A stretch of DNA of 46,498 bases. Origin: Lenisia limosa (lineage: Eukaryota > Protista > Breviatea). Each line of letters starts with the position of its first letter. Within the stretch, counting starts at the first letter, position 1. The translations under genes and the position numbers were made by a program. Positions 1 to 46,498 of the stretch are shown one piece after another. The notes below the pieces were generated by a model. The model was not told where the DNA came from and did no database searches. It saw nothing but the letters and a program-made list of their open reading frames with translations. The stretch is from positions 1-46,498 of the forward strand of contig LPNZ01003347.1 in assembly GCA_001655205.1 (NCBI GenBank), in the 5' to 3' direction.

Positions 1-1062
1 CCTCTCCATCCGAGCTTTCGACTCGTCCTCCACTGAGTACTCGTCAGTCACCACCGGTAGGTCGTGTTATCAGTCTGCCATGCAATAAAGGGGGAAGGCA
101 CTGGAGTTGATACAGTGCAATCAGCATCTAATAAAGGGGTGTTGGAGTTGATACAGTGCAATCGGCATCTAACATCATGTTTTGTGACTTCCCGGCCCCC
201 CAGGTTCTGTCTTACCCCCCCCCAAGGCCTCTGTCTTCCCNNNNNNNNNNNNNNNNNNNNNNNNNNNNNNNNNNNNNNNNNNNNNNNNNNNNNNNNNNNN
301 NNNNNNNNNNNNNNGACGGATTATCCACGGATGAGCTCTTCACCCTGGCGCTGCCGGAGCCTGATGACGGAAGTTTGCATGCCCCCGAGACTGCAATTCG
401 AGCCATTGTCGCCCCCAGGTACCCGGGGCTTGGGAGGGAGAGTTTTGGGGGAGATGTTTGTAGGGGAATAATTCCACGATATTTCATCGCAAAATTGGTC
501 GTTTTGATTTTTTCGGGCAATATCATAGAAAGGTCGGCTCTACACGATGAGGAGTTGTACCAGGGGTTTTGAAAGGACAAGAAATGTATTTATCGAAAAA
601 CATTCAGTAAACAAAAGATAAAAAAGAATCATAGGAGAGCGGCGGTGGAGTGGGGACGGACTGGAGGTGTGTTCACGACTTCTAGAGTGTTGCGGCGGGC
701 GGATTTAGACATACAGAAGGCTTTTGAGGCGGTGGCCTTGTCGGTGGGGCAGAAAACGGAGATCTCGGGGCAGCAGGGGCAAGAACAAAGAGAGGGCCTT
801 GGTGATGCAAGTTTAATTTGCACGTTGGTGGGGGCGAGTTGGGCAGGGGTCAAATCCCAAGGATTGTGGCGTGCCATAATCCGTGAGGTAATCCAGGTAC
901 TCTCGGAGGGAAGGGCAGACATGGCCGCGGAAGGTGATGACGGGGTCCATAGTCAGAGCACCGGATGGGGGCGGAGTTGTCGAAGTCGAAGTCGAGCGGA
1001 GTGTGTGGGCGACGACGGCGGCGGTCGAGCTTAGGGCGCTCTGGAGACAGAGAGGGAGACAT
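1..1062 (-). CDS. Probable multi-exon protein-coding gene, 5' part (runs off the window); product unknown
   Basis: GC-rich, protein-like minus-strand segments (MSPSLSPERPKLDRRRRRP, MDPVITFRGHVCPSLREYLDYLTDYG, ALSLFLPLLPRDLRFLPHRQ, PVVTDEYSVEDESKARMER) separated by GT..AG-like stretches. Exon chain not fully resolved and no family recognised. Confidence 0.35.
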
Positions 1063-1142
1063 CGAAGGGGAGATCGATTTTTTCAATTTTCGTTATTTCG
1101 GAAAAAACTTGCATCCGGAATGAAATAAGGGGGTTAGCTTTC

Positions 1143-1261
1143 GGCTACGGTCATACTCTGGGGGTCATCGCGCATCCCGTCCGCTCTGCGAACGCAAGCC
1201 CCAGCAGGCCTTGGTAGTACTGACGTCGGAGACGAGTCGGGAAGGCAGGGTACTGTAGTTT
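1143..1261 (+). rRNA. 5S ribosomal RNA
   Basis: ~119 nt, GGCTACGGTCATAC...CATCCCGTCCGCTCTGCGAA...TAGTACTG...GGGAAG...ACTGTAGTT. The 5' GGCUACGGU pairs with the 3' ACUGUAGUU (helix I), and an oligo-T run follows immediately. Confidence 0.9.
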
Positions 1262-1268
1262 TTTTTTT
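1259..1268 (+). terminator. RNA polymerase III oligo(dT) terminator of the 5S gene
   Basis: Run of 10 T at the 5S 3' end, followed by further T-rich tracts. Confidence 0.8.
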
Positions 1269-1619
1269 AGTTTTTTTTAATTTTTTTTTAAAAAAATTTT
1301 ACTTTTTTTTTTCTTTTCTTTTTTTTTTCTTTTCATTTATTTATTGACGTTTTTAGGTCTTCAGAGAATAATTCCATGGAGTAGATTTATTTTATTTATT
1401 GTATTCTAATGTTAGTAATGTAGTTTTATGTTGTACTGTAAACCTCGGTCCGGTACGTTGGACACAAATGATTCCAATACCCCAAAACATTTCCTACGTA
1501 TGTTCTGTAATATTAATGATAGAAGGAACACGTTTTATCAGAAAGAGTCATGAATCTAAACATACATAGGGAAAGAGGGAAAAGGAAAGCGTTCAATAAG
1601 ACCATAAACCAAACTAGTC

Positions 1620-2330
1620 CAGCTTGCGTGCTCTGTCCTTGTCGCGTGTGTCTTTCGAACGCTCGACACTAGAACCCAATTAGGTTACTGTTGGAGGGAT
1701 ACAATTACGCGACACCCACCATTGGTCCCATAGTAGGGTCTGTAATCCATTTGTGAACTAGTTGCCCATGAAGGAACTGAAACATCAAGAAATGCTCATC
1801 TTATGAGGAATTGAAGACCGAATGACATGACAGACGTTTTTTAAAATTTCCCTCTTCACCGGCGGGTCTAACTCCGATTTCATCTTTTATATCTGGAATA
1901 GGCAAGTAAAAAAAAAGGGCGGTCGGGAATTGAAAATAAGAAACAAAAGAAATCACATTCTTCCAATGTATTAAGCTGCTTGCTTAGTAGCTCTTACTCA
2001 TCAAGTCAGGGTTGTTGTTACAGATGAAGCGAACCAAAGTACAAATGCTGCTTAAAGAAAAGTTGGGAATGATGACTTCATCCTTGGACTCTTTTGTCTT
2101 CTCAATACTAATCATTTAGGTTTCCACGGCTGGCTTCAATTGATAATTCGGTTTCTTTTTGTACAATGGTACAAGCTAAATGCATGTGATATTCTGCCAA
2201 CACCGATACTACTTTCATTTCAACATATTTCAAATACTCTAAGATGACTCATTTCCTCTACCATCAATCACTACATGTACAAGTTGACACCTAAATCAGA
2301 AGACACGAAAGAGCGGTTCCTGGTCATTTG
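1620..2330 (-). CDS. Possible small or degenerate gene with BTB/POZ-like exon fragments
   Basis: Fragments CQLVHVVID, EYHMHLACTIVQK and ESKDEVIIPNFSLSSICTLVRFICNNNPDLM loosely resemble BTB strands and helices. A clean exon chain could not be built. Confidence 0.2.
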
Positions 2331-2343
2331 TGAAGGGTCATTT

Positions 2344-5300
2344 TCATGCAGAGAGCAGGCCAAGGGCTTCAAGAATCTTGGGGGCTAGACGTGATGTAGG
2401 TAATTTCCTCTGTACATTGTTAGAAACGTAAACGTGGGTTGGGCTTAAATGGTGAAAGACAGGACCTACGTTTCTCAAAGCGGTATAAAGGTCCTGAAGG
2501 GGCTGAGGGTTCACGCCGGCAGCTTCACCAAGCTGCAGGGTGAGGGTCTAACAAATTGAAATACACATATCATATAATACATGTAATAGATATTGAGTAC
2601 ACCACATTAATCCCTTACGTATTGCAATATCCCCCCATTAATCCCTTACGTATTGCAATATCCCNNNNNNNNNNNNNNNNNNNNNNNNNNNNNNNNNNNN
2701 NNNNNNNNNNNNNNNNNNNNNNNNNNNNNNNNNNNNNNNNNNNNNGGCCTTGCCACTGCCTGCTCCTGGAGGGAGTTGAGGGCCCTCAATGAGGGGGTCA
2801 CGACCTCGTTCATGATCTTCGAAACTGGCTAAGGGGGGTGAATGCAATAACTCTAATGAAATAATAGGCAAAAAGCCCGCTATTCTGTATACCCCATTGA
2901 GGGGAGACATGAAGATATTGAGTTTGGAGATAAAACCATGCTTCCTTCGTGGACACAATATAATCCTGGGGCAACATACCTCCCTCAAAGAGTCGGTGCC
3001 GATAATGGGATGCCACCTGAGGGCTTGGGCTGTCACCTAGAAGGTAAATATCTGCAATGAGGGGAAATAGAGAAAAGCCAAATAAATCAAATTGCCCAGC
3101 AGACCTTGACACAGAGCCATAATTTAACCAGTGCTCCGAACCGAATAAACAAATCGTCCGCAGCCACACTTTGGGAAACCTGGGGGAAAGGGGGTCAACT
3201 GCTTTTGGATTTGAAAGAAACAAGACGGACAAAAAACCAAAATATCAAGGGGTTGGAGGAAGAAGAAAAGGTACCAATCATCAACATGCAATACACATTA
3301 ATAAAATCGAATTACCCTCACTCGAGCTTTGGTTTCTTCACAATCAAGGCGGCTCAACACGTTTGTGCGGATAATCTACGGAATAAGAGGGTAGAATAAG
3401 ACGATTTATCTGTGAGCCCCCCCTCGTACGTTGATATATGAAGAGTTGACCGGACAGTAGGCCTCAAGCGTCTTTGCTAATGCAATAGAGTGTGTCGTCA
3501 TTGTCACACTACTGAGATCGTACCTGCCAATCGTAAGCCATTGGGGGAAGCGCTGTCAAAGCGAAGGGTAATGATGATCTCGACAAAGAAGAGCGAGAAT
3601 CTTACCATCCATCCATTGCTGTTTCGAGTTTCGGCACAACAACGCTAGAGCAAGTAAGAAATTGATAGGGAAACTTTATTGCGTAAAGAATACGATAGCT
3701 CACGCTTCCACGACTGCCGGCAGCAGGTTAATGTCCTCGTCATTTTCGGTCATGTCTCCTCCGTACGCCAGGAGCGACTGGTACCAAGGGTACGACTCAA
3801 AACCAGGCTTGGAGGGGCTAAGCGGTCACAATGGACATCACCAGCTCGACAGGAAAAAGGGGAGGGGGAAGGAAAATGTATATATCCTACTGAACATTCC
3901 ATGGTTTGCTGATATTAATAGTGCCCCCCCCCCACTCCAAAATATCAACGTCAACCATTGCACGACGAGCGAAAGGACTTGCCAAAAGAGGCAAGTGGGA
4001 TGACATGAAGAGGTTGGAGTAGAGCTCCGGTTCAGCCAGTTTCAGATCCTCGCACCTAAAGAGTGACGGGGAAATTACAGCATTAGGGCAAAAGTAAGAA
4101 GGAAGTGAAACATAATTGTCAATAAACGATGTCAATGTTTCTGTCCAAACTTCGTATCACTTACACCCAATATTCAAGAATATTGATTGATAGTGAACAG
4201 GCTTACCTTGATAGAAGGTCGGACAACTCTGGTGCCTCTCCACCCTCTTGAGAGCCCCACTTGGCCTCCAAATCACTGGCTTCATCATGAATGTTATCCT
4301 GGGGGGGGGGGTAAAATAAAGGAAATTTCGATNNNNNNNNNNNNNNNNNNNNNNNNNNNNNNNNNNNNNNNNNNNNNNNNNNNNNNNNNNNNNNNNNNNN
4401 NNNNNNNNNNNNNNNNNNNNNNNNNNNNNNNNNNNNNNNNNNNNNNNNNNNNNNNNNNNNNACTACACAAAAACAATAAGTAAAATACGCGCAATCAGAC
4501 AACAAAAATTCTATTCCCTCCAACAAAATAGTTCTTCAAGTCTTCCTCCTCTTCTTCATCCGATTCAAGACCTTCCTCTTGGGGGTTCTGAGAGGTAAAT
4601 CGGTAAAATTCACAGAATATAAAAGAAGAAGAGAACAATACTATAAATTCAATCAAATATTACATGGTTGATTGTAAATTGTGTAAACTGGAGGAACAAT
4701 ACCCACATTGACAAGAACTTCTTGAGGACGGAAGTTACCTAAAACGAATAAGACCACAAAAAAAAGCAGTTTCAACGAAAAAGGAAAGAAAAGGTGCAGT
4801 GTTAAAAGAAAAGGTCAAAGAGGGAGGGGGGTGAAACAAGGCATCAGCTTACCCATCATCATAGAATCGAGTTCCTTGTGCGCATCTTGCCTGTACGCCA
4901 CCAAGGCCTTGAACCGGTCCTTGCGGAAGGCCGTGACATTGAGACCGTGCACTTCGGTTTCTTCATTCTAGATCATAAGATCAAATCACAGCAGGTGTCC
5001 ACTCAGTCAACCCCCCCAAACTGTGTCCACCAAAGTAGAGAACATCTGTTTAATGAAGTCCACAAAACTGAGACGGTTCTTCTCCCGCCGCTCCTCTTCA
5101 ACCCTCCGAGCCTCCTAAACCAATGACGATGGCTGATCTCTTTTTGACCCTTTCAATAAAAAACATATTAAGATCTAGAGTCAAAACCCCACGTATTCCT
5201 CCTTTTCTTTGATGCCTTGTGCAAGCTCTTCCTTGGCTTCCTCCATTTGTGTTGCCAACTAAGAGGTTAAACAGAAGCTCAACATGCGGAAATGAGAAAC

Positions 5301-7250
5301 AAAACAGAAGTTGGCCGATGCCGCAGTAATGGTACAAGTGATGCCGATAATAACTTCGAGTAATGGTGCAGAATTCTCAGGCCAAAACAGGATAGCGATA
5401 TCTTGAAACCGTGAAGAAGCTCACATGGGTCTTTTCGAGGGTCAATTGCTGGACATGGTTCGCAAAGTAGAGCATACACTCGTCCTCACTGGAGTAGTTG
5501 GCGACAGTGTAAAAGATGGTAACAACAAGCAAAACTCACAACATCAAGTTAAATCTGTACAAAGACCACAATCCAAATGCCTTCAGTAGCAAAAGTGAAA
5601 CAGCATATTTGCGATTTCTGGCCTACTTGATGGGGTTGTATGTGGCAAGATTGCCTTCATCCAAAGGATTGTCCATGTAATTGATTGCTGTTCGCACGTC
5701 GTTGGCTGACCAGCCTTCACCACCCTGCGAATAATGAGGAATGTAGTTGTGTCGGACCATGCCAAACACAGGGTGTGTTGAGCGTTTTTTCATCCTCCAA
5801 ATAAGAACTCATATTTGTACCTATGCAGCAGATTACCTGTTTATCCATTCCTTCCTTCGCTCCTCCCTTTTTGATCTGCTCCGCTTCCCATTCTTGGAAG
5901 TCATCATCCTGTGTTGTCAGCAGACAAATAAGAATTCAAATTTCATCATTTGATCAAAGGCCAGAGCATGAGAGTATCAGCAGGGACATCTCTCAAGATA
6001 TCTTCTCTGGGCTATTAACCTGAACGAGCATACATTGAGAGCCGACATGTCAACATCTTTTGGTACTGTCGGTTGCTCTATGTTACCGAACTTGATCTGA
6101 AAACAGTCAGCACTCCAGAGCTTTTATTGAAAGGGATAAAACCATACGGATTTCTTTGATGCAACTCGGCCCTGTGCTTTTCGCCTCTTCAAAAGGTGCT
6201 CCTCCTTCCACTGCTTAAATTCATCCCCCTGCAAAAGTAAAAACAACAACAAAAAAAAAACTTGACATAACAAAACTTGGCCAAATTAATTAAATTCGAC
6301 AAAAGACTCGATAATAAGACACATACAGAAACATTTGCCATTCCACAAGACCTCAAACCTCAAGATTCTGCGGTAACGTAAGACCCTCTGGAATAACCGA
6401 CTGAGGAAGGGCGTGTGCGAAAGGAACCCTAAAAAAAGTTAACTCAACCCACGCTTGAGAAATAAAGATGGACTTGATAACAGACAGAAACACAGCTACC
6501 CCATGCAACGTTTTTTCTGTCTTTGGGGGGCTTTGCGGATCTGGCATGGGAGGAGGCGCGGATTGTGCCGCCTTGAGAGCAGCCAGACCGGCAGCGGAGT
6601 AGTCTGTTGCGGGTGGCGTGGAAGCAAGAGTGTCTTTGCGGACCTCGGGTCTGGGGGGGGGATAAAACATGGAAAAGCTCTTTGGCGGGAATTGTCGTTC
6701 TGGAGCGAAGACAGTGCAGAGAACAATTGAATAACAGCAGATAATAGAGAATTCAGAAAAACAAGATAGGTTCAAAGGCTTCTTCAAGATATAAAAGAAT
6801 GAATGACAAATAGAAGATGGCTGCACCATATGTCAGCGATAAAAACTCGATGCTAAGAACGCCGTCAGTAAATCTGTAACATTGACAACATCATAGCATG
6901 ACATTGAAAATTGTAAAAGTGAAGACTTTCCAAAATCAGTTGCAAGTCTCATTGAAACTTATTTTCAAGTATTCTTGAATCCTCCTACCCTTTTTGATAC
7001 TTTAGACTGGCTTTACTTTTGCGGATCTTGAAGACTGGCTCAGCTGCCTCTTCATTGCTGTCAAAATCCTGCTGGTGTAAAGATAATCTAAATATTCGCT
7101 GGTTCAAAAATGCGATCTAGAGTCATCTACTCAAGAGCGAGGGAGAAGACCAACATTGGAAGCTAGGGTGATCTTTCTGGTACTTGCAGACTTTTCTCCT
7201 TTTTTCCGTGGCTTCCTTTGTTTGATTTGTATTTCACCACCATTATCCAT
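2344..7250 (-). CDS. GCFC-domain protein (PAXBP1/GCFC2/ILP1/Ntr2-like splicing/transcription factor), about 20 exons
   Basis: Spliced exons give DFDSNEEAAEPVFKIRKSK, DDDFQEWEAEQIKKG, RLSFVDFIKQMFSTL, FKALVAYRQDAHKEL, EPELYSNLFMSSHLPLLASPFARRAMVDVDILE, PGFESYPWYQSLLAYG..DEDINLLPAVVEAVVVPKLETAMDGWYDLSS and RFGALVKLW, which match the GCFC family motifs in order. The 3' end is less certain. Confidence 0.8.
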
Positions 7251-7419
7251 GGTTATTAAACACTTACTGATTCAAAATTCAAAAAGGCCGCATTCTGGGA
7301 AATTGCAACATAATATCCAGATTATGTAATCTACGAACTTAGAATTTAGGTTACCACAGTTCAGTTCATTTGATATAAAAATCATATTCCTTTATTTCCA
7401 AAAATCCTCTCCTTTATGA

Positions 7420-8370
7420 TGAAAAGTCATGGTAAGCTGTTGGTCGTTTGTATTTGTTTTGAGCGAGGATGAATTGTGGTTTTTCCGCACCATTCGCAGA
7501 CCCCCCTAAGTGGAAATTCGTTTCCGTGTGCAGGTTCTGCCTTCCTTAGTCTGAGCTCATGATTTCTTGATCCTTTACTTTTTGTCCTTACTTCACTAAT
7601 ATTTCTAGAACGTAAAAGCAGTGACTGAAGACGTAAATGTCCTGAAAACCTCTTTTATTGTAAGCAAAACGAGATGTTGAGTTAATTATTGAGCGAGGAT
7701 GAATTGTGGTTTTTCCGCACCATTCGCAGACCCCCCTAAGTGGAAATTCGTTTCCGTGTGCAGGTTCTGCCTTCCTTAGTCTGAGCTCATTTGCTTTTAT
7801 GACCTTTTCTCTTTTCTTATGGCTTCTCACCTTATAGCTTTCAACTAGAAGTACCTGGTAATCAGCCCTCAAGCGACGGCATTGAAGCTTTTCAGGTATT
7901 CTTGGCTTCTCTTATGAGCCAAATTTTCTTTTATGAAGATAAACAACCCGCAGCATGATATCTATGATTGCGCACACAACCAAGATCTCTGAAAATTATC
8001 CATCCTTTTCCTTTCTCTCCTTGTGATCAAACACTCATTGTTTTAGGCTTCAGCCAAAATGCAAATGTCAAAACGCACAACACACTTTTGAGGTTAGTTT
8101 ATTACCATTCTGCAAACCCATTTTTGCCGTATGTTGAGCTCTTTTTGCATGAGACTTTCATGATTGCTAAAGTAATTAACTTTCGTTCTACTGAAGGAAA
8201 CAATTGGTCTTGATACTCCAATATCTATTCTTTGGTCTCACCCTCCAGGTTGCTCCGCATTTAGCACCTGTCGTCCTAGTTTGGACCATTCGTTTCAATA
8301 GATTTCTTTTAGTTATTTCTTTTGGAATTGTATTGGTTTGATTATCTGTAATGTTTTCCATTTCCTCCAT
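7420..8370 (-). pseudogene. Degenerate ORF remnant, possibly Mutator/FAR1-like transposon-derived
   Basis: MEEMENIT...RTTGAKCGATWRVRPKNRYWSIK, then a shifted frame with VNYFSNHE (loosely FAR1/WRKY-like C..W..H), and a C-terminal CEWCGKTTIHPRS zinc-knuckle-like motif present twice. Stops and frameshifts lie between the pieces, and no DDE core is seen. Confidence 0.25.
7459..7790. repeat. Perfect ~102-bp direct repeat (7459-7560 and 7689-7790)
   Basis: TTGAGCGAGGATGAATTGTGG...CTGAGCTCAT occurs twice with a period of 230 bp. Confidence 0.95.
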
Positions 8371-8876
8371 TCTTAATAAAGAGCGGGGGAACCTTGGAGC
8401 CTCCCCCTATAGGGTCACCAGATTAGCTTTTGCTCTTAACCCCCCATACCAGGTACCTCTTCTCTTGTCTAATGATATATGATATAGTATATCGGTGTGC
8501 ATACATATGATAGTATATATATATTATACGTATAATAATACATAGAATGTGCTGTATACGTCTGATCTGTATGAATTGGAAGATATTATCGCGTTTGTCA
8601 ATGTGCTGAATTCACTAAAGCTTATTCACCATTTTCATATGCAACATGACGCATAGCTCCAAATCAATTTTTCAGCTTTGCATTACACCTCTCCCGCTAA
8701 TCAGGATATCCGGCCACCCAAAACTGTTACTACCATATAGCCTCTGTTATAAGGCTGAAACGTTGAAAACCCTCTATTTACAACAACTACTACTATACAA
8801 CCTAATAACAATACTCAACTGCAATATAATACAAACAATCAATTGGGTGATTCAGATGGCGGCGCTGGGGATTCGG

Positions 8877-11800
8877 TCAAGTCGACGGCTTCGATAGCTG
8901 ATATGAAGGGTTGTCCTTGGCAAGAGCATCCATCACCTTGAAAGTGAAAACGGTTTGGGATCAACTATTCCCCGCGCCTTCACACCTCTATGAGCTGAGG
9001 GAACGTGAAAGACTCCTTCTGAATGTCCGGGGCCTCCAAAAACGCCAAGAGATGGAATTGGAAACAGAAAGACGGCTAAAGAGAATGGGGAAATGAGAAA
9101 CACAATCAAGTATTATTAAAGTCAACCAGAGACGCATCCCATCATGGTGATGCGGACCCCCACCTGAGGCGCAAGGTCGGACAGAATTACTGTGATTTGC
9201 TCTCTTGCCTGCAATTATAAGATCAATAATGGAGTGTGCATAGAAATGCAGAGTAACCATTGCTATCCAGACACACCTCAGTAAGTTGATCCATAGTAAC
9301 AATTGGGGGTCGTCTGCTCAATTCTGAAGTGGACTGGCCCTTTTTGGTAAGTGAAAGCTGAAACGTGCCCCTTGATCTTTGTTAATATTATCAGTTTACA
9401 ACTCAATGCCTTCCAAAAGACCGCCCACCATCATGATGTTGACGGCCAATTTGACCCGGCCCGGAGCCTCGGAAATCAGGGCCCGACTATCTGAAGAGGA
9501 CAACGGCGGCGGTAGTGGCCTATTATTGACTGGGGGGTTATGGGAATTATAAAACCTCTTTGCCAAAGCAAGTCAATTCTTCTCCACAATTTCTCTGTTC
9601 GTACCCCCAAGACCAAAGACGTGTGACCCACCTGCTGAGCGGACCAAAGCCGAAACGGCTTTCAGTCCCCTCTTGACAACTAGGGGCAGACCCCCGGGGG
9701 CAAGGCCAAAGGAACCCGGGTCCTCAATAATGGGCAGGGCTATTCGGCTGAAAAGTAGTCGTGACGTCACTGAATAATAACGTAACGAGGGCTTTTCTTA
9801 ATATTGAAAAAAGAACATAATAGTGGAAAGAACGCTGATTTTGGAATTAGCATGGAGACGATTAGGATAGACCAAACCTTCAGGAGTACTGGAAGGGAAT
9901 CTTGCGTTTTCATCGTTGTTTACTTGCACTGCCAAAGAAAAGATCGGTCTACAGAAGGTGAGAAACTGGATCATAGAAAATACTATTATGCTAAGTTCTT
10001 AAATTAATCCCACCAAAGAGCATGAAACCCCTCTCTTATATCCACCCACTCCGGCAGCAGGGGGATGGCTGAGCAAACATCGTCAATGACCACTGACGCT
10101 AGGCTGCGGGATGAAACGATATCGAAATGAGGGTTTCATAAACAAAACAGTTAAATAGAAGCATGAGGGTTTCATATGGTGGGGGTAACAGTACACGCAG
10201 CACGTGACCCACTTTGCATAGACCGAAGGATGGTGTCCTCCAGGCGGCGGCGGAGGCGGGTTCCCTGTTCGCCGTCCTGTACTCGGGATATAGGGCTTCG
10301 TGGGGGGGATAGAGAGGACCTGGGGAGAGTGAAATGCATCCGTGTTGTAAATCGCTATATTTCCTAGTGCTAAAGAACTATCGATGAAAGGGTACATGAG
10401 GCCACGGACCTTGACAATAGTGTCGAGAGTTGGTTCGAGAACCGTGCACCAGAACTCATGACAATGCATCATGGTGGCAGTTAGCACCAGGGTCGAGGCA
10501 AAGGATCCACTTTTGAACGCCTGGCGACTTAACGCTACAGCATCAGACAAGTTGAACAGCTGACAAGTTGAACAAGCAGTTATCAGACAATTTGAACACT
10601 NNNNNNNNNNNNNNNNNNNNNNNNNNNNNNNNNNNNNNNNNNNNNNNNNNNNNNNNNCCGCCGTCAGCAGCAGCCGACTCAAGTCCGCTATCTGGAGGGG
10701 TAATGCAAAGAAAGCCAATACTAGTGCCCCGGAAGAAGGGAGGATACCTGGTGTGGCTCACGTAATTTCTGTTCATATTGTGCTGTGCGGAAATATTTAC
10801 TTATGCATGTACAAAGTATAACATGAAATATATGATATGTATCAAAGCAACAAACACACTTGTCATCACCTGCCTCCCCCCCACCTTGTCACTATTTCCT
10901 CGGCTCAGCTCCACTCGAGCTAGAGCCTCACCGCCAGCGCCGCAATAAGAAAACAGCGCCTCGCCTGAAGGGTGAATGTGCTGATTACTTTTGATTGGTA
11001 TGTGAGTTGGAGATTATTAGACAAGAGGCCCACCGAGGGGGGTCATAACGGGGCTGCTCGGAGCAGTGTACATTTTGTCAGTGACATAAGCAGAAGGTCG
11101 TTTGGAGTGGAACGTCTGGGGGTTAGTCGAGTTTAGAGTGGTGTACATACAAAATCAAAAGATTGAAAGCGAGAACTAAGATAAAGAGAATTTGACCAAT
11201 ATGAGCTTAGCGAGACAGCATACCTGGTTGGAAACGGCCTGCAAAATTCCGGTGAAAATCGTTTCTCGTGCGTCTATTTCTCGAACCTGATGAGTGAGAA
11301 TCCACATTTATCACCAAAATACGTATTATTTGTGCCTTTCTGGATGTGATAATTTGCTGTCTACCAAAACACTCTCAGCTGTATAACACNNNNNNNNNNN
11401 NNNNNNNNNNNNNNNNNNNNNNNNNNNNNNNNNNNNNNNNNNNNNNNNNNNNNNNNNNNNNNNNNNNNNNNNNNNNNNNNNNNNNNNNACATGGAGGGCT
11501 GCAATAACCTGGAAAGTTAACACCGGAACCCCTCGCAATAAGTAAAAATGTTGTAATTCACAAATGCACAAATGCACAAATGCGAACACTTACTGCTGTA
11601 TTAAAAAACAATAAAAAAAAAACAGGAAGTCCACCCAGCCCACTTCCGCATTAGAAGGTATCAGAGTCTCAACCGGGAGATCCAGGGGCGACGTAGAGGA
11701 TATCTCCTGTGGGGGGGGGGAGTAAAATGGAGATTTAAGAAACACAAAGCCCAAAATCAACTCTGTTGGCTGACAACACACGAGGGTTGATAACAACAAA

Positions 11801-14800
11801 ANNNNNNNNNNNNNNNNNNNNNNNNNNNNNNNNNNNNNNNNNNNNNNNNNNNNNNNNNNNNNNNNNNNNNNNNNNNNNNNNNNNNNNNNNNNNNNNNNNN
11901 NNNNNNNNNNNNNNNATACGCTTCAGATTATGCTCAACTCTCACCACCAACATTGCAGTATAACTTGACGTTGGACTGAAGAGACTTTGCCAATGCTTCA
12001 AGTGCCTCATTATCGTTGGTGTTACCTAGGGGGTGAAGACTGCAACTGATACACTCGATATCTCGATATATTCGAAGCTGTACTGGTCCAAATTGGAGTG
12101 TAGGAAGCAAAGCCAGGTATTTGAGAGTAACTTTCGTTCTTGTGATTAATATGTATCTTGATCTTGACAACAAAGAGGCAAAGAACCCCTCACCCGCACA
12201 GCCGACGACAGAGGAGGCAAGGAGTTGGCACGCAGTCTGCTGGGCTTGGTCTAGCGCCTTACTGGAGACCATTGGAAGGGGTGCAAGCGAAGGAGCTAAG
12301 GTGTTATTCGGTTCTTCCATGGCAATTGCCCACCTTTGAGGCTCTCCGGGTAAAGTCCATTCTGGTCTGGGTTGGACATTGCCGACGCATACACCCGGCC
12401 GAATGTCAGTGAAACCTGTACCGTGAGTTCACTTATTCCAACCCCCCATGATCCAGAAAACTCACAATATTCCCAACGGGCGACACTCTTGGCCACTTGT
12501 CGGCAATGGCGTGTTTGAGGCCGGCGGCAGCCGCTTGGAGGGGCCATGGGCAGCGGGTCGGATTGTTGACAACTGTCCGAATGGCATCGGATACGGCTTC
12601 ATGAAGGAGATCGTCCGAAGTGTACGGCAGGTCTGGGAGGTTATACCCGGTCGGCTTGGATCCATGATCACGCGAGTCAGTAGAGTAACAGCATGATTAG
12701 GTGGGAGCACGCACAAACTCAGCCAAATCATGAACTTGAAGCTCTCTATGACAAAGACACTTTTCTTTCCAAGCCCCCACCCCCACTTCTAGTGACGCCG
12801 GTCCCATCAATATCTGAGAGGGCTTCGGCGTTATCAAATACATACTCCATGGTAGGTGCCAACATCTGATAGGGGGTGAAAAGGAACTTTTAACCTTCAG
12901 TGCAGCTTGTCACATATTACTGAAACACCATGTATTTGTGTGTGTGCGTGTGAACTTCCATTTAATTGAAGACTCAGACATATCCCACCTCTTTCAAGTG
13001 TTCCATCAGCACGGGGGCAAGAACACTGTGTAAGACGTGCGCGGCGGCCGAGGGTCCCGCTAAAGCTAAACCTGGGGGGGGGGGGGNNNNNNNNNNNNNN
13101 NNNNNNNNNNNNNNNNNNNNNNNNNNNNNNNNNNNNNNNNNNNNNNNNNAAAAATATTGAAGTTAACCCTGACCAGTTGTTTTCAGAATATTAACCACAC
13201 GTATTGCACGCCAATATCCAACCTGGGGAGGGAGAGGTGCAAGCCTCATCATAAATGGCCGTCCTGACAAGATGCGGCGCCATATCTCGATACGCAAACA
13301 GCACCGCCAACGACGCCGGCACCAAGGCTTCAGATGACGTCATCAGAATACCGCGAGCAACCACCTGGGTGATGAATACATCAGACTATCTACTCAACAT
13401 CCCGCACCACCCAACATCCCCGCACCAATGGTCTCGCGTCCGGGGGCCCGGCGTTGGTCTCGACAAGGAGGTTGAGGAGTGCGTCTTGCCCGGGCGTGAG
13501 CACGAGCGCGCTGTCCTGAGCCAACTCCGAGAGAGACAATCCACCACCTTGGCGGTGAGTGTTTGCAGTGAAGTCTCTATTGAACCTAGGATGATACCAA
13601 AAGACACCCACTCTCCTCGTGATAACTGAACCCACCCACCCAGAACCAGCGTTCCACCTTCATCAGAAGAAAGCGACAATATTGAGTCGGATGCTTGGTC
13701 CAAACTAGCCTCAGCCCGAAGGGACTCGTCAAAGGTCTTGTCCTAATATGTTAAGTGTACTAAGGTCTGTCTTTTCCTAATATGGTAAGTGTCAAGTGCA
13801 TCTGCAATAGATACTCCCAAAAAAACAGTCCTGTTGTTTTCAATCTACTTCCCCTTCTCCAGCCGACCTGTAGACCCGTGTCATTGGGACCGAAGGAATG
13901 CAGCATGACACTTTTGAAGAGCTGCAGGAGTTAGACGGTAATTGACGTTCTTTAGCTCCTCACCCCCCACCTCCTCATCAACATGGTCCTTGGTGGCGTT
14001 CTTGTGGTACAAAAGACAGAACAGAGCCGTGGCGAGCAGCAGCGCCACAATCAACGCCGACATGAACCACAGAAACCAGGCTGGGAGGGGGTCTGCCGAG
14101 TCTGTGGCCGGGTAGCACAAGTCAAACGTCTCTCGATCTGAGGCATGAGTGTGTACCACATACAAGAAAGAGTCACATGACTAACCTTTTTCAGGAGTAC
14201 AGAGAATGGAGGGGGCGCAGAATGCCGAGGCTTCGTCCACTGTACTTGTGCACCAGGAGCAGTTGTTGAATGCTGGGGGTAAGGGATATCAAAAGAAGTG
14301 AAAGTGCTGAAGCAGAACAACTATGTATGGACTATGAATGCACTATGAATGCACTATATATGTACTATATTTGTACTATGAATGTACTAAGTATGTATAC
14401 ATACAATGTACATACAACGTATACATAATTTGTACATACAATATATATGTACATACAATGTATGGGTTGGGTCCATCGAATTTATGAGAAACAGCTCAAC
14501 AAAGAAAGCCCCCCCACCGCTTCTTGTCGATTCGGAGCAGCTGACACAATCCGCAAAAGAGCCACATGCCTGTTCAAGAAGCGTGTAGTCTGAAGAAATA
14601 AAATGTCTCGGGGAGGGGCGAAGATTTCATCAAACTGATTCGCAAAACAAAGCCAGCCAGTTGACCACACTACAACGCATTTAAGAGCAAAAAAGCAAGA
14701 CAACACACACCCACCTGGTTCACAAGTGGCATCTCCAAAGCAAACTCCCTCACAATCCATTGAGGAGTTGTATGGCCGGCCTGGGGGGAGATAAGTTAAA

Positions 14801-17800
14801 GATCTCACTGCCTGACTTAACTACGAATGAGCTATGGTCACCCACACACCAAGCCTACTGTTGTCACCCATTAAGCACCCACCTGTAGTGCCGCCAGTAC
14901 ATTCATCACAATAGTCCACTAATGCGCTTCCGTGGCAATCCCCACTAAACAGTAATACATAAGTGGCAATCCCCACAAAACAGTAATACATAAGTGGCAA
15001 AAAGATAAGTAGGTTATTAGGCTCAAGCTCAAACACAAGAAATGTGCCTTTCTAAATAACAATTAACCAATATTGTACCCCCCAACTTGCAATCCATTGA
15101 GCGGTTTGAGAGGATGGTAGCGCCCGGGGTATAACAGTCGCCACACTCGTCAGGAACCTATTGAGTCATTTCACTACGTAGATTGCTACCAACTAAACAA
15201 CTCGACTACATATCATCATACATGTACATGTACATGTACGTGTATATGTTCGAAAGGAGAAATAAGTAAAGGGTATGAATTGCACCAACCTGGAGGCCAG
15301 GGCATCTGAACACACAGAAAGACGACATTGGGAGTACCAAGTTCGGACACATCGTGCTGTTTGCCTGCAAATAGTGATAACACATAAGCATTTCAATAAA
15401 CTGGGAACAATCAATTATCAATTAAAGCAACAATTACATATTATATGATATTATTCAAAAACTGCCCCCCTGCATACCTGATATTCAAAAACTGCCCCCC
15501 TGCATACCTGATATCCTGGGGTTGGTGCTGGGCTCTCCATGGCTCCTGAACAATGAGAAAACCAGATGGAAAACAGGCAAAAGCTGAAGTGGAGACATTC
15601 AACCTACCCAGTTTAGCGGTGTGGCACTCGGACAAGGCATGGCACCATGCACAGTGCACACTGGATGTGCATTCCCCACAACTGCCCAATGTGGAACAGT
15701 CCGGCGCTGGGGTGTGTGACATTCAAATCAAATGAGTACATCGCTATGATAAGTTCTCTATAATACGATGATTACCCCTATGTATTCCTTATACCCCCCC
15801 TCGCCCACGGCATTGATCGGAAGTTGGTATCCAATTGTAGTCCGGGCCGGAGCAAGTCGTATTGTGCACCGGTTGGCATGTTTCACTACTTTCACACCAC
15901 CCGCAGTAGGCATCTGGATCGTGAGATCAGTAGAGTGAAATGAAATGTGGGATTGTTTGGATTATTTGACAATAAAACGCATTTCCGAGAAAAAGGATGA
16001 ATGAAAAGAGGAAGAGAAGAGAATAATAGAAGGATTGCTAAATATCATTGGGTACTTACACTCACCATTGTTACAGTCAGCACAAGTGGACAGAGTTGAG
16101 CAGTCAGGGCAACGGGAATGGTACCAATAGTCTGGTTCTGTTGTGTGCAGGGGGCGCGAAGAACTGCCCCTGGAAGTGGTGAATGGACCATAGTATAATG
16201 CTGCTTACCTCAGACACAATGAAGCCAAGGGGTCCCAACCACAACGCCTGTCGTCAACACACGTGGCACACGCAACACTAAATCGGTCACAATCAAAACC
16301 ACACAAATTAGACAAGTTCTTGGAAATTTACCCACTTTTGTTCGCAAAGAGGACATGAAGAGGCGTCCCAGAAGGAGATTGGACAAGCGAGCGGCAGAAC
16401 TTCCGCATTAGGCAAGTGTGACGGATATGCTTCGGATGAGGACCCGGGTAAACAGGTCAGTGATGACTCACACCAGCCACACCCTGGTGAGTGAGAAGAA
16501 AGTTTGAAAATAATATTGATGATCCAAACATTATTCATACCAGGGCTTGTGTCACACTCAGAGCATGTAGTGAAATTACTACAGAGAGGACCTACAACAT
16601 CAAAGGGATAAATCATTACATCAAGAGTAGTATTATAACCCCCAGGTGTCCTCTATAACCACTCCCCCTACAGGTGTCCCCGTCAGTCAACAATCCGGCC
16701 GAACAAGCCGAACCGAACTGGGTAGAACCGTTTCCAAAAGTGCAAAACTGGCTACTTGGACACCAAGAACACCGCGGATCTGGGCGGTTACAAGGGTATC
16801 AAAACCCAAAGAGGAAGGTCGCAAATAGCCCACATACCCGCAACACAGTCACCACAATTAGCGCTGGCGCAAGAAGAGCACGAAGCGTAGAACCAAACAA
16901 GAGGGTCGACAGAGGAATGATAGGCCCCGGCAGCCGTGCCCCTAAAGTGTAATTTATCATCGCTATCACATCTTAGCCCACCTTAAGCACGTGCCTCCTC
17001 CGGCGTCCCATCCACATCGCTCATCTGAGGAACACTCTGAGCAGGCCGTATACACCCCACATGTGAAACAGGTGCTATTGTCCCAAGCCAGGGCTGGGCA
17101 TTCACGGGGCGTATAAGGCTCAGAGCGGCCTGATTGGTTAATAATCCCTCATGAACCATTGTTTTGCGAACGACGTTTCTTGGTTTCAAATCAACACCTC
17201 TTGCAAATGGCTTACAAAACATTAGAAGGTGAAAAACGAACAAATGATATCATATCATATACTATAGGTAATAGTCGTAGGTCTTCAAAAAACACTTTTG
17301 TTGAGAAATCCTTTATTGTTATCCATTTCACAGGTTCAACGATATGCCATACCCGGTAAGCACTGCTGTGAGGAATCGCACCATCCACACCCGTAGGTCT
17401 CTGAACACTCCGAACAACTGCTAAGGGAGGGGCAATCCAAACCTACAAACCATGAGGCTATTGAGAAATATGAAAGAATCTATGTGAAATGAGAAATGAA
17501 AGCTCAGAAGATTCAAAAACACTTTCAAGAATGAAGATGCTTGCTGAAGACAGCATACACTGGTTATTTTCAAAGGTGTAGTCCAAACATGGCGTCACGT
17601 AAGGCTCAGTGGCGTCTCCGCCAACACACGACGCAGACGACGCGCACCATCCGCAGAGGGGGTCTGTGGGATGATAATGTGTCATCAATCCAAGATATCA
17701 ACTCTACTGAAACCACCAAATGTACTTTGAGGGTTGTAAAAAGTGACTGGTTTTTGCAACAGGCACTGTTATGGATAATTAAACAATAAAAACAGACCAA

Positions 17801-20600
17801 TATCAGCGCCACTAACCCATGCCACAAGCCGTGCATTCTGAATGAGCGTTACAAATGGGGCATTCATTGAAGGCCCACGCTTCCGCCCTTAAACGGTCAA
17901 GTGAAAATGACGAGTTTTACAGAGTAACATTACGGGGGTACAATCGTCTGTACACCAAACAGTGAGCACCATCCCTCATACACGCATTGAGACGTTGTGA
18001 GGTCCACTTTGGTTTGTTCCCAAGGGGCAGAACTGAAGGACGTTACTGTGTACGTTTCAGCTGAGGGTGAAGCATTCTGGGGGGTGAGGATGGTAAGGCA
18101 GGATTGCTTAATTAGCTGTAAAAGGCCAAGTCTATGTTGCAAAACACCGCAGCGAGGGAAGAAAGGCATACCAAACAAAGCTGCGAGAGAGAGCACCAGC
18201 CACAACCGGTGGCAGCGGCGCACTGGTCACATTCAGTTAATTCGCTGCAGTCACTCCCTAAAGGATTAGGGTTTGGAACATCAACAATTCCCTTGAACCA
18301 AAGAATCTCATACTCCACGACTTTACCAATCTCTGAAAAGCCTACCAGAGCTACGAAGAGTGGACGAAATATTCGAATCAGCAACAGCCACAGTCAACGA
18401 CTCAACCACAATGAAAGCTGTCGTGGTTGACGGCAGGGCAAATTGAACTGAGGAATAAGACCGCAATGAGCAATATGACAATGTGGGCTGCATTTACATG
18501 TAAAGTAACTTACCAGCACTTGATGCGTTTGCTGACACTGAAAGAACATGGGGAGTGTCACATCCAAAAACGACTGAGGTCTAAAACTGTCAGACCAAAA
18601 ATACCGATAACAATCAAAAACGCAACGGACTTTTAGAAACATAGGAAAATAGGTCCTGTACCAAACGAATAAACAATATCGGCATGGTCTAAAAACGTAT
18701 CTAATATGAAAACAGAGCCGTTCGCACCTCAACGGAGCCGCTGACAAGGCTGGCCCCGGCCTGTGGTACACAAGGCAGTGTGATGGCTTGAAGATTCGAC
18801 ACCAGGGGGGAGTCCTGCGACGTAAATGAGAATGGATTGAAAACGACAAAAACCAAGATATAAACTCCTTTGAATTCGAACACGAGTGTACATTATGCCC
18901 AGTTACCCCCACAGTTGCAAAGGTGAGAGCATCTATAGTTGCAATACTCCAGGTTCCTGGGTAGTAAGTCTATAGTTACAATACTCCAGGTTCCTGGGGG
19001 GTGAGTCTATAGTTGCAATACTCCAGGTTCCTGGGGGTGAGTCTTTTCTTTGGGTACTGTTGGGGTGAATTGCTCTTCAGTCCTTCCCACCAGTTGTTTC
19101 CTCTTTAGCCGTGATTATGACGGAAGATGGACTTGTGAGAGCCAAAAACTTCAGAGAATGATCAGCCACCACCTTGAGAATCAGAAACAGCTTGACATGT
19201 CCTTAAAACTATACATGTGACAAACACCCACTCTGTAGGATGTGAATGAAGAACCTCCATTGAAGAAGGTTGTCAAATCAAACTGGGAAGTGAGAAGAAT
19301 CTCAAAGGGACTTTCAACAAATACACCATCAGAGTGTTGATATAAAAACTAAACAAGTACATACTGGCAGAAACACATCTCATATTGTCGGTCAAAATTG
19401 ATGGAAAAGATGTAAAACAAAGTCAATTACGTCAATGATCAAACGGTAACAAACCTTCAGGAGAATACCACCGTTCACAGCCAAATGATAGCCAGTTGTG
19501 AACAAAATAGACCTATGCAGTGAGGTGGAGGGTTACGTAGAACTTTGGAAAATAGAATTGATGTAACAATTACATGTTTTCTCAAGAATCACCTAGTCTG
19601 TGGCACGTACACAGCGCTTTGAACAAAACCTGGACCAAGTTTATGCGTGGTTGAGATCTAAGTTGTTACTGCTGTAGTGATAATATATAAGGTAGGTAAA
19701 CTCCATACCTTAAACGTTGAAACGGGTATGACAACTATTTGGGCTTCTCGCTCGTTGGTGGCAAAAATAACTACACTAAGAGGATTAATACCTACAATTA
19801 TCTCGATTAGTGCGGTCATTCAGAGGAACTATCAAATTGTGAGGATATCCACCATATTGATTCCAACGCCTCCACATGATAAATCCCCAAGGTCAAGACT
19901 CACTTTTCAATTGGGTCGTAAACAGCTGTAGAGAACAAGGAAATGGAAACTGTTTCCAACTCAGTCTATACAGTCAAAAGATCAGAAGATCAGAAGAGGA
20001 AGCTAACAGCCCAAGCCCATCTGCAAAGCAACCTTCGTGAAGTAAAACACTTACCCTAAGCCAAAACAGTACAAAAGGCCCCTCACCGTTGCTCCTGACG
20101 CAAGTGAGGTTCGATATATTTTGCCTGGATAAACTGCAGAACTTGAAGCTAAAAAGTTATCATCTGTGCTACCCGTGAAACATAAGAGAATAGATGTTGA
20201 ATAAATATCTTACCGTAATAAGCAAAGCCATCACCAGGTGTAAGGAGGCATGCCAAGTCCTCAATACTTAGGTCAAATGAACCTGTAGGCATTAGGTTGT
20301 TTCAGATAACGCTTTACTATCACTCTTAAATCCCCTCACGAAGAACATTTAGTGTTGCATTGAAGATGTGGAGCGTAGTACCTCCTGATTCTGAAGTTTG
20401 AGATCAGCAGATTCGTTAACAAGGAAGTGCTATTCAAGGTTTGACGATGCCGAGACCAACCTGTCAGGGCCACCCCCAAATTCTGCTCGGCATCATAAGA
20501 GGCCTTGACAACGGCAGATCCCAGGCCAAGTGTCAAGTCATGTGTTGATGCAATACCATGACTGTCGCGTAAGAAGAAAGCATTAAATAAAAACAAAGTT
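8877..20600 (-). CDS. Single-pass receptor-like protein: beta-propeller, ~6 PSI repeats, Cys-rich DCxG repeats, TM helix and two tandem RasGAP-fold domains (5' end approximate)
   Basis: Blade motifs (DGFAYYG, YPGKIYRTSL, STAVYDPIE..VVIFATNEREAQIVVIPV, QSAVYVPQTRSILFTTG) at ~19.2-20.5 kb. PSI units (CSELTECDQCAAATGCGWC, DPLCGWCASSASC, DPRCSWCPSSQFC, CSNFTTCSECDTSPGCGWC, DAYCGWCESSETC, CSTLGSCGECTSSVHCAWC) at 15.5-18.3 kb. DCHGSALVDYCDEC and MDCEGVCFGDATC at 14.7-15.1 kb. TM WFLWFMSALIVALLLATALFCLLY at ~14.0 kb. RasGAP motifs at 13.4-11.7 kb and again at 10.7-9.6 kb. Stop TGA at 8877-8879. Confidence 0.85.
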
Positions 20601-21300
20601 GCTGCAATTTGTGATTTTACAAATCCATTTTATTCAGCGCGGGGAAGGGATATAAAGTGTAAAAAAAGTTGAAACAACAAAGATAATGGAACGTTTCAAA
20701 ACAACATCGGATCTTGGGCTGTTTTTTTAAAAAAATACGGTGATAAATATGATCAAATATTCTTATACATATTCGAAAAATATAAAGTAAGTCATCTGTT
20801 ATTATAACAGTTATTCGCGCAAAATATTGAAGGGAGAGGAAAACAGGCAGGAGCCTCCTTCACTATCATATTAAATATTAACTTAACACAACAACTCAGG
20901 TAGGAGAGCAAAAAAAGCGGCCTTGAATAAACATACAAACCTGGCAGAGGCAATTAACGCAAATGATATCACAAGAAACACTAGCCTTTGAACTAAATAA
21001 CTGTAAATCATTCTTTAATTTACGAAAAAAGCCTCTATAAGAACAAAAACTGTTGATAACTCGATAACGAATTCATTATTCCTAAATATGTTATTATAAT
21101 TAGTAACAATAGTGCTAAATATATCGTATTCAGTATAGAGAGGATCCAAATGTCAGAAAAAAACGAACCTAAAACTACATTGATCATCGATCAAGTATAC
21201 ATGAACAAAATCAACAATGAAAAGTTGTAAATAGGCAAATAGGAGAACTTAACAGCATAACGCTTTATCGATATTGAATTATTAACAGGCCTTAAACACC

Positions 21301-24300
21301 ATGAAGGCTGGTTTTTCAGGATTCAAAATTGGTGGTAGTGGAGCTAAGACGAAGAAGAACCCCAGAGCCAACATTTTCATCAAGAAGGAGAAGCAAAGAG
21401 TTGGTTGAGTTAAGGAAACTCTCTTATTGTTTAGGAACAAAGAGATCAGGAAGAGGCTAGCTCTGTTATTGACACCTTTGTCAATTCTTTCGATTCCAGA
21501 TATGCTGAAAAGCCAACAACAGCCGGATTTGTCTCCGGTGGAACCTTCAACCCTGAAACCAACCAGATGGACGGCGCTCCCAAGACACTTCCTCCCCCCT
21601 CTGCTCCCCCTGCACCTTCGAAGGCGTTGCTAGCCTCTATGGGACAATCAAATAAAAATGTTGGCTCCTCATCATTTGCTCTCTATTGATGACAATGGAC
21701 TTTAGATATTCCTGGTATTACTTGCAAGGATCATTTCTTTTCATTAATTACCCTATTTATATTTTCAAGTTTGTTCACATTTTTGAATATTGTTATATTT
21801 CTCCCGCTTATTATTCAAAATCATTCCTCTTTTGCAAGATAACCTCAGCAGACCACGCATGTGAGTAGTCCCCCTAAACCCAAGCCAGCCAGTTTTGCTG
21901 GTAAATCTGGCTTCTCATTTGGCGGCAAGCCTGGAGGTACGAGGACTTTGAAGCAATGGAAAGTTGTTTCAACGGTTCATCATCTCAGTTTGATCTAAAA
22001 ATGAACATCACAGCCAACTTCTAGAACTTGATTGTCAATTAACATTTCTGATGTATATAGAGAGAAAAAAGCCCACAATCAAAAGGGCCTTCAACCCTGA
22101 TGAGCAAGAGGTAAGCAAGGTTCTCCTGCTTAATACTCCCAAAATGAATGCTATTGTTGGCTAATTGATATTTGCCTTCGCAATTAGCTTCAACTAACAT
22201 GCAGATGGACACGCCGAAGGTCCAGCCAAAACGCTCAAAAAGGAACATCGACTCCTTTTTGGAGGAACTCAAAGCGTGGGACTTTGAGCTTACTTCATTA
22301 TGAATGGAGCTGATTTGTGACGGATAAGGAATACACTATTATTTGACAACAATCACTCTAATTTATTAGGGAGCAAGGGGAGCGTGATAAGGATTCCCAC
22401 TCCAGCAGGTTGGAATGGTACATATAAGGATTCCCACTCCAGCAGGTTGGAATGGTACATATAAGGATTCCCACTCCAGCAGGTTGGAATGGGACATATA
22501 AGGATTCCCACTCCAGCAGGTTGGAATGGTACATATAAGGATTCCCACTCCAGCAGGTTGGATTGGGACATATCGTTTTCACATTCTCTCTTTTTCTCGT
22601 TTCTAGCCACTCTTCATCTTGCTCCAGCCATTTTTACGAAATCAGCCATTCACACAGTCGCGGCGATGAGGGTTCTAACTTGCTCCACGGCCCCACCAAT
22701 AACTATACCGTGAAGGTGAGTGGGATATTGAAATGTGGTAACGGGATTTTTAGCTTTCATGACACCCACGAGCAAGTTGCATCCAGTCTTATTGTTTAGC
22801 CGACCTTTTCCAACCCAGTGGTTGAGGAGAAACAGCCTGAACCGGATGATGAAGAGTCATCAACGAACCTTTATGTTGGTAACCTTTCTCTCAGCGTTTG
22901 TGGGGCAGTCCTGATTGGCGGTATCGTATGCCACTTATTGATGTGTTTCTGAATTCTTGCGCTTAATTATTGATATTTACCCTGCAGGTGACTGAAGATG
23001 ACCTATCAGATGTGTTCTCAAGATATGGTCCAATCAACTCAGTGAAGGTACGGAGTCCAGGCAAAGCCGTTTACTGCTTGGTTATACTGAATTCCTTCTT
23101 TCACTTCTATATCTAACCCTTCAGATTATGACGAAGCGTGAAGAGAACCGGCGGCGTAACTGCGGCTTTGTGTCCTTTGTCGAACGCGTTCACGCGCTGG
23201 ACGCTCAAGACAACCTCGAAGGTCGGAATGGCGAGGTGGATCGTTATTACTGGTCAATGTTCCATCACAATCGCATTATCATATGAGGGCTTTTCAAGTG
23301 AGGTATAGTTTGACCTCCCCCCCCCCCCCNNNNNNNNNNNNNNNNNNNNNNNNNNNNNNNNNNNNNNNNNNNNNNNNNNNNNNNNNNNNNNNNNNNNNNN
23401 NNNNNNNNNNNNNNNNNNNNNNNNNNNNNGGAAGACCCGTACCTTGGGCGACAGAAAACATATACGGTGTGCTGGGTAGACTAGAGTACAAGCCCAGGAA
23501 ATAGTTTTTATTACGCTCACGCCACAGTTCATCCGAAGTGGCTGAAGCGGGCCGGTGTTCCCGAGGGTGCCAAGTCCTGCGTTGTGTACACCCCGCCGCC
23601 GGATAGGAAAAGCCTTATTGACCGCATGGTATGGGACTTTTGATCGCTACATTTGCAATGAACTTACAGGGACAGTCCCAGTTAACAGAGTTGACATTTT
23701 AGGTTCGGCTTGTTCTTCGCTACGGAAAAGAATTTGAGGTGAGCTATGCAATGAGAGGGGAGAGGGTTGAGGTGATTCCGTTTCTTACTACCCATAACCT
23801 TTATCTCGATTTAGTTTAACCGTCCTCTTTTTCACCACCTAACTGGCCCAGAAAATGGTCTTTGAGAAGGAATACACCAACCCAGATTTCGACTTCCTTA
23901 AAGTCCCACTGTGCCTTGAAAACAACTACTACAGGTATCGCGGTGCAAAGATGTCCTTTGCCATTTTCCGTAATACCCCTCTATATATAGCAATGAGAAA
24001 TAAAATAAGGTTGTATCTGGAGCTGTCCACTATAAACATATCGTACCTACTGTTGTATAAAAGTACGTTGCAAGAACCATGATATGGTATGCTCAAATGG
24101 TGTCTTAGTATCCCACCATATCTTCATTGGAATGGCTCAGATATTGGTGTAAGCATCTATTGGTGAATCTCATCCCCCCCCCCCCTNNNNNNNNNNNNNN
24201 NNNNNNNNNNNNNNNNNNNNNNNNNNNNNNNNNNNNNNNNNNNNNNNNNNNNNNNNNNNNNNNNNNNNNNNNNNNNNNNNNNNNNNCTGGTCGCTAGATG

Positions 24301-27300
24301 CACAGCAGCTGGTGGAGGACGGAGAGTGGTACGTGCCACCCCCATGTTCGCGGGGTCTCTTCACTAGTGTTTTTGCTCTAGAGCGAATATGCATGTAGTT
24401 GCCTTGGGTTATCAGTACTAACGATACAGACATTGCGGATGACTCTGTTGATGAGGTTCAAAAAGAACTGTAAGTTGATGTGCTAATTGTGTTTTTTGTA
24501 ATGTTTCCTCACTCTTCACATGAATGTCCTCCTCACACTCCCCACCCCCAGATCATCTGAGATCAAACTGAGAGCCCATCGTCGCGTTCTCTCCAATGAG
24601 GATGCAAAGGAGTGGGAGGACCTTTTGGCCTATGTCTCAATGGAGCGCGAGAGCGTACAGCGCTGTATGGGATTCGCTTTGGACAACGCCGAGTATTCAG
24701 AAGATGTAGGCGGAAGTAACTTCTGGACCTTGCAAACTGCCGAAAGAAACCAGGCTTGCTGAATCTTTTTGATTGACTCTCACTTGGTTATGACAAAACT
24801 AGGTGGTTGATGTGCTGATTGAGTCTCTCTGCCTCCCCGAAACATCTCTTCCCCCCAAGGTAAGGATGTGCTTTATATTCTGGTAGTTTTTTTTTTTGAA
24901 AAAAACCATGATGTGTTGACGCACTCTTTAGCTGGCTCGCCTCTACGTTCTCAATGATATACTCTTCAACACATCCTCCATTGCTAAGAATGCCCACAGC
25001 TACCGTACCCTGTATGCCGGGCTGCTTGCTGTCTTTTAGGCACTTGTTCTTCTTTCCTATTCCTCGTTCATGTCTATNNNNNNNNNNNNNNNNNNNNNNN
25101 NNNNNNNNNNNNNNNNNNNNNNNNNNNNNNNNNNNNNNNNNNNNNNNNNNNNNNNNNNNNNNNNNNNNNNNNNNNNNNNNNNNNNNNNNNNNNNTCCTCC
25201 AGAATCCGAGCTTCCAGTGTGACAAGACGGGTTTCTGGTGGGCTGGATGTAATGTGATCGGAGACATACTGGTCAAAAATCTCGAATTACTAACTCTATT
25301 GTAGAGGTGATCAAGTGCTGGGACAATTGGAGCCTTTTCCCAAGCTTTATCATTGAAGACCTCAAGTGAGCCTTTTATTTTCGACCGAAGTGAATACCAT
25401 GGTGTTCTTTAGAACATCCGCCATCATATTTTTCCGTCGTTCACCTTCCTTACTCCCCTCCCCAGTACGGCGTTGAATGCCAAACGTGAGGAAATTGAAG
25501 AGGCGCAGCAGAAGATCATTGAAGAGGAAAGCGTTTGGTCAATGTCAAAGAGGAAAAAGATGGAAAGAAAGAAGGTGGGACTCAATTCTTTATAATGAGT
25601 TATTTAAAATGAGTGATTTCGGGCTAACTCCCAAGGCTGAAGAAGCTCAGAAAGCCCTGACGGATGAGGTAATGAAATCGAACCAGTTGACAGCACTTCT
25701 CACACCCCCTGGTTCTCCGAGCAGTGAAGGTATGTTTCTAGCCTTTTTATTTCTCTTTTTTTCTTTTTTGGGTTATTTATTAGTGATTGCAAGTCTAGTA
25801 TCTTGTTTTTGTATTTCTGATATTTTTTCCTCCTTTCCATTATTCATGTGATTCTGACTTTTAGCTCTCACCCCACCCCCCACACCCCCGGGTAACCTAA
25901 CCTTCACGGACATTGAAACGCCGGTAAATGAGAAGGTTGTCGGCCTGTCCATGCCCCCCATGCCTAGCGCTTCCAATGGTAGGGGGGTTATCTATCTGAA
26001 GTTTTCCTTAACAGTGCTCTTGGTATTGTCAGATTAAGCCTTCATTCAAAATCCAACCTTATACTTGAGATGCTATGCCTGGAGCTACCCTAGCTGACCC
26101 GAGTCCTCTGGCTGGAACCACACCCTCAGGTACTTTCAATTTCTCTATTATGCAAATGTAGCACTGTCGAAATGTTATCTATTACATGCCAGTATGAAGA
26201 GATGTAAACAAAAATAATATCTTCCAGATATACCTGGTTCTACCCCAATGCCCGGTTCTACCCCAATGCCCGGTTCCTCCGCCATGCCCGGTTCCTTCGC
26301 CATGCCCGGTTCCTCCGTTATGCCCGGTTCCTCCGCCATGCCCGGTTCCTCCGTTATGCCCGGTTCCTCCGCCATGCCCGGTTCTACAACTATGCCCGGT
26401 TCTACAACTATGCCCGGTTCTACCCCAGGTAGGATCCTTTCAAATGCATATTCAGCTCTTTTCTGTTGAGTTGGTGTGCTATTTCTGTTGAGTTGATGTG
26501 TTCTTGGATTGTTAACCCACCCCCGTTGAACTGGACTGATCCAATTAGACATGCCTGCTCCTTTTGCTACTCCACAATTCTACCCCCAGCCCCCTATCCT
26601 CCCAACACCTGCTCAGCAGAGTAGGATGGATTTGGCTTTCAAGGGCTTTAATCTATGAGTGCTCTCCGTTTAAACCATGTTATATATGTACGTTGTATGA
26701 TTAATTCATTGGTGTAATGAGAAGTGGTATGGACTTTTTTTTAACCGAATTAGTCCCACACAATCAACCCATGGTCTTACAAAAACAAAGCGTGAGGGGA
26801 TGGATGAGTGTTGTTATTGTTGCTTTAAATGATATTTGTGTATTTTTCAGTACATGCTTTTGAGATGACGTTTCAGGCAAAGGAAGAGAAGGACATGGCT
26901 GCCTTGTCCGCCTCCCTTGCACAGGATAAGGCCAAGCTATTGGTAGGCAATCACCCATCTATGTTGATTTTCGTTTCAAAAATTATGATATGCTATTTTT
27001 CTTTGGCTTTACTGTCACTAATTTTTTGCTTACTGACACTTTCAGAAAACGCTTCAAGGCTAATGAGTTCCTTTAGATTTTTTCTAGTTCTTGCTGTATA
27101 TTATGTTGTCGTGATAGAAGTCAATTTACACACCCAGTCAACATTGAGTATTGTTTGTTGTTATTTGATAGTTGTATGGGCTAATCCTTATGGCTAATTA
27201 CTTGCTCACGTGCAACTGCCGTTTTTAGTTGTTTGGCTTTCGGTGCAAGTCTGATATCTTGGGGCCGTTTTTATGTTTTAATATGATTTTACAAGTCCCA

Positions 27301-27422
27301 AACCATGAATGTGAAATGATATGTATGCAGACTTCTTGGTTTGCTGCTTTGCTGCTTTTTTGGCAGAGGCTTCGAGCTTGCTGGGCAGGACAATAAACAA
27401 TTTTATGGCGCAGGCGCAATAA
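21301..27422 (+). CDS. U2SURP: U2 snRNP-associated SURP domain protein (SR140): RRM, SURP and CID (3' end approximate)
   Basis: KRNIDSFLEELK; RRM NLYVGNLS..VTEDDLSDVFSRYGPINSVK..RNCGFVSF; SURP ALIDRMVRLVLRYGKEFE..NPDFDFL..YYR; LSNEDAKEWEDLL..MERESVQRCMGFALDNAE; CID LARLYVLNDILFN..VIKCWDNWSLFP. Confidence 0.9.
22387..22571. repeat. 37-bp minisatellite, 5 copies, duplicating an exon end plus 5' splice site of U2SURP
   Basis: ATAAGGATTCCCACTCCAGCAGGTTGGAATGGTACAT begins at 22387, 22424, 22461, 22498 and 22535. There are no spacers. Confidence 0.95.
26233..26428 (+). repeat. 18-bp coding tandem repeat (~11 copies) forming one exon that encodes PGS(T/S/F)xM hexapeptides
   Basis: (ATG)CCCGGTTC(C/T)-type unit, flanked by CTTCCAG and GTAGGA, open on the + strand: PGSTPMPGSTPMPGSSAM...PGSTPG. 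Confidence 0.9.
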
Positions 27423-27667
27423 CCACCTTCTCTTACGCAAATTCTTCCCAGTAGCTCTGGGTCAATCCGGCCCGTGTTACTTTTTGCCCGGGCTCCCTAA
27501 AGGGTAGTCCGGGCCACGGGAACGCAAAATCTGTTTTTTTTCAGACCCTTGCCACAACTCTTCCTGTTCCCTCCACTCGCTATTTTATTCTTATTTTTGC
27601 TTCTCCATTTTAAAAAAACTTAATTGAGCGGCTTTCCTTTTACAGACTTACATTTCTCTCTGATACA

Positions 27668-28860
27668 ATGAAGATCGTCTCTCCTAATGTTACTCTGGTT
27701 GTCAATGAGCTGTAGTGCTGTTTTACTCAAAGCCAGAGCAGTAAGCATCATATATTTGTTTTATTTTCTTCAGGGTGTGACGATACATGCGGACGTTGAC
27801 GAAGATGGCATTTCTATCATTTCCGATAGTGAGTTGGCTGCTGGGTTTGAGTGAATATATGAAGACCTCATCTCCTCATATTGGTCCATTCACACCCACG
27901 CAGTACTATCATCACCAGAGAATCATCCCCATAAATCAAATCTCCTGAGGAATGATCAGAAGATTAATTAATGGGGATGGTTCTTGAATCCTGAGTACTA
28001 TGTAGCTCTCTTGACTATCAAGTCTTCGCTCCGATGATGTTGACGTTTTTTGAGGACTTGGAGGATATGAACATTGAGCCACATGAACTGGAAGAGCCCA
28101 ATGTGGCCACACCAGCCATGTCCAAAGCCGGTTTCAACTTGGAAGGTTTTTTGTTGCCCTAACCTACATGACAATGCTGCTGTAACATCCGTGTACGAAG
28201 AGCGACTTTCCATTTACCACCACCAAGGTCATCCCCGCTCTAAAGAAACAAAAACTAACACGATCTCTTTGTAATCAAGAAATATCAACATTCATATTCC
28301 ACGTTTAATTTCAATAGATGTCATTGGCCTTTTCTGTCAGGGACAGTATTCTATCTGGGTTCACCTTGGTATGCTGGATTGGGTGAACTTGATATATTTC
28401 CAAACCTATTCCAAGGGATGTACAGGGTGGTCATTTATTTCGTTCAAATGCTTTTAACTCAGAAAACTCTGGAGGGAACATACTATGATATTATATACTA
28501 GCACCTCAAAGCGAAATCTTTTGGATAACTGGGATATCACCCTCTTCTTTGGTGCTCTTCAAAAATCGGCTCAATATCTCTTTCGAGCTGAAGATTGATT
28601 TCACAGGTGCAACGTGTAACTCAGTGGAGGGAGACTCAAAATGCTTCACTGGAGTGTTTCCAAAGTAGGCTTGGAAATCATTTGCTTGTTTGTACTAAAT
28701 GATATACTATATCCTGCTGATTGTTTAGGTGTATACTTAAAACGGCTATGGAGGAGAAATTCCGCTCTATATTTCTTGTTCAGCCGATGGTAATTATGTC
28801 AATTTCTCGGAAATAGAGCGTTTGTTTTATGCAGTCCCCTCACCTTTTAGTGTCACAGCA
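27668..28860 (+). CDS. Hypothetical multi-exon protein
   Basis: Exon-like blocks with GT/AG borders: MKIVSPNVTLVVNEL, VTIHADVDEDGISIISD, SLDYQVFAPMMLTFFEDLED..., DVIGLFCQGQYSIWVHL, VEGDSKCFTGVFPK, ILKTAMEEKFRSIFLVQPM. No family recognised; 3' end approximate. Confidence 0.45.
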
Positions 28861-29103
28861 TCCCCTCTTCCTGGTTTAATGTCAATGTAGTTTATTTGTA
28901 TTTAAATTCTTCACTCCTATTCATTAGAGACGCTAAATTTTGGAATAGCATATCATATATGGTGATGTTGGGTAATATTATCATATTATAGTACAGCTCT
29001 CCCACAAAAATCACATTACAGTTTACAATCTAATCAGGGGAGGGGGACTCAAATGATGAACCATTTATTTCTAATATACATTTTAACATTCAACACTTCC
29101 CTC

Positions 29104-30470
29104 CTAAGAAAACAACCCAAATTTATCCATACCCATTGTGACCAGACTAAGCTGGATATGCACTTTGCCGCTTGAAACTGTTCGTAGACGAGGGAACCTG
29201 CTGTGTTACCGCGTCTAATAACAGTTTTGTGTTACTAATCATTAACAAAGACAAAAACTGGCTGAAGCAGTCTAAATAATCACCTTGCTATGTTAAATGG
29301 AATATTTCATACGATACTATATTATTATATAATCCACATTCATTGTCGCACAAATCTCGGAAGGTGTCCAAAGTAATGTGAAGAGGAAATGGAAAGAAGA
29401 CTTAAATAAAAAGAAGAGGCTCATCCTTGGACAACAGAAAATAGTTACAATATTAGTCCACAAAGCCTATCAAAAAAAATCACCCGTGATTCCTGATAAA
29501 ATGTGCTGGTACCCTGTAGGTTCGACTGACCTGTCAGCAGGAGAGACGACAAGATCTTCGTTCCGCAACTGTGGATGCCCCCCCAGGAAAAACGCTATAT
29601 AAATTAGCGGATTGATATAAATAGAAATCAAATTGATGATAAAAAGGAGTAAACTGGAGAAAGGTGTGCTTCATAGACAAACAGTTAGGAATAAGCCCGT
29701 ACCCCACCTGAGACCTCCTCCATCAAGGAGCCTTGAGGCCGCCATGTTGGACACTCGAGTTCGTACATTCCCGGCGCCATTGGAACGTGCACCGAACCAT
29801 AGCCGGCTGGGAGGTCAGAGGAGGCCTTCCCATGGTCTAAAATAAAAGGTCTACTCTTGATATTTGCACGATTTATCGAGATATTTGTCTTGTGCTGGCT
29901 GTGAATACAAGCAATACAGCCGCTTTTGTGAATAACAAACACAATATTAAGCAGTACACTTCACAATATAAGCCAGGCCAACCCAGATCGTTACGTCCAT
30001 ACTGGTCCTGCGAAAAGACCTGAACGTAAAACCGAGGCCAGTCGGAGAGCCCCTTTGTCGAGAAATGAACATCCACAGGGTGACTCCAAACTGCGAACTC
30101 GTGGTCCTGTGTGGTCATCACTGCGTTAAAAACTTCAGGGCAAATGATATTTTTCGAGCTTGAAAAAATACTCCTATTTTCTATTTAACCAGTGTAGTAC
30201 ACTTGCTAATACGCTACAAAAAACAATGCAATAAAAGAAAAACAATGGCACCATTACAAACAAATGTAGAAAGTCTCCAAGATTAAAACACCCAAGAAAT
30301 AACCAAACAACACGACGCACCTCAGGCCAGTCCACTTGCGTCTGGCCGCGGTCGTAGCCCTCAATCTTGTCCCAACCGTTACCCGTGACAATGCCCCAAC
30401 GGCAAAAGAGGTTGTTGTTTGAGAAGTCGCTTCCTCCCACAACTTGCCCCACAATGTGAACTTCTGCCAT
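29104..30470 (-). CDS. B9D2: B9 domain-containing protein 2 (ciliary transition zone), 5 exons
   Basis: [123 protein letters not shown]. All introns are GT-AG. Confidence 0.95.
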
Positions 30471-30880
30471 CTTCAAGAAGAATCTGGCTTAGCGCACAGC
30501 AAAGGAGACTATGAGGGGTTTTCACTGATATCAACAACAATTGGCTTCACACAGATCAAGAATAGTATGGCCCTCAGAACAGTTCCTTTCAAGCAATTTT
30601 CCAGCTATTCAATCCTTTTTGTTTTTCTTTCTAAGTCTAATATTATTATAGCACTACCAAAATAGAAAAGGTAGAAGAAAGGGGACCACCAGCGAAAGCG
30701 GCGCCTTTTTAACTTGGGCGACCGCAACCTTGCTTTTCTTACATATTTCGCCTTTCTGCCACTCTTTCATGTGCTCTTTTATTGATAATTATACTATATT
30801 ATTATTTCAATAAACCTGGTGTTTGTACAAGAAGTTGCCCGGAGTTTTGCCGATTTTGAGTTCGCTCTGCTCGCAATGAG

Positions 30881-33800
30881 ATGACAGAAATGGAACCAGA
30901 GAACCAAGACCCGCGATTGGCTGCGTTTAGATTTCTTCTTTCCGGTTAGTGAGTGTTAAAATGAAAGAAGAATGAGAACCTCCTCCTTCACCCCTCATTA
31001 GACCCCGACCAAACGCTCCGTTTCTATCGAGACGGTCTTGGCTTGAAGCTATGTAGTCGCTGGAGGGAGCCTCCCCTTCAAGGCTTTTCGTTCTGCCATT
31101 TCATGGAACATGGGGCTAGGCCAATTAAAAAAGGAGTAGGAGGGCTTTGCTTGAAGAAAAGAGAGATATGATACCAAAAGGTAATGATATTGTTTAGATT
31201 GAGGCTGAACCAGAGACCCTTGACAACAACATAGCCCCGAACTCCTCCGTGGCGAATCTTCCTGAAAACTACGAGTTGGTCACGAACGTCTCGTCAAGCC
31301 TTAAGGAAGGTTTGCCCATAATACAGTGTCTGTTATGATTGTCTTCCGGGGAAACTCCGTTATCCTTGTGAGTGACAGTTGACAGGTCTGGCCATTGTGG
31401 AGGATGACGCAGAGGTTGAGGTCGAGCCAATTCTGCTTGAGTTTATCATGGATGAGGTTGGTTTGGATTCATTGATCAGAATCATAGATTTCTGTCATCG
31501 CTTCAGAGTAGACAGACAATTTTACCAGCACCCCGGGCAGGCGATAGAGTTTCTATCAACTTTTTTGTTCGAGACATAAAGGAAGCAGCGCAAAACCTTG
31601 GGGCTCTAGACTTCTTCCCGGTGTTTGAACCAATTGTAAGGGACCTGTTTTTCATCATGGTGTAGGAAGTCTACAAGCAGATTGTTGTGTCCTATATTGA
31701 TCCCAATGGAATCAAAGTGAATTTGACTTATGTGCCTCGTAAGCCTGACCCTCTCTTCTCACATTTCAGCTGCGCTTCTTATACCAGATCCACCTGGGGG
31801 TGTCATTAAACAATCTGACTGGGAAAGCGCTATCATACCCGTTTGTGGCTCCCATTCTTTATGTGAATTGTGAAACTGACTGACAAACCAGTGGCAAACC
31901 CGGTTTGCAGATGTCACCCTTCTGTGCCGACAAGCTGACCGAACCACTTCTTTCCTTTTAAGCTGCCTCACAAACAGGTCCATGCCTCTTGGTTTGATGT
32001 TATTGCTTACTCAGATGAAACTGTCTTGGGTGCTGATATTGCCTTTACAATGGCCAACACAAACGAACGTAGAATCCCACAGAGTATTAGCATGGCTACG
32101 TAAGCTGAATGAATCTACATTTTCTTGACAGGTCCATTTTTGCACTTAGTAGTAGTCTGAACGCTATAATCCACTCTCACCACCCGCAGAGCCCCATCAG
32201 CAGTGTCAGAAACTGAGCCGAACGGAGTGGCCTCGATGGAGCAAATGATCAATGACATGGCCAATGCTGATGATGAACTGCCTCCGGGGTCACTCCGAGT
32301 TGTCGATTCAGACGTCTTCCCAACAGGTTTTCTCACGTTAATAATCTGCGCGGAGCTCAATGAATTGGATTGGCAATGGGCAAAGAGACACACACTCTGT
32401 TTTGTGTCTCCATGAGCGTTTGCACAATGAACCAGACCCGGAGTCTCGAGTTTTGCTTAACATTGGTGAGCCGCTGTGATCTGTTGTAGCGCCTCTGATG
32501 GGGAAACCACTGATGACATAGTGTTTGAAACGACCCTCCCACTTAATCAGATTCTCTCCAATGCTCTGACGGACACTGACGCATCTGTTACCGTCAGCAG
32601 AGACCAAAGAGGTCCATGGGTGTTTGATATCCTCTTGTTTTCGAAGAGTTATTTTGAATCGAGGAAAAGTGTTTTTTTTTTTGTTTCATCTCACCCTTTC
32701 TCATTTTATTTAGGTCGATACCAACCTGGTATTACTCTTGAAGATCCAGACTCCAATATGATTTGTGTTTTTACAAAAGAGGTTTGAACTGTTCTCATTT
32801 GTAAAAATTTCAGGTTACCGAGGAAACAAAATCGTTCACTGAAGAGGTAGAGAGTACCTCATCGCCCTCTACTCCTGTGGTATCGGGGCTATTTTTCATG
32901 TCTTTCTTGGCTTCACTTTGGAAATAACCTTTATCAATATCAAGAGTTTTTTCAAACCTTTTAGTCATGAAAAACTATACTGACTCCACAGAACCTCAAA
33001 GACAATCAAACAGACAAACTCCGAAGTTTCATCCAAAGATCTTCGTCACTCTCTAAATTACACACGGTTGGTAGCAATGGGACTGTGTGGAGCCTGATAC
33101 AATCTTTTAAAAATTCTTATTCCTCATAGTATTCTATCATATCCTGCGTTTCAGGATTCTTGGGATTATTATAGTGAGATTTCTTATTGCTTCAGGATAA
33201 GGCACAGAATTTAACGCAATTGGCTATTCAAACCACGATGAAGGGATCACGAGGATTGCCAAGAGTAGGATCACTTTTCTCAACTATTCTTTTCACTGTT
33301 TAGAGCTCATCATTTTCCAAAATTGACTGTAAGAGCCTTTTCAAACTTATTATCTTTAGTTTCTATAAGTAGTGCAAAACCAGCAAGTCCTACTAAGGTA
33401 AGCTCTCTCATCATATTATTATTATACACGAATCAAAGCTTCATTTGTTTGTATTTTTGCCATTAATGTCTCAAAGATTACACTTTTATCTTTGTTGATT
33501 TGTTAAAGCAAAATTGGAAAAGTCAACATTTTTTGGATAATGAAAAAGAATGAGGATTGCGGAAGGTCATTCATGCCAACAACATTGTGGATATAAGCAA
33601 CAGCACACTTTAGGAACTCAAGATCGGGGGCCTTAATAGCATTGCGGGCAGTTGGCTGGGGATTTTCATGGGGAAGTATATTGGTTTTTCTGCACAAAAT
33701 TGGTAACAAGGTTGTAAGTCAACTGAGGCATAAGTACCTGACTCTTCCAATATCGCTTTCAATAATTATCCTTTTCCATTTTCATGTTTTCTCTTTTTTT

Positions 33801-34395
33801 GAAATTTCTCATCTTTCTCTAAATATATTATATACTTTCCCAATTCAGTAATGCCCCGTTTCTTTATTTGGATTTATATTGTTGTTTTTTATTTAGCATA
33901 AACCACTCTAGCAACACGCTGTGGAATCTGTGAGCCTCTACCAGGATGAAGAAATTGATATGGGGGTGGTTCGAGACGAAGACCCCTTAAACGACATGCT
34001 GTTGCAACGCACAATGGCAATTTCAGCCGTTGCTGCTCAGATGGAGGGTTTGCTACTCTGTTCTAATATCTAATAAATATAGTAGAAGGTGACGAGGAGT
34101 TTGGACTTGGACAGGACCACAGTCAAATGGCAAGTGTCATGATATCAGATGACACTCCTTCCAGGACCTTCGACTATGGAGGGTGAGCCTTGGTTCTTGC
34201 TTCTTGATTATCCCTGTGTAAAGCGAAACACCCCTTTTATTTGAAATCAAATTGGTTTTGTTTCGTATTGATAAGGGGGTTTTTTACAACAAAGCAATTA
34301 TTGATGGTAGTTCTCACCCACCCAGTTTTGCCAGTATGACAGCTTCAACACGAGCAACAAGAGGCAACAATATTGTTGAACAGGATGCTGGTTGA
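30881..34395 (+). CDS. Tandem VOC/glyoxalase-fold protein with a long low-complexity C-terminal tail
   Basis: DPDQTLRFYRDGLGLKL (VOC beta1-alpha1), LEFIMDEVDIKEAAQNL, YIDPNGIKVNL and a second LEDPDSNMICVF motif. Confidence 0.6.
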
Positions 34396-34486
34396 AAGCC
34401 AGAACCACTCGATTTGAAAACTGACCCCATTATCACCAATTGTGATGAACCACTTCCCCAAATGGACCATGTTATTAATATTGTAT

Positions 34487-36781
34487 TTAAAGGTTGAAAT
34501 GAATTGATTCAGAAACTAAAGAAATGGAAGAGAAAAGGGACCATGAAACACACAAAATCCAGGCAATGAATCCAATTACTGCCTGAATTGTTTTTTGAGG
34601 GGCTATGACAAACAAGGGGCCAGAGGAAACAGGAGCACTCTGCAAATGGTCAGTTATCTTGCTGAGATAACAATACTCCATAATGATGATACATGATCAT
34701 AGCAGATGTTAGACTACCTGTTATCAATACTTTTCCGGAACCCACAGGTAACAAGTCAAACGACACGCCTCCAACGGACTTCAAGAAAAGCGCAAGATAG
34801 CCAGCAATCAAGGCCGGGCCCAAGTACTGTAATGTCAAACATAAACGCTCCGACAGCCTGACGTCGGATTGGCTTTTAGATTATTTCTTATGCTTCCATA
34901 CCCAACTCAGAGTCTGTAATATCATCTTAACTGATATGTCATCGAGTCAATTTAAATTCTAGCAGAATGAAATAAAATGCATTTAAACAAGATAATAGTG
35001 TTTTCTTCAACACTGACAAACCTGCATTGCAATAATGGGCAGCATAAGTACCAGATTGGCAAGCTAGATGATGATTTCAGATAAAGTACAGCTTATTCCA
35101 TCCAGCGAAAAAAATTGAGAAGAAATTTGTCCACTCACTTTATTGGAGATAGTCTTTGGAGACTCTTCATCTTGTTTCATTTGCTCCAAATGCGATTTAG
35201 CTGAATTCAAATATAACTGCATGAATTCTAAATAAAAACTTGCAACTGAATCTTTAAAACAGAAAGCCGAGAAAGAGCCAGAAGCAACAATGATCCGATA
35301 AAGATCTGAAGGGACTGGAAAGAGTCCAGGCTGAATAAGGGGGAAAAGAATACTGAATTCCAATAAATGAAGCAAAATAAGAATTAATTGGATGAACATA
35401 GACTGCTGAAGCAAGGATGGGTGTCATGAAGTCCAAAAGAGAAACAAGTTTCCTGGTTAAGATTTTGACGCAACTTGGAAAGAGAAACTGTTGAGTCACT
35501 AAGGGACATTTGAAGAAGACGTCCCTGTCTCATGGCAGGAATGAAAGTGAGGGACGAAGTGAAGCAAGCCATAAAGGCCAAAAACACGGGATATAAACTG
35601 ACACCAGAAAACATTGCTGCAAACTCCCTTGAAAAGTAAAAGTGCACGTGTTAATAGTTGATGAGAAAATTTTCATGATGCTATTATATCAAGATCCTTT
35701 GCTAATTATCAAAAGTTACAATCTGAGAAGCATAGAAAAGTGGCAGAAGCAAATATAGTCCATCCATTGTTGATTTAAGGAGGTTACTAGTTAAATGACT
35801 AATATATTCTTCAATAATACAATCAAATACTCTACCATTATGATGAAGCCCTGATACATTCTTCTATAATACAACCAAATACTCTACCATTATGATGAAG
35901 CCCAGCAAACAATAAAGCAGAAGCGCTCTGTTCAGTCTCTTGAAGTGCAAAAGACCGCATCAAAGAGGCTTGAAGTGACGTTGAAAACCCGATCAGCTCT
36001 GCAAGATAAGTAAGAAATTCTTTACTGTAAAGACCCAATAAAGGATTCTTCCATGCTTCAAACTATCTCACCTTGGTCCAAATTGCTTAAATCAAGTAAC
36101 CACAAAGTTAGTAAGGATAAAATACTGGAAAGAAGGAGAATGAGTAGAATGAAAACAGAGCAAAGAAGACTCCAATAAACGCGGTTGCTATAAGGTATAG
36201 TTGAGATTGAGCAAAATGCTTCCAAGCAAAGAACACAGAAAACCTACAATATCAAAGAAAATATGGCTTACAGTGCATGGATAGAAACTGCAAGAGGTAC
36301 ATAGTAACCAGGGTGATTTGGTGTATAAAAGAAAACATTCCACAATTCAGCAATAACAAAACAAATAACCGCTGGTAAGAACCAAATCAAAAACCGTAGC
36401 AACATTCAGTTAAAAGAGTGGAGAAAGTTTGATAGTCATCGAAACGTATCACTGAGTCTTCGTCGAGCTTGAGATAGTCAACAACGACTACTTTGTTACC
36501 TTGACTGTGACAAAATTTTCGTCTTTGAGTTGGCTAGCGCAGTTCTTCTTTTGCTTTAACTGGTGATGTCGACGCTCCTTTCGTGGCAGATTTCTTGTCA
36601 AAAAAAACACAAACTGAGAATTGGAGACTAAGTAGTCTTGCTGCAAAATGCTTTCATGGTTTTTATGCAAAAGGCAAGAAAGATTATTGAGAATTTGTAA
36701 AGAGAGTAGCTGCAGGACCTTTGTTCGATAGAGAACAAAGCATGGCAGAACAATACTCAGGATGGAAGGCGGGATAAGCAT
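34487..36781 (-). CDS. TMEM161: TMEM161-family multi-pass membrane protein
   Basis: FLAFMACFTSSLTFIPAMRQG (cf. FLTFPGLRLA), LLDFMTPILASAVYVHPI, RLSVLKIQLQLYLNSAK (cf. RLAMMRSHLQAYLNLA), MQYLGPALIAGYLALFLKSVGG (cf. LQYLTPLILTLNCTLLLKTLGG), and C-terminal AVIGFIAWILC. Confidence 0.85.
36103..36125 (-). other. Candidate 23-nt GT-TG intron in TMEM161
   Basis: GTATTTTATCCTTACTAACTTTG carries a TACTAAC branch-like motif and an in-frame TAA. A canonical alternative with a 14-nt micro-exon exists but fits family homology less well. Confidence 0.5.
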
Positions 36782-37242
36782 GTTTTCTCCTTCCCTATTG
36801 ATAATAAAACAAGTTCAACTCCCCTACTATCAGTAGACTTTTCTTGAAGAGTTAATTAGAGGGGGGGGTGAAGTGTGCCCCTGTCGCGGCAAGTGGGTAG
36901 GAGGGGGTACTAGAAGAAGAAAAAAAGGGGGAAAGGACAAAAGAGAGAGAGGAAGCAAGTGAAGCAAGCAAGAGCAAAAGGGGGAAAGACTGATCTATGA
37001 TCTATTTGCTATTGGTCACCTCGTTCCAGCCTCGTTCCCCTCCTCTTGTTTCCTTTCTAATTGTTGTTGTGTGCGAGTTGTGTGGAGGTTGTGTGCACGT
37101 GTTACCCAGAAAGCAGGAGCTTCACAGAACGGACCCCCCAGTCGGATAGAGTCAGACGACTGACTTCGTGGGTTGGCTGACAAGTGATAATAGAATAATA
37201 GACAACATATATATCTAATTTGATCTATTCTGGTCATTTATC

Positions 37243-39123
37243 ATGCAGGGTATGAATTTGTATTATTTATTTTTTTGTTCTCTCTTTTCATTTATTGTCT
37301 CTGAAGTAATTCCCAAGTTATCTTATTCTTTTTTGTTTTTGCAAGCAGATTTCTCTTCTCTCATCTCTGTTTTCTTGGGGTAGCACAACTTTATTTTTCT
37401 TTTGGAAAGGACATAAAAAGAAGCAAGAAATTGTAACGCACAAAGCTGAATTCCCAACTCTCTCATTCTCCAGTGTTGAGCAAGATGACAGAAACCATTG
37501 ACGACAACATTTCTGAATCCAGGTTTGCCCAGAGAGCTGACCAATGTGTCTTGTCTGTGTTGTGATTCTTTGAGGGCTCATGGACTGTGGATGATATTTC
37601 TGAGGGAATATATAAGAGGTAGTAGTGCACAGAGATTATATTCAGTTCTTAAAATTACACAATGCAACGTTGTACAGTGTCAGTGATGCTTCCTTTCATG
37701 CAGTTATTGATACTCATTAGTGTTACATCTGAAAATAGGCATTTTATGTCTGTTGTTGAAGCTTTTAGCTTCTATCAGTTTTATGGTGGAAAGTTGATGA
37801 TTTATTAATAATTGTTGTTGGCTTGAAAAGATTAAACACAATCATTCACGGTTAAATGAGCATCAAAAAGAGGCCGTCGCAAAACTTGGTGTTAATGAAA
37901 GACTTCAAAATGTTCGCACCTCAATGTTTGTTGTGATCTTTGCTTATTGTCCTCAGACTAATCAATTCCGACTTTATCAATTTGATTCTTGGAGAAAGTG
38001 GATTTGTTTATCCGTCATATTTGGTTTCAGGTATTAAATACGACCTTCCTACAGAGAAACGTGAGTTCTGTATTTCCCATTTACCGTCCAGCGTTATCAA
38101 AAGACTTTGACAAAGTCTTGACAACTCTCAGACAATTCTGCCGTGATTGGTCGTCGGAAGGCCTGGATGAGCGCAATGAGTCTTATCTGCCGTGTAGGAT
38201 GGGGGGGGGGGACCAAAAAAACCCAAATCTACCATAATGGCGTAATGTTTGGGAGGTTGGGAGGAAGTGTGGGGAAATTATCTTCACCGATTTCCTCAAA
38301 ATTCATACAACAGTGCTCCAACTTCTGGAAAAGTACGTGCCAAGTGACATGCCAGAGAAACCTTCCGTCCTTGTCCCTGGTGCAGGATTGGGGAGACTCG
38401 TGTGGGAAGTTGCAATGAGAGGCTACCATGCTCAAGGTACTTGTTTATGTTCAACCTAGGAAATGAGGTGTCGTACTTCATGTTGTTGGCGTCCAATTTC
38501 ATTTTAAATAACTCTGCTTTTGTCAATGAGTTTCATTTGAGCCCATTTGCTTTGAGTAATCTGAATGTCTTCGCAAATAAGTTTGTGTTTATGCCTAACC
38601 AGCGACAACACTCGGGTCATCCACGTTCCTGACGTTCTCCCAGCCTCAATTCCCGAAGGTGTTCAGTTCTCTATGTGTGCCGGTGAATTCTTGGAAGTGT
38701 ACTCGCATTCTCCCAACTCCTTCAATTGTGTAATGACGTGCTTTTTCTTGGACACGGCTATGGTTGTAGTGGATTACATTGAAACCATATATCAGTTCTT
38801 TCTTTTCACTAACCTGTATCCTCAAGCCTGGTGGTGTATGGTTGAATTTAGGCCCGTTACTCCACCATTTCGCAGACTCCTCAGAAGCAACTGTGGAATT
38901 GACCTGGGAAGAAATTCGAAGCTACAATGAAATGATTGGATTTGAAGTCCTTGTAAGCCAATGAGGGTATGGTGTAATAGTTCAGGAGGAATCAAGGCAG
39001 CCTGCACGATACACATGTAACACAAGGAGTATGATGCGAGTCCACTATGACACTGTTATAATGGCGGCAAGGAAACCCATGGTTTGTTACCATAACCTGT
39101 ATTCATCATCAATAGAAGGGTAA
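37243..39123 (+). CDS. CARNMT1: Carnosine N-methyltransferase (N2227-like) (5' end approximate)
   Basis: [26 protein letters not shown]; [41 protein letters not shown]; [12 protein letters not shown]; [10 protein letters not shown]; [24 protein letters not shown]; [11 protein letters not shown]. Confidence 0.95.
38795..38816 (+). other. 22-nt non-canonical GT-TG intron in CARNMT1
   Basis: GTTCTTTCTTTTCACTAACCTG. Removing it restores [16 protein letters not shown], and no AG gives the right frame. Confidence 0.8.
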
Positions 39124-39206
39124 AGCTCTGTCTCCTCGAGCGTATCCTATTTCACAAATGACGTCTTCATCGCAGAACCCTGTTAGAGACTTGCCATTCC
39201 AATGAA

Positions 39207-41631
39207 CTACTGTAACAAAAGCTTGAGTTCGTCATCGGAAGGTGGCTCCCCAATTTCCACGTTATGGGTGTCGGGCTTCTCTTTTGGCCAGTATTTAACG
39301 TCGTAAACAACAATTGCCTTCTTTCCATTAGCCATATCCTTGGTCACAAAAAGGAAATTGAATTTGTCAATCCAAGCCCAATGAGGTGCTAAAACATGAG
39401 AGTTTGCCTCTCTTACCATGAGGCTGCTTTCTGATTTTCGAAATAGACCTGATTTCTTGGATTAGAGTTTCCTTCAAGCAATGAATTAGCTCAGTTTCAG
39501 AAGAAAAGAACTGGTGAGCGAAATAGAAATAAACGGCCGATTTCTTGAAGAACTTCTTGATAGCAGTGTTAACAGATTCAGAGACAACAACTTCCCTTAT
39601 GCGTCAGGACAATCTAATTCAATCTCAATCTCGACAATAATTCCCAAGACCTTCCCCCTTACTCAATTTCTTCAACAACATCTGTGAGCCAATTTGGGAT
39701 AGTTGCGTTTTCAGCGGAGTCAAACCGTGGTAGATAGGGCAAATAACCAGAAAGAAAAAACCTTAATATCAAGAATGGGGGTTCCATCAACCAAATCAAT
39801 ACCAGAAAGAATGATTGTTTTCCTATCCGCAGAGAATCCTTCAACCTAAAATTGTCATCCCTCAGTCCCACAAAAAGACGGAATATCTCGATACAATCCT
39901 CGTTAAAATTCGATATTGTACAGACCAGTCTATTTCGTTAGGAAGCTCCCGGGGAACCAATCCTTATCATATCTTGAAACATGTGATGTAGTGTGGACCC
40001 CACTTATTCGTTCGAGCGTGTGTGCTTTTTGCCAAGTGAATCCCTAGTCATAGCCATCTCCCCTCAAACCTTCGCAAGAGATAATCCAATGGGGTTCGGC
40101 CTATGCGGAGTTCGAGTTGAGAACATTCCAACCTAAAACAAGTCACATGATAGTTTTTGAAGAAGAAGAATGATAGATGTATTGGTTAACTCAAGAAAAA
40201 GGCAAATAAAAAAAAAAACACATAGTACATATGATATATTATATAGTAATATACGTATAGTATGCCATATCATATAATACTAGTAGTATATACTATATCA
40301 TACAATATCGTATGTATTTATATAATACATATAATATGATATATTATATCTATAGAAATGAGAAATAAAAACAAGGTTGTGTCTGAAAAAAAGATAAAAA
40401 AATGTCGAAAAATTACAACAACTAATATGATGTTCCAAATCTATGTGATTTGACATTCTATCTCAAGAGTTTTACAATTTGACACCGTTTGCCGACCCTT
40501 TTTCCGCCAAGCCGAGGAGGCGCTACCTTCCCTCTTGTTCTTGACGCCTTCGAGGCATCCTAATAAGATAAATGGAAAGCAGCAAAATGCGAAACCCTAC
40601 TTTGGAAATCGATCGTGCAGCTTTGTTCTTATTGTGGTGGAATTCAAAGAGGACCCAGCAGTGTGATGCACCCCAGTCGGCAAAGCATGACGGAGGGCTG
40701 CAGTCTGAAATATCATTCGTTAAAAGAATCCCAGTTCAAACACACCGCAATTATCATTCCTTTATTAGAATGCCCATAAAATGCGCAAAACAGTGACTAA
40801 TCTAATAAAAACTTCATCAACTTCAACACACCATATGGATCCCACCTTGGGCCGACAATGTTGGNNNNNNNNNNNNNNNNNNNNNNNNNNNNNNNNNNNN
40901 NNNNNNNNNNNNNNNNNNNNNNNNNNNNNNAACCCTCGAGGATTCTCAAATGGGCTCTGGAGTGAGGTACAATGTTGCCTTGACGTGGGCAGGCGTTGCA
41001 CTCTCTGAAGACCGACTTCAAATAGCCTGAGGGTGGCGGTGAGTTATTGTAGCTATGTCCATGAATCCAAATAATAGAAAGGCAAAACCTGGAAAAGCCA
41101 AAGGGTTGAGACCTTATTTAAACAGTTCTTACCGATAGGATTGCAAACAAGCTCCCTTTGCTGTTCAGCCGTAACCACAGCAGCTGGAGGATTCTAAAAG
41201 GTGAGGGTCTCAAAATGTTGTATATGTGGTACCCCTGTTGGAACACTTTTTTGGGGTGAAGGGGCTTGTATTTGCGCTTGGCATGAATTGAAAGTGCAAA
41301 ATATTGTGATCATAAAGCACTCTATCAATAATAATGTTTCACCGCTCCATGAGAGTGGTATCGAACAAGGGTCCGCCTACCACTTCTTCGTTTGTTTTTG
41401 GCTTCTTTGTGACAACATCCTCAGTGGGAGCGGTCTGCCTCTTCAGCTCGGACCCCGATCCCCGTTGAGCAGTCGCAAGCCTCAGCAAATCTGCTTCAAA
41501 TTCAGCGGAAAGATTCAGCTCTTTGAAGGAGGAGTCTTCTTCTTTTTTCAAGTTTTCTGTATTAAAATCAAATAAAACAAACCAAGGATATTATAGAGCA
41601 CTCTGGATGGTGCAATCAGATAGTCTTTCAT
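39207..41631 (-). CDS. TRMO: tRNA m6t6A37 methyltransferase TrmO (TsaA/YaeB family)
   Basis: [86 protein letters not shown]; C-terminal LIQEIRS. Start codon less certain. Confidence 0.95.
39740..39761 (-). other. 22-nt non-canonical GT-TG intron in TrmO
   Basis: GTTTTTTCTTTCTGGTTATTTG splits the invariant DIK|PY motif and contains no AG. The unspliced frame reaches TGA. Confidence 0.85.
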
Positions 41632-41651
41632 CTTGATATGAGGGATGACCA

Positions 41652-44600
41652 ATGTTAGCTTCGCAAAAGTCAAAACTTAACTATGTCCCCACGATAGGTA
41701 AATATTTGAATGATATGCGAACAATCTAAGCTCGTAAACCAAGTAAAAGGGCTTTCTTTCGTCATTCGTCGCCCCCCAAACAAACCAAGCATGGGGTGGT
41801 GTATATGAGGATTCGTGAAAATTGAATTTTGTAAAATTGTAAATAGGATTAGAATAAGTGGATATAACTCACATAACTGGGATATACAGGGGATAAAATA
41901 ATAATATAGACAGACTAGCATAGACAGGAGAGAAAGTTGAAAGCAGTTCAGAGAAGAAGAGGAAGAGGCGTGTAATCTACCCCAATCTCATTCTGTCATT
42001 TCAGCCGCTTCTAGCCTCAGGAACTTGCACAGAACTTGCCAGGTGCTTAGAGTCTAAGCCAATCTCAGTGCTTTATGGTTGGGGGGGGGGTAATGTTTGA
42101 TCCCCCTTTCTTGATGGAGTCTTGTATGAATGACTTTGCACACGTAAAGTTCTTTTGATAGCTATATTTTGCTAATAGAACTGAAACATTTAATTGTCAC
42201 TTCTGATGATGAAACAGAGTGTCTTCCTTGATAATCGTAACCGTTTCGACTCTCTTCAAACTTTTCTATTCGAGAGTTTCATAGCCTGTAGCCTCCACGA
42301 AAGCCAGTTAGAAGACGGCGAGGGGGAAGTGCTGTCACATCGCAGTTCAAGCCTCCACAGCCCATATCAGAGGTAGCCAATCTAACTCCTGATTATGTCA
42401 CTTCTTATATATTTGATAACTGGCATTTGATATTGAGGATCTAGGAACCATTTGATATTGAGGATCTAGGAACCATCCCCAAAGCCAAAAGCCAAAAAGG
42501 GGAGGCCAGTCAAGAATGAGACGCTTCCGTCCAAACCGACACGGATGACTTTGCGACAGAAGGCCAAGTTGGAAGGAATTGCACCGCNNNNNNNNNNNNN
42601 NNNNNNNNNNNNNNNNNNNNNNNNNNNNNNNNNNNNNNNNNNNNNNNNNNNNNNNNNNNNNNNNCCGGAAATACTCATCAAGAGCGTCAAGAAAACCGTT
42701 GTTGAAGACGAAGAGGATGATGATGACTTTGAAGAGAAGTTGTCAGTAACGTCAAGGTCGCCGACCGAGCCAGTCGACTTGTTTCTTCCTCCAAACTATG
42801 TTCAGTCTGACAGCAACTTGTCGGACGATGACCGGTCAGGATGGGATCAGGTTTTTGAGGGTTTTGCTTGTAACTCCTCCCCCCCCCCCTCCAACCTCGA
42901 TGTTCTTCTTTTCTGTACANNNNNNNNNNCCCGACATGGAGATTGACTCGCCAATTAAACTGGCCGACTCCGTTGAATCCGAGCCAGCCACTGTGCTTTC
43001 TCCAAAGATCATAGATCTAGATGCACCGCCCAGAGCAGCACCAAGTCCTGCATTCCCATCTTCTGTTCTCAATGAATCTACTCCTTCCATGCAGACCCCT
43101 ATTGATTCACCTCCTCCCTCCCCAATTCCTACCCCCAAGACCCCNNNNNNNNNNNNNNNNNNNNNNNNNNNNNNNNNNNNNNNNNNNNNNNNNNNNNNNN
43201 NNNNNNNNNNNNNNNNNNCTCCGTCTTTCAAGCCCCCCCAGAAGGCTTTATCTCGGACCCCTAAGACGTTACCCCCGAAAGAGGTTTGAGGTGGTTTATG
43301 TTCGCGATCCAACTTGGGTGTGCGCTGACAGTAGCATCAACTCACCGCCACCCCTCAGGATAGTCCAAAGAGAACCGCCGCGCCCACTGGGTCGTCTTCT
43401 GATAGTGATGAGGACTTTATTAATGTTTGCTCTTTGGATGCTCTTTCCCTTTTTTCAATTTTCATAAGTGACTTTTCTAATTGTATTTCGAAAGAAAGGA
43501 AATAGTATCGATAAGAGGATCAGTTAAAAGATTATTTTAAAAAAATGTGATTACTTTTATGACCTCGTTGATTGCCTTATTTACTGTATAGGTGTCCACT
43601 ATCAGTACCCCGACGACATTCCAGCCCCCAACCAACAAACCACAACAAGACCTTCGAGAAGATTCCAACTCAATGTCCCCTGAAATTGTGATCCATCAGG
43701 TGGTGAAGCCTGCAGCCACCCTTGAATCCGACATTTCTTTGGCCGATATCCAGGGTTACGGTCGCGATGTTGAGCGGGTCTTGCCATTGATGCCGCAAAC
43801 GGAACAAAAACGGTCCCCTTCATTGCTGCAAAATGGTTGGGGTGAACATATATATATATATTCATTACCTCTTCAATTATTAGAAAATATAACACATATT
43901 AATTTAATTCACCTAATTTACAGTCCAGCGAGTAGGATTTTTTACAGTCCTGTAGGGAAAAGGCCACGCGGCCGTCCTCGAAAAGACGGATCTTTGCCAA
44001 ACACCCCACGCACAACGCCAAATGCTACACAGAAAAAGCAGTCCATGGCCCTTTTACAGGTACGGTCTGACACATTGTGTATGAATTGTTGTCATGTAGC
44101 TACTTGAAAACTAGGTATGTACTTACTTTATAATTCTTCGGTGATTTGATAAAATATTCTCAGTTTTCATCATTATTATTTATGTTGGGTACGGACATTA
44201 TAATTTGATAAACAGAAGCGCTTCCGAAGTGTTGACACTGACAATGGCGACAGTTCCGATGATGACGTCCCTGAAGCCCTCCATGTTTCTTTGAAAACTA
44301 TTAAAGTATGTTCCATTTGCTGATTAAATTATATCATATTATGCATGAACGGCTAAACCCTATAAAACCCTATAAATCCCGATATTTTAATAAACTTTTT
44401 GAATAATTTCCCTCAAAAAACTTCAACATCAATAAAAACCAATAGAAATACGAAATAATGACCGAATGTAAAATTTCACACATTGCAGGAAAATTGGCAC
44501 TCCGGGCCGGGCGCCCGGGGTCATTTTCTGAAATAATCAGTTCAAAAATCTTGCTCTTTTTGTTATTTTGGGATGTTCTCAAATTTGGAATTAAGTTTGT

Positions 44601-45491
44601 GGAAGTTTCATAACTTTTGCGAATTCGGACCCCGAAAGTTCCAGAAAGTTCCTTGCCTAATTAGGAAAATAGGGCTTTGAAAGTCCCAAAATTCTCGAAT
44701 TTTCCTTTGTTGGTAATTTCAGTCAAAATGTCAGGCTTCATAAAAAAAATATAGGGTTTTATAGGGTTTAGCCGTTCATGCTTATATAAATACCCTGAAA
44801 TAAGCTGATTATATTTATTGGATCCATCAGCAAGACAAGTTGTGTTACTTAAATAGCGTATTTGACCTCTTTAGACTTCAGTTTACGATCGATGGAGAAG
44901 ATCAACTGGTCAAATGTCAAATTGGATTGTGAACATCATCAAAAAGAACGCACAGTTTTTTCTCTTCCTAACTTCAGGGAAACTCTTGGCTTGATTCCAA
45001 CTGAACACCATAGGACTGCAATGCAATTTTTACAAAACTATGGACACGAGTGAGTTTTATGCGATTATTATATTATGTTATTATTCATCAGTTTTGAACA
45101 AGATTTCATCTTCCAGATTGTCTGGTCAATTGACGTCAGCAAAACTTCCCAACACAGTCAACCCAATGTCTATTAACAAAGACCTGGTAAAATCGATTTA
45201 TAACTTTACATTTCTAGGAGAATTTTGAACGTGATATTGACAACGCTGTGCTACAAAATGAATTTCTGAAGGACGTTGTTGATGATGTCGACCATTCAAA
45301 GTGGGTTTTATGACAGTTCATTCCTCTCGACAATTTGTAATGTGAATCTGTTAACGCAGTAGAATCGTTTCGGGAAGTGCCAAAGAAGAACATCTGGTAG
45401 GTTGAGCTTTCAACTCCATTGCTATCTTCTTTTTTTTTTGCTTATTCAATAGGAAATGATGAATGAGTACCCAGCAACCAGTTCAATATAG
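41652..45491 (+). CDS. Low-complexity (Pro/Ser/acidic) nuclear protein with an AT-hook motif
   Basis: Exons MLASQKSKLNYVPTI/GLSFVIRRPP, EDEEDDDDFEEK, a Pro-rich PAPSP tract, KRPRGRPRK (AT-hook), and a globular-looking C-terminal block (MEKINWSNVKLDCEHHQKERTVFSLPNFRETLGL...). Boundaries approximate. Confidence 0.6.
44343..44781. mobile_element. 439-bp non-autonomous DNA transposon (MITE) with 32-bp TIRs and a TTAT target-site duplication, located in an intron
   Basis: GCATGAACGGCTAAACCCTATAAAACCCTATA (44343-44374) is the exact reverse complement of 44750-44781. TTAT flanks both ends (44339-44342 and 44782-44785). No ORF. Confidence 0.9.
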
Positions 45492-45747
45492 CGCTTTTGA
45501 CCCTGTCCGCCTAAACTAGAAGATATTTAATTGTGAAGTTTTTGTTTCTTTTTAATGTAATGTTTCTCCGTATACAGTCGTGAACATTTTAGAGACCTAG
45601 GGGAATTCCTTGTCCTTCAGAACACTTCACAATGAAACGTTTCAAGACAACTTTGGAAGGCAATAATATAAATAAATAGTACACATACATATCATATGCA
45701 AAACACATAGAAAATAACATTAACACAAAAAGAAACGCCGTAACCAT

Positions 45748-46498
45748 CTATTGTCCAGACTCCTTCCTCCGCTGAGCTCTATTTCCAGCCTTGTTTGTTG
45801 CTCTGAACCAGCTTTGGACCTGAATTAGCCAAATCAACAAACATCCGCCATGAGAACATGTTCAGTGTCGATGATGAGACGAGTAATGTTCAGTTTCGAA
45901 GTCTTTTGAATGGGTGATAGCACTCTCCACCACATTTCAATCTGCCTCAAAGCCCAAATAACTTTATTTGTTTTTGTGACCTGGAACAATAAACCAAGAG
46001 AAACAGCTCACCCTGGAGCTGACTTGCGTGTACTCCAACCATGACATCAAAACAGCAGAAACTGTTAGCAGAACGGGAATCCAGAGCGAGTAATCGAATT
46101 AGTAACACTATTTACCGAATGCGCCAAGAAGGGCTGCCAATGCACTGAGGATATAAACCATAATATTCATCCGCGAGGCCCTTTTGTCCAGGCCTGCTGC
46201 CTTCTTTTCAAAGTATCTCAGAGCTGTCTTAATTCGGAACTCGATGTATTGCTCTGGCAGAATATACTGCAAGCTGACCCTCGAAAACATGGGTTCATGT
46301 ACAAACTAAATAAATGAAGCAAACAAGGTAACAAACTCCTCTGAGATCTTCATCAAACACATTTTGGTTCGTAACTTTCGGAATAGCCTCCAAATTGTTT
46401 TTCTAGATTGTGAAACTCTCTAAAGAACATATGATACTATATATGATATAGGTGACCCCACATAACCGTACCCAGCCACATAACCGTACCCACTTTCA
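45748..46498 (-). CDS. SLATT (SMODS/SLOG-associating 2TM effector)-domain protein, 3' part (gene continues beyond the window)
   Basis: LPEQYIEFRIKTALRYFEKKA..RMNIMVYILSALAALLGAF..SLWIPVLLTVSAVLMSWLEYTQV..KTNKVIWALRQIEMWWRVLSPIQK..NITRLIIDTEHVLMADVQSW follows the SLATT_1 pattern known from SLOG-SLATT proteins. Confidence 0.75.
46095..46115 (-). other. Candidate 21-nt GT-CG intron in the SLATT gene
   Basis: GTAAATAGTGTTACTAATTCG contains two in-frame stops. Removing it gives LGAFDYSLWIPV. An in-frame canonical AG lies 33 nt further on. Confidence 0.5.

Follow-up and report, generated by a model that had tools for sequence, protein, structure and literature searches.

Gene layout and assembly gaps

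The window, the whole stretch of 46,498 nucleotides of the Lenisia limosa genome that was analysed, carries on its minus strand a gene with its N-terminal end at about 20630 and its C-terminal end at about 8840, divided into more than 40 exons, all of them short. The next gene on the same strand downstream begins only near 6650. Lenisia limosa is a breviate, a unicellular relative of animals and fungi, and the breviates lie within Obazoa. The features of the gene are as follows, with the basis for each:

18346..20629, minus strand: N-terminal extracellular region of about 300 aa, tentative, read from three-frame displays
18932..19042, no strand assigned: 37-nt tandem DNA repeat in three copies, from a repeat search
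14186..18257, minus strand: stalk with about 10 repeats of the PSI (plexin-semaphorin-integrin) type and two further Cys-rich modules, in about 17 short exons, from Pfam and the spliced draft
13947..14137, minus strand: transmembrane exon, from translation
13411..13921, minus strand: juxtamembrane region of about 125 aa, from an in-frame junction search, within the 816-aa model
11489..13385, minus strand: RasGAP-homology domain 1 (GAP1), from junction search, HMMER and hhalign
11746..11801, no strand assigned: high-copy repeat of about 56 nt, in the GAP1 intron that separates exons 12025-11952 and 11706-11644
11286-11224 and 11115-11034, minus strand: exons of the linker of about 70 aa between GAP1 and GAP2, in phase and with canonical GT-AG sites
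9429..10964, minus strand: RasGAP-homology domain 2 (GAP2), from RNA contigs, HMMER and hhalign
8843..9428, minus strand: C-terminal tail with alternative exon junctions and a possible stop near 8843, from the Viterbi path at low intron penalty

The sequence missing at the four assembly gaps was taken in every case from L121 and L122, contigs of another assembly that have no gaps. Two of the four are intronic and the other two conceal exon sequence with the frame kept, which at 10601-10657 is backed by an RNA contig:

13087-13149: true length 42 nt, intronic
11802-11915: true length 74 nt, intronic, at the contig junction, with an overlap of 24 nt inside the high-copy repeat
11390-11488: true length 60 nt, concealing 46 nt of exon, in frame
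10601-10657: true length 103 nt, concealing 72 nt of exon and the start of an intron

Tiny introns and poly-G/poly-C assembly gaps in this genome conceal large multi-domain genes from ordinary annotation.

The extracellular region and the transmembrane helix

Pfam PSI (PF01437) was the best or only family on eight independent exon pieces (E 1e-5 to 2e-2), three of which lie above the gathering score despite the introns that split each PSI. All eight are on the minus strand:

18115-18393, 17461-17697, 17339-17479 and 16969-17148: first four PSI pieces
16619-16798, 16311-16652, 15792-15926 and 15444-15722: last four PSI pieces

The spliced draft, an exon chain obtained by unguided Viterbi, contains about ten CxWC-type repeats, so that the PSI array of the original prediction is real and larger than its estimate of about six. 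Two further Cys-rich modules lie in the stalk, at about 14944-14715. The PSI repeats stand back to back in the draft and leave no space for an IPT domain, which is about 90 aa long, and Pfam IPT/TIG was found on no exon piece; the original prediction had found none either.

The single transmembrane helix that had been predicted is encoded at 14087-14007, where translation gives a hydrophobic helix and then a basic stop-transfer stretch. An RNA contig spans the splice from 14273-14186 to 14137-13995, which confirms the transmembrane exon and its upstream intron; the last stalk exon (14272-14186) and the intron 14185-14138 are thereby RNA-backed. The juxtamembrane region follows in three exons on the minus strand (13921-13868, 13742-13548 and 13524-13411), with introns of 25, 125, 23 and 25 nt, and the boundaries of the micro-introns are partly ambiguous.

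The region N-terminal to the stalk opens with a hydrophobic stretch predicted to resemble a signal peptide and continues through candidate β-rich exons, all on the minus strand:

about 20629-20461, 20282-20214, about 20168-20087, 19965-19905 and about 19783-19715: candidate β-rich exons, part 1
about 19514-19455, 19348-19232, 18814-18728 and about 18487-18346: candidate β-rich exons, part 2

Several of these junctions are in-frame GT-AG introns. The chain stays unclosed between about 19715 and 19514, and no start codon was found in the three-frame displays of this region. A codon model built from long open stretches was of no use for exon calling, and one trained on hand-picked exons was usable for the PSI and GAP parts and failed for the AT-richer N-terminal part. 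The β-propeller assigned to this region by the original prediction found no support in Pfam. Pfam returned no significant match on eight N-terminal exon pieces of 46–63 aa each, to Sema or any other propeller family included, and the sole match listed was Kelch_1 with an E-value of 0.13, under its cutoff. The peptide GTWSIATID, which occurs three times and resembles propeller blades, is the 37-nt tandem DNA repeat read in three different frames. This repeat sits in a 417-nt intron and is bypassed by the best junction, 19231 to 18815.

Two RasGAP-homology domains in one reading frame

The cytoplasmic part contains two regions with homology to RasGAP domains, assembled from the following exons, all on the minus strand:

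13385-13223, 13071-12989, 12865-12787, 12632-12466 and 12415-12334: GAP1 exons 1–5
12295-12194, 12025-11952, 11706-11644 and 11508-11489: GAP1 exons 6–9, the last running 46 nt further in the N run (whole exon, L122:291-356)
10964-10885, 10691-10658, 10534-10213, 10103-10050, 9948-9878, 9769-9632 and 9529-9429: GAP2 exons, the second running 72 nt further in the N run (whole exon, L122:1069-1174)

In GAP2, RNA contigs confirm the intron 10884-10692 as well as the intron 9631-9530. They also confirm the start of the exon at 10534, the exon of 106 nt that spans the gap, and a splice at about 9428. Catalytically active RasGAPs carry an arginine finger in their FRxN(S/T) loop, and it is missing in both domains. 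In GAP1 the finger position is Ala (13060-13058), in a register on which HMMER and hhalign concur, and there is no Arg anywhere in the finger loop; in GAP2 it is Lys (10514-10512), with an Arg four residues upstream. The FLR motif keeps its arginine in both, as F-G-R in GAP1 (12397-12395) and F-S-R in GAP2 (9746-9744).

A stop-free reading of 816 aa with 21 canonical GT-AG introns joins the helix, GAP1 and GAP2, and the unguided exon chain traverses both GAP domains under all of the intron penalties tried. Of the linker exons, 11115-11034 is in the unguided Viterbi path at every penalty and 11286-11224 at the lowest only, and neither has RNA support. The RNA contigs are 183–237 nt long, and none spans from the helix into GAP1 or from GAP1 into GAP2. 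The join between the two GAP domains is supported by the last helices of GAP1, which are coded past the contig break and extend its alignment from template column 263 to 303. We infer that the PSI stalk, the helix and the GAP domains belong to one transcript solely from the uninterrupted spliced reading frame. A division into two adjacent genes on the same strand is unlikely; a PSI-TM receptor would then end after GAP1, and a cytosolic protein with GAP2 only would start from an ATG in 11115-11034. Read without splicing, the frame of the last GAP1 exon does run into a stop 25 codons on, the second linker exon contains an in-frame ATG about 250 nt downstream, and this region without RNA coverage contains the contig break and a poly-G run of uncertain length. 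However, four consecutive inter-domain introns, separated by stop-free exons and bounded by good GT-AG sites, preserve the frame, and with two genes the linker exon 11286-11224 would be left without a role.

The homology itself was assessed with a RasGAP profile made from 10 Pfam-verified RasGAP domains, taken as reference from a metagenome scan, and 4 proteins. With this profile GAP1 scored 15.1 bits in HMMER (E 6e-7) and GAP2 8.4 bits (E 7e-5), values equalled in each case by 0 of 2000 shuffles. By hhalign, GAP1 aligned over 273 colinear columns (E 4e-5, template 11–303 of 336) and GAP2 over 235 (E 2e-5, template 21–257), with a very low identity of 11–15% in these alignments. The RasGAP pattern guided some of the splice choices in both domains, so these scores are somewhat inflated; in the unguided draft GAP1 matched at E 3e-4 and GAP2 gave no match. 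Unspliced pieces, which involve no splicing choice, fall on the right profile columns at E 7e-4 (the GAP2 piece 9576-9797, over the FLR region) and 3e-3, and the unspliced GAP1 exon pieces match the colinear template columns 90–130, 187–230 and 235–255. The top-scoring of 1949 six-frame stretches across the window is a GAP1 exon. A weak match to the profile at 4096-4049, within an unrelated gene downstream, was set aside as chance.

That the cytoplasmic region is unrelated to RasGAP, with chance motif matches amplified by RasGAP-like exon choice, is improbable. In favour of such an origin are the low bit scores of 15 and 8 and the failure of any exon to pass a sequence search: single exons of the GAP regions had no significant RasGAP match in Pfam, a phmmer search of PDB sequences with the finger exon of GAP2 found no RasGAP, and the finger exons alone were not significant. 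The single exons are too short and too divergent for such matches. Chance is difficult to reconcile with the shuffles, with colinearity over more than 230 columns in each domain, with the unspliced matches and with three GAP2 junctions that come from RNA, independent of the analyst's choice. ESM Atlas look-ups with a 71-aa exon and the 128-aa ORF P0001 returned noise only, and an FLRF..PAI.SP DNA pattern had no match in viral contigs. An exhaustive phmmer search with the 164-aa open stretch 11937-12428 matched only itself, which says little about homologues since about 100 aa of the query are in-frame intron. The two RasGAP-fold domains of the original prediction are borne out at the profile level only: whole-domain similarity to the RasGAP superfamily (PF00616 fold) is significant, and both domains contain the FLR arginine and a PAI.SP-like segment. 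Each is colinear with the whole profile, finger and FLR regions included, which supports the earlier claim of a duplicated GAP domain as opposed to a plexin-type split one. Direct comparison of GAP1 with GAP2 is marginal (E 0.02–0.08) and does not support a recent duplication.

The assembly breaks at the high-copy repeat in the GAP1 intron, where contig depth sums to about 1.1e5, compared with about 33 elsewhere (2394 contigs placed), and no Rfam family was matched. A junction of contigs by 24 nt within such a repeat, together with very low RNA coverage, would suit a chimera in which the GAP2 side (L122) comes from elsewhere in the genome, or a decaying gene or pseudogene. Either is very improbable, because the window scaffold and an independent ENA assembly agree on the flanks of the break, the sequence past it provides exactly the C-terminal part that GAP1 lacked, the frame is intact for 816 aa and spliced RNA comes from both sides.

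Proposed function and comparison with known systems

The locus probably encodes one type-I membrane protein with a β-rich head of about 300 aa, a PSI stalk, a transmembrane helix and two tandem RasGAP-homology domains that would hold GTPases in the manner of IQGAP. The N-terminal head would be carried on a rigid stalk made up of about ten PSI cysteine knots and two Cys-rich modules, and the helix would lead through the juxtamembrane segment of about 125 aa to two very divergent RasGAP-homology domains separated by the linker of about 70 aa. Such a protein may serve in adhesion or contact, as a receptor that retains GTP-bound GTPases of the Ras/Rap/Rho family at the membrane through its cytoplasmic part. 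The IQGAP GAP-related domain has the RasGAP fold, has lost the finger arginine and binds GTP-loaded small GTPases without switching them off. Domain 1, which has no finger-loop arginine and keeps the FLR arginine, should likewise bind and not catalyse, and by this analogy IQGAP-style binding is its most likely working mode. Domain 2 might also be a binder, or else a GAP that is weak or unconventional. With Ala and Lys at the finger positions, binding without catalysis seems more likely for the pair than GAP activity, so that of the proposed receptor linking ligands to Ras/Rap the layout stands and the link through GAP activity is doubtful. Clustering of the ectodomain by ligand could alter the set of GTPases that is bound or turned off locally, a scheme that would follow plexin logic and does not imply plexin ancestry. 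If they are binders, the tandem arginine-less domains would be a new case of a pseudo-enzyme serving as a membrane-tethered GTPase dock.

To our knowledge, plexins are the only well-known receptors with a RasGAP-type domain directly behind the membrane. Their Sema domain is a seven-bladed propeller, their PSI domains alternate with IPT/TIG domains, and their one RasGAP-type domain is split by a Rho-GTPase-binding domain (RBD; Pfam Plexin_cytopl) and keeps both catalytic arginines, finger and FLR-equivalent. The plexin-like plan of the original prediction is upheld, as the present protein shares with plexins a type-I layout with PSI outside, a single transmembrane helix and, on the inner side, a juxtamembrane segment and a domain of the RasGAP superfamily, tethered at the membrane to an ectodomain that can be clustered. 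Its view that this is no plexin proper is upheld as well, as Pfam found no Sema, IPT/TIG, RBD or Plexin_cytopl match on the exon pieces scanned. The protein differs further in having about ten consecutive PSI repeats in place of PSI-IPT alternation, two complete RasGAP-like domains in place of one split domain, Ala or Lys in place of the finger arginine, and a host lineage outside Choanozoa. A true but very divergent plexin orthologue, its head a degenerate Sema propeller and its GAP-like pair derived from the split plexin GAP, would fit the common plan and a host within Obazoa, but is highly unlikely given these missing matches, the whole-profile colinearity of each domain and the absence of the finger arginines that plexins keep. 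The known distribution also argues against it, as published surveys report plexins from choanoflagellates and animals only and place their origin in the common ancestor of the two (PMC6374515, PMC8011033). The occurrence of PSI-TM-RasGAP wiring in a breviate would mean that it was invented more than once or that a simpler version is older than plexins, and either origin bears on how contact and adhesion signalling arose before multicellularity. The older version would be a PSI stalk, helix and tethered RasGAP-type domain already present before breviates and opisthokonts diverged, to which plexins later added Sema, IPT and RBD; we regard it as unlikely that the breviate protein is such a 'pre-plexin', with its GAP duplicated and catalysis lost.

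IQGAP1-3 and Dictyostelium DGAP1/GAPA share with this protein a RasGAP-fold domain without the finger arginine. IQGAPs, which act as scaffolds in the cytosol, carry CH, IQ and RasGAP_C domains and have YYR in place of FLR, whereas the protein described here is transmembrane and keeps the FLR arginine, and Pfam found no CH, IQ motif or RasGAP_C on the exon pieces scanned. With the canonical RasGAPs (p120GAP, NF1/IRA, GAP1, SynGAP/DAB2IP) both domains share colinearity with the NF1/IRA-, GAP1- and DAB2IP-type profile, in the regions P..LR, FLR..PAI.SP and LQ.LAN, and differ in the lack of an arginine finger, the 11–15% identity, the tandem arrangement and the attachment to a membrane receptor. 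Breviates possess integrin machinery (bioRxiv 10.1101/2020.04.29.069435). The integrin beta and Sib-type stalks of Amorphea likewise place extracellular PSI and Cys-rich repeats before a single transmembrane helix, whereas the present protein has neither a β-I/vWA domain nor an NPxY tail and bears a GAP-like cytoplasmic part of about 800 aa where integrin beta and Sib have a short tail.

Locus, assembly gaps and repeats

In a six-frame reading, all of the features named in the original prediction lie on the minus strand, in a gene of many short exons with its N-terminal end near 20630 and its C-terminal end near 8840. The gene is genuine, transcribed and rich in introns, and it most likely encodes a membrane protein with a PSI stalk and with RasGAP-homology domains on the inside. 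Compared with the DNA contigs of run X1, three of the four runs of N in the locus have the wrong length. A small-ORF look-up in an independent ENA assembly recovered two gap-free contigs, L121, which spans window positions 22300 down to about 11775, and L122, which runs from 11798 down beyond the window start. Reading of these contigs gave the following content for the four gaps:

13087–13149: true length 42 nt; intronic, with GT at 13222 and a C13 tract and AG at 13072
11802–11915: true length 74 nt; intronic, the meeting point of L121 and L122
11390–11488: true length 60 nt, including a G12 run; conceals 46 nt of exon
10601–10657: true length 103 nt, including a G13 run; conceals 72 nt of exon and the beginning of the intron that follows

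Because exon sequence is concealed in two of them, the gaps of this assembly should not be assumed to be non-coding. For the gap at 10601–10657, the splice at 10691 and the exon start at 10534 lie precisely 106 nt apart in a contig of RNA run X2; the sequence in between matches L122 and keeps the frame across the gap. Gaps and minus-strand homopolymers coincide at this position, at 11390–11488 and at the C13 tract (13072–13086).

The overlap of L121 and L122 is only 24 nt, within a repeat of about 56 nt (11746–11801) that is intronic and at which both assemblies break. Its summed DNA-contig depth is about 1.1e5 versus about 33 in the flanks, it is found in three short RNA contigs too, and no Rfam family matched it; it could represent one end of a mobile element of very high abundance. 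Short, nearly identical tandem duplications (30–37 nt units, 2–5 copies) are present at 14932–14993 and 15452–15511, within introns of the gene, and at 22387–22573 and 2602–2663. Together with a 37-nt repeat at 18932–19042, these four look like the products of a recurrent short tandem duplication process. An 18-nt tandem repeat of about 14 units at 26193–26444 reads on the minus strand as successive EPG(I/M)xx hexapeptides in a 125-aa ORF (26175–26552).

Extracellular region and transmembrane helix

The presence of PSI repeats was borne out by Pfam, for which PSI was the best or only match on eight separate exon pieces, with three pieces exceeding the gathering score although introns cut every PSI. 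An unguided Viterbi exon chain, based on codon log-odds and GT–AG introns, recovered the RNA-confirmed junctions, and its draft of the stalk contains about ten CxWC-type repeats (18257–14186) and two further Cys-rich modules; the predicted array is confirmed, and the draft has more repeats than the approximately six that were predicted. The transmembrane helix, also predicted, is found at 14087–14007 within exon 14137–13947, and this exon and the 48-nt intron preceding it are supported by spliced RNA. The micro-intron that follows (13946–13922) can be read as 25 nt GT..AG or as 22 nt GT..TG (ending ...CTG|CAG), both in frame and differing by one Gln codon. A 3-nt acceptor ambiguity of this kind might be the source of some of the "GT-TG" micro-introns that have been reported from this genome.

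The sequence ahead of the PSI array is probably beta-rich over about 300 aa. The β-propeller proposed for this head was not confirmed and is unsupported, as eight N-terminal pieces gave no significant Pfam match, the sole listed match being Kelch_1 with an E-value of 0.13. The N-terminal part is less GC-rich and is missed by the codon model; most of its exon junctions, not all, were closed by eye and by an in-frame junction search, and a start codon preceding the signal-peptide-like stretch near 20600 was not found. The most conspicuous apparent repeat, three occurrences of the peptide GTWSIATID, was rejected as a protein repeat: it corresponds to the 37-nt tandem DNA repeat, with each occurrence in another frame, and the best-scoring intron (19231 to 18815) skips it.

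RasGAP-homology domains and the cytoplasmic gene model

At the level of sequence profiles, the predicted gene product belongs to the RasGAP superfamily, as a member without the catalytic finger. The DNA pattern FLRF..PAI.SP identified 120 metagenome loci, among which ten long ORFs were verified by Pfam as RasGAP (E 1e-11 to 3e-66), and these were combined with four database proteins into a profile of 14 sequences and 335 columns. With HMMER, the first domain, GAP1 (11489–13385), scored 15.1 bits (E 6e-7) and the second, GAP2 (9429–10964), scored 8.4 bits (E 7e-5), both in a one-sequence search space, and none of 2000 shuffles scored as high in either case. The corresponding hhalign alignments had E-values of 4e-5 over 273 columns for GAP1 (template 11–303 of 336) and 2e-5 over 235 columns for GAP2 (template 21–257), with a probability of at most 3.5% in 32 shuffled controls. 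Because some junctions had been picked with the RasGAP pattern in mind, raw unspliced open stretches were submitted to hhalign as well:

9576–9797, minus strand: GAP2, template columns 231–276 (FLR region), E 7e-4
12436–12696, minus strand: GAP1, template columns 187–230, E 3e-3
13194–13385, minus strand: GAP1, template columns 90–130, E 0.08
12299–12598, minus strand: GAP1, template columns 235–255, E 0.7

The three GAP1 pieces are colinear on the template, the two finger exons alone and unspliced gave no profile match, and the top profile match among 1949 open stretches of the window is a GAP1 exon. The two predicted RasGAP domains are thus supported by profiles (HMMER and hhalign), but single GAP exons are not recognised in Pfam or PDB sequence searches. 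An FLR-like match at 4096–4049 is due to chance and sits in the next gene downstream (6650–2746, minus strand). This gene is unrelated to RasGAP; the N-terminal part of its product is acidic and rich in Pro, and the C-terminal part looks conserved.

The final model, curated on the merged gap-free sequence, comprises 22 exons from the transmembrane exon to 9429 and encodes a stop-free product of 816 aa. All 21 introns are GT–AG, most with a GTGGG or GTGAG donor and a YAG acceptor. Four junctions are confirmed by RNA (14185–14138, 10884–10692, the intron ending at 10535, and 9631–9530), an RNA contig ends at the predicted donor 9428, and the unguided chain traversed both GAP regions with each of the three intron penalties. 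It is likely that the transmembrane helix, GAP1 and GAP2 are encoded by one gene, with GAP1 joined to GAP2 by a continuous frame and four well-formed introns. That unbroken frame argues against two tandem genes, an arrangement we consider rather unlikely, even though the linker is without RNA coverage, unspliced read-through past GAP1 meets a stop within 25 codons, an ATG is present in the second linker exon, and the join crosses the repeat. Sequence beyond the contig break encodes the final helices of GAP1; with these included, the alignment reaches template column 303 in place of column 263, which provides independent support for the L121/L122 join. Within the single-gene model, the link from the transmembrane helix to GAP1 is much safer than that from GAP1 to GAP2, because it spans about 700 nt with tiny introns and no alternative start.

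Loss of the catalytic finger arginine in RasGAPs abolishes or greatly lowers catalysis, and GTPase binding can persist, as in IQGAPs. The finger position of GAP1 is Ala (13060–13058), on which HMMER and hhalign concur, and there is no arginine anywhere in its finger loop. In GAP2 the hhalign alignment places Lys (10514–10512) at this position, with an Arg four residues upstream. The second conserved arginine, that of the FLR motif, is retained in both domains (F-G-R in GAP1, F-S-R in GAP2). Given the absent finger arginine and the RasGAP and IQGAP background, GAP1 is read as a probable GTPase binder by analogy, and GAP2 may be either a second binder or a weak or unconventional GAP; judged from these residues, catalytic GAP activity is doubtful.

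Comparison with plexins

No description of a PSI–transmembrane–RasGAP protein from breviates or other protists was found in the literature searched, and plexins have been reported only from choanoflagellates and animals (PMC6374515, PMC8011033). One exhaustive search found no homologues with a query that was largely intronic, so relatives may exist. As had been suspected, the gene product is plexin-like in plan and is not a plexin. The likeness lies in the overall arrangement of a PSI stalk outside, a transmembrane helix, and RasGAP homology inside. For the Sema domain, the comparison covered eight separate N-terminal exon pieces of 46–63 aa, which gave no Sema match. The plexin definition fails on three counts: the Lenisia protein is without PSI–IPT alternation, it has two RasGAP-homology domains where plexins have a single split GAP domain, and its finger arginine is replaced by Ala or Lys, whereas plexins retain both arginines.

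Follow-up and report, generated by a model that had tools for sequence, protein, structure and literature searches.

A receptor-like gene on the minus strand of Lenisia limosa contig LPNZ01003347.1 raises the question of what becomes of a RasGAP-like domain in which alanine takes the place of the catalytic arginine. The domain in question (domain 1, 11945-13547 on the minus strand of the window, i.e., the whole stretch of 46,498 nucleotides that was analysed) is best read as the membrane-proximal copy of a tandem RasGAP-fold pair, and our analyses point to a diverged, catalytically dead pseudo-GAP, a prediction to which we assign a probability of about 0.68. Pseudo-GAPs are an already known kind of degenerate domain and illustrate the reuse of a catalytic fold as a binding or regulatory module. 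The IQGAPs have been the textbook case of finger-less RasGAP domains for decades, and the loss of the finger in a highly diverged RasGAP-like domain is, taken alone, unsurprising to specialists. If domain 1 is dead, however, the receptor would combine a degenerate membrane-proximal copy with a less degenerate, Lys-finger copy, and it would offer a simple, testable system for the role of a finger-less RasGAP fold.

Architecture and expression of the gene

Judged from its sequence, the encoded protein is best read as a single-pass membrane protein with a PSI-repeat ectodomain and a cytoplasmic tail that carries two tandem, diverged RasGAP-fold domains. The cysteine-rich PSI-type repeats of the ectodomain (15441-18393, minus strand), which are taken here as context, gave weak Pfam PSI matches (E = 3e-4 and 9e-4, both under the curated cut-off), and CGWC motifs are visible in this region. 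The transmembrane exon (13971-14137, minus strand; containing PAWFLWFMSALIVALLLATALFCLLYHKNATK) lies directly upstream of domain 1. The second RasGAP-like domain (domain 2, 9396-11286, minus strand) was placed by alignments to profiles and ends at a stop codon at about 9396-9398.

The gene is transcribed, as polyA RNA contigs outside domain 1 indicate, and these contigs show splicing at three of its junctions: the 48-nt intron 14138-14185, before the transmembrane exon, is absent from an RNA contig of run X2, and the introns 10692-10884 and 9530-9631 of domain 2 are likewise absent from RNA contigs. Assembled RNA contigs cover none of 11805-13975. Run X1 contains every sampled word of 11805-13475, so that the lack of a contig over this interval, which takes in the finger junction, reflects a filter hole.

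Exon model of domain 1

Domain 1 was modelled as ten exons with canonical GT-AG introns and a single open frame over 370 codons, all on the minus strand. Its N-terminal part includes the exon GGLSLSELAQDSALVLTPGQDALLNLLVETNAGPPDARPL (13426-13547), which is open in frame between canonical splice sites and lies outside the coverage of the 25-sequence RasGAP profile described below. The exon VVARGILMTSSEALVPASLAVLFAYRDMAPHLVRTAIYDEACTSPSP(G) (13223-13364), placed by the splice model and by the NF1 and profile alignments, encodes the helix preceding the finger loop, and the intron 13072-13222, which includes the N gap 13087-13149, separates it from the finger exon (G)LALAGPSAAAHVLHSVLAPVLMEHLKE (12989-13071; donor gtggga), whose gap-free profile alignment covers the finger loop and the next helix. 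In the exon MLAPTMEYVFDNAEALSDIDGTGV...ERK (12761-12865), with an uncertain 3' boundary and donor, YLKQLLEPL pairs with HLKEMLAPT. The exon PTGYNLPDLPYTSDDLLHEAVSDAIRTVVNNPTRCPWPLQAAAAGLKHAIADKWPRVSPVGNI (12466-12654) was placed by the splice model and the profile alignment, and alone it had no match anywhere searched. The degenerate FLR motif is found in the exon VSLTFGRVYASAMSNPDQNGLYPESLK(G) (12334-12415), and an alpha7-like helix with conserved Lys and Gln in the exon (G)NTNDNEALEALAKSLQSNVKLYCNVG(G) (11945-12025). All of the peptides quoted in a previous reading of this DNA from sequence alone (hereafter the sequence-only reading) were recovered in place on the minus strand: VPASLAV..DEA (13242-13322), CTSPSP (13224-13241), AGPSAAAHV (13034-13060), MLAPTMEYV (12839-12865), SLTFGRVYASAMSNP (12368-12412) and LAKSLQS (11973-11993).

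The splice that this reading had assumed ahead of the finger is canonical: at the junction 13223/13071, the donor CCCCAG/gttgga follows 13223 and the acceptor C13-AG/ precedes 13071, in phase 1, giving a product that reads ...SPSPG-LALAGPS.... Further in-frame AGs occur at two places, 6 nt and 12 nt downstream (CAG GTTTAG CTTTAG), and whichever of the three serves as acceptor, the Ala ahead of GPS is retained. An exon hidden in the N gap of this intron, supplying an FR motif, had been named as an observation that would overturn the assignment of Ala. The gap was closed with ENA contig ERZ3820729 NODE_1574 (L001), an independent assembly, probably of the same sample, which is identical to the window in 10/10 domain-1 exons and reads through both N gaps. 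The 63 N of 13087-13149 correspond to 42 intron letters in L001, and the true length of the intron is 130 nt (L001 9120-9249). This complete intron sequence was found to contain no open AG...GT segment that would preserve the frame; with no room for a frame-keeping exon, the hidden FR exon is excluded. The other gap (11802-11915) corresponds to about 74 letters in L001 and is located after the donor ..NVGG/gtgaga.

The sequence-only reading had also proposed an extra phase-1 exon of about 36 residues before LAKSLQS. A segment of 34 codons, APSLAPLPMVSSKALDQAQQTACQLLASSVVGCA (12194-12295, minus strand), is open in the required phase (1 to 1) between the acceptor ccttag and the donor gtgagggg and is a candidate for this exon, which would be optional. 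Its GC content is 0.62 versus 0.47 and 0.42 in the flanking introns (introns overall, 0.39-0.53), and the score of domain 1 against a profile of 25 RasGAP domains is the same with (-9.6) or without it (-7.3). With this exon, SSKALDQ could replace AKSLQS at the alpha7 position.

Similarity of domain 1 to the RasGAP family

The profile was home-made from 25 natural RasGAP domains, of which the six that were checked all belong to Pfam PF00616 (E = 1e-32 to 1e-70). In a semi-global alignment against it, domain 1 scored -7.3, while its shuffles scored -80.9 +/- 8.7 (z = 8.4; none of 200 reached the real score), the reversed domain scored -67, and the maximum among 59 real non-GAP segments was -41; the significance of the colinear resemblance of the whole domain to genuine RasGAPs rests on this home-made test. 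A profile alignment had been suggested as a check. The semi-global alignment places Ala in the Arg column; local HMMER and hhalign with the NF1-only and 25-sequence profiles gave no significant match to domain 1 (E = 3.2 and 0.1-0.2).

The NF1 string that the sequence-only reading had used is genuine, retrieving NF1 fragments annotated as PF00616 at 98-100% identity, and no other diagonal scores better than its gap-free register (z = 3.7 and 5.75; reached by 0/500 shuffles for fragment P0002). Profiles of the NF1 regions against domain 1 gave z = 3.6 for the finger, z = 2.95 for FLR and z = 4.5 for the sum. The NF1 alignments and profiles took only invertebrate-type fragments and one frog fragment. 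Two NF1 queries also retrieved many exon fragments of vertebrate NF1, some of them possibly human, from Logan contigs (P0007-P0030, P0034-P0050, P0053, P0056-P0059, P0061, P0063-P0065, P0067-P0069, P0071 and P0073-P0077), and these were excluded from all profiles and alignments.

Could domain 1 be unrelated to RasGAPs, owing to a chance or compositional match of some helical region, a wrong exon model or decay? Its pieces went unrecognised by curated profiles, PDB sequences and a language-model search. Pfam found no RasGAP match at E <= 1 in nine stop-free pieces (single exons), and phmmer against the PDB with five exons returned no match for domain 1. In the Atlas feature search, the 63-residue exon gave sigma-70 noise and the FLR piece no match. 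A word search with one domain-1 exon found nothing, JGI metagenome contigs held no exact copy of a 30-mer taken from the finger exon, and exhaustive phmmer against 1.84 billion representatives yielded only a spurious repeat protein (P0001). The local profile scores at noise level and the missing RNA contig coverage over 11805-13975 would also agree with non-homology. However, the semi-global score lies far beyond the shuffled, reversed and real-protein nulls, two separate NF1 regions are colinear with domain 1, one frame runs through ten consecutive exons with canonical splice sites, and RNA shows splicing of flanking exons of the same gene. We therefore consider non-homology improbable.

The arginine finger and other invariant positions

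Along about 210 profile columns, domain 1 follows the catalytic RasGAPs (neurofibromin GRD, p120GAP, fungal Ira and GAP1; PF00616) colinearly, and its finger, LxP helix and FLR and alpha7 motifs are spaced as they are there. It also keeps the alpha7 Lys/Gln, the Pro that ends FLRxxxPAxxxP, and several Leu, Pro and Gly residues that are invariant in the family. Domain 1 differs from the catalytic RasGAPs in the change of the finger Arg to Ala and of the FLR Leu to Gly, in the loss of further invariant residues, and in a divergence so great that curated models detect no single exon. The distance from finger to FLR is 128 residues, about 13 more than in NF1, where we take it to be 115.

The finger column, which we take to be NF1 R1276 in the numbering of the sequence-only reading and R789 of p120GAP, is occupied in domain 1 by the first Ala of AGPSAAAHV, encoded by GCG at 13058-13060 (minus strand). 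This is the residue that had been claimed for the position, and the Arg columns of both the NF1-fragment and the 25-sequence profiles pair there, as do 31/54 pairwise alignments. Domain 1 thus lacks the catalytic arginine finger of RasGAPs. The finger loop, CTSPSPGLALAGPS, has many Pro, Ser and Gly residues, no Arg or Lys occurs from -17 to +21 residues around the Ala, and more than one base change would be needed to turn GCG into an Arg codon. A local HMMER/hhalign register (LHSVLAPVL on LreLlepl) that would place Glu in the finger column is not favoured by the global alignment. Word search, phmmer and the JGI 30-mer search found no orthologue in which conservation of the Ala could be judged.

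The family FLR motif reads FLRxxxPAxxxP (PMC12871552), and the corresponding segment of domain 1, FGRVYASAMSNP, reads FGRxxxSAxxxP: G has taken the place of L, and S that of the first P, whereas F, R, A and the final P are retained. The claimed change of FLR to FGR is thus present in the sequence, but an adjacent indel of three residues leaves it ambiguous whether Arg or Thr occupies the FLR-Arg column. Of 42 pairwise alignments, 32 put R in that column and 10 put T there, as the profile alignment also does. The Lys and Gln of the alpha7/variable loop (SKxLQ) are conserved, since AKSLQS pairs with SKILQN and retains K213 and Q216. Overall, domain 1 retains 9/16 invariant profile columns; the family-invariant residues lost besides the finger are, according to the 25-sequence profile, G56L, C152A, P185S, R206E and N220S.

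Predicted function of domain 1

In RasGAP catalysis, the arginine finger neutralises the charge of the transition state, and its substitution abolishes activity. This established enzymology, combined with an Ala at the finger column and no Arg or Lys nearby, leads to the prediction that domain 1 is catalytically dead and that its GAP activity has been lost. The domain would then serve in a non-catalytic role: it could support or regulate domain 2, in the way that tandem pairs of enzyme and pseudoenzyme work in other receptors, or it could offer a small GTPase a place to dock close to the membrane.

That domain 1 is an active GAP by another device, such as a residue contributed in trans (by domain 2, with its Lys, or by a partner protein), an Asn thumb of the RapGAP kind or residues provided by the substrate, seems highly improbable. 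Other GAP families do function without an arginine finger (PMC9408373), and the absence of Arg from both tandem domains could hint at a common non-canonical mechanism. Within the RasGAP fold, however, each finger substitution tested abolishes activity (PMC9408373), no candidate catalytic residue was found in the sequence, and the finger loop offers no polar candidate for catalysis other than Ser and Thr.

The sequence-only reading had further predicted that the pseudo-GAP binds GTP-Ras without hydrolysis, as IQGAPs do. Its RasGAP-like nature, the Ala finger and the predicted loss of GAP activity held up, but the Ras-binding analogy was not supported. The IQGAP GRD resembles domain 1 in its RasGAP fold, replaced catalytic Arg and degenerate FLR, and it is predicted or shown to be without GAP activity (PMC9408373, PMC12871552). 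In IQGAPs the GRD is not a site of Ras binding (PMC12871552), and it binds CDC42 only weakly and irrespective of the nucleotide (PMC9408373). IQGAPs also carry a Thr finger and YYR rather than Ala and FGR, and they bind Cdc42/Rac rather than Ras. They are soluble scaffolds with CH, IQ and RasGAP_C modules; domain 1 instead forms the half nearer the membrane of a tandem GAP-like pair, in a putative transmembrane protein with PSI repeats. Membership of domain 1 in the IQGAP family was rejected, as Thr, YYR and the CH/IQ/RasGAP_C modules are all lacking.

It is still conceivable, although unlikely, that domain 1 keeps a surface for Ras/Rap-GTP and acts at the membrane as an effector-like trap or sensor that does not hydrolyse GTP. 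Several positions of the interface persist, namely the Lys and Gln of alpha7 (AKSLQ), two residues of the FLR motif (its Ala and its final Pro) and probably the Arg of FLR itself; the retained invariant columns are consistent with such a surface, and the intact frame and the expression of the gene argue for some retained function. Against binding stand the changes of the FLR Leu to Gly, the first motif Pro to Ser, R206 to Glu and N220 to Ser, the behaviour of the IQGAP GRDs, including the weak CDC42 binding of the IQGAP1 GRD (PMC9408373), and the Dictyostelium RasGAP IqgC, which no longer bound RasG once either its finger or its FLR motif had been mutated (PMC12871552). Given the further invariant residues lost, GTPase binding is not part of our prediction, and we retain a dead pseudo-GAP as the preferred reading.

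Domain 2 and the tandem arrangement

Domain 2 has Lys at the finger column (QAFKSGSFAST) and FSR instead of FLR, and its FLR exon was called RasGAP (0.95) in the Atlas feature search. Finger-like and FLR-like segments both lie within domain 1, and both occur again within domain 2; BLASTP found no colinear similarity between the two domains. A PDB match of the domain-2 FLR piece to 1NF1 (E = 1.8) was discarded as noise, being lost with exact exon borders.

Plexins resemble the gene described here in combining a PSI-repeat ectodomain, one transmembrane helix and a cytoplasmic region of the RasGAP fold. They differ in that their one GAP domain is split by a Rho-binding domain and keeps its catalytic arginines, while the Lenisia gene has two complete tandem domains, neither with Arg. 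The GTPase on which plexins act is Rap, and outside animals they are known from choanoflagellates alone (PMC6374515). Identity with the plexin cytoplasmic domain was rejected, since there is no single GAP domain split by an RBD and both Arg columns are non-Arg; nor did Pfam on single exons yield a match to Plexin_cytopl (PF08337). The gene bears on the origin, outside animals, of plexin-like receptors that join an ectodomain to a GAP. A rather doubtful extension is that a receptor with two finger-less domains (Ala and Lys) might, rather than switching a GTPase off, capture or sense GTP-Ras/Rap at the membrane, or might promote hydrolysis of GTP by a Lys-dependent or in-trans mechanism; if true, a plexin-like signalling logic would have been invented independently outside animals and choanoflagellates.

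Tandem copies of a catalytic fold, at least one of which lacks a catalytic residue, are found in the D1/D2 domains of receptor tyrosine phosphatases and in the kinase/pseudokinase pair of JAK. By analogy, the two domains described here may likewise represent tandem copies of one fold, with the difference that the fold is another one and that both copies are without the canonical residue.

Organization and expression of the gene encoding domain 1

The host gene of domain 1, the membrane-proximal RasGAP-like domain (minus strand, 11945-13547), is an intron-rich eukaryotic gene on the minus strand, and the peptides quoted in the sequence-only reading were all recovered at their given coordinates when the window sequence was checked. 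Domain 1 is preceded on that strand by cysteine-rich CGWC repeats that match Pfam PSI weakly, then by a single hydrophobic helix (..FLWFMSALIVALLLATALFCLLYHK..) and basic residues. With this arrangement, domain 1 occupies the initial part of the cytoplasmic tail in a receptor-like protein. The exon model was built by hand from canonical GT-AG sites and comprises, all on the minus strand, exons 14137-13971, 13921-13868, 13742-13658, 13547-13426, 13364-13223, 13071-12989 (the exon carrying the finger position), 12865-12761, 12654-12466, 12415-12334 and 12025-11945. These ten exons join into one open frame of 370 codons, and the G + C content of the modelled gene is 0.43-0.66 in exons compared with 0.39-0.53 in introns.

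Sequencing data were taken from two runs of one study, a DNA-type run (X1) and a polyA metatranscriptome run (X2). Three introns were removed exactly at their GT-AG borders in X2 contigs: 14138-14185, a 48-nt intron predicted beforehand to precede the transmembrane exon, 10692-10884 and 9530-9631. The gene is thus transcribed and spliced, as seen in RNA at these three introns outside 11805-13475, and the finger junction (13223|13071) is a predicted one. All sampled words of the stretch 11805-13475 were present in X1.

The position of the arginine finger

An alanine in place of the catalytic arginine finger of RasGAPs, as claimed from the sequence alone, was placed there by both of our profile alignments. 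Both the NF1-fragment profile and the 25-sequence family profile align their invariant Arg column to the Ala of LALAGPS (codon GCG, 13058-13060), and the alignment to the family profile has no gap between the helix that precedes the finger loop and the LxP helix that follows. Pairwise alignments with nine orthologues under six scoring schemes put Ala in the Arg column in 31 of 54 cases, and none of the 54 offered an alternative register with Arg or Lys at the finger. Whatever the register, no Arg or Lys occurs from -17 to +21 residues around the finger Ala of domain 1, and more than one substitution would be needed to turn GCG into an Arg codon. At its 5' end, the finger exon has three in-frame tandem candidate acceptors (13060-13077, minus strand; C13-CAG GTTTAG CTTTAG); the alternative ones would remove 2 or 4 finger-loop residues, and Ala precedes GPS with all three. 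In domain 2, the second tandem RasGAP-like domain (9396..11286), the finger column is Lys (QAFKSGS).

The assembly gaps at domain 1 were bridged with L001 (ENA contig ERZ3820729 NODE_1574, 10.6 kb), which was retrieved from public assemblies with one of the window's ORFs. L001 contains every domain-1 exon with 0 differences from the window and spans both N gaps (13087-13149 and 11802-11915). The 63 N of 13087-13149 correspond to 42 real letters, and the intron that separates ...SPSPG from LALAGPS... measures 130 nt (gt to C13-ag). Exhaustive enumeration found no open, phase-keeping AG...GT segment in this intron, which excludes the hidden exon with an FR motif that the sequence-only reading had allowed for. 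The 114 N of 11802-11915, downstream of the donor after ..YCNVGG, correspond to approximately 74 letters. As the coverage of L001 (33x) matches run X1, L001 and the window probably derive from the same sample, and L001 is an independent assembly but probably not an independent isolate.

Probable RasGAP identity of domain 1

The RasGAP identity of domain 1 is the weak point of the finding. Searched singly, the pieces of domain 1 gave no Pfam match, no PDB sequence match and no language-model support, and neither the word index nor a set of 1.84 billion representatives yielded a relative. Domain 2 was more readily recognised: its FLR exon was called RasGAP by Atlas features (0.95), and the same exon came out on top (E = 0.026) when an NF1-type FLR profile was run on all 1,951 six-frame fragments of the window.

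Two NF1 queries, the NF1 GRD string given in the sequence-only reading and a string of the FLR region, returned 34 and 43 NF1 exon fragments annotated with PF00616 (the Pfam RasGAP domain) at identities of up to 98-100%, showing that the NF1 sequence of the sequence-only reading is genuine; the only fragments used were those of invertebrate type and one from frog. The gap-free NF1 register proposed earlier proved to be the best full-length ungapped diagonal on domain 1 (z = 3.7 and 5.75), and with P0002, one of the NF1 fragments, it was reached by 0 of 500 shuffles. Aligned semi-globally, the NF1-fragment profile reached z = 3.6 over the finger region and z = 2.95 over the FLR region, with z = 4.5 when the two are summed.

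For a family profile, metagenome contigs were scanned by degenerate pattern with the FLR alignment, and 80 loci were returned; 25 non-redundant 285-residue domains were cut from these, representing NF1-like, Ira-like and fungal GAP1-like subfamilies, and the six members checked were all PF00616 (E = 1e-32 to 1e-70). Of 1,952 targets, local HMMER with this model ranked domain 2 first (E = 1.6) and domain 1 third (E = 3.2); the register was the expected one, and the E values are not significant. When a Henikoff-weighted profile of 210 core columns was aligned semi-globally, domain 1 scored -7.3 against -80.9 +/- 8.7 for its shuffles (z = 8.4, reached by 0 of 200) and domain 2 scored -2.3 (z = 10.3), while the reversed domains 1 and 2, used as controls, scored -67 and -56; a null built from real proteins, with 59 non-GAP segments of 268 residues taken from the retrieved loci, had a mean of -81 (sd 16.5) and a maximum of -41. 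Although home-made, these comparisons are good evidence that domain 1 is probably a very diverged RasGAP-fold domain.

Catalytic RasGAPs have three fingerprints (PMC9408373): the finger loop, the FLR motif, which is FLRxxxPAxxxP (PMC12871552), and helix alpha7 together with the variable loop. In domain 1 this motif reads FGRVYASAMSNP, with L replaced by G and the first P by S, and, because of a 3-residue indel nearby, the Arg column may hold either Arg or Thr. The alpha7 helix has AKSLQS for SKxLQN, keeping Lys and Gln. Among the 16 columns invariant in the 25-sequence set, domain 1 keeps nine and domain 2 seven; besides the finger, domain 1 lacks the invariant G56, C152, P185, R206 and N220.

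The extra exon proposed before alpha7 has a candidate at 12295-12194 (minus strand, 34 codons, phase 1 at both ends, good splice sites), whose G + C content of 0.62 is exon-like, unlike its flanks. Direct splicing without it gives NP-23 residues-AKS and costs only a 2-residue insertion relative to the profile; thus, homology does not need this exon, and the profile score is the same with or without it. The candidate holds an alpha7-like SSKALDQ (PMVSSKALDQAQQ) at the canonical distance from the FLR motif. As the next exon has LAKSLQS, alpha7 has alternative candidates in two successive exons. The finger Ala is unaffected by use of this exon.

Predicted function of domain 1

The role of the finger in RasGAPs is established, and its substitution abolishes activity (PMC9408373); on this basis, loss of GAP activity is the best-supported prediction for domain 1. 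Domain 1 would then serve as a non-catalytic structural or regulatory module, a reading to which we give a probability of about 0.68, the GTPase-binding variant included. Against the established finger role, catalysis by a non-arginine mechanism is highly improbable. That domain 1 is not a RasGAP homologue, or that the exon model is wrong, is also improbable, if a little less so; the empty database searches and the profile scores point in opposite directions on this matter. A strict GTPase trap is unlikely. The sequence-only reading had domain 1 binding Ras-GTP like the IQGAP GRDs, a step that the IQGAP and IqgC literature does not support: IQGAPs do not bind Ras through the GRD, and IqgC with a mutated finger or FLR motif lost RasG binding (PMC12871552). 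Binding of the IQGAP1 GRD to CDC42 is weak and nucleotide-independent (PMC9408373).

The IQGAP GRD is the closest functional analogue of the putative non-catalytic module; putting arginine in place of its Thr, as in the T1046R variant of the IQGAP1 GRD, brought no gain of activity. Membership of domain 1 in the IQGAPs was rejected, as it combines Ala with FGR where IQGAPs have Thr with YYR, and the architectures differ. Plexins, which are known only from choanoflagellates and animals, contain one GAP domain that is split by an RBD and retains its arginines (PMC6374515), and this layout and the retained arginines rejected a plexin cytoplasmic domain as the identity of domain 1. A RasGAP-like domain that is strongly diverged and lacks the finger is of an already known kind; the unusual part would be the presence of two finger-less RasGAP folds, arranged in tandem, in one transmembrane protein.

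Sequence downstream of domain 1

On the minus strand, the stretch from 11945 to approximately 11290, where C-terminal helices are expected after alpha7 of domain 1, has no clear exon; the next clear ones are 11286-11224 (VREIDARETIFTGILQAVSNQ) and 11115-11034, and part of the missing helices may fall in the N gap 11390-11488, whose 99 N correspond to 60 real letters. Within domain 2, the 57 N of 10601-10657 correspond to 103 letters in an X1 DNA contig, and an X2 RNA contig has 71 letters between 10658 and 10535, which indicates that approximately 24 domain-2 codons are hidden in this gap; they form the helix directly before the Lys 'finger'. Because N-run lengths are wrong in both directions, coordinates across gaps are unfit for frame arguments. 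Further along domain 2, exons 10098-10046 (..CSAIPLLPEW) and 9928-9878 (VQVNNDENARFP..) have no in-frame GT-AG join (9878-10098, minus strand), and the two may be separated by a non-canonical intron, a micro-intron or a small exon that the model misses. Beside the N gap 11802-11915, the segment 11735-11801 has a summed X1 contig depth of approximately 155,000 and loose ends in the hundreds. Contigs break at this very high-copy repeat, and L001 ends here too.

Follow-up and report, generated by a model that had tools for sequence, protein, structure and literature searches.

A lysine in the arginine-finger column of an extremely divergent RasGAP-like domain in a Lenisia limosa receptor tail

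An expressed protist receptor, which has PSI repeats and crosses the membrane once, carries two RasGAP-like domains in its cytoplasmic tail; the second of them (domain 2) has a lysine in the profile column where every reference RasGAP that we aligned (30/30) has the arginine finger. Profile comparisons support domain 2 as a RasGAP-homology domain, albeit an extremely divergent one, and we lean towards reading it as a pseudo-GAP. The DNA studied is a 46,498-nucleotide stretch from Lenisia limosa (GCA_001655205.1 LPNZ01003347.1:1-46498), called the window below; it is eukaryotic, and the gene lies on its minus strand. Read evidence came from one DNA run (X1) and one polyA RNA run (X2) aligned over 9000-14400, and both DNA assemblies and the RNA belong to a single study.

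The receptor gene and the splice model of domain 2

An earlier sequence-only reading had placed a RasGAP domain with a lysine finger in this region, and every peptide that it quoted was found in the minus-strand translation where it had put it, including VIDDVCSAIPLLPE at ~10090-10050, PIFSLAVQVNNDENARFP at 9947-9894, LLFSRIALPIIEDPGSFGL at 9758-9702 and KRGLKAVSALVRS at 9674-9636 (all minus strand). A hydrophobic, transmembrane-like stretch near 14050 is followed by a long cytoplasmic tail, and many CGWC-type cysteine modules lie upstream on the same strand. Five minus-strand ORFs at 14800-18400 match Pfam PSI (PF01437), and two of these matches exceed the gathering cutoff, which confirms that an ectodomain of PSI repeats precedes the transmembrane helix. 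Elsewhere in the window, direct repeats of ~100 nt stand at 7454-7560 and 7689-7790, and minus-strand ORFs carry the same peptide twice there (ELRLRKAEPAHGNEFPLRGVCEWCGKTTIHPRS).

Table 1. Features of domain 2 in the window (L001, contig spanning the assembly gap)
Feature	Coordinates	Strand	Basis or content
193-nt GT..AG intron	10885 to 10691 junction	-	RNA contig rec8 of X2
Exon Eb, first 34 nt (IADLSRLLLTA...)	10658..10691	-	RNA contig rec8 of X2, continuing past 10658
Exon Eb, whole	L001:1069-1174, 106 nt	-	final 72 nt in gap (L001:1103-1174) encode ...AEGEGPGVAEQFIRAVCRREVLDS
Assembly gap	10601..10657	.	57 N in window; true length 103 nt
97-nt intron, remainder	10535..10600	-	donor GTGGGG (in gap), end CTGTAG, AG at 10536-10535; rec8 resumes 10535/10534
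Exon Ec	10213..10534	-	only open frame; RNA covers 10433-10535
Lys codon AAA, arginine-finger column	10512..10514	-	47-column gapless profile block, hmmsearch, hhalign diagonal
Exon Ed (N)LASVVIDDVCSAIPLLP(E)	10050..10103	-	phase-consistent junctions; unbroken alignment to RasGAP profile in joined model
Exon Ee PIFSLAVQVNNDENARFPSSTPE	9878..9948	-	'P..lR......FP' helix; joined-model profile alignment
Exon Ef (V)TSRLLFSRIALPIIEDPGSFGLAPGGLPLVVKRGLKAVSALVRSA	9632..9769	-	FLR-type motif F-S-R...P....P and alpha-7 helix
102-nt GT..AG intron	9530..9631	-	RNA contig rec7 of X2 joins 9632 to 9529
Exon Eg (V)NNRPLPPPLSSSDSRALISEAPGRVKLAVNIMM	9429..9529	-	RNA contig rec7 covers 9428-9529, then 5 unplaced letters

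Two junctions of the domain 2 model (Table 1) are proven by RNA. The RNA contig rec8 runs from at least 10885 into 10691-10658, continues through 71 letters unseen in the window and resumes at 10535-10433; its length is an exact match to the spliced length that the model predicts (20+106+102 = 228 nt). The unread part of exon Eb was recovered from DNA. Across the gap at 10601-10657 a DNA contig of run X1 has 103 nt, not 57, and an N-free ENA contig, L001, spans the gap as L001:1103-1205, with flanks 100% identical to the window; L001 was found via a word search with the finger exon, which led to a 100%-identical ORF (P0001) on it. Of the 103 nt in the gap, 72 complete exon Eb and the remaining 31 open the 97-nt intron. 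Coding sequence does not run straight through the gap, but after splicing the frame is unbroken and reads ...FIRAVCRREVLDS-A-LSRQAFKSGSFAS... (REVLDS-A-LSRQAFKSGS).

A second run of N, at 11390-11488, is also mis-sized and is really 60 nt long according to L001 and a DNA contig of X1. Beside a further gap (11802-11915), the segment 11715-11801 reaches, in the DNA run, a word depth of ~125,000 and is where dozens of contigs end; it is a dispersed repeat or homopolymer-rich element, and it breaks the assembly in the linker between the two RasGAP-like domains.

Exon Ec holds, in order, the finger block LSRQAFKSGSFASTLVLTATMMHCHEFWCTVLEPTLDTIV, YPFIDSSL and a Pro-rich insert (~10215-10319). The junctions Ec/Ed, Ed/Ee and Ee/Ef lie outside the RNA contigs and are inferred: between the RNA-covered parts a single junction set keeps the frame, with introns of 109, 101 and 108 nt whose donors (GTGGGTCAC, GTGGGTGG and GTTTGG, of GTGGGT/GTTTGG type) are similar to proven ones, the exon Ec donor (AA followed by GTGGGTCAC) resembling one proven by RNA. 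The joined product has no stops, and the splice model is supported because the hhalign alignment of that product to reference RasGAPs (97 columns) is unbroken across all three inferred junctions. Introns of the gene (9400-14200) are generally ~100 nt long (97, 109, 101, 108 and 102 nt), with two others of 193 and 48 nt, both RNA-proven; their ends are GT..AG and their donors GTGGGT/GTGGGG, and none belongs to a 22-nt GT..TG class.

At the downstream side the RNA contig alignment stops at 9428, exactly at a GTGGGC donor-like site. Exon Eg probably ends at this donor and the gene probably continues below 9428, and an in-frame stop at 9396-9398 may be intronic. Since polyA RNA contigs show the gene to be transcribed and spliced, and since the domain 2 exons are open and in phase, this is not an obvious pseudogene.

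RasGAP homology and the residue at the finger

Reference RasGAPs were collected from metagenome contigs, in which the FLR motif, quoted as FLRxxxPAxxxP (PMC12871552), was sought with a degenerate DNA pattern; this gave 31 long uninterrupted ORFs, and ten of the 31 were verified as PF00616, at 62-241 bits. Profiles were built from 30-31 of these ORFs, and an alignment for hhalign, A1, from 18 of them. Joined domain 2 scored 11.9 bits against the HMM of reference RasGAPs (P=5e-6), compared with 1.9 bits for the best of 2,000 shuffles, and hhalign aligned it with a probability of 94% (E=1.2e-7). Exon Ef alone matched A1 on the FLR region (hhalign probability 79%, E=1.6e-5). The order and spacing of motifs are also those of a RasGAP: E-V, 12 residues to the finger, the finger-loop helices, 'P..l(R)......FP', 11 residues, F-x-R...P....P and R-x-L.......N. 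The Pro-rich insert of exon Ec (~30 residues) falls where the RasGAP alignment is itself rich in insertions, a variable loop. In the profile alignment of the joined model exons Ed, Ee and Ef are all aligned.

The resemblance exceeds chance at the profile level, but not for single exons against Pfam or the PDB. Ten exon-sized ORFs from both domains gave no RasGAP match in Pfam at E<=10. A phmmer search of the PDB found no RasGAP with the finger exon and nothing with the domain 1 exon X4; with the ORF around Ef it returned NF1 189-235 at E=1.8, a chance-level match equalled or bettered by unrelated ones, and this NF1 match was gone when the exact Ef exon was used. Matches in an ESM Atlas feature search were at chance level only. 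Exons Ec and Eb alone gave no significant hhalign match to the RasGAP alignment, a pairwise local alignment of domain 1 with domain 2 was not significant (z=0.75), and when the window was scanned in six frames the short FLR and alpha-7 blocks were not unique.

The position of the lysine was established with a profile of RasGAPs that had been fetched independently and verified by Pfam. Over a gapless 47-column finger block, the register that puts Lys in the finger column scored +17.8 bits, against −10.8 bits for the next-best register and 14.4 bits for the best of 2,000 shuffles (0/2000 reach 17.8). With gaps allowed, hmmsearch again set the lysine under the R of LfRaNs, in an unchanged register, and the non-significant hhalign match of exon Ec follows a diagonal that also puts it on the finger Arg. 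A six-frame scan of the window with the 40 finger columns lying wholly inside Ec gave 92,758 placements, of which 10413-10532(-) scored best, at 16.5 bits vs 8.5 for the runner-up. An arginine four residues upstream was considered as the finger and ruled out, its register scoring −11.5 bits over the 47-column block. These results uphold both the lysine finger and the ungapped alignment over the finger region that the sequence-only reading had proposed. That reading had also left room for a profile alignment that would put an arginine at the finger; the alignment puts the lysine there, and no other register works. The codon (10514-10512) lies within the 228-nt RNA contig, and no DNA or RNA contig has a differing letter.

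Domain 1 was modelled in the same way as domain 2, and its model requires introns of 50 and 38 nt. In the joined model it scores 9.6 bits against the RasGAP HMM, and with an alanine in the finger column its finger block reaches +12.3 bits (3/2,000 shuffles reach this). Both repeats in the tail are complete, with finger block, P..FP and F-x-R all present, and they differ at the finger column (Ala in domain 1, Lys in domain 2), as had been suggested from sequence. In each repeat an intron falls at an Asn codon shortly past the variable loop, at 12632/12787 in domain 1 (phase 1) and at 10103/10213 in domain 2 (phase 2).

Catalysis, Ras binding and competing readings

Beyond the finger, domain 2 is a mixture of kept and altered RasGAP positions. 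It keeps the Pro of 'P..lR' (30/30 references), the 'RFP' turn, the F and R of FLR and both following prolines; R236, L238 and N250 (p120 N942) are kept as well. Its FLR-type segment, F-S-R-I-A-L-P-I-I-E-D-P, has the Arg (codon 9746-9744) and both Pro correctly spaced, and the FLR motif with its second arginine (p120 R903) is therefore present; within FLRxxxPAxxxP, Ala is replaced by Ile and Leu (Leu902, 30/30 references) by Ser. The FRxN Asn (29/30 references) is Gly and the Arg of 'P..lR' (27/30) is Phe. Of the alpha-7 Ras-contact set K935, Q938 and N942, two of three are changed: the Lys 32 residues past the FLR Arg (p120 K935 / NF1 K1423; 29/30) is Ala (9650-9648), the Gln at +35 (Q938; 30/30) is Arg (9641-9639), and the N942 column (N in 28/30) has Asn, the first of exon Eg (9527-9525).

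Because the finger and several Ras-contact residues are lost while fold-shaping residues are kept, a pseudo-GAP is the most likely reading. The residues expected to shape the fold and retained in domain 2 are the finger-loop helices, the Pro of 'P..lR', 'RFP', F-x-R...P....P, R-x-L and Asn942; those that would serve chemistry or Ras contact and are replaced are the finger Arg, the FRxN Asn, Leu902, K935/K1423 and Q938. Judged from this pattern, domain 2 is somewhat more probably than otherwise catalytically dead or nearly dead, surviving in the receptor tail as a module with a structural role or one in protein interaction. No RasGAP-family member is known to use a lysine as its finger. Kinetics specific to an Arg-to-Lys change at the RasGAP finger are reportedly given by Ahmadian et al. 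(1997); the literature that we searched held no passage on them that could be cited. GAP activity depends on the finger Arg (PMC4374526), and the NF1 R1276P variant has ~1000-fold lower activity (PMC13042986); from this published work on the NF1/p120GAP finger, catalysis by domain 2 would be expected to be lost. Canonical Ras binding would be weakened as well, and the domain may act as a scaffold in the receptor tail. The IQGAP GRD, a RasGAP fold whose GAP function is gone, offers a comparable case. The retained FLR arginine, which positions the finger loop, could mean that the loop still matters.

It is unlikely that the two finger-less domains hold or sequester GTP-loaded Ras- or Rap-like proteins at the receptor without hydrolysing the nucleotide. 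Such binding has precedent, as Ras binding survives in NF1 R1276P although catalysis is lost (PMC13042986) and R1276A/Q/N lose at most three-fold in affinity, according to a passage of PMC11751910 that cites Ahmadian 1997; the columns of the FLR Arg, P215, P220, R236 and N250 are, moreover, kept in domain 2. Against this, the lysine that contacts switch I is Ala, Q938 is Arg, and Leu902 and the FRxN Asn are altered. K1423 is essential for GAP activity and contacts Ras at the interface (PMC4374526, PMC11751910), its partner being Asp38 in switch I, and Ras is not bound by IQGAPs, in which comparable changes are present (PMC12871552). Since the K935/K1423-type lysine is missing, and Q938 and the FRxN Asn are changed, canonical Ras binding is doubtful, and the GTPase-sequestering tail proposed in the sequence-only reading is left unsupported. 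An active but non-canonical GAP, in which hydrolysis is stimulated, perhaps on a non-Ras GTPase, by the lysine or a residue from elsewhere, strikes us as very unlikely: in 141 structures of P-loop NTPases the stimulator is indeed a lysine finger (bioRxiv 10.1101/2022.06.23.497298), the RasGAP fold of plexins is capable of non-canonical catalysis on Rap (PMC3787391) and the arginine that stabilises the finger loop is retained, but Lys scores −0.8 bits in the finger column vs +3.9 for the Arg found throughout the references, and several further contact residues are lost.

Harder still to credit is that the change is recent or private, with a lysine that might be specific to the strain, or that the gene copy is decaying. 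The codon is a single transition from Arg (AAA from AGA), both DNA assemblies and the RNA stem from one study, and neither orthologues nor paralogues were found: apart from ORF P0001 of the organism itself, a word-index search with the finger exon yielded nothing, a scan of metagenome contigs for relatives of this exon returned nothing, and an exhaustive HMMER search with it against 1.84 billion representatives gave only P0001 and P0002, and no orthologue. P0002, a bacterial PKD-repeat protein, was rejected as a chance match whose score comes from eight copies of one weak 40-residue match. On the other side, polyA RNA shows correct splicing of intact exons, the contigs offer no alternative letter, and both repeats depart from the references at many other invariant columns, a pattern that a long-standing release from catalytic constraint fits better than one recent mutation. 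Least credible of all, and already largely refuted, is a chance resemblance in a region that is no RasGAP homologue; the failures of single exons in Pfam and the PDB, the chance-level NF1 match, the insignificant pairwise alignment of the two domains and the FLR and alpha-7 blocks that are not unique in the window speak for it, but the profile matches are collinear, correctly spaced and far above shuffles.

Relation to known RasGAP-fold proteins

Domain 2 shares its motif order and spacing with canonical RasGAPs (PF00616: the NF1 GRD, p120GAP/RASA1 and the fungal Ira/GAP1-type), and the surrogate profile of Pfam-verified members matches it significantly. It differs from them in the finger Lys, the Gly of FRxN, the Ser for the FLR Leu, the Ala for K935/K1423 and the Arg for Q938, in its added Pro-rich insert of ~30 residues, in single exons too divergent for Pfam, and in being one of a tandem pair behind a transmembrane helix. 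The literature that we searched held no mention of tandem RasGAP domains.

Plexins are similar in that they, too, cross the membrane once, have PSI repeats in the ectodomain and bear a RasGAP-fold module in the tail (PMC6374515, PMC3787391). In plexins, however, a single GAP domain is split by an RBD, has both catalytic arginines and is the best-conserved part of the protein (PMC6374515, PMC8011033, PMC3787391), whereas here there are two complete repeats, both without the finger Arg and both extremely divergent. A plexin-type single split GAP was rejected, as each repeat carries the full set of motifs. The IQGAP GRD is likewise a RasGAP fold without an arginine finger or GAP activity that serves as a binding or scaffold module (PMC12871552), inactivity in domain 2 being presumed. 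IQGAPs have Thr at the finger and YYR, and neither hydrolyse nor bind Ras (PMC12871552); domain 2 has Lys and F-S-R instead, is membrane-anchored and is without the CH, IQ and WW context domains. Having neither Thr at the finger nor YYR, it was rejected as an IQGAP-type GRD.

A pseudo-GAP is a known kind of degenerate domain, and dead RasGAP folds are already known from IQGAPs. The value of the present case is limited because the protein is an orphan, GTPase binding is only hypothetical and pseudo-GAPs as a class are well known. A bolder proposal, which we judge quite unlikely, is that the two finger-less RasGAP folds would form a ligand-controlled clamp for a GTP-bound small GTPase, or that the lysine would be a weaker finger giving a slow, tunable GAP. 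If true, each of these would give RasGAP-fold receptors a signalling design not described for them, and would do so outside the animals and choanoflagellates, the group in which plexins are thought to have originated. It is from plexins, considered an innovation of that group, that RasGAP folds coupled to receptors are known. A protist PSI-repeat receptor with tandem RasGAP-like domains bearing Ala and Lys at their fingers would represent an independent recruitment of the GAP fold to a receptor tail, followed by the stripping of its catalytic residues, and domain 2 would give the finger literature a natural Arg-to-Lys case.

Follow-up and report, generated by a model that had tools for sequence, protein, structure and literature searches.

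Can an intron of a conserved gene end without AG, one of the least variable signals of gene expression in eukaryotes? The question is raised by a stretch of DNA from Lenisia limosa (Breviatea), contig LPNZ01003347.1 of assembly GCA_001655205.1, positions 1-46,498, here denoted the window. The breviate lineage lies near the root of animals plus fungi. A preliminary description of this DNA had proposed a class of ~22-nt introns, which the micro-introns that we tabulated support, and its four canonical examples of 22-23 nt (GT..AG) are all present. Two are located in CARNMT1 on the plus strand, at 38437-38459 (23 nt; Pfam CARME positions 39-85 and then 84-119 across it) and at 38581-38602 (22 nt, ending in CTAACCAG; CARME positions 84-119 and then 123-190). 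The others lie on the minus strand: one in a TMEM161-like gene at 35453-35474 (22 nt, GT..TTAACCAG), placed by sequence and reading-frame logic only, and one in a SLATT gene at 45820-45842 (23 nt, GT..CTAATTCAG), placed by sequence and reading frame. All four carry a YTRAY-like motif 5-6 nt before the 3' end.

We noticed that CARNMT1 contains, besides these, two segments that end in TG. The six exon pieces of this gene are collinear with Pfam CARME (PF07942; profile positions 8-267, in order) and its homologues show 45-61% identity. The downstream segment, at 38795-38816 on the plus strand (22 nt, GT..CTAACCTG), is the sole bridge that keeps both DYIETIY and ILKPGGVW. The CARME profile coordinates are contiguous across it (188-190), and the spliced reading DYIETIYHILKPGG (DYIETIYH/ILKPGG) fits the pattern YIETIYxILKPGG present in more than 20 homologues. 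Its 3' octamer differs from that of the canonical intron at 38581-38602 (CTAACCAG) solely at position -2. For the upstream segment, at 37793-37814 on the plus strand (22 nt, GT..TG), every GT-started bridge between EAFSFYQ and LEKIKHN was listed, and none of them ends in AG. Alternative TG acceptors lie at 37817 (25 nt) and 37820 (28 nt). The 22-nt form gives the family-typical 24 residues between Y and HQK and the MAFFT alignment favours the 25-nt form; judged from the sequence, the acceptor could be 37814, 37817 or 37820. This upstream intron was absent from the earlier list of non-AG cases. For both introns the boundaries of the exact deletion are not shiftable. A further intron of the gene, at 38953-38985 on the plus strand (33 nt, GT..AG), is likely canonical according to the listing of bridges from EMIGFEVL to ARYTCNT. 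The RNA run contains 66% of the CARNMT1 31-mers, where ~71% is expected of fully spliced mRNA and 100% of unspliced mRNA.

A TG-ended segment is found also in the gene encoding TrmO/TsaA (TrmO_N, PF01980), on the minus strand. Its exon pieces match profile positions 34-56, 63-84 and 88-111, the PRQ and DIKPY motifs of the N-terminal domain are present, and the PDB relatives 7btu, 3okx, 1xqb and 2nv4 match. The segment at 39740-39761 (22 nt, GT..GGTTATTTG) is the only motif-keeping bridge: LSGIDLVDGTPILDIK is followed by the 22 nt and then by PYLP, and the spliced reading LDIK/PYLP corresponds to LDIKPYVP (7btu) and FDIKPYI (1xqb) at the same junction of solved TrmO relatives. The preliminary description had claimed that CARNMT1 and TrmO each need a non-AG removal, and our analysis agrees, with 38795-38816 and 39740-39761 as the only bridges keeping the conserved residues.

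The TrmO gene is represented among the RNA contigs. Positions 3-83 of RNA contig 10 match, with no differences, the exon just upstream of the TG intron (39762-39845, minus strand), which covers TrmO_N positions 88-111. This contig is spliced at four GT-AG introns, all on the minus strand: 39846-40069 (224 nt, CT..AC on the plus strand; RNA joint 39842/40067, cut +3), 40133-40496 (364 nt; joint 40130/40495, cut +2), 40560-40600 (41 nt; joint 40558/40600, cut +1) and 40705-40933, beyond which the contig resumes at 40935 onward. The last of these holds an assembly gap (40865-40930) that is filled by 77 nt in contigs L002/L003, giving a true length of ~240 nt. Another canonical TrmO intron, at 39596-39662 on the minus strand (67 nt, GT-AG), is predicted from the reading frame and the bridge listing. 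The match of RNA contig 10 ends at 39762, the last base of the exon at the donor of the TG intron, with 2 unmatched letters beyond, indicating that the contig does not continue into the TG intron.

The TG letters at the CARNMT1 and TrmO sites are real in three assemblies. A Logan DNA contig (12,871 nt, depth 40) shows 0 differences from the window over 34900-40377, and the ENA contig NODE_465 (coverage 38) is 100% identical to it over 29659-40864. The scaffold is rich in N gaps and its assembly quality is modest. The N-free ENA contig L003 spans all four gaps of the window, leaving order and orientation unchanged and giving true gap lengths of 77, 5, 110 and 68 nt; no gap touches any candidate intron. 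The DNA contigs were also searched for joined, intron-less forms of the TG segments and none was present, indicating that the segments are not removed at the DNA level.

Two further genes had been put forward as carrying non-AG introns. In the SLATT gene, the candidate at 46095-46115 on the minus strand (21 nt, GT..CTAATTCG, CG end) is in frame and contains two stop codons. Its removal leaves two transmembrane helices joined by DYS, and the second helix is present only if the CG segment is an intron. The upstream exon matches positions 1-44 of Pfam SLATT_1 (PF18181) with 23.6 bits, below the cut-off of 26.3. From the same donor, an in-frame canonical intron of 54 nt (46062-46115, GT..CTAACAG) competes with the CG reading. 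The TMEM161-like gene has a canonical intron of 84 nt at 36188-36271 on the minus strand, across which a 60-nt RNA contig joins 36187 to 36272. This RNA-supported intron contradicts 'longest frame' models of the gene, and once it is applied the candidate at 36103-36125 (GT..TACTAACTTTG) is coding sequence. A 52-nt tandem duplication (35802-35903, 2 copies, 94% match) lies inside the gene, and the frame shift that it causes is bridged equally well by GT-AG segments (22 and 25 nt) or by GT-TG segments; the only 22-nt GT..TG option found, at 35836-35857, is within the duplication. Pfam searches with the TMEM161-like exon pieces gave 0 matches, as did PDB searches with the short TrmO and B9 exons. 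A look-alike in the B9 gene (29682-29702, GT..CTAACTG) was rejected, as it lies inside a canonical intron of ~110 nt that reaches the conserved FFLGGHPQL block.

Read from the sequence, then, three segments (CARNMT1 from 37793 and at 38795-38816, TrmO at 39740-39761) need exact removal for the conserved proteins to be made. At each of them all GT-started bridges between the conserved residues were listed and no AG-ending solution appeared, and we regard these three predicted introns, all TG-ended and in two conserved genes, as the secure non-AG cases. The earlier count was four cases in ~10 kb; with TMEM161 unneeded, since canonical 22- and 25-nt segments serve equally well, SLATT ambiguous and the upstream CARNMT1 intron added, the secure number is three. 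The canonical set and the TG introns of CARNMT1 and TrmO thus stood, and the GT..CG segment of 21 nt in SLATT does exist, but the need for it is countered by the 54-nt canonical rival. The further proposal that AG is dispensable holds in that at least three introns are TG-ended with no usable AG; full dispensability would be too strong a term, since no case lacks the final G. The acceptor is a relaxed NG or YG, in which a 3' signal is still there and only position -2 differs (A, T, perhaps C). The three TG introns and the CG candidate all start with GT. Branch-like motifs are CTAAC in 38795-38816 and CTAAT in 46095-46115, with weaker ones in 39740-39761 (GTTAT) and 37793-37814 (ATAAT/TTAAT).

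RNA evidence at the non-AG junctions themselves is limited to what surrounds them. None of the RNA records matched to the window crosses a TG or CG junction, and the acceptors were placed by protein homology. RNA contigs were aligned at 95% likeness, at which two were placed, and we suspect that contigs with 22-nt skips drop below this threshold. Protein searches (an exon query, an exhaustive search of representatives, an alignment led by a full-length homologue, and a TrmO query) returned no transcript-derived CARNMT1 or TrmO protein of this organism, only homologues or the genomic reading frame, and JGI metagenome contigs contained neither a relative of the CARNMT1 exon nor a TrmO junction in spliced form. 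A codon-usage Viterbi gene finder, run with AG and each other dinucleotide allowed at the end of micro-introns, gained no more from TG than from control dinucleotides; the codon bias is too weak to give this comparison power. Motif counts against shuffles, with open-frame filters over the 46 kb, showed no TG enrichment; AG was not enriched either, so that these counts have no power. With window-wide statistics of this kind and one false look-alike, the case rests on the three homology-anchored junctions and not on counts.

We weighed several other explanations of the three segments. A canonical solution may have been missed, the TG segments lying inside longer GT-AG or GC-AG introns or beside tiny unrecognised exons. 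The B9 candidate was a false positive of exactly this kind, SLATT has its in-frame alternative ending in CTAACAG, and TMEM161 can be bridged canonically. At both CARNMT1 sites and in TrmO, however, the segment is flanked directly by conserved residues on either side and no AG-ending bridge exists; homologues share ILKPGG, the PY of DIKPY and the LEKIK..HQK block, one of which a longer intron would delete, and this explanation is quite unlikely. Somewhat less likely again is that both genes are in decay or function only in part: the acceptor would have been killed by an A-to-T change, with the segment retained and transcripts frameshifted. The 3' end of the TG intron does differ from a canonical one only at -2, a spliced TG junction was not seen among the RNA records, and the break of RNA contig 10 at the TrmO junction could mean mixed forms. 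Yet the cases number three, the two genes concerned are conserved and single-copy and keep an otherwise intact frame on either side, and TrmO RNA is expressed, has four other introns spliced out and does not run into the TG intron.

The removal might also be real and be carried out by something other than the major spliceosome, namely U12-type splicing, an endonuclease and ligase, translational bypass or DNA elimination. In general U12-type splicing tolerates varied 3' ends and short distances from branch to end, but the 5' ends of the three TG introns and the CG candidate (GTTCTTTC, GTTTTTTC, GTTGATGA and GTAAATAG), with beginnings such as GTTCTT, GTTTTT and GTTGAT, lack the U12 consensus RTATCCTT. 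In size, in their GT start and in a CTAAC-like motif the segments match the adjoining canonical micro-introns, the DNA contigs hold no joined form, and we rate these routes slightly below gene decay in probability. The least probable of the explanations, highly unlikely in our judgement, is that assembly base errors have replaced true AG letters. The many N gaps and modest quality of the scaffold would favour it; against it, the window, Logan and ENA contigs agree, although they may share reads, and with depths of 38-40 consensus mistakes at three separate sites are very improbable. The preliminary description had likewise judged four such cases too many for random base errors, provided that the reads support them; the TG letters are identical in the three sources.

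The splicing machinery of Lenisia limosa therefore seems to accept a non-AG intron end. We consider it probable that the segments are U2-type spliceosomal micro-introns of 21-25 nt, starting with GT, for which TG, and possibly CG, may serve as the 3' end in place of AG. In such introns the YTRAY-like branch motif, identified by its letters, would place its A at -4 to -7, with only 3-6 nt left before the intron ends. The tether to this nearby branch point could bring the 3' end to the catalytic centre without an AG search, and exon ligation would then use the first G that follows the branch A. The final G would retain the pairing with the 5' G(+1) that is seen in the yeast P complex, and the need for an A at -2 in touch with the branch adenosine would be relaxed, such that T (or C) is tolerated. 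In the yeast P complex the two bases of the 3' AG have separate partners, the 5' G(+1) for G(-1) and the branch adenosine for A(-2); Slu7 is dispensable in yeast when fewer than 9 nt separate branch point and 3' splice site, and U at -2 causes a strong second-step defect (bioRxiv 10.1101/212811). These data offer a rationale, as short tethers reduce the need for second-step factors; given the strength of the yeast defect, tolerance here would require changed machinery. The Lenisia distances suggested by the motifs (3-6 nt) are below what the yeast structure seems to permit, and as the yeast P complex needs ~9 nt from branch to 3' end, the true branch point may differ from the motif A at -4 to -7. 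A ruler mechanism with altered U2AF35/Prp8/Prp18/Slu7 recognition, as put forward in the preliminary description, is a hypothesis, and the genes for these factors lie outside the window.

We put at a little under even the broader reading, that the 3' end of the shortest introns is the first G at a set distance of a few nucleotides past the branch adenosine, irrespective of the base at -2, and that GT-TG and GT-CG introns are routine and constitutive genome-wide. If this first-G rule is true, it would imply an altered second-step active-site check (the contact of the branch A with N(-2), the Prp8 alpha-finger, the Prp18 loop) and provide a natural system to separate the roles of A(-2) and G(-1). 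Structures account for the constancy of the 3' AG by two pairings, of A(-2) to the branch adenosine and of G(-1) to the 5' G. Routine removal of TG introns from conserved genes of a free-living eukaryote would mean that the A(-2) contact can be abandoned in very short introns, and what each of the two bases contributes could be tested directly. Gene finders and spliced aligners that require AG would frameshift or truncate many Lenisia gene models, CARNMT1 and TrmO being examples, and faulty models would distort comparative studies of the breviate lineage. A literature search found no account of breviate introns, those of Lenisia included, and none of GT-TG introns that are constitutive.

Several known systems share part of this pattern. 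U12-type introns have variable 3' dinucleotides and a branch site near the 3' end, features that the Lenisia segments may share, whereas their defining 5' consensus is missing in Lenisia. Tiny introns, described as GT-AG, are known from Paramecium (~25 nt), Stentor (15-16 nt) and chlorarachniophyte nucleomorphs (18-21 nt). Like these, Lenisia has introns in a narrow size range around 20 nt, its 21-23 nt fitting that length, with a branch-like A shortly before the 3' end; in contrast, part of the Lenisia class ends in TG, perhaps CG. Human TG acceptors are said to be rare alternatives beside a nearby AG. Szafranski et al. 2007 (PMC2374985) present TG as an alternative 3' splice site of human U2-type introns. 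The GT 5' end, the TG 3' end and the major-spliceosome context are common to both organisms, whereas the Lenisia TG is the only possible acceptor, in constitutive introns of conserved genes with no AG within reach. In the tunicates Fritillaria and Oikopleura, according to PMC13326754, non-canonical introns occur genome-wide, a large-scale departure from the GT/AG rule that is linked to divergent U2AF and snRNA changes. These too are a lineage with a relaxed GT/AG rule, but Lenisia keeps the 5' GT and the final G, and only -2 varies, within the shortest introns.

The window also suggests a relation to intron length. Among the 11 micro-introns tabulated (12 listed, minus the rejected B9-gene candidate), 7 end in AG and 4 in TG or CG; the non-AG ones are 21-22 nt and the AG ones 22-23 nt long. 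In all 11 the 3' end is consistent with the first G that lies 3 nt or more beyond the branch A as placed by motif. The longer introns shown by RNA (41, 84, 224, 364 and ~229 nt) are GT-AG in five of five, which fits a tie between non-AG ends and very short length.

The window is eukaryotic DNA of about 40-45% G+C with numerous short introns; genome and transcriptome data for the anaerobic breviate Lenisia limosa exist according to published work. CARNMT1 is located on the plus strand (37.5-39.1 kb) as six exon pieces, collinear on positions 8-267 of the Pfam profile CARME. TrmO/TsaA, recognized by TrmO_N matches, lies on the minus strand (about 41.2 to 39.2 kb), as does a TMEM161-like membrane-protein gene (about 36.8 to 34.9 kb), whose single exons gave no Pfam matches. 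A Ser/Pro-rich gene (plus strand, 42.2-45.5 kb) and a small SLATT-like gene (minus strand, 46.4-45.7 kb) follow; the first large exon of the latter resembles SLATT_1 1-44, slightly below the cut-off. A sequence check showed that the four canonical GT..AG micro-introns of 22-23 nt in the preliminary description (35453-35474, 38437-38459, 38581-38602 and 45820-45842) were placed exactly. They carry TTAAC, TCAAC, CTAAC or CTAAT, whose end lies 3-4 nt ahead of the AG, and both CARNMT1 members are supported by consecutive Pfam profile coordinates.

The CARNMT1 micro-intron at 38795-38816 (plus strand, 22 nt) reads GT..CACTAACCTG. The upstream exon ends in DYIETIY and the downstream exon opens with ILKPGGVW, and the CARME coordinates on the two sides meet at 188-190. 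With the segment removed, CARNMT1 has the same spacing as every homologue fetched, for example YIRTIYSILKPGG, YIETIYKILKPGG and YVRCINRVLKPGG. We enumerated every segment of 12-80 nt that begins with GT and whose removal keeps the frame open between FLDTAMV and LKPGGVW. The full listing held no AG-ending bridge, and 38795-38816 was the sole one preserving the conserved residues. Its 3' end, CTAACCTG, differs from that of canonical 38581-38602, CTAACCAG, by a single change at position -2.

A further CARNMT1 TG micro-intron, absent from the preliminary description, starts at 37793 (plus strand). It is flanked by two 16-residue blocks, both common to homologues, and the reading frame shifts over a span of about 30 nt. 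An exon start at 37793, after the sole nearby AG (37791-37792), is blocked because of an in-frame TGA at 37798-37800. Listing every possible bridge at this junction yielded none ending in AG; those that begin with the GT at 37793 and end in G must use TG at 37814 (22 nt), 37817 (25 nt) or 37820 (28 nt), all within a TTGTTGTTG run. The 22-nt form (37793-37814) leaves 24 residues between Y and HQK, the number of the family; a MAFFT alignment favours the 25-nt form. The TTGTTGTTG run at 37814-37820 provides three in-frame TG acceptors spaced 3 nt apart, which could allow NAGNAG-like wobble. Elsewhere in the gene, stretches of 11 G and 7 A occur at 38196-38230, within the intron that follows ERNESYLP; a DNA contig has a loose end at 38193, which hints at repeated sequence or a fork in the assembly. 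Among short CARNMT1 relatives, the nearest (Logan SRR23272267, a contig of 1010 nt; exon identity 56%) has a single GT-AG intron, of 61 nt, and lacks introns at the positions of those in the window.

In TrmO, the micro-intron at 39740-39761 (minus strand, 22 nt) reads GT..GGTTATTTG. The order in the window is LSGIDLVDGTPILDIK, the 22-nt segment, then PYLPRFD, and solved relatives read LSGIDLLDGTPVLDIKPYVP (7btu), DLVDGTPIFDIKPYI (1xqb) and DCLDGTPLVDLKP (3okx) at the junction. The bridge listing contained no AG-ending alternative. We then examined contigs of a poly-A RNA run, matched at 95% likeness, of which two were obtained for the window. One, of 795 nt, covers TrmO with introns of 41, 364 and 224 nt and the intron holding the assembly gap 40865-40930 removed, all GT-AG. 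Its match stops at 39762, the final base of the exon upstream of the TG intron, which indicates use of the predicted donor or, as a minimum, that RNA does not read through into the intron. Beyond 39762 it has two more letters, differing from the intron's GT. This end fits a de Bruijn branch of two spliced forms sharing their first two letters, for instance from acceptors that differ by 1 nt (TG| and TGC|, each followed by CC); a plain coverage drop could also produce it. Neither contig obtained at 95% likeness spans a TG or CG acceptor junction, and we suspect that RNA contigs with 22-nt skips fell below this filter. The RNA run contains 66% of the CARNMT1 31-mers, close to the computed 71% for fully spliced mRNA and well below the 100% for an unspliced form, a share that cannot isolate any single intron. 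Protein searches found no transcript-derived protein of this organism for CARNMT1 or TrmO.

A Logan assembly of the DNA run gave a 12,871-nt contig of depth 40 that spans 34900-40377 with no differences, and an ENA metagenome contig has the window's letters at all four non-AG sites, the three assemblies possibly sharing the same underlying reads. At such depth a consensus error at three sites is not credible. No joined, intron-free form was seen in the Logan DNA contig, and there is no sign of removal at the DNA level, though a contig can demonstrate that a form exists, not that it is missing.

The remaining proposed cases fared less well. The SLATT candidate (46095-46115, minus strand, 21 nt, GT..CTAATTCG) is in frame and contains two stop codons. 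Its removal leaves ILSALAALLGAF-DYS-LWIPVLLTVSAVLMSWL, a pair of hydrophobic helices, in keeping with what the name SLATT demands. A rival, canonical acceptor, CTAACAG, lies 54 nt away with the identical donor and is also in frame; the 54-nt intron would merge the two helices into a single 27-residue stretch. On protein grounds we lean slightly toward the CG ending, as a candidate rather than a secure intron. A second GT-started string ending in CTAATTCG (26746-26768, minus strand, 23 nt) has short open frames beside it. In the TMEM161-like gene, a canonical 84-nt intron (36188-36271) is supported by the other RNA contig, whose 60 nt are its junction. At 35802-35903 lies a 52-nt tandem duplication (two copies, 94% match) that moves the reading frame by one position; a 22-nt GT-TG segment can bridge the shift, and 22- or 25-nt GT-AG segments can do so as well, and wherever the gene could be tested no non-AG intron was needed. 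The duplication repeats the peptide GLHHNGRVF(G/D)CIIEE, and splicing must skip part of it. At 29598-29708 (minus strand), a B9-domain gene, identified by Pfam B9-C2 on called reading frames, contains a canonical intron, about 110 nt long, reaching the conserved FFLGGHPQL block; the candidate 29682-29702 (GT..CCTAACTG, 21 nt), a convincing mimic of a TG micro-intron, lies inside it and was rejected, a caution against motif-based counting.

Sequence-only statistics across the window had no power, and only junctions with conserved residues on either side should be counted. Counted so, three TG introns in two genes remain, and these genes also hold two canonical micro-introns. The proposal of four non-AG cases is partly confirmed: CARNMT1 38795-38816 and TrmO 39740-39761 stand and, with the new 37793 intron, make three secure TG introns, SLATT is an ambiguous CG case given its 54-nt rival, and TMEM161-like is unsupported. 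Dropping the B9 candidate from a table of 12 micro-introns left 11, of which seven end in AG, three in TG and one in CG. Non-AG members measure 21-22 nt and AG members 22-23 nt; the A of a branch-like motif sits at -4 to -7, and all 11 end at the first G at least 3 nt after it. The claim that AG is dispensable is partly supported: in the shortest introns the acceptor appears relaxed to NG rather than abolished. The 5' ends exclude U12-type introns.

In the yeast P complex G(-1) pairs with G(+1) and A(-2) contacts the branch adenosine, and Slu7 is unnecessary at branch-to-end distances <9 nt (bioRxiv 10.1101/212811). A very short tether could therefore position the 3' end for catalysis without scanning for AG, and would retain the G(-1) pair with the contact at -2 relaxed. 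Two findings from yeast speak against it: U(-2) causes a strong defect there, and the yeast structure seems to require longer distances than those in the window. Either the real branch points differ from the motif positions, or the splicing machinery has been altered. Genomes with tiny introns have been described as keeping GT-AG ends, and in tunicates with mass non-canonical splicing the 5' end is reportedly altered too. Non-canonical introns across the genomes of the tunicates Fritillaria and Oikopleura are the subject of PMC13326754. Human TG acceptors are rare alternatives (PMC2374985). In the literature covered, constitutive GT-TG introns were not reported, nor was anything on breviate introns.

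The N gaps were filled from the same ENA contig (ERZ3820729, NODE_465, 23,966 nt, N-free, coverage 38), which is collinear with window 29659-46493 in a single order and orientation and bridges all four. The estimated gap lengths proved wrong: 40865-40930 corresponds to L003:5598-5674 (L003 being a locus on this contig; 77 nt), 42588-42664 to L003:3936-3940 (5 nt), 42920-42929 to L003:3571-3680 (110 nt) and 43145-43218 to L003:3288-3355 (68 nt). All candidate introns lie >1 kb from any gap. In the Ser/Pro-rich gene, the 110 nt hidden at 42920-42929 may include a piece of an exon. Outside the gaps, the sole disagreements between contig and window are indels of 10 and 2 nt, near 44622 and 44481, which fall inside a transposon-like (MITE-like) element at 44340-44784 that has 35-nt inverted ends, 97% complementary, and resides in an intron of the Ser/Pro-rich gene.

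Follow-up and report, generated by a model that had tools for sequence, protein, structure and literature searches.

A 22-nt segment within a CARNMT1-type gene of the breviate Lenisia limosa, at positions 38795–38816, is probably a spliceosomal micro-intron that is precisely removed at UG rather than at AG. This prediction is made from a stretch of 46,498 nt (assembly GCA_001655205.1, contig LPNZ01003347.1, forward strand; hereafter the window, with positions counted from its first letter), in which a sequence-only reading had picked out a 22-nt GT-TG intron in CARNMT1. That proposal is supported, as far as sequence analysis reaches, by the fit to homologues, by the highest score among the alternatives, by a gene that is otherwise intact, by a firmly established T at the critical position, and by further candidates in the neighbourhood. 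In kind the putative intron would belong to the U2 type; its new aspect would be a constitutive TG acceptor.

Host gene and fit of the 22-nt removal

The window is eukaryotic DNA of ∼42% G+C. The coding part of the CARNMT1-type gene (Pfam CARME/N2227, PF07942) occupies 37662–39123 on the forward strand and was modelled by tblastn with three homologues and manual building as nine exons and eight introns that encode 375 aa, with a tentative start codon. The spliced model contains no internal stop and scores 395 bits with the HMM used for scoring, which was made from 141 full-length CARNMT1-type homologues. A SAM-binding motif of the VLVPGxGxGRL type is found in the product, and two of the exons score 68 and 46 bits with Pfam CARME on their own, as against a Pfam cut-off of 27. 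These features place the product in the carnosine N-methyltransferase family, as a predicted enzyme. Apart from the GT-TG segment at 38795–38816, the remaining seven introns, all nine exons, and the stop codon are intact in the gene model.

Introns with GT-AG ends were modelled at 37926–37956 (31 nt), 38031–38091 (61 nt, in a poorly conserved stretch where the boundaries are less sure), 38194–38313 (120 nt, with a G-run and an A-run), 38437–38459 (a 23-nt micro-intron with A at positions 17–18), 38581–38602 (a 22-nt micro-intron, reading GTTTGTGTTTATGCCTAACCAG), and 38953–38985 (33 nt, with an AG at intron position 28 that is skipped). The segment at 38795–38816, which reads GTTCTTTCTTTTCACTAACCTG and would be a 22-nt GT-TG micro-intron in phase 2, lies downstream of intron 38581–38602 by 214 bp. 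Intron positions were compared with those in the CARNMT1 genes of Trichoplax, Phycomyces, Pocillopora, and Branchiostoma. The 33-nt intron 38953–38985 is common to all four in position and phase, and the 23-nt intron 38437–38459 is common in position and phase to Phycomyces. The position of 38795–38816 is found in none of the four genes, an observation that is neutral because four GT-AG introns of the same gene are unshared too.

The exons on either side of the segment can be placed accurately on known homologues. The exon on the 5′ side (38603–38794) ends with DYIETIY plus the CA of a split codon; it aligns with residues 221–282 of human CARNMT1 (PDB 5yf0; E 5e-16) and with positions 125–188 of the Pfam CARME profile. 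The exon on the 3′ side (38817–38952), which begins with the T of the split codon, aligns with human residues 284–330 and profile positions 190–234. It follows from these matches that exactly one codon is split. The single residue between them is the split codon CA/T (His), at a place occupied in homologues by K, R, H, Q, or A. The claim that removal of 38795–38816 restores the protein was thus borne out by the score of 395 bits and by a homologue fit that is exact to one codon.

Alternative cuts were scored in two scans. The first covered all deletions of 0–90 nt that start at most 45 nt from the donor, 8,191 models in total, among which 22-nt deletions scored best; three placements tie (AG..CT, GT..TG, and TT..GT), one of them with a GT start. 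The second covered every intron of 15–120 nt starting with GT, GC, or AT within 38700–38900, a set of 3,386 models. Here the GT-TG intron 38795–38816 ranked first with 395.3 bits, and the runner-up among GT-start models was a 19-nt GT-AC intron at 389 bits. No GT-AG, GC-AG, or AT-AC solution among the 3,386 models came near the score of the GT-TG intron. With a 32-nt GT-AG intron extending to 38826 the product ends at 290 aa (292.8 bits), with a 57-nt GT-AG intron to 38851 it ends at 310 aa (∼292 bits), and retention of the 22 nt gives 329 aa at 291 bits. The downstream AGs at 38825–38826 and ∼38850 had been described as leading to stops or the wrong frame, and with ∼292 bits versus 395 bits they are indeed unproductive.

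The AT-start models bear on the possibility that the segment has other boundaries or is lost by another process, either as an AT-AC intron (38791–38809, 19 nt, or 38789–38813, 25 nt) or by a skipping of the 22 nt at translation; we consider this very improbable. Both AT-AC models keep the frame and score 386–388 bits, and the longer one begins at 38789 with ATATCA, near the U12-type ATATCC. Under the criteria applied for U12-type introns (an ATATCC 5′ end, a TCCTTAAC branch box, and an AC 3′ end), a U12-type reading of the two placements was rejected: they fall 7–9 bits below the GT-TG intron, are without a U12-type branch box, and alter the length of the protein relative to all homologues. 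Their 19–25 nt are also, to our knowledge, far below any known U12-type intron. We know of no translational bypass in nuclear genes of this kind, and the segment carries intron features.

Splice signals and the terminal TG

The candidate intron begins with GT at 38795–38796, as U2-type introns do. A branch-point-like CTAAC box was read from the sequence at 38809–38813; its A at 38812 is intron position 18 and sits four bases before the last base of the intron. The GT-AG intron 38581–38602 has an identical box in the same place. More generally, the segment resembles the adjoining canonical micro-introns in length, GT start, T-richness, and possession of the CTAAC box. The departure from the U2-type pattern is at the 3′ end, where TG stands at 38815–38816 in place of the expected AG and where no AG gives an in-frame product. 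The critical base is the T at 38815. When the 3′ ends are compared, CTAACCAG of intron 38581–38602 and CTAACCTG of intron 38795–38816 differ at position −2 alone. The combination of a GT start, CTAAC at a distance of four bases from the 3′ end, and G as the last base is unlikely to be accidental; by a rough, post hoc estimate it would arise by chance in about 1 in 70 cases.

The coordinates and letters given in the sequence-only reading for both introns proved correct on re-reading, as did the likeness in length and branch-to-end spacing with a differing −2 base: both introns have 22 nt and A at positions 17–18, and their last eight letters are CTAACC(A/T)G. Its term ‘near-twin’ is apt for the length and the 3′ motif but not for the intron as a whole, in which 14 of 22 positions are identical, a level that does not demonstrate a duplication. 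The likeness between the two introns is best read, from their sequences, as one of shared signals and not of common descent.

The whole difference between a TG and a CAG acceptor rests on one base, and if the T at 38815 came from a miscalled base, a fault of assembly, or a minor allele, the true acceptor would be of the ordinary kind. We regard such an origin of the T as scarcely credible. The T is present in three assemblies at ∼35–40x depth. A Logan contig from run X1 (word depth 40) has 0 differences from the window over 35300–40377, and NODE_465 of the ENA assembly ERZ3820729 (coverage 38) is 100% identical over 36207–40864 and fills the N gap of the window. A single read set probably underlies all three DNA assemblies, and minor alleles are hidden in contigs, from which rare variants are lost. 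Even so, the agreement of the assemblies at this depth excludes a random error at 38815 at the consensus level, since three assemblers concur without a difference over 4.6–5 kb, and the T-for-A pattern recurs at other nearby micro-introns.

If the T is genuine, it might be a recent AG-to-TG mutation in an ordinary 22-nt intron, which would then be retained or spliced to the AG at 38825–38826 with a shift of frame, leaving the gene newly broken or crippled. Canonical knowledge predicts this outcome: in human genes an AG>TG mutation switches splicing to AGs nearby, and the TG itself is never used (PMC2374985). The GT-AG intron 214 bp upstream, whose end differs by a single base, is in keeping with this explanation, as is the absence of spliced RNA of the gene from the RNA contigs aligned to the window. 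Against a recent lesion, the two exons downstream have kept an open frame and their conservation, and their 91 codons contribute ∼100 bits of HMM score. On this and on the evidence from neighbouring introns and RNA described below, we think a recent mutation unlikely.

A further explanation, to which we give similarly little weight, starts from the AG at 38825–38826. It is the first downstream AG, lies 10 nt past the TG, and, according to the HMM scoring, would shift the frame if used. As in human TG-AG tandems, this AG could recruit the early 3′ splice-site factors, with the TG being picked at the second step and a frame-shifted AG isoform made alongside. The distance of +10 is within the human limit of 28 nt, and a pyrimidine stands at −3 as at human TG sites (PMC2374985). 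With the branch box, on the other hand, only 4 nt from the TG, there is no obvious need for an AG at 14 nt from the branch. The presence of an AG 10 nt downstream means that intron 38795–38816 alone cannot show independence from AG, and the neighbouring introns described next are informative on this point.

Neighbouring micro-introns and RNA evidence

Within 2 kb of 38795–38816 there are two further GT-TG candidates. The first is intron 1 of the CARNMT1-type gene at 37793–37814 (22 nt), with a 25-nt reading to 37817 that ends in TG as well. When it is left in place, the frame closes after 48 aa. HMM scoring gives 400 bits for the 25-nt GT-TG intron and 395 bits for the 22-nt one, while the best GT-AG alternative reaches 379 bits and deletes conserved residues. 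This candidate has an AG within ∼16 nt, as would be expected if AG recruitment of the human tandem type operated here too.

The second candidate is located in a TrmO gene that is convergent with the CARNMT1-type gene. It occupies 39761–39740 on the reverse strand, has 22 nt reading GTTTTTTCTTTCTGGTTATTTG with an A at position 18, and was recognised by translation: it stands between TPILDIK and PYLPRFD, and taking out 39740–39761 fuses LDIK with PYLPRFD. The exon upstream of it matches positions 88–109 of the 116 in the Pfam TrmO_N profile and residues 113–137 of PDB 7btu; the short TrmO piece downstream, taken by itself, matched nothing in PDB or Pfam. A 795-nt RNA contig from run X2 proves three TrmO introns, all GT-AG, of 224, 364, and 41 nt. 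The contig aligns up to 39762, the last base of exon GTPILDIK at the candidate donor, and its two letters beyond 39762 are unaligned and differ from the genomic intron. The candidate has no AG within the intron or for 57 nt downstream, which argues against recruitment by a nearby AG as in human tandems.

The two additional GT-TG candidates within 2 kb make a private mutation at 38815 unlikely. For the mutational explanation to hold, the same ‘defect’ would be needed twice more, at 37793–37814 and at the conserved DIKPY of TrmO. That three acceptors within 2 kb should have mutated independently and recently, all of them in the shortest introns, is much less probable than that the splicing machinery tolerates TG there.

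The candidates are confined to the shortest introns. TG ends occur in 3/5 introns of at most 23 nt versus 0/8 introns of at least 31 nt (Fisher p = 0.035; the count covers the CARNMT1 and TrmO introns, candidates included, plus one RNA-proved intron further upstream). Introns of 40–360 nt are also found in this genome, four of them RNA-proved. In all 5/5 micro-introns of the two genes an A occupies position 17/18, counted from the 5′ end, and the intron terminates 4–5 nt after it, and the 31-nt and 33-nt introns skip a TTG and an AG, respectively, located just 3 nt past the likely branch A. A strict rule, with the cut at the first G that lies 4 nt or more past the branch A, fits the five micro-introns as well as the 31-nt and 33-nt introns. 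It was rejected as a general rule, and kept as a hypothesis for the shortest introns, because it is contradicted by the RNA-proved 364-nt TrmO intron, in which a TTG at four bases past an A is not used. The 25-nt reading of intron 1 may contradict the strict rule as well.

Among the filtered contigs of polyA RNA run X2, some aligned to neighbouring genes and none to the CARNMT1-type gene, and no RNA spanning the 38794/38817 junction was seen. RNA evidence on the CARNMT1-type gene comes from shared words. PolyA RNA run X2 contains a share of 0.63 of the sampled 31-mers of 38283–39070 (48/76 words) and of 0.56 of those of 37800–39200. Splicing of all eight introns would give shares of 0.67 for the short query and 0.58–0.61 for the long query; retention of intron 38795–38816 would give 0.74 and 0.62–0.65. 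A share of 1.0, expected for DNA carry-over, is excluded. For the short query the likelihood ratio is ∼6 for full splicing over retention, on the assumption of full transcript coverage; the evidence is weak, since incomplete coverage would lower the 31-mer share too. The better fit of full splicing also speaks against a gene newly broken by mutation.

Searches for the spliced product itself returned related sequences at most. A collection of 5.8 billion proteins contained no transcript-derived protein from the organism itself, whether queried with the nearest homologue, with a profile of homologues plus the window exons, with a short junction-spanning profile, or by exhaustive representative search; the best match, from another transcriptome, was 65% identical. 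The intact protein of this CARNMT1 gene was likewise absent from the large protein collections searched, an exact junction pattern allowing a gap of 0–30 nt had no match in JGI metagenome contigs, and an exact-protein look-up of the read-through ORF gave no record.

The remainder of the window was also surveyed. A census, by end dinucleotide and length, of GT-start segments of 18–45 nt that join long open frames and a frame-compatibility test on T-rich candidates are both without power: even the AG class gave no signal, and known false positives came up. Pfam searches of 30 long ORFs of the window identified a B9 gene, a PSI repeat, and a low-complexity match, and nothing else; the B9 gene has long GT-AG introns only.

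Known systems and a possible geometric rule

The literature searched contained no description of such introns in Lenisia or other breviates. The introns of Giardia and Trichomonas have a branch point fused to the acceptor, ACTAACACACAG. They are like 38795–38816 in that the CTAAC box is directly beside the 3′ end and branch and acceptor form one signal, but they end in AG with the box ∼7 nt from the end, whereas here the end is TG and the distance 4 nt.

Introns of Paramecium are ∼25 nt long. The 15–16 nt introns of Stentor end in AG and have a branch adenine that is near-fixed close to the 3′ end (PMC9505925). The tiny introns of ciliates and 38795–38816 have in common extreme shortness, weak signals beyond GT, and a branch adenine near-fixed a few bases from the 3′ end; the length is below ∼30 nt, and the fixed A is found at 17/18 in five micro-introns. 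They differ in that the ciliate introns end in AG and 38795–38816 in TG, and the present genome, unlike the ciliate comparison, also has ordinary introns of 40–360 nt.

Human TG-AG tandems include those of GNAS and TSPYL2; TG acceptors have been described in 36 human genes, always as an alternative to an AG at most 28 nt away (Szafranski et al., 2007, PMC2374985). With these tandems intron 38795–38816 shares the U2-type GT...TG ends, a pyrimidine in the −3 position, and a downstream AG inside the 28-nt limit. In the human cases the TG is merely an alternative to a working AG, whereas in 38795–38816 it is the only frame-keeping site and the AG is out of frame. The human tandem mechanism would accordingly have to operate with TG as the sole productive site, an arrangement of which human genes offer no example. 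Directly after the cut stands a T and not a purine, again unlike human TG sites.

The yeast spliceosome offers a structural context for a constitutive TG acceptor. Post-catalytic structures show the terminal G of the intron paired with the first G, and the branch adenine paired with the A at −2; positions −2 and −3 are relaxed in mutants of the Prp8 alpha-finger (Q1594A) and of Prp22 (PMC12262433). Use of non-YAG sites that deviate at −2/−3 but keep the terminal G is the likeness with 38795–38816. The yeast cases are laboratory mutants with growth defects, whereas the relaxation proposed here would be that of a wild type, and so far it is confined to the shortest introns.

We propose that in the shortest introns (∼22–23 nt) the 3′ cut may be set mainly by geometry, at 4–5 bases past the branch adenine, which would itself be ∼18 bases from the 5′ end of the intron. 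An intron of 22 nt would have almost no slack between branch and 3′ end, and its geometry could fix the position of the cut. The terminal G would be kept and still needed for pairing with the first G of the intron, while the base at −2, the usual partner of the branch adenine, would be relaxed from A to U. This geometric rule is post hoc and drawn from five introns. In its most general form, the proposal is that the breviate spliceosome measures with a ruler from the branch point or the 5′ end and that a final G is sufficient, with UG and GG serving as constitutive, AG-independent acceptors genome-wide, housekeeping genes included; we judge the chances of this generalisation to be about even.

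Few rules of eukaryotic gene structure are firmer than the one by which U2-type introns end in AG. If the proposal is true, the AG rule would be a property of intron length and not of the catalytic centre. An organism in which many tiny introns have no acceptor other than TG would constitute a natural experiment on second-step site choice, open to questions about the pairing of the last with the first G, the pairing between base −2 and the branch adenine, and the part of Prp8 and Prp22 in proofreading, and the two acceptors of the CARNMT1-type gene that differ at −2 would provide a clean side-by-side pair within one gene. Gene finders that insist on AG would break or miss many genes of this genome.

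GT-TG candidates in CARNMT1 and TrmO

The N-terminal part of CARNMT1, the CARNMT1-type methyltransferase gene, contains a second GT-TG micro-intron candidate at 37793-37817 (+). Its 22-nt version reads GTTGATGATTTATTAATAATTG, and an alternative length of 25 nt consists of the same 22-nt sequence followed by TTG; no GT-AG model for this candidate came closer than 16 bits. Animal introns are located in the same phase, 5 residues upstream of it.

TrmO, the convergent neighbour of CARNMT1, carries a 22-nt GT-TG candidate on the (-) strand at 39740-39761, between LDIK and PYLP, with AG absent for 57 nt downstream. The sole RNA contig on TrmO stops at the donor of this candidate, and its final two letters mismatch the intron. 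The stop codons of the two genes are separated by only ∼83 nt (39123-39207), and their 3' ends must therefore be nearly in contact or overlapping.

Assembly gap and repeated or low-complexity tracts

The 66-N run at 40865-40930 is a real gap, which contig NODE_465 of the separate ENA assembly ERZ3820729 spans with 77 bases (L002:1479-1555). This gap is located within a TrmO intron that is spanned by the TrmO RNA contig as well. An AT-rich, TATA-like low-complexity stretch at 40240-40390 (-) lies within the 364-nt TrmO intron. In it, numerous X1 DNA contigs break and the summed depth climbs to about 139. The stretch is probably a dispersed repeat. At 38200-38230 (+), the 120-nt intron of CARNMT1 has 11 consecutive G residues and then a run of A. 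One DNA contig diverges just upstream of the G run, leaving a loose end at 38193, and the tract may be a repeat or hard to sequence.

A perfect direct repeat of 102 nt occupies 7459-7560 and 7689-7790. The window and the ENA assembly are discordant from 7791 on, just past the repeat, which points to a local assembly ambiguity there. Elsewhere in the window, a full-length 5S rRNA gene (1143-1261, +; Rfam RF00001, 73.5 bits) is present among protein-coding neighbours.

Other introns in the window

Support for an 84-nt GT-AG intron at 36188-36271 (-) comes from an RNA contig of 60 nt, made up of exactly 30+30 bases around the junction. This form has the shape of an assembly-graph bubble, and thus both spliced and unspliced forms of the intron are probably present in the RNA run. 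The window also contains a ciliary B9-domain gene (Pfam B9-C2) at 29700-30500 (-). In a hand model of this gene the introns are GT-AG and long, about 150-190 nt, and none is a micro-intron; intron size classes therefore vary by gene.

What the first reader, a model, noticed from the sequence alone, without database searches (positions are those of the whole stretch)
39740..39761. GT-TG 22-nt intron inside the invariant TrmO DIKPY motif
The minus strand reads ...GAT ATT AAG | GTTTTTTCTTTCTGGTTATTTG | CCC TAT CTA CCA. DGTPxLDIKPY is invariant in TsaA/TrmO proteins. The segment has no AG, sliding the junction only gives GG-TT, and read-through reaches TGA. The rest of the gene is intact, which argues for function. 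No clear branch motif is visible, so length alone may specify the site.
Basis: partly seen in the sequence, partly recalled or inferred. Interest (0 to 1): 0.85.

Follow-up and report, generated by a model that had tools for sequence, protein, structure and literature searches.

The report
22-base TrmO intron ending in TG
An expressed, otherwise intact tRNA-methyltransferase (TrmO) gene of a flagellate protist is split inside its most conserved motif by a 22-base T-rich insert that starts with GT but ends in TG instead of the near-universal AG; it is most likely a real tiny intron, one of many of this type already seen in this genome.

Summary
On the minus strand, 39761-39740 reads GTTTTTTCTTTCTGGTTATTTG between ...GAT ATT AAG and CCC TAT.... 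It contains no AG, and read-through reaches TGA after 16 codons.

Removing exactly these 22 bases gives a clean 376-aa ORF. That ORF aligns without a gap to E. coli TrmO across LVDGTPxxDIKPYLP. The Pfam TrmO_N score rises from 25.9 to 38.7 bits and reaches the end of the profile.

The DNA is identical in two independent assemblies at about 40x depth.

One poly(A) RNA contig confirms seven upstream introns, all GT-AG, including a 26-nt one. It stops exactly at the proposed donor, with two further letters that do not match the genome. So the RNA departs from the DNA at that point, but the TG junction itself was not seen. My single read-laying run used too strict a likeness threshold.

The convergent neighbour gene CARNMT1 needs a 22-nt GT..TG insert removed in the same way. 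That insert ends CTAACCTG, and a canonical twin ends CTAACCAG. All four 22-nt inserts in these two genes carry an A at -5; in TrmO it is the only A.

Verdict: a spliceosomal micro-intron with TG as its only acceptor (about 0.85). TG acceptors are known but rare (Micromonas; human, only as alternatives). Earlier follow-ups of this scan reported the same class at other loci of this genome, some with RNA support.

The parts
39740..39761 (-). 22-nt insert GTTTTTTCTTTCTGGTTATTTG, the proposed GT..TG micro-intron. It is phase 0, between the Lys of DIK and the Pro of PY.
   Evidence: RNA contig X2 ends at 39762 plus 2 letters that do not match the genome.
39744..39744 (-). The only adenosine of the insert, at -5 from the 3' end; the candidate branch point.
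   Evidence: The A of CTAAC is at the same -5 position in the 22-nt CARNMT1 introns. This is inferred, not mapped.
39762..39845 (-). TrmO exon 8 ([28 protein letters not shown]).
   Evidence: Covered by the RNA contig. Pfam TrmO_N positions 87-109.
39663..39739 (-). TrmO exon 9 ([25 protein letters not shown]).
   Evidence: Completes TrmO_N to profile position 116/116 when joined to exon 8. Aligns to E. coli PYLPFAESLPDAS.
39596..39662 (-). Predicted 67-nt GT..AG intron.
   Evidence: ORF continuity. Not covered by any laid RNA contig.
39417..39595 (-). TrmO exon 10.
   Evidence: ORF continuity. Words of this region are held by RNA run X2.
39389..39416 (-). Predicted 28-nt GT..AG micro-intron GTAAGAGAGGCAAACTCTCATGTTTTAG.
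   Evidence: ORF continuity.
39207..39388 (-). TrmO last exon with its TAG stop.
39846..40069 (-). 224-nt GT..AG intron.
   Evidence: RNA joint.
40070..40132 (-). TrmO exon 7 ([21 protein letters not shown]).
   Evidence: RNA contig. Pfam TrmO_N 30.7 bits.
40133..41631 (-). Upstream part of the gene, from the ATG at 41631. Exons are 41631-41583, 41556-41381, 41193-41133, 41026-40934, 40704-40601 and 40559-40497. Introns are 26, 187, 106, 229, 41 and 364 nt, all GT..AG.
   Evidence: All joints seen in the 795-nt RNA contig, with the 26-nt intron 41557-41582 shown as 'left out 26'. Sequences.
38795..38816 (+). Sister case in the convergent CARNMT1 gene: a 22-nt GT..TG insert, GTTCTTTCTTTTCACTAACCTG.
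   Evidence: The joined peptide aligns to Pfam CARME 152-209 at 86.5 bits; the pieces alone score 43.2 (152-188) and 27.1 (190-209).
38581..38602 (+). Canonical 22-nt twin in CARNMT1, GTTTGTGTTTATGCCTAACCAG.
   Evidence: The joined peptide is contiguous on CARME 85-139 at 47.2 bits.

Best explanation
The 22 bases are a spliceosomal (U2-type) micro-intron of an expressed, functional TrmO gene. It is cut at AAG|GT on the 5' side and after TG on the 3' side, which restores DIK-PY. Proposed mechanism: the usual 5' GT is recognised. The single A at -5 (39744), within a U-rich stretch, serves as the branch point. The branch point lies only four bases from the intron end, and the intron is too short for a polypyrimidine tract plus AG to be read separately. 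So the 3' cut falls at the first suitable G at a fixed short distance from the branch, and U is tolerated at -2. Shown here: the DNA sequence; the exact 22-nt requirement for the conserved protein; expression and splicing of the gene; and the RNA leaving the genome sequence at the donor. Inferred: the TG junction in mRNA, the branch point, and distance-based choice of the 3' site.
For: The spliced model gives a 376-aa ORF. BLASTP against E. coli TrmO gives 37% identity and E 7e-29, with no gap across [19 protein letters not shown] / LVDGTPVVDIKPYLPFAES. Pfam TrmO_N scores 25.9 bits for exon 8 alone, 27.1 bits for the read-through peptide and 38.7 bits for the joined peptide, which reaches profile position 116/116. 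The RNA contig of poly(A) run X2 (795 nt, depth 10) joins eight exons over seven GT..AG introns, including a 26-nt one. It ends at 39762 with 2 extra letters that do not align to the genomic GT. X2 also holds about half of the sampled words of 39207-39850, so the downstream exons are transcribed. The DNA is identical in two assemblies. All ten introns of the gene begin with GT. CARNMT1 needs a 22-nt GT..TG removal at a Pfam-anchored place and has a CTAACCAG twin of that CTAACCTG intron. An A stands at -5 in all four 22-nt inserts. There is no local RNA structure (z = 0.95) and no repeat family. Precedents: Micromonas BOC1 introns with EST-validated TG/CG acceptors (PMC3879977) and Stentor 15-nt introns with the branch A five bases before the 3' end (PMC9505925). 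Leads not tested by me: earlier follow-ups in this genome report RNA-confirmed TG/CG-ending introns of 21-27 nt in PP1, RuvBL1 and DDX6.
Against: No RNA sequence spanning AAG|CCC was seen. The RNA contig stops 2 letters past the donor instead of running on, which points to a branch in the assembly graph. Possible causes are mixed products (for example 22- and 23-nt removal, which would share CC and then differ) or partial retention. No transcript-derived protein of this gene exists in the protein collections. The C-terminal 130 residues have no detectable homologue, so only ORF continuity supports that part of the model. The DNA and RNA runs come from one study.
Confidence: 0.85

Rival explanations
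1. The 3' cut is imprecise or heterogeneous. The spliceosome removes 22 nt in some transcripts and 21, 23 or 31 nt in others, so only part of the mRNA encodes full-length TrmO.
For: The RNA contig ends exactly 2 letters past the donor. Products of 22-nt removal (AAG|CCCTAT) and 23-nt removal (AAG|CCTAT) share CC and then differ, which would break a de Bruijn contig at just that point. Removal of 31 nt (AAG|CCACGG) also shares CC and stays in frame.
Against: The two letters were not shown, so this is a fit after the fact. A heterozygous site or low coverage would do the same. Only 22-nt removal restores the conserved PY.
Confidence: 0.08
2. The 22 nt are retained. The gene is a recent pseudogene, or it makes a truncated protein that ends 16 codons after DIK.
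For: The 3' end is non-canonical, and no spliced junction was observed.
Against: The RNA contig does not continue into the genomic GT. The ORF stays open for 130 further codons over two more predicted introns. The same kind of insert sits in CARNMT1 and reportedly in many essential genes of this genome.
Confidence: 0.04
3. The insert is removed by something other than the spliceosome, such as a tRNA-type endonuclease with ligase, IRE1-like cleavage, structure-guided euglenid-type excision, or DNA elimination.
For: The insert is very short and lacks an AG.
Against: There is no bulge-helix-bulge or end-pairing structure. It begins with GT like all other introns of the gene, and a canonical AG twin exists next door. 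The DNA holds it at full depth and there are no TA borders.
Confidence: 0.02
4. The insert is a sequencing or assembly artefact, or it is skipped by ribosomal bypass.
For: None found.
Against: Two assemblers give the same sequence at about 40x. The RNA differs from the DNA at the boundary, which a translational bypass would not require.
Confidence: 0.01

Closest known systems
Micromonas BOC1 introns with TG or CG acceptors (Verhelst et al. 2013, PMC3879977)
   Same: They are short, AT-rich introns with GT donors. A subset uses TG or CG as the acceptor, mostly validated by ESTs, and they have no clear branch motif.
   Different: BOC1 introns are confined to one low-GC chromosome region, and only 34 of them are non-canonical. 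Here the intron is 22 nt, lies in ordinary 40-45% GC DNA, and 3 of the 5 introns of 23 nt or less in two neighbouring genes end in TG.
Human TG alternative 3' splice sites (Szafranski et al. 2007, PMC2374985)
   Same: They are U2-type introns with a GT donor, and TG is used as the 3' terminal dinucleotide.
   Different: In human, TG is never the only acceptor and needs an AG within 28 nt. Here there is no AG inside the intron and the next AG is 58 nt downstream, so TG would be the only acceptor.
Tiny introns of ciliates (Stentor 15-16 nt, PMC9505925), myxobolid myxozoans and dicyemids (median 22-27 nt, PMC13644364)
   Same: The length class matches. These introns have reduced splice-site motifs, and the branch A lies a few bases from the 3' end (Stentor: five bases follow the A; here four).
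   Different: Those introns are described as GT..AG. The present organism mixes introns of 22-31 nt and of 100-360 nt within one gene.
TrmO/TsaA tRNA m6t6A37 methyltransferase (E. coli YaeB, Pfam PF01980)
   Same: The host gene has the TrmO_N domain, with PRLGG, RPNPIG and DGTPxxDIKPY all present.
   Different: It has a 90-residue N-terminal extension and a C-terminal 130 residues with no detectable similarity.

Membership tests
U2-type spliceosomal intron | 5' terminal GT | tested here: met
   The insert begins GTTTTT after AAG. All ten introns of the gene begin with GT.
U2-type spliceosomal intron | 3' terminal AG | tested here: not met
   The insert ends TTTG and contains no AG anywhere.
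U2-type spliceosomal intron | Branch-point adenosine upstream of the 3' end | tested here: inconclusive
   There is a single A at -5 (39744), at the same position as the A of CTAAC in the CARNMT1 22-nt introns. The branch was not mapped.
U2-type spliceosomal intron | Absent from mature mRNA with exact exon-exon ligation | tested here: inconclusive
   The RNA contig leaves the genome at the donor (39762 plus 2 unmatched letters), but no contig across the junction was laid.
U2-type spliceosomal intron | Lariat intermediate | not testable with these tools
   This needs lariat sequencing or debranching assays.
U12-type intron | 5' RTATCCTT and branch site TCCTTRAY | tested here: not met
   The 5' end is GTTTTTTC and there is no TCCTTAAC-like element.
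Human-type TG-AG tandem acceptor | A partner AG acceptor within 28 nt | tested here: not met
   There is no AG in the intron, and the first AG downstream comes 58 nt after the TG, out of frame.
Micromonas BOC1-type short introns with TG/CG acceptors | Short, AT-rich, GT donor, TG or CG acceptor, validated by transcripts | tested here: inconclusive
   The insert is short, 73% A+T, GT..TG. Transcript validation of the acceptor is missing here. Residence in a low-GC outlier region is not met (GC is about 0.43 locally).
Euglenid non-conventional or tRNA-type (BHB) intron | A secondary structure that brings the ends together | tested here: not met
   MFE -9.2 kcal/mol, z = 0.95, and 167 of 200 shuffles fold at least as well.
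Ciliate-type internal eliminated sequence | TA borders and absence from somatic DNA | tested here: not met
   The borders are G/G and the insert is present at full DNA depth in two assemblies.
TrmO/TsaA (PF01980) host gene | TrmO_N domain above the Pfam threshold, with the DIKPY end | tested here: met
   30.7 bits for exon 7 and 38.7 bits for the joined exons 8+9, against a cut-off of 26.8. E 7e-29 against E. coli TrmO.

The most novel reading that the evidence does not exclude
In this organism the spliceosome does not need an AG for its shortest introns (about 21-25 nt). The 3' cut would be set by a fixed distance of four to five bases from the branch adenosine, with only the terminal G required. 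TG, and reportedly CG, would then serve as the only acceptors in many essential genes, a lineage-wide relaxation of the GT-AG rule.
Probability: 0.45. Interest if true: 0.75.

Novelty: new variant of a known kind. Interest (0 to 1): 0.6.

Why it matters
The terminal AG is among the most constant signals in eukaryotic gene expression. In human, TG works only beside a nearby AG (PMC2374985). A genome where 22-nt introns in conserved genes use TG as the only acceptor would be a natural test case. It would show how the second catalytic step picks its site when the branch point lies four to five bases away, and whether the step that reads the AG is dispensable.

There is also a practical side. Standard gene finders allow only GT/GC-AG, so they will break or truncate genes such as this TrmO and the neighbouring CARNMT1. 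Proteomes predicted for this lineage will then be systematically damaged.

I found no paper in the searched library that describes this for breviates.

Tried and rejected
1. Read laying at the default 95% likeness. Micro-intron gaps count as differences: the 795-nt contig with one 26-nt gap fell in the 95-99 bin. A 3' contig with a 28-nt gap, and possibly a 22-nt gap, was therefore probably dropped.

2. The search of protein representatives with exon 10. The only hit was a spurious repeat protein.

3. The search for homologous proteins with the 92-aa frame over exon 9, and with a scaffold alignment of all exon pieces on a 297-aa non-coding frame to widen the length filter. Only the window's own genomic ORFs and antisense-proS ORFs came back, so no transcript-derived or annotated TrmO of this organism is in the collection.

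4. Myxozoan or dicyemid origin, suggested by PMC13644364. I set this aside because long and tiny introns are mixed, GC is about 42%, and a ciliary B9D2 gene is present. This is weak evidence.

5. A window-wide ORF-bridging scan for micro-introns. It was too noisy. Its hits in B9D2 (29936-29957) and in the U2SURP-like gene (24480-24503) lie inside longer GT-AG introns.

6. A canonical alternative, GT at 39761 to the AG 58 nt downstream (80 nt). It shifts the frame into stops and deletes the conserved PYLP.

7. Pfam support for a further CARNMT1 GT..TG candidate at 37793-37814. None was found.

Full report
**What is there.** On the minus strand the window reads ...GGA ACC CCC ATT CTT GAT ATT AAG, then GTTTTTTCTTTCTGGTTATTTG (39761 down to 39740), then CCC TAT CTA CCA CGG TTT GAC.... 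The 22 bases are 68% T, hold a single A and have no AG. Shifting the cut by one base gives GG..TT with the same product. Reading through gives DIKVFSFWLFALSTTV and then TGA. The 22-mer is unique in the window. The region has no unusual RNA structure (z = 0.95).

**The gene.** I built the gene from the RNA joints and from ORF continuity. It has eleven exons, from the ATG at 41631 to the TAG at 39207-39209.
- The introns are 26, 187, 106, 229, 41, 364, 224, [22], 67 and 28 nt long.
- All begin with GT, and all but the 22-nt one end in AG.
- With the 22 nt removed the ORF is 376 aa.
- BLASTP against E. coli TrmO (L002) gives 37% identity over 154 residues, E 7e-29. The alignment runs without a gap through [19 protein letters not shown] / LVDGTPVVDIKPYLPFAES.
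- Pfam TrmO_N scores 25.9 bits for exon 8 alone (profile 87-109), 27.1 bits for the read-through peptide, and 38.7 bits for the joined exons 8+9, which reach the last profile position 116/116.
- A canonical alternative, using the first AG 58 nt downstream, shifts the frame into stops and deletes the conserved PYLP.

**DNA.** The Logan contig of DNA run X1 matches 36500-40377 with no difference at depth 40. A SPAdes contig from an ENA assembly (L001) is identical from 36659 to the N-run at 40865. The insert is therefore in the DNA at full depth. Both assemblies probably rest on the same reads, so this is not fully independent support.

**RNA.** Run X2 is a poly(A) RNA-seq run filed as metatranscriptomic, from 2016. 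It gave one 795-nt contig at depth 10.
- The contig covers 41731 to 39762 and joins eight exons across seven introns, all CT..AC on the plus strand (GT..AG on the gene strand). A 26-nt micro-intron, 41557-41582 (GTTTGTTTTATTTGATTTTAATACAG), appears as 'left out 26'.
- So the gene is expressed, and micro-introns are really removed in this organism.
- The contig ends at 39762, the last base before the 22 nt. Two further letters of the contig did not align, so they differ from the genomic GT. The RNA thus departs from the DNA exactly at the proposed donor.
- The 3' side was not seen, because no X2 contig was laid on 39207-39739. Yet X2 holds 0.49 of the sampled words of 39207-39850. If all four exons there were present, about 0.65 would be expected.
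- The likely reason is my threshold. Gaps count as differences, and the 795-nt contig with one 26-nt gap already fell in the 95-99% bin. A shorter 3' contig with a 28-nt gap would fall below 95%.
- Why the contig stops two letters past the donor is open. One fit is a mixture of 22-nt and 23-nt (or 31-nt) removal, whose products share CC and then differ. This is a guess made after the fact.

**No help from protein collections.** Exon 10 has no homologue among 1.8 billion representative proteins. Two word-index searches found only the window's own genomic ORFs. One used a scaffold alignment to widen the length filter. No annotated or transcript-derived TrmO of this organism is on record there.

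**The neighbour gene.** CARNMT1 lies on the plus strand and converges on TrmO. It shows the same feature.
- A 22-nt GT..TG insert at 38795-38816 (GTTCTTTCTTTTCACTAACCTG) splits DYIETIY / ILKPGG.
- The joined peptide aligns to Pfam CARME positions 152-209 in one piece at 86.5 bits. The two sides alone match 152-188 (43.2 bits) and 190-209 (27.1 bits).
- About 200 bp upstream a canonical 22-nt intron, GTTTGTGTTTATGCCTAACCAG (38581-38602), ends in the same CTAACC followed by AG instead of TG.
- The gene also has 23-nt and 31-nt GT..AG introns, and one more GT..TG candidate (37793-37814) that Pfam could not test.
- Across the two genes, three of the five introns of 23 nt or less end in TG. All introns of 26 nt or more end in AG.
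- Each of the four 22-nt inserts has an A at -5. In the TrmO insert it is the only A (39744).

**Mechanism.** The best reading is a U2-type micro-intron. The GT donor is read as usual and the lone A at -5 is the branch point. The 3' cut falls at a G a fixed few bases further on, with U tolerated at -2.

From general knowledge of spliceosome structures (recalled, not checked here), the 3' AG is read late. Its G pairs with the first G of the intron and its A contacts the branch adenosine. A site held in place by a four-base tether could plausibly relax the -2 requirement. Stentor's 15-nt introns place the branch A five bases before the 3' end (PMC9505925), which shows that such geometry works.

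The steps shown here are the sequence, the exact 22-nt requirement, expression of the gene, and the RNA leaving the DNA sequence at the donor. The steps inferred are the TG junction, the branch point and the distance rule.

**Comparison with what is known.** TG acceptors exist.
- In human they are always alternatives to an AG within 28 nt and never the only site (PMC2374985). Here no AG lies within 57 nt, so that family's defining feature is not met.
- Micromonas BOC1 introns are short and AT-rich. They include 34 with TG or CG acceptors, mostly EST-validated (PMC3879977). This is the closest precedent, but it is confined to a low-GC chromosome region.
- Animal introns of 22-27 nt in myxobolids and dicyemids are described with AG ends (PMC13644364).
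- The insert matches neither U12 signals, nor euglenid or BHB structure, nor ciliate IES borders.

**Context in this scan.** Earlier notes on this genome list the same class in MYST, PRP8, SWR1, DIM1, coactosin, RPA1, PP1, RuvBL1 and DDX6. Follow-ups report exact removal in RNA for PP1, RuvBL1 and DDX6, and one names the organism as the breviate Lenisia limosa. I did not test those loci or the identity. The run date, the mixed-culture poly(A) library and the presence of a ciliary B9D2 gene are consistent with it. I found no paper describing such introns in breviates.

**Verdict.** As a single locus it is one more member of a class this scan has already met in the same genome. The class itself is a new variant of a known rarity: TG as the only acceptor, here in introns of about 22 nt.

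Noticed in passing
window 38795-38816 (+) and 38581-38602 (+): CARNMT1 (Pfam CARME) carries a 22-nt GT..TG insert ending CTAACCTG and a canonical 22-nt twin ending CTAACCAG. Pfam collinearity supports both junctions.
   Followed up: yes
window 37793-37814 (+): Another possible GT..TG micro-intron in the N-terminal part of CARNMT1 (GTTGATGATTTATTAATAATTG). Versions of 25 and 28 nt, also ending in TG, keep the frame too. No Pfam support was available.
   Followed up: partly
window 41557-41582 (-): A 26-nt GT..AG micro-intron in the first coding exon region of TrmO. The RNA contig shows it removed exactly.
   Followed up: yes
window ~29560-30469 (-): A B9D2-like gene (ciliary transition zone) with GT-AG introns of about 165-210 nt. 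Its C-terminal exons, with 17-18-nt candidate inserts near 29470-29540, could not be resolved.
   Followed up: partly
window ~22800-25000 (+): A gene with RRM and Surp modules, like the splicing factor U2SURP/SR140. It is interrupted by two N-runs.
   Followed up: partly
window 1143-1261 (+): A 5S rRNA gene (Rfam RF00001, 73.5 bits).
   Followed up: no
window 40300-40499: DNA word depth rises to 130x, against about 40x elsewhere. Several contigs break in an AT-rich 'tatata' stretch inside the 364-nt TrmO intron, which suggests a dispersed repeat.
   Followed up: no
window 40865-40930; L001: The N-run in TrmO intron 4 is a scaffold gap. The SPAdes contig L001 bridges it with about 56 real bases, 10 fewer than the N-run.
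   Followed up: partly
window 38201-38211 (+): A G11 homopolymer inside a CARNMT1 intron region coincides with a loose end of a DNA contig.
   Followed up: no
Read laying behaviour: Gaps from micro-introns count against the likeness threshold. RNA contigs of this intron-dense genome therefore drop out at the default 95; a threshold of 85-90 is needed.
   Followed up: no
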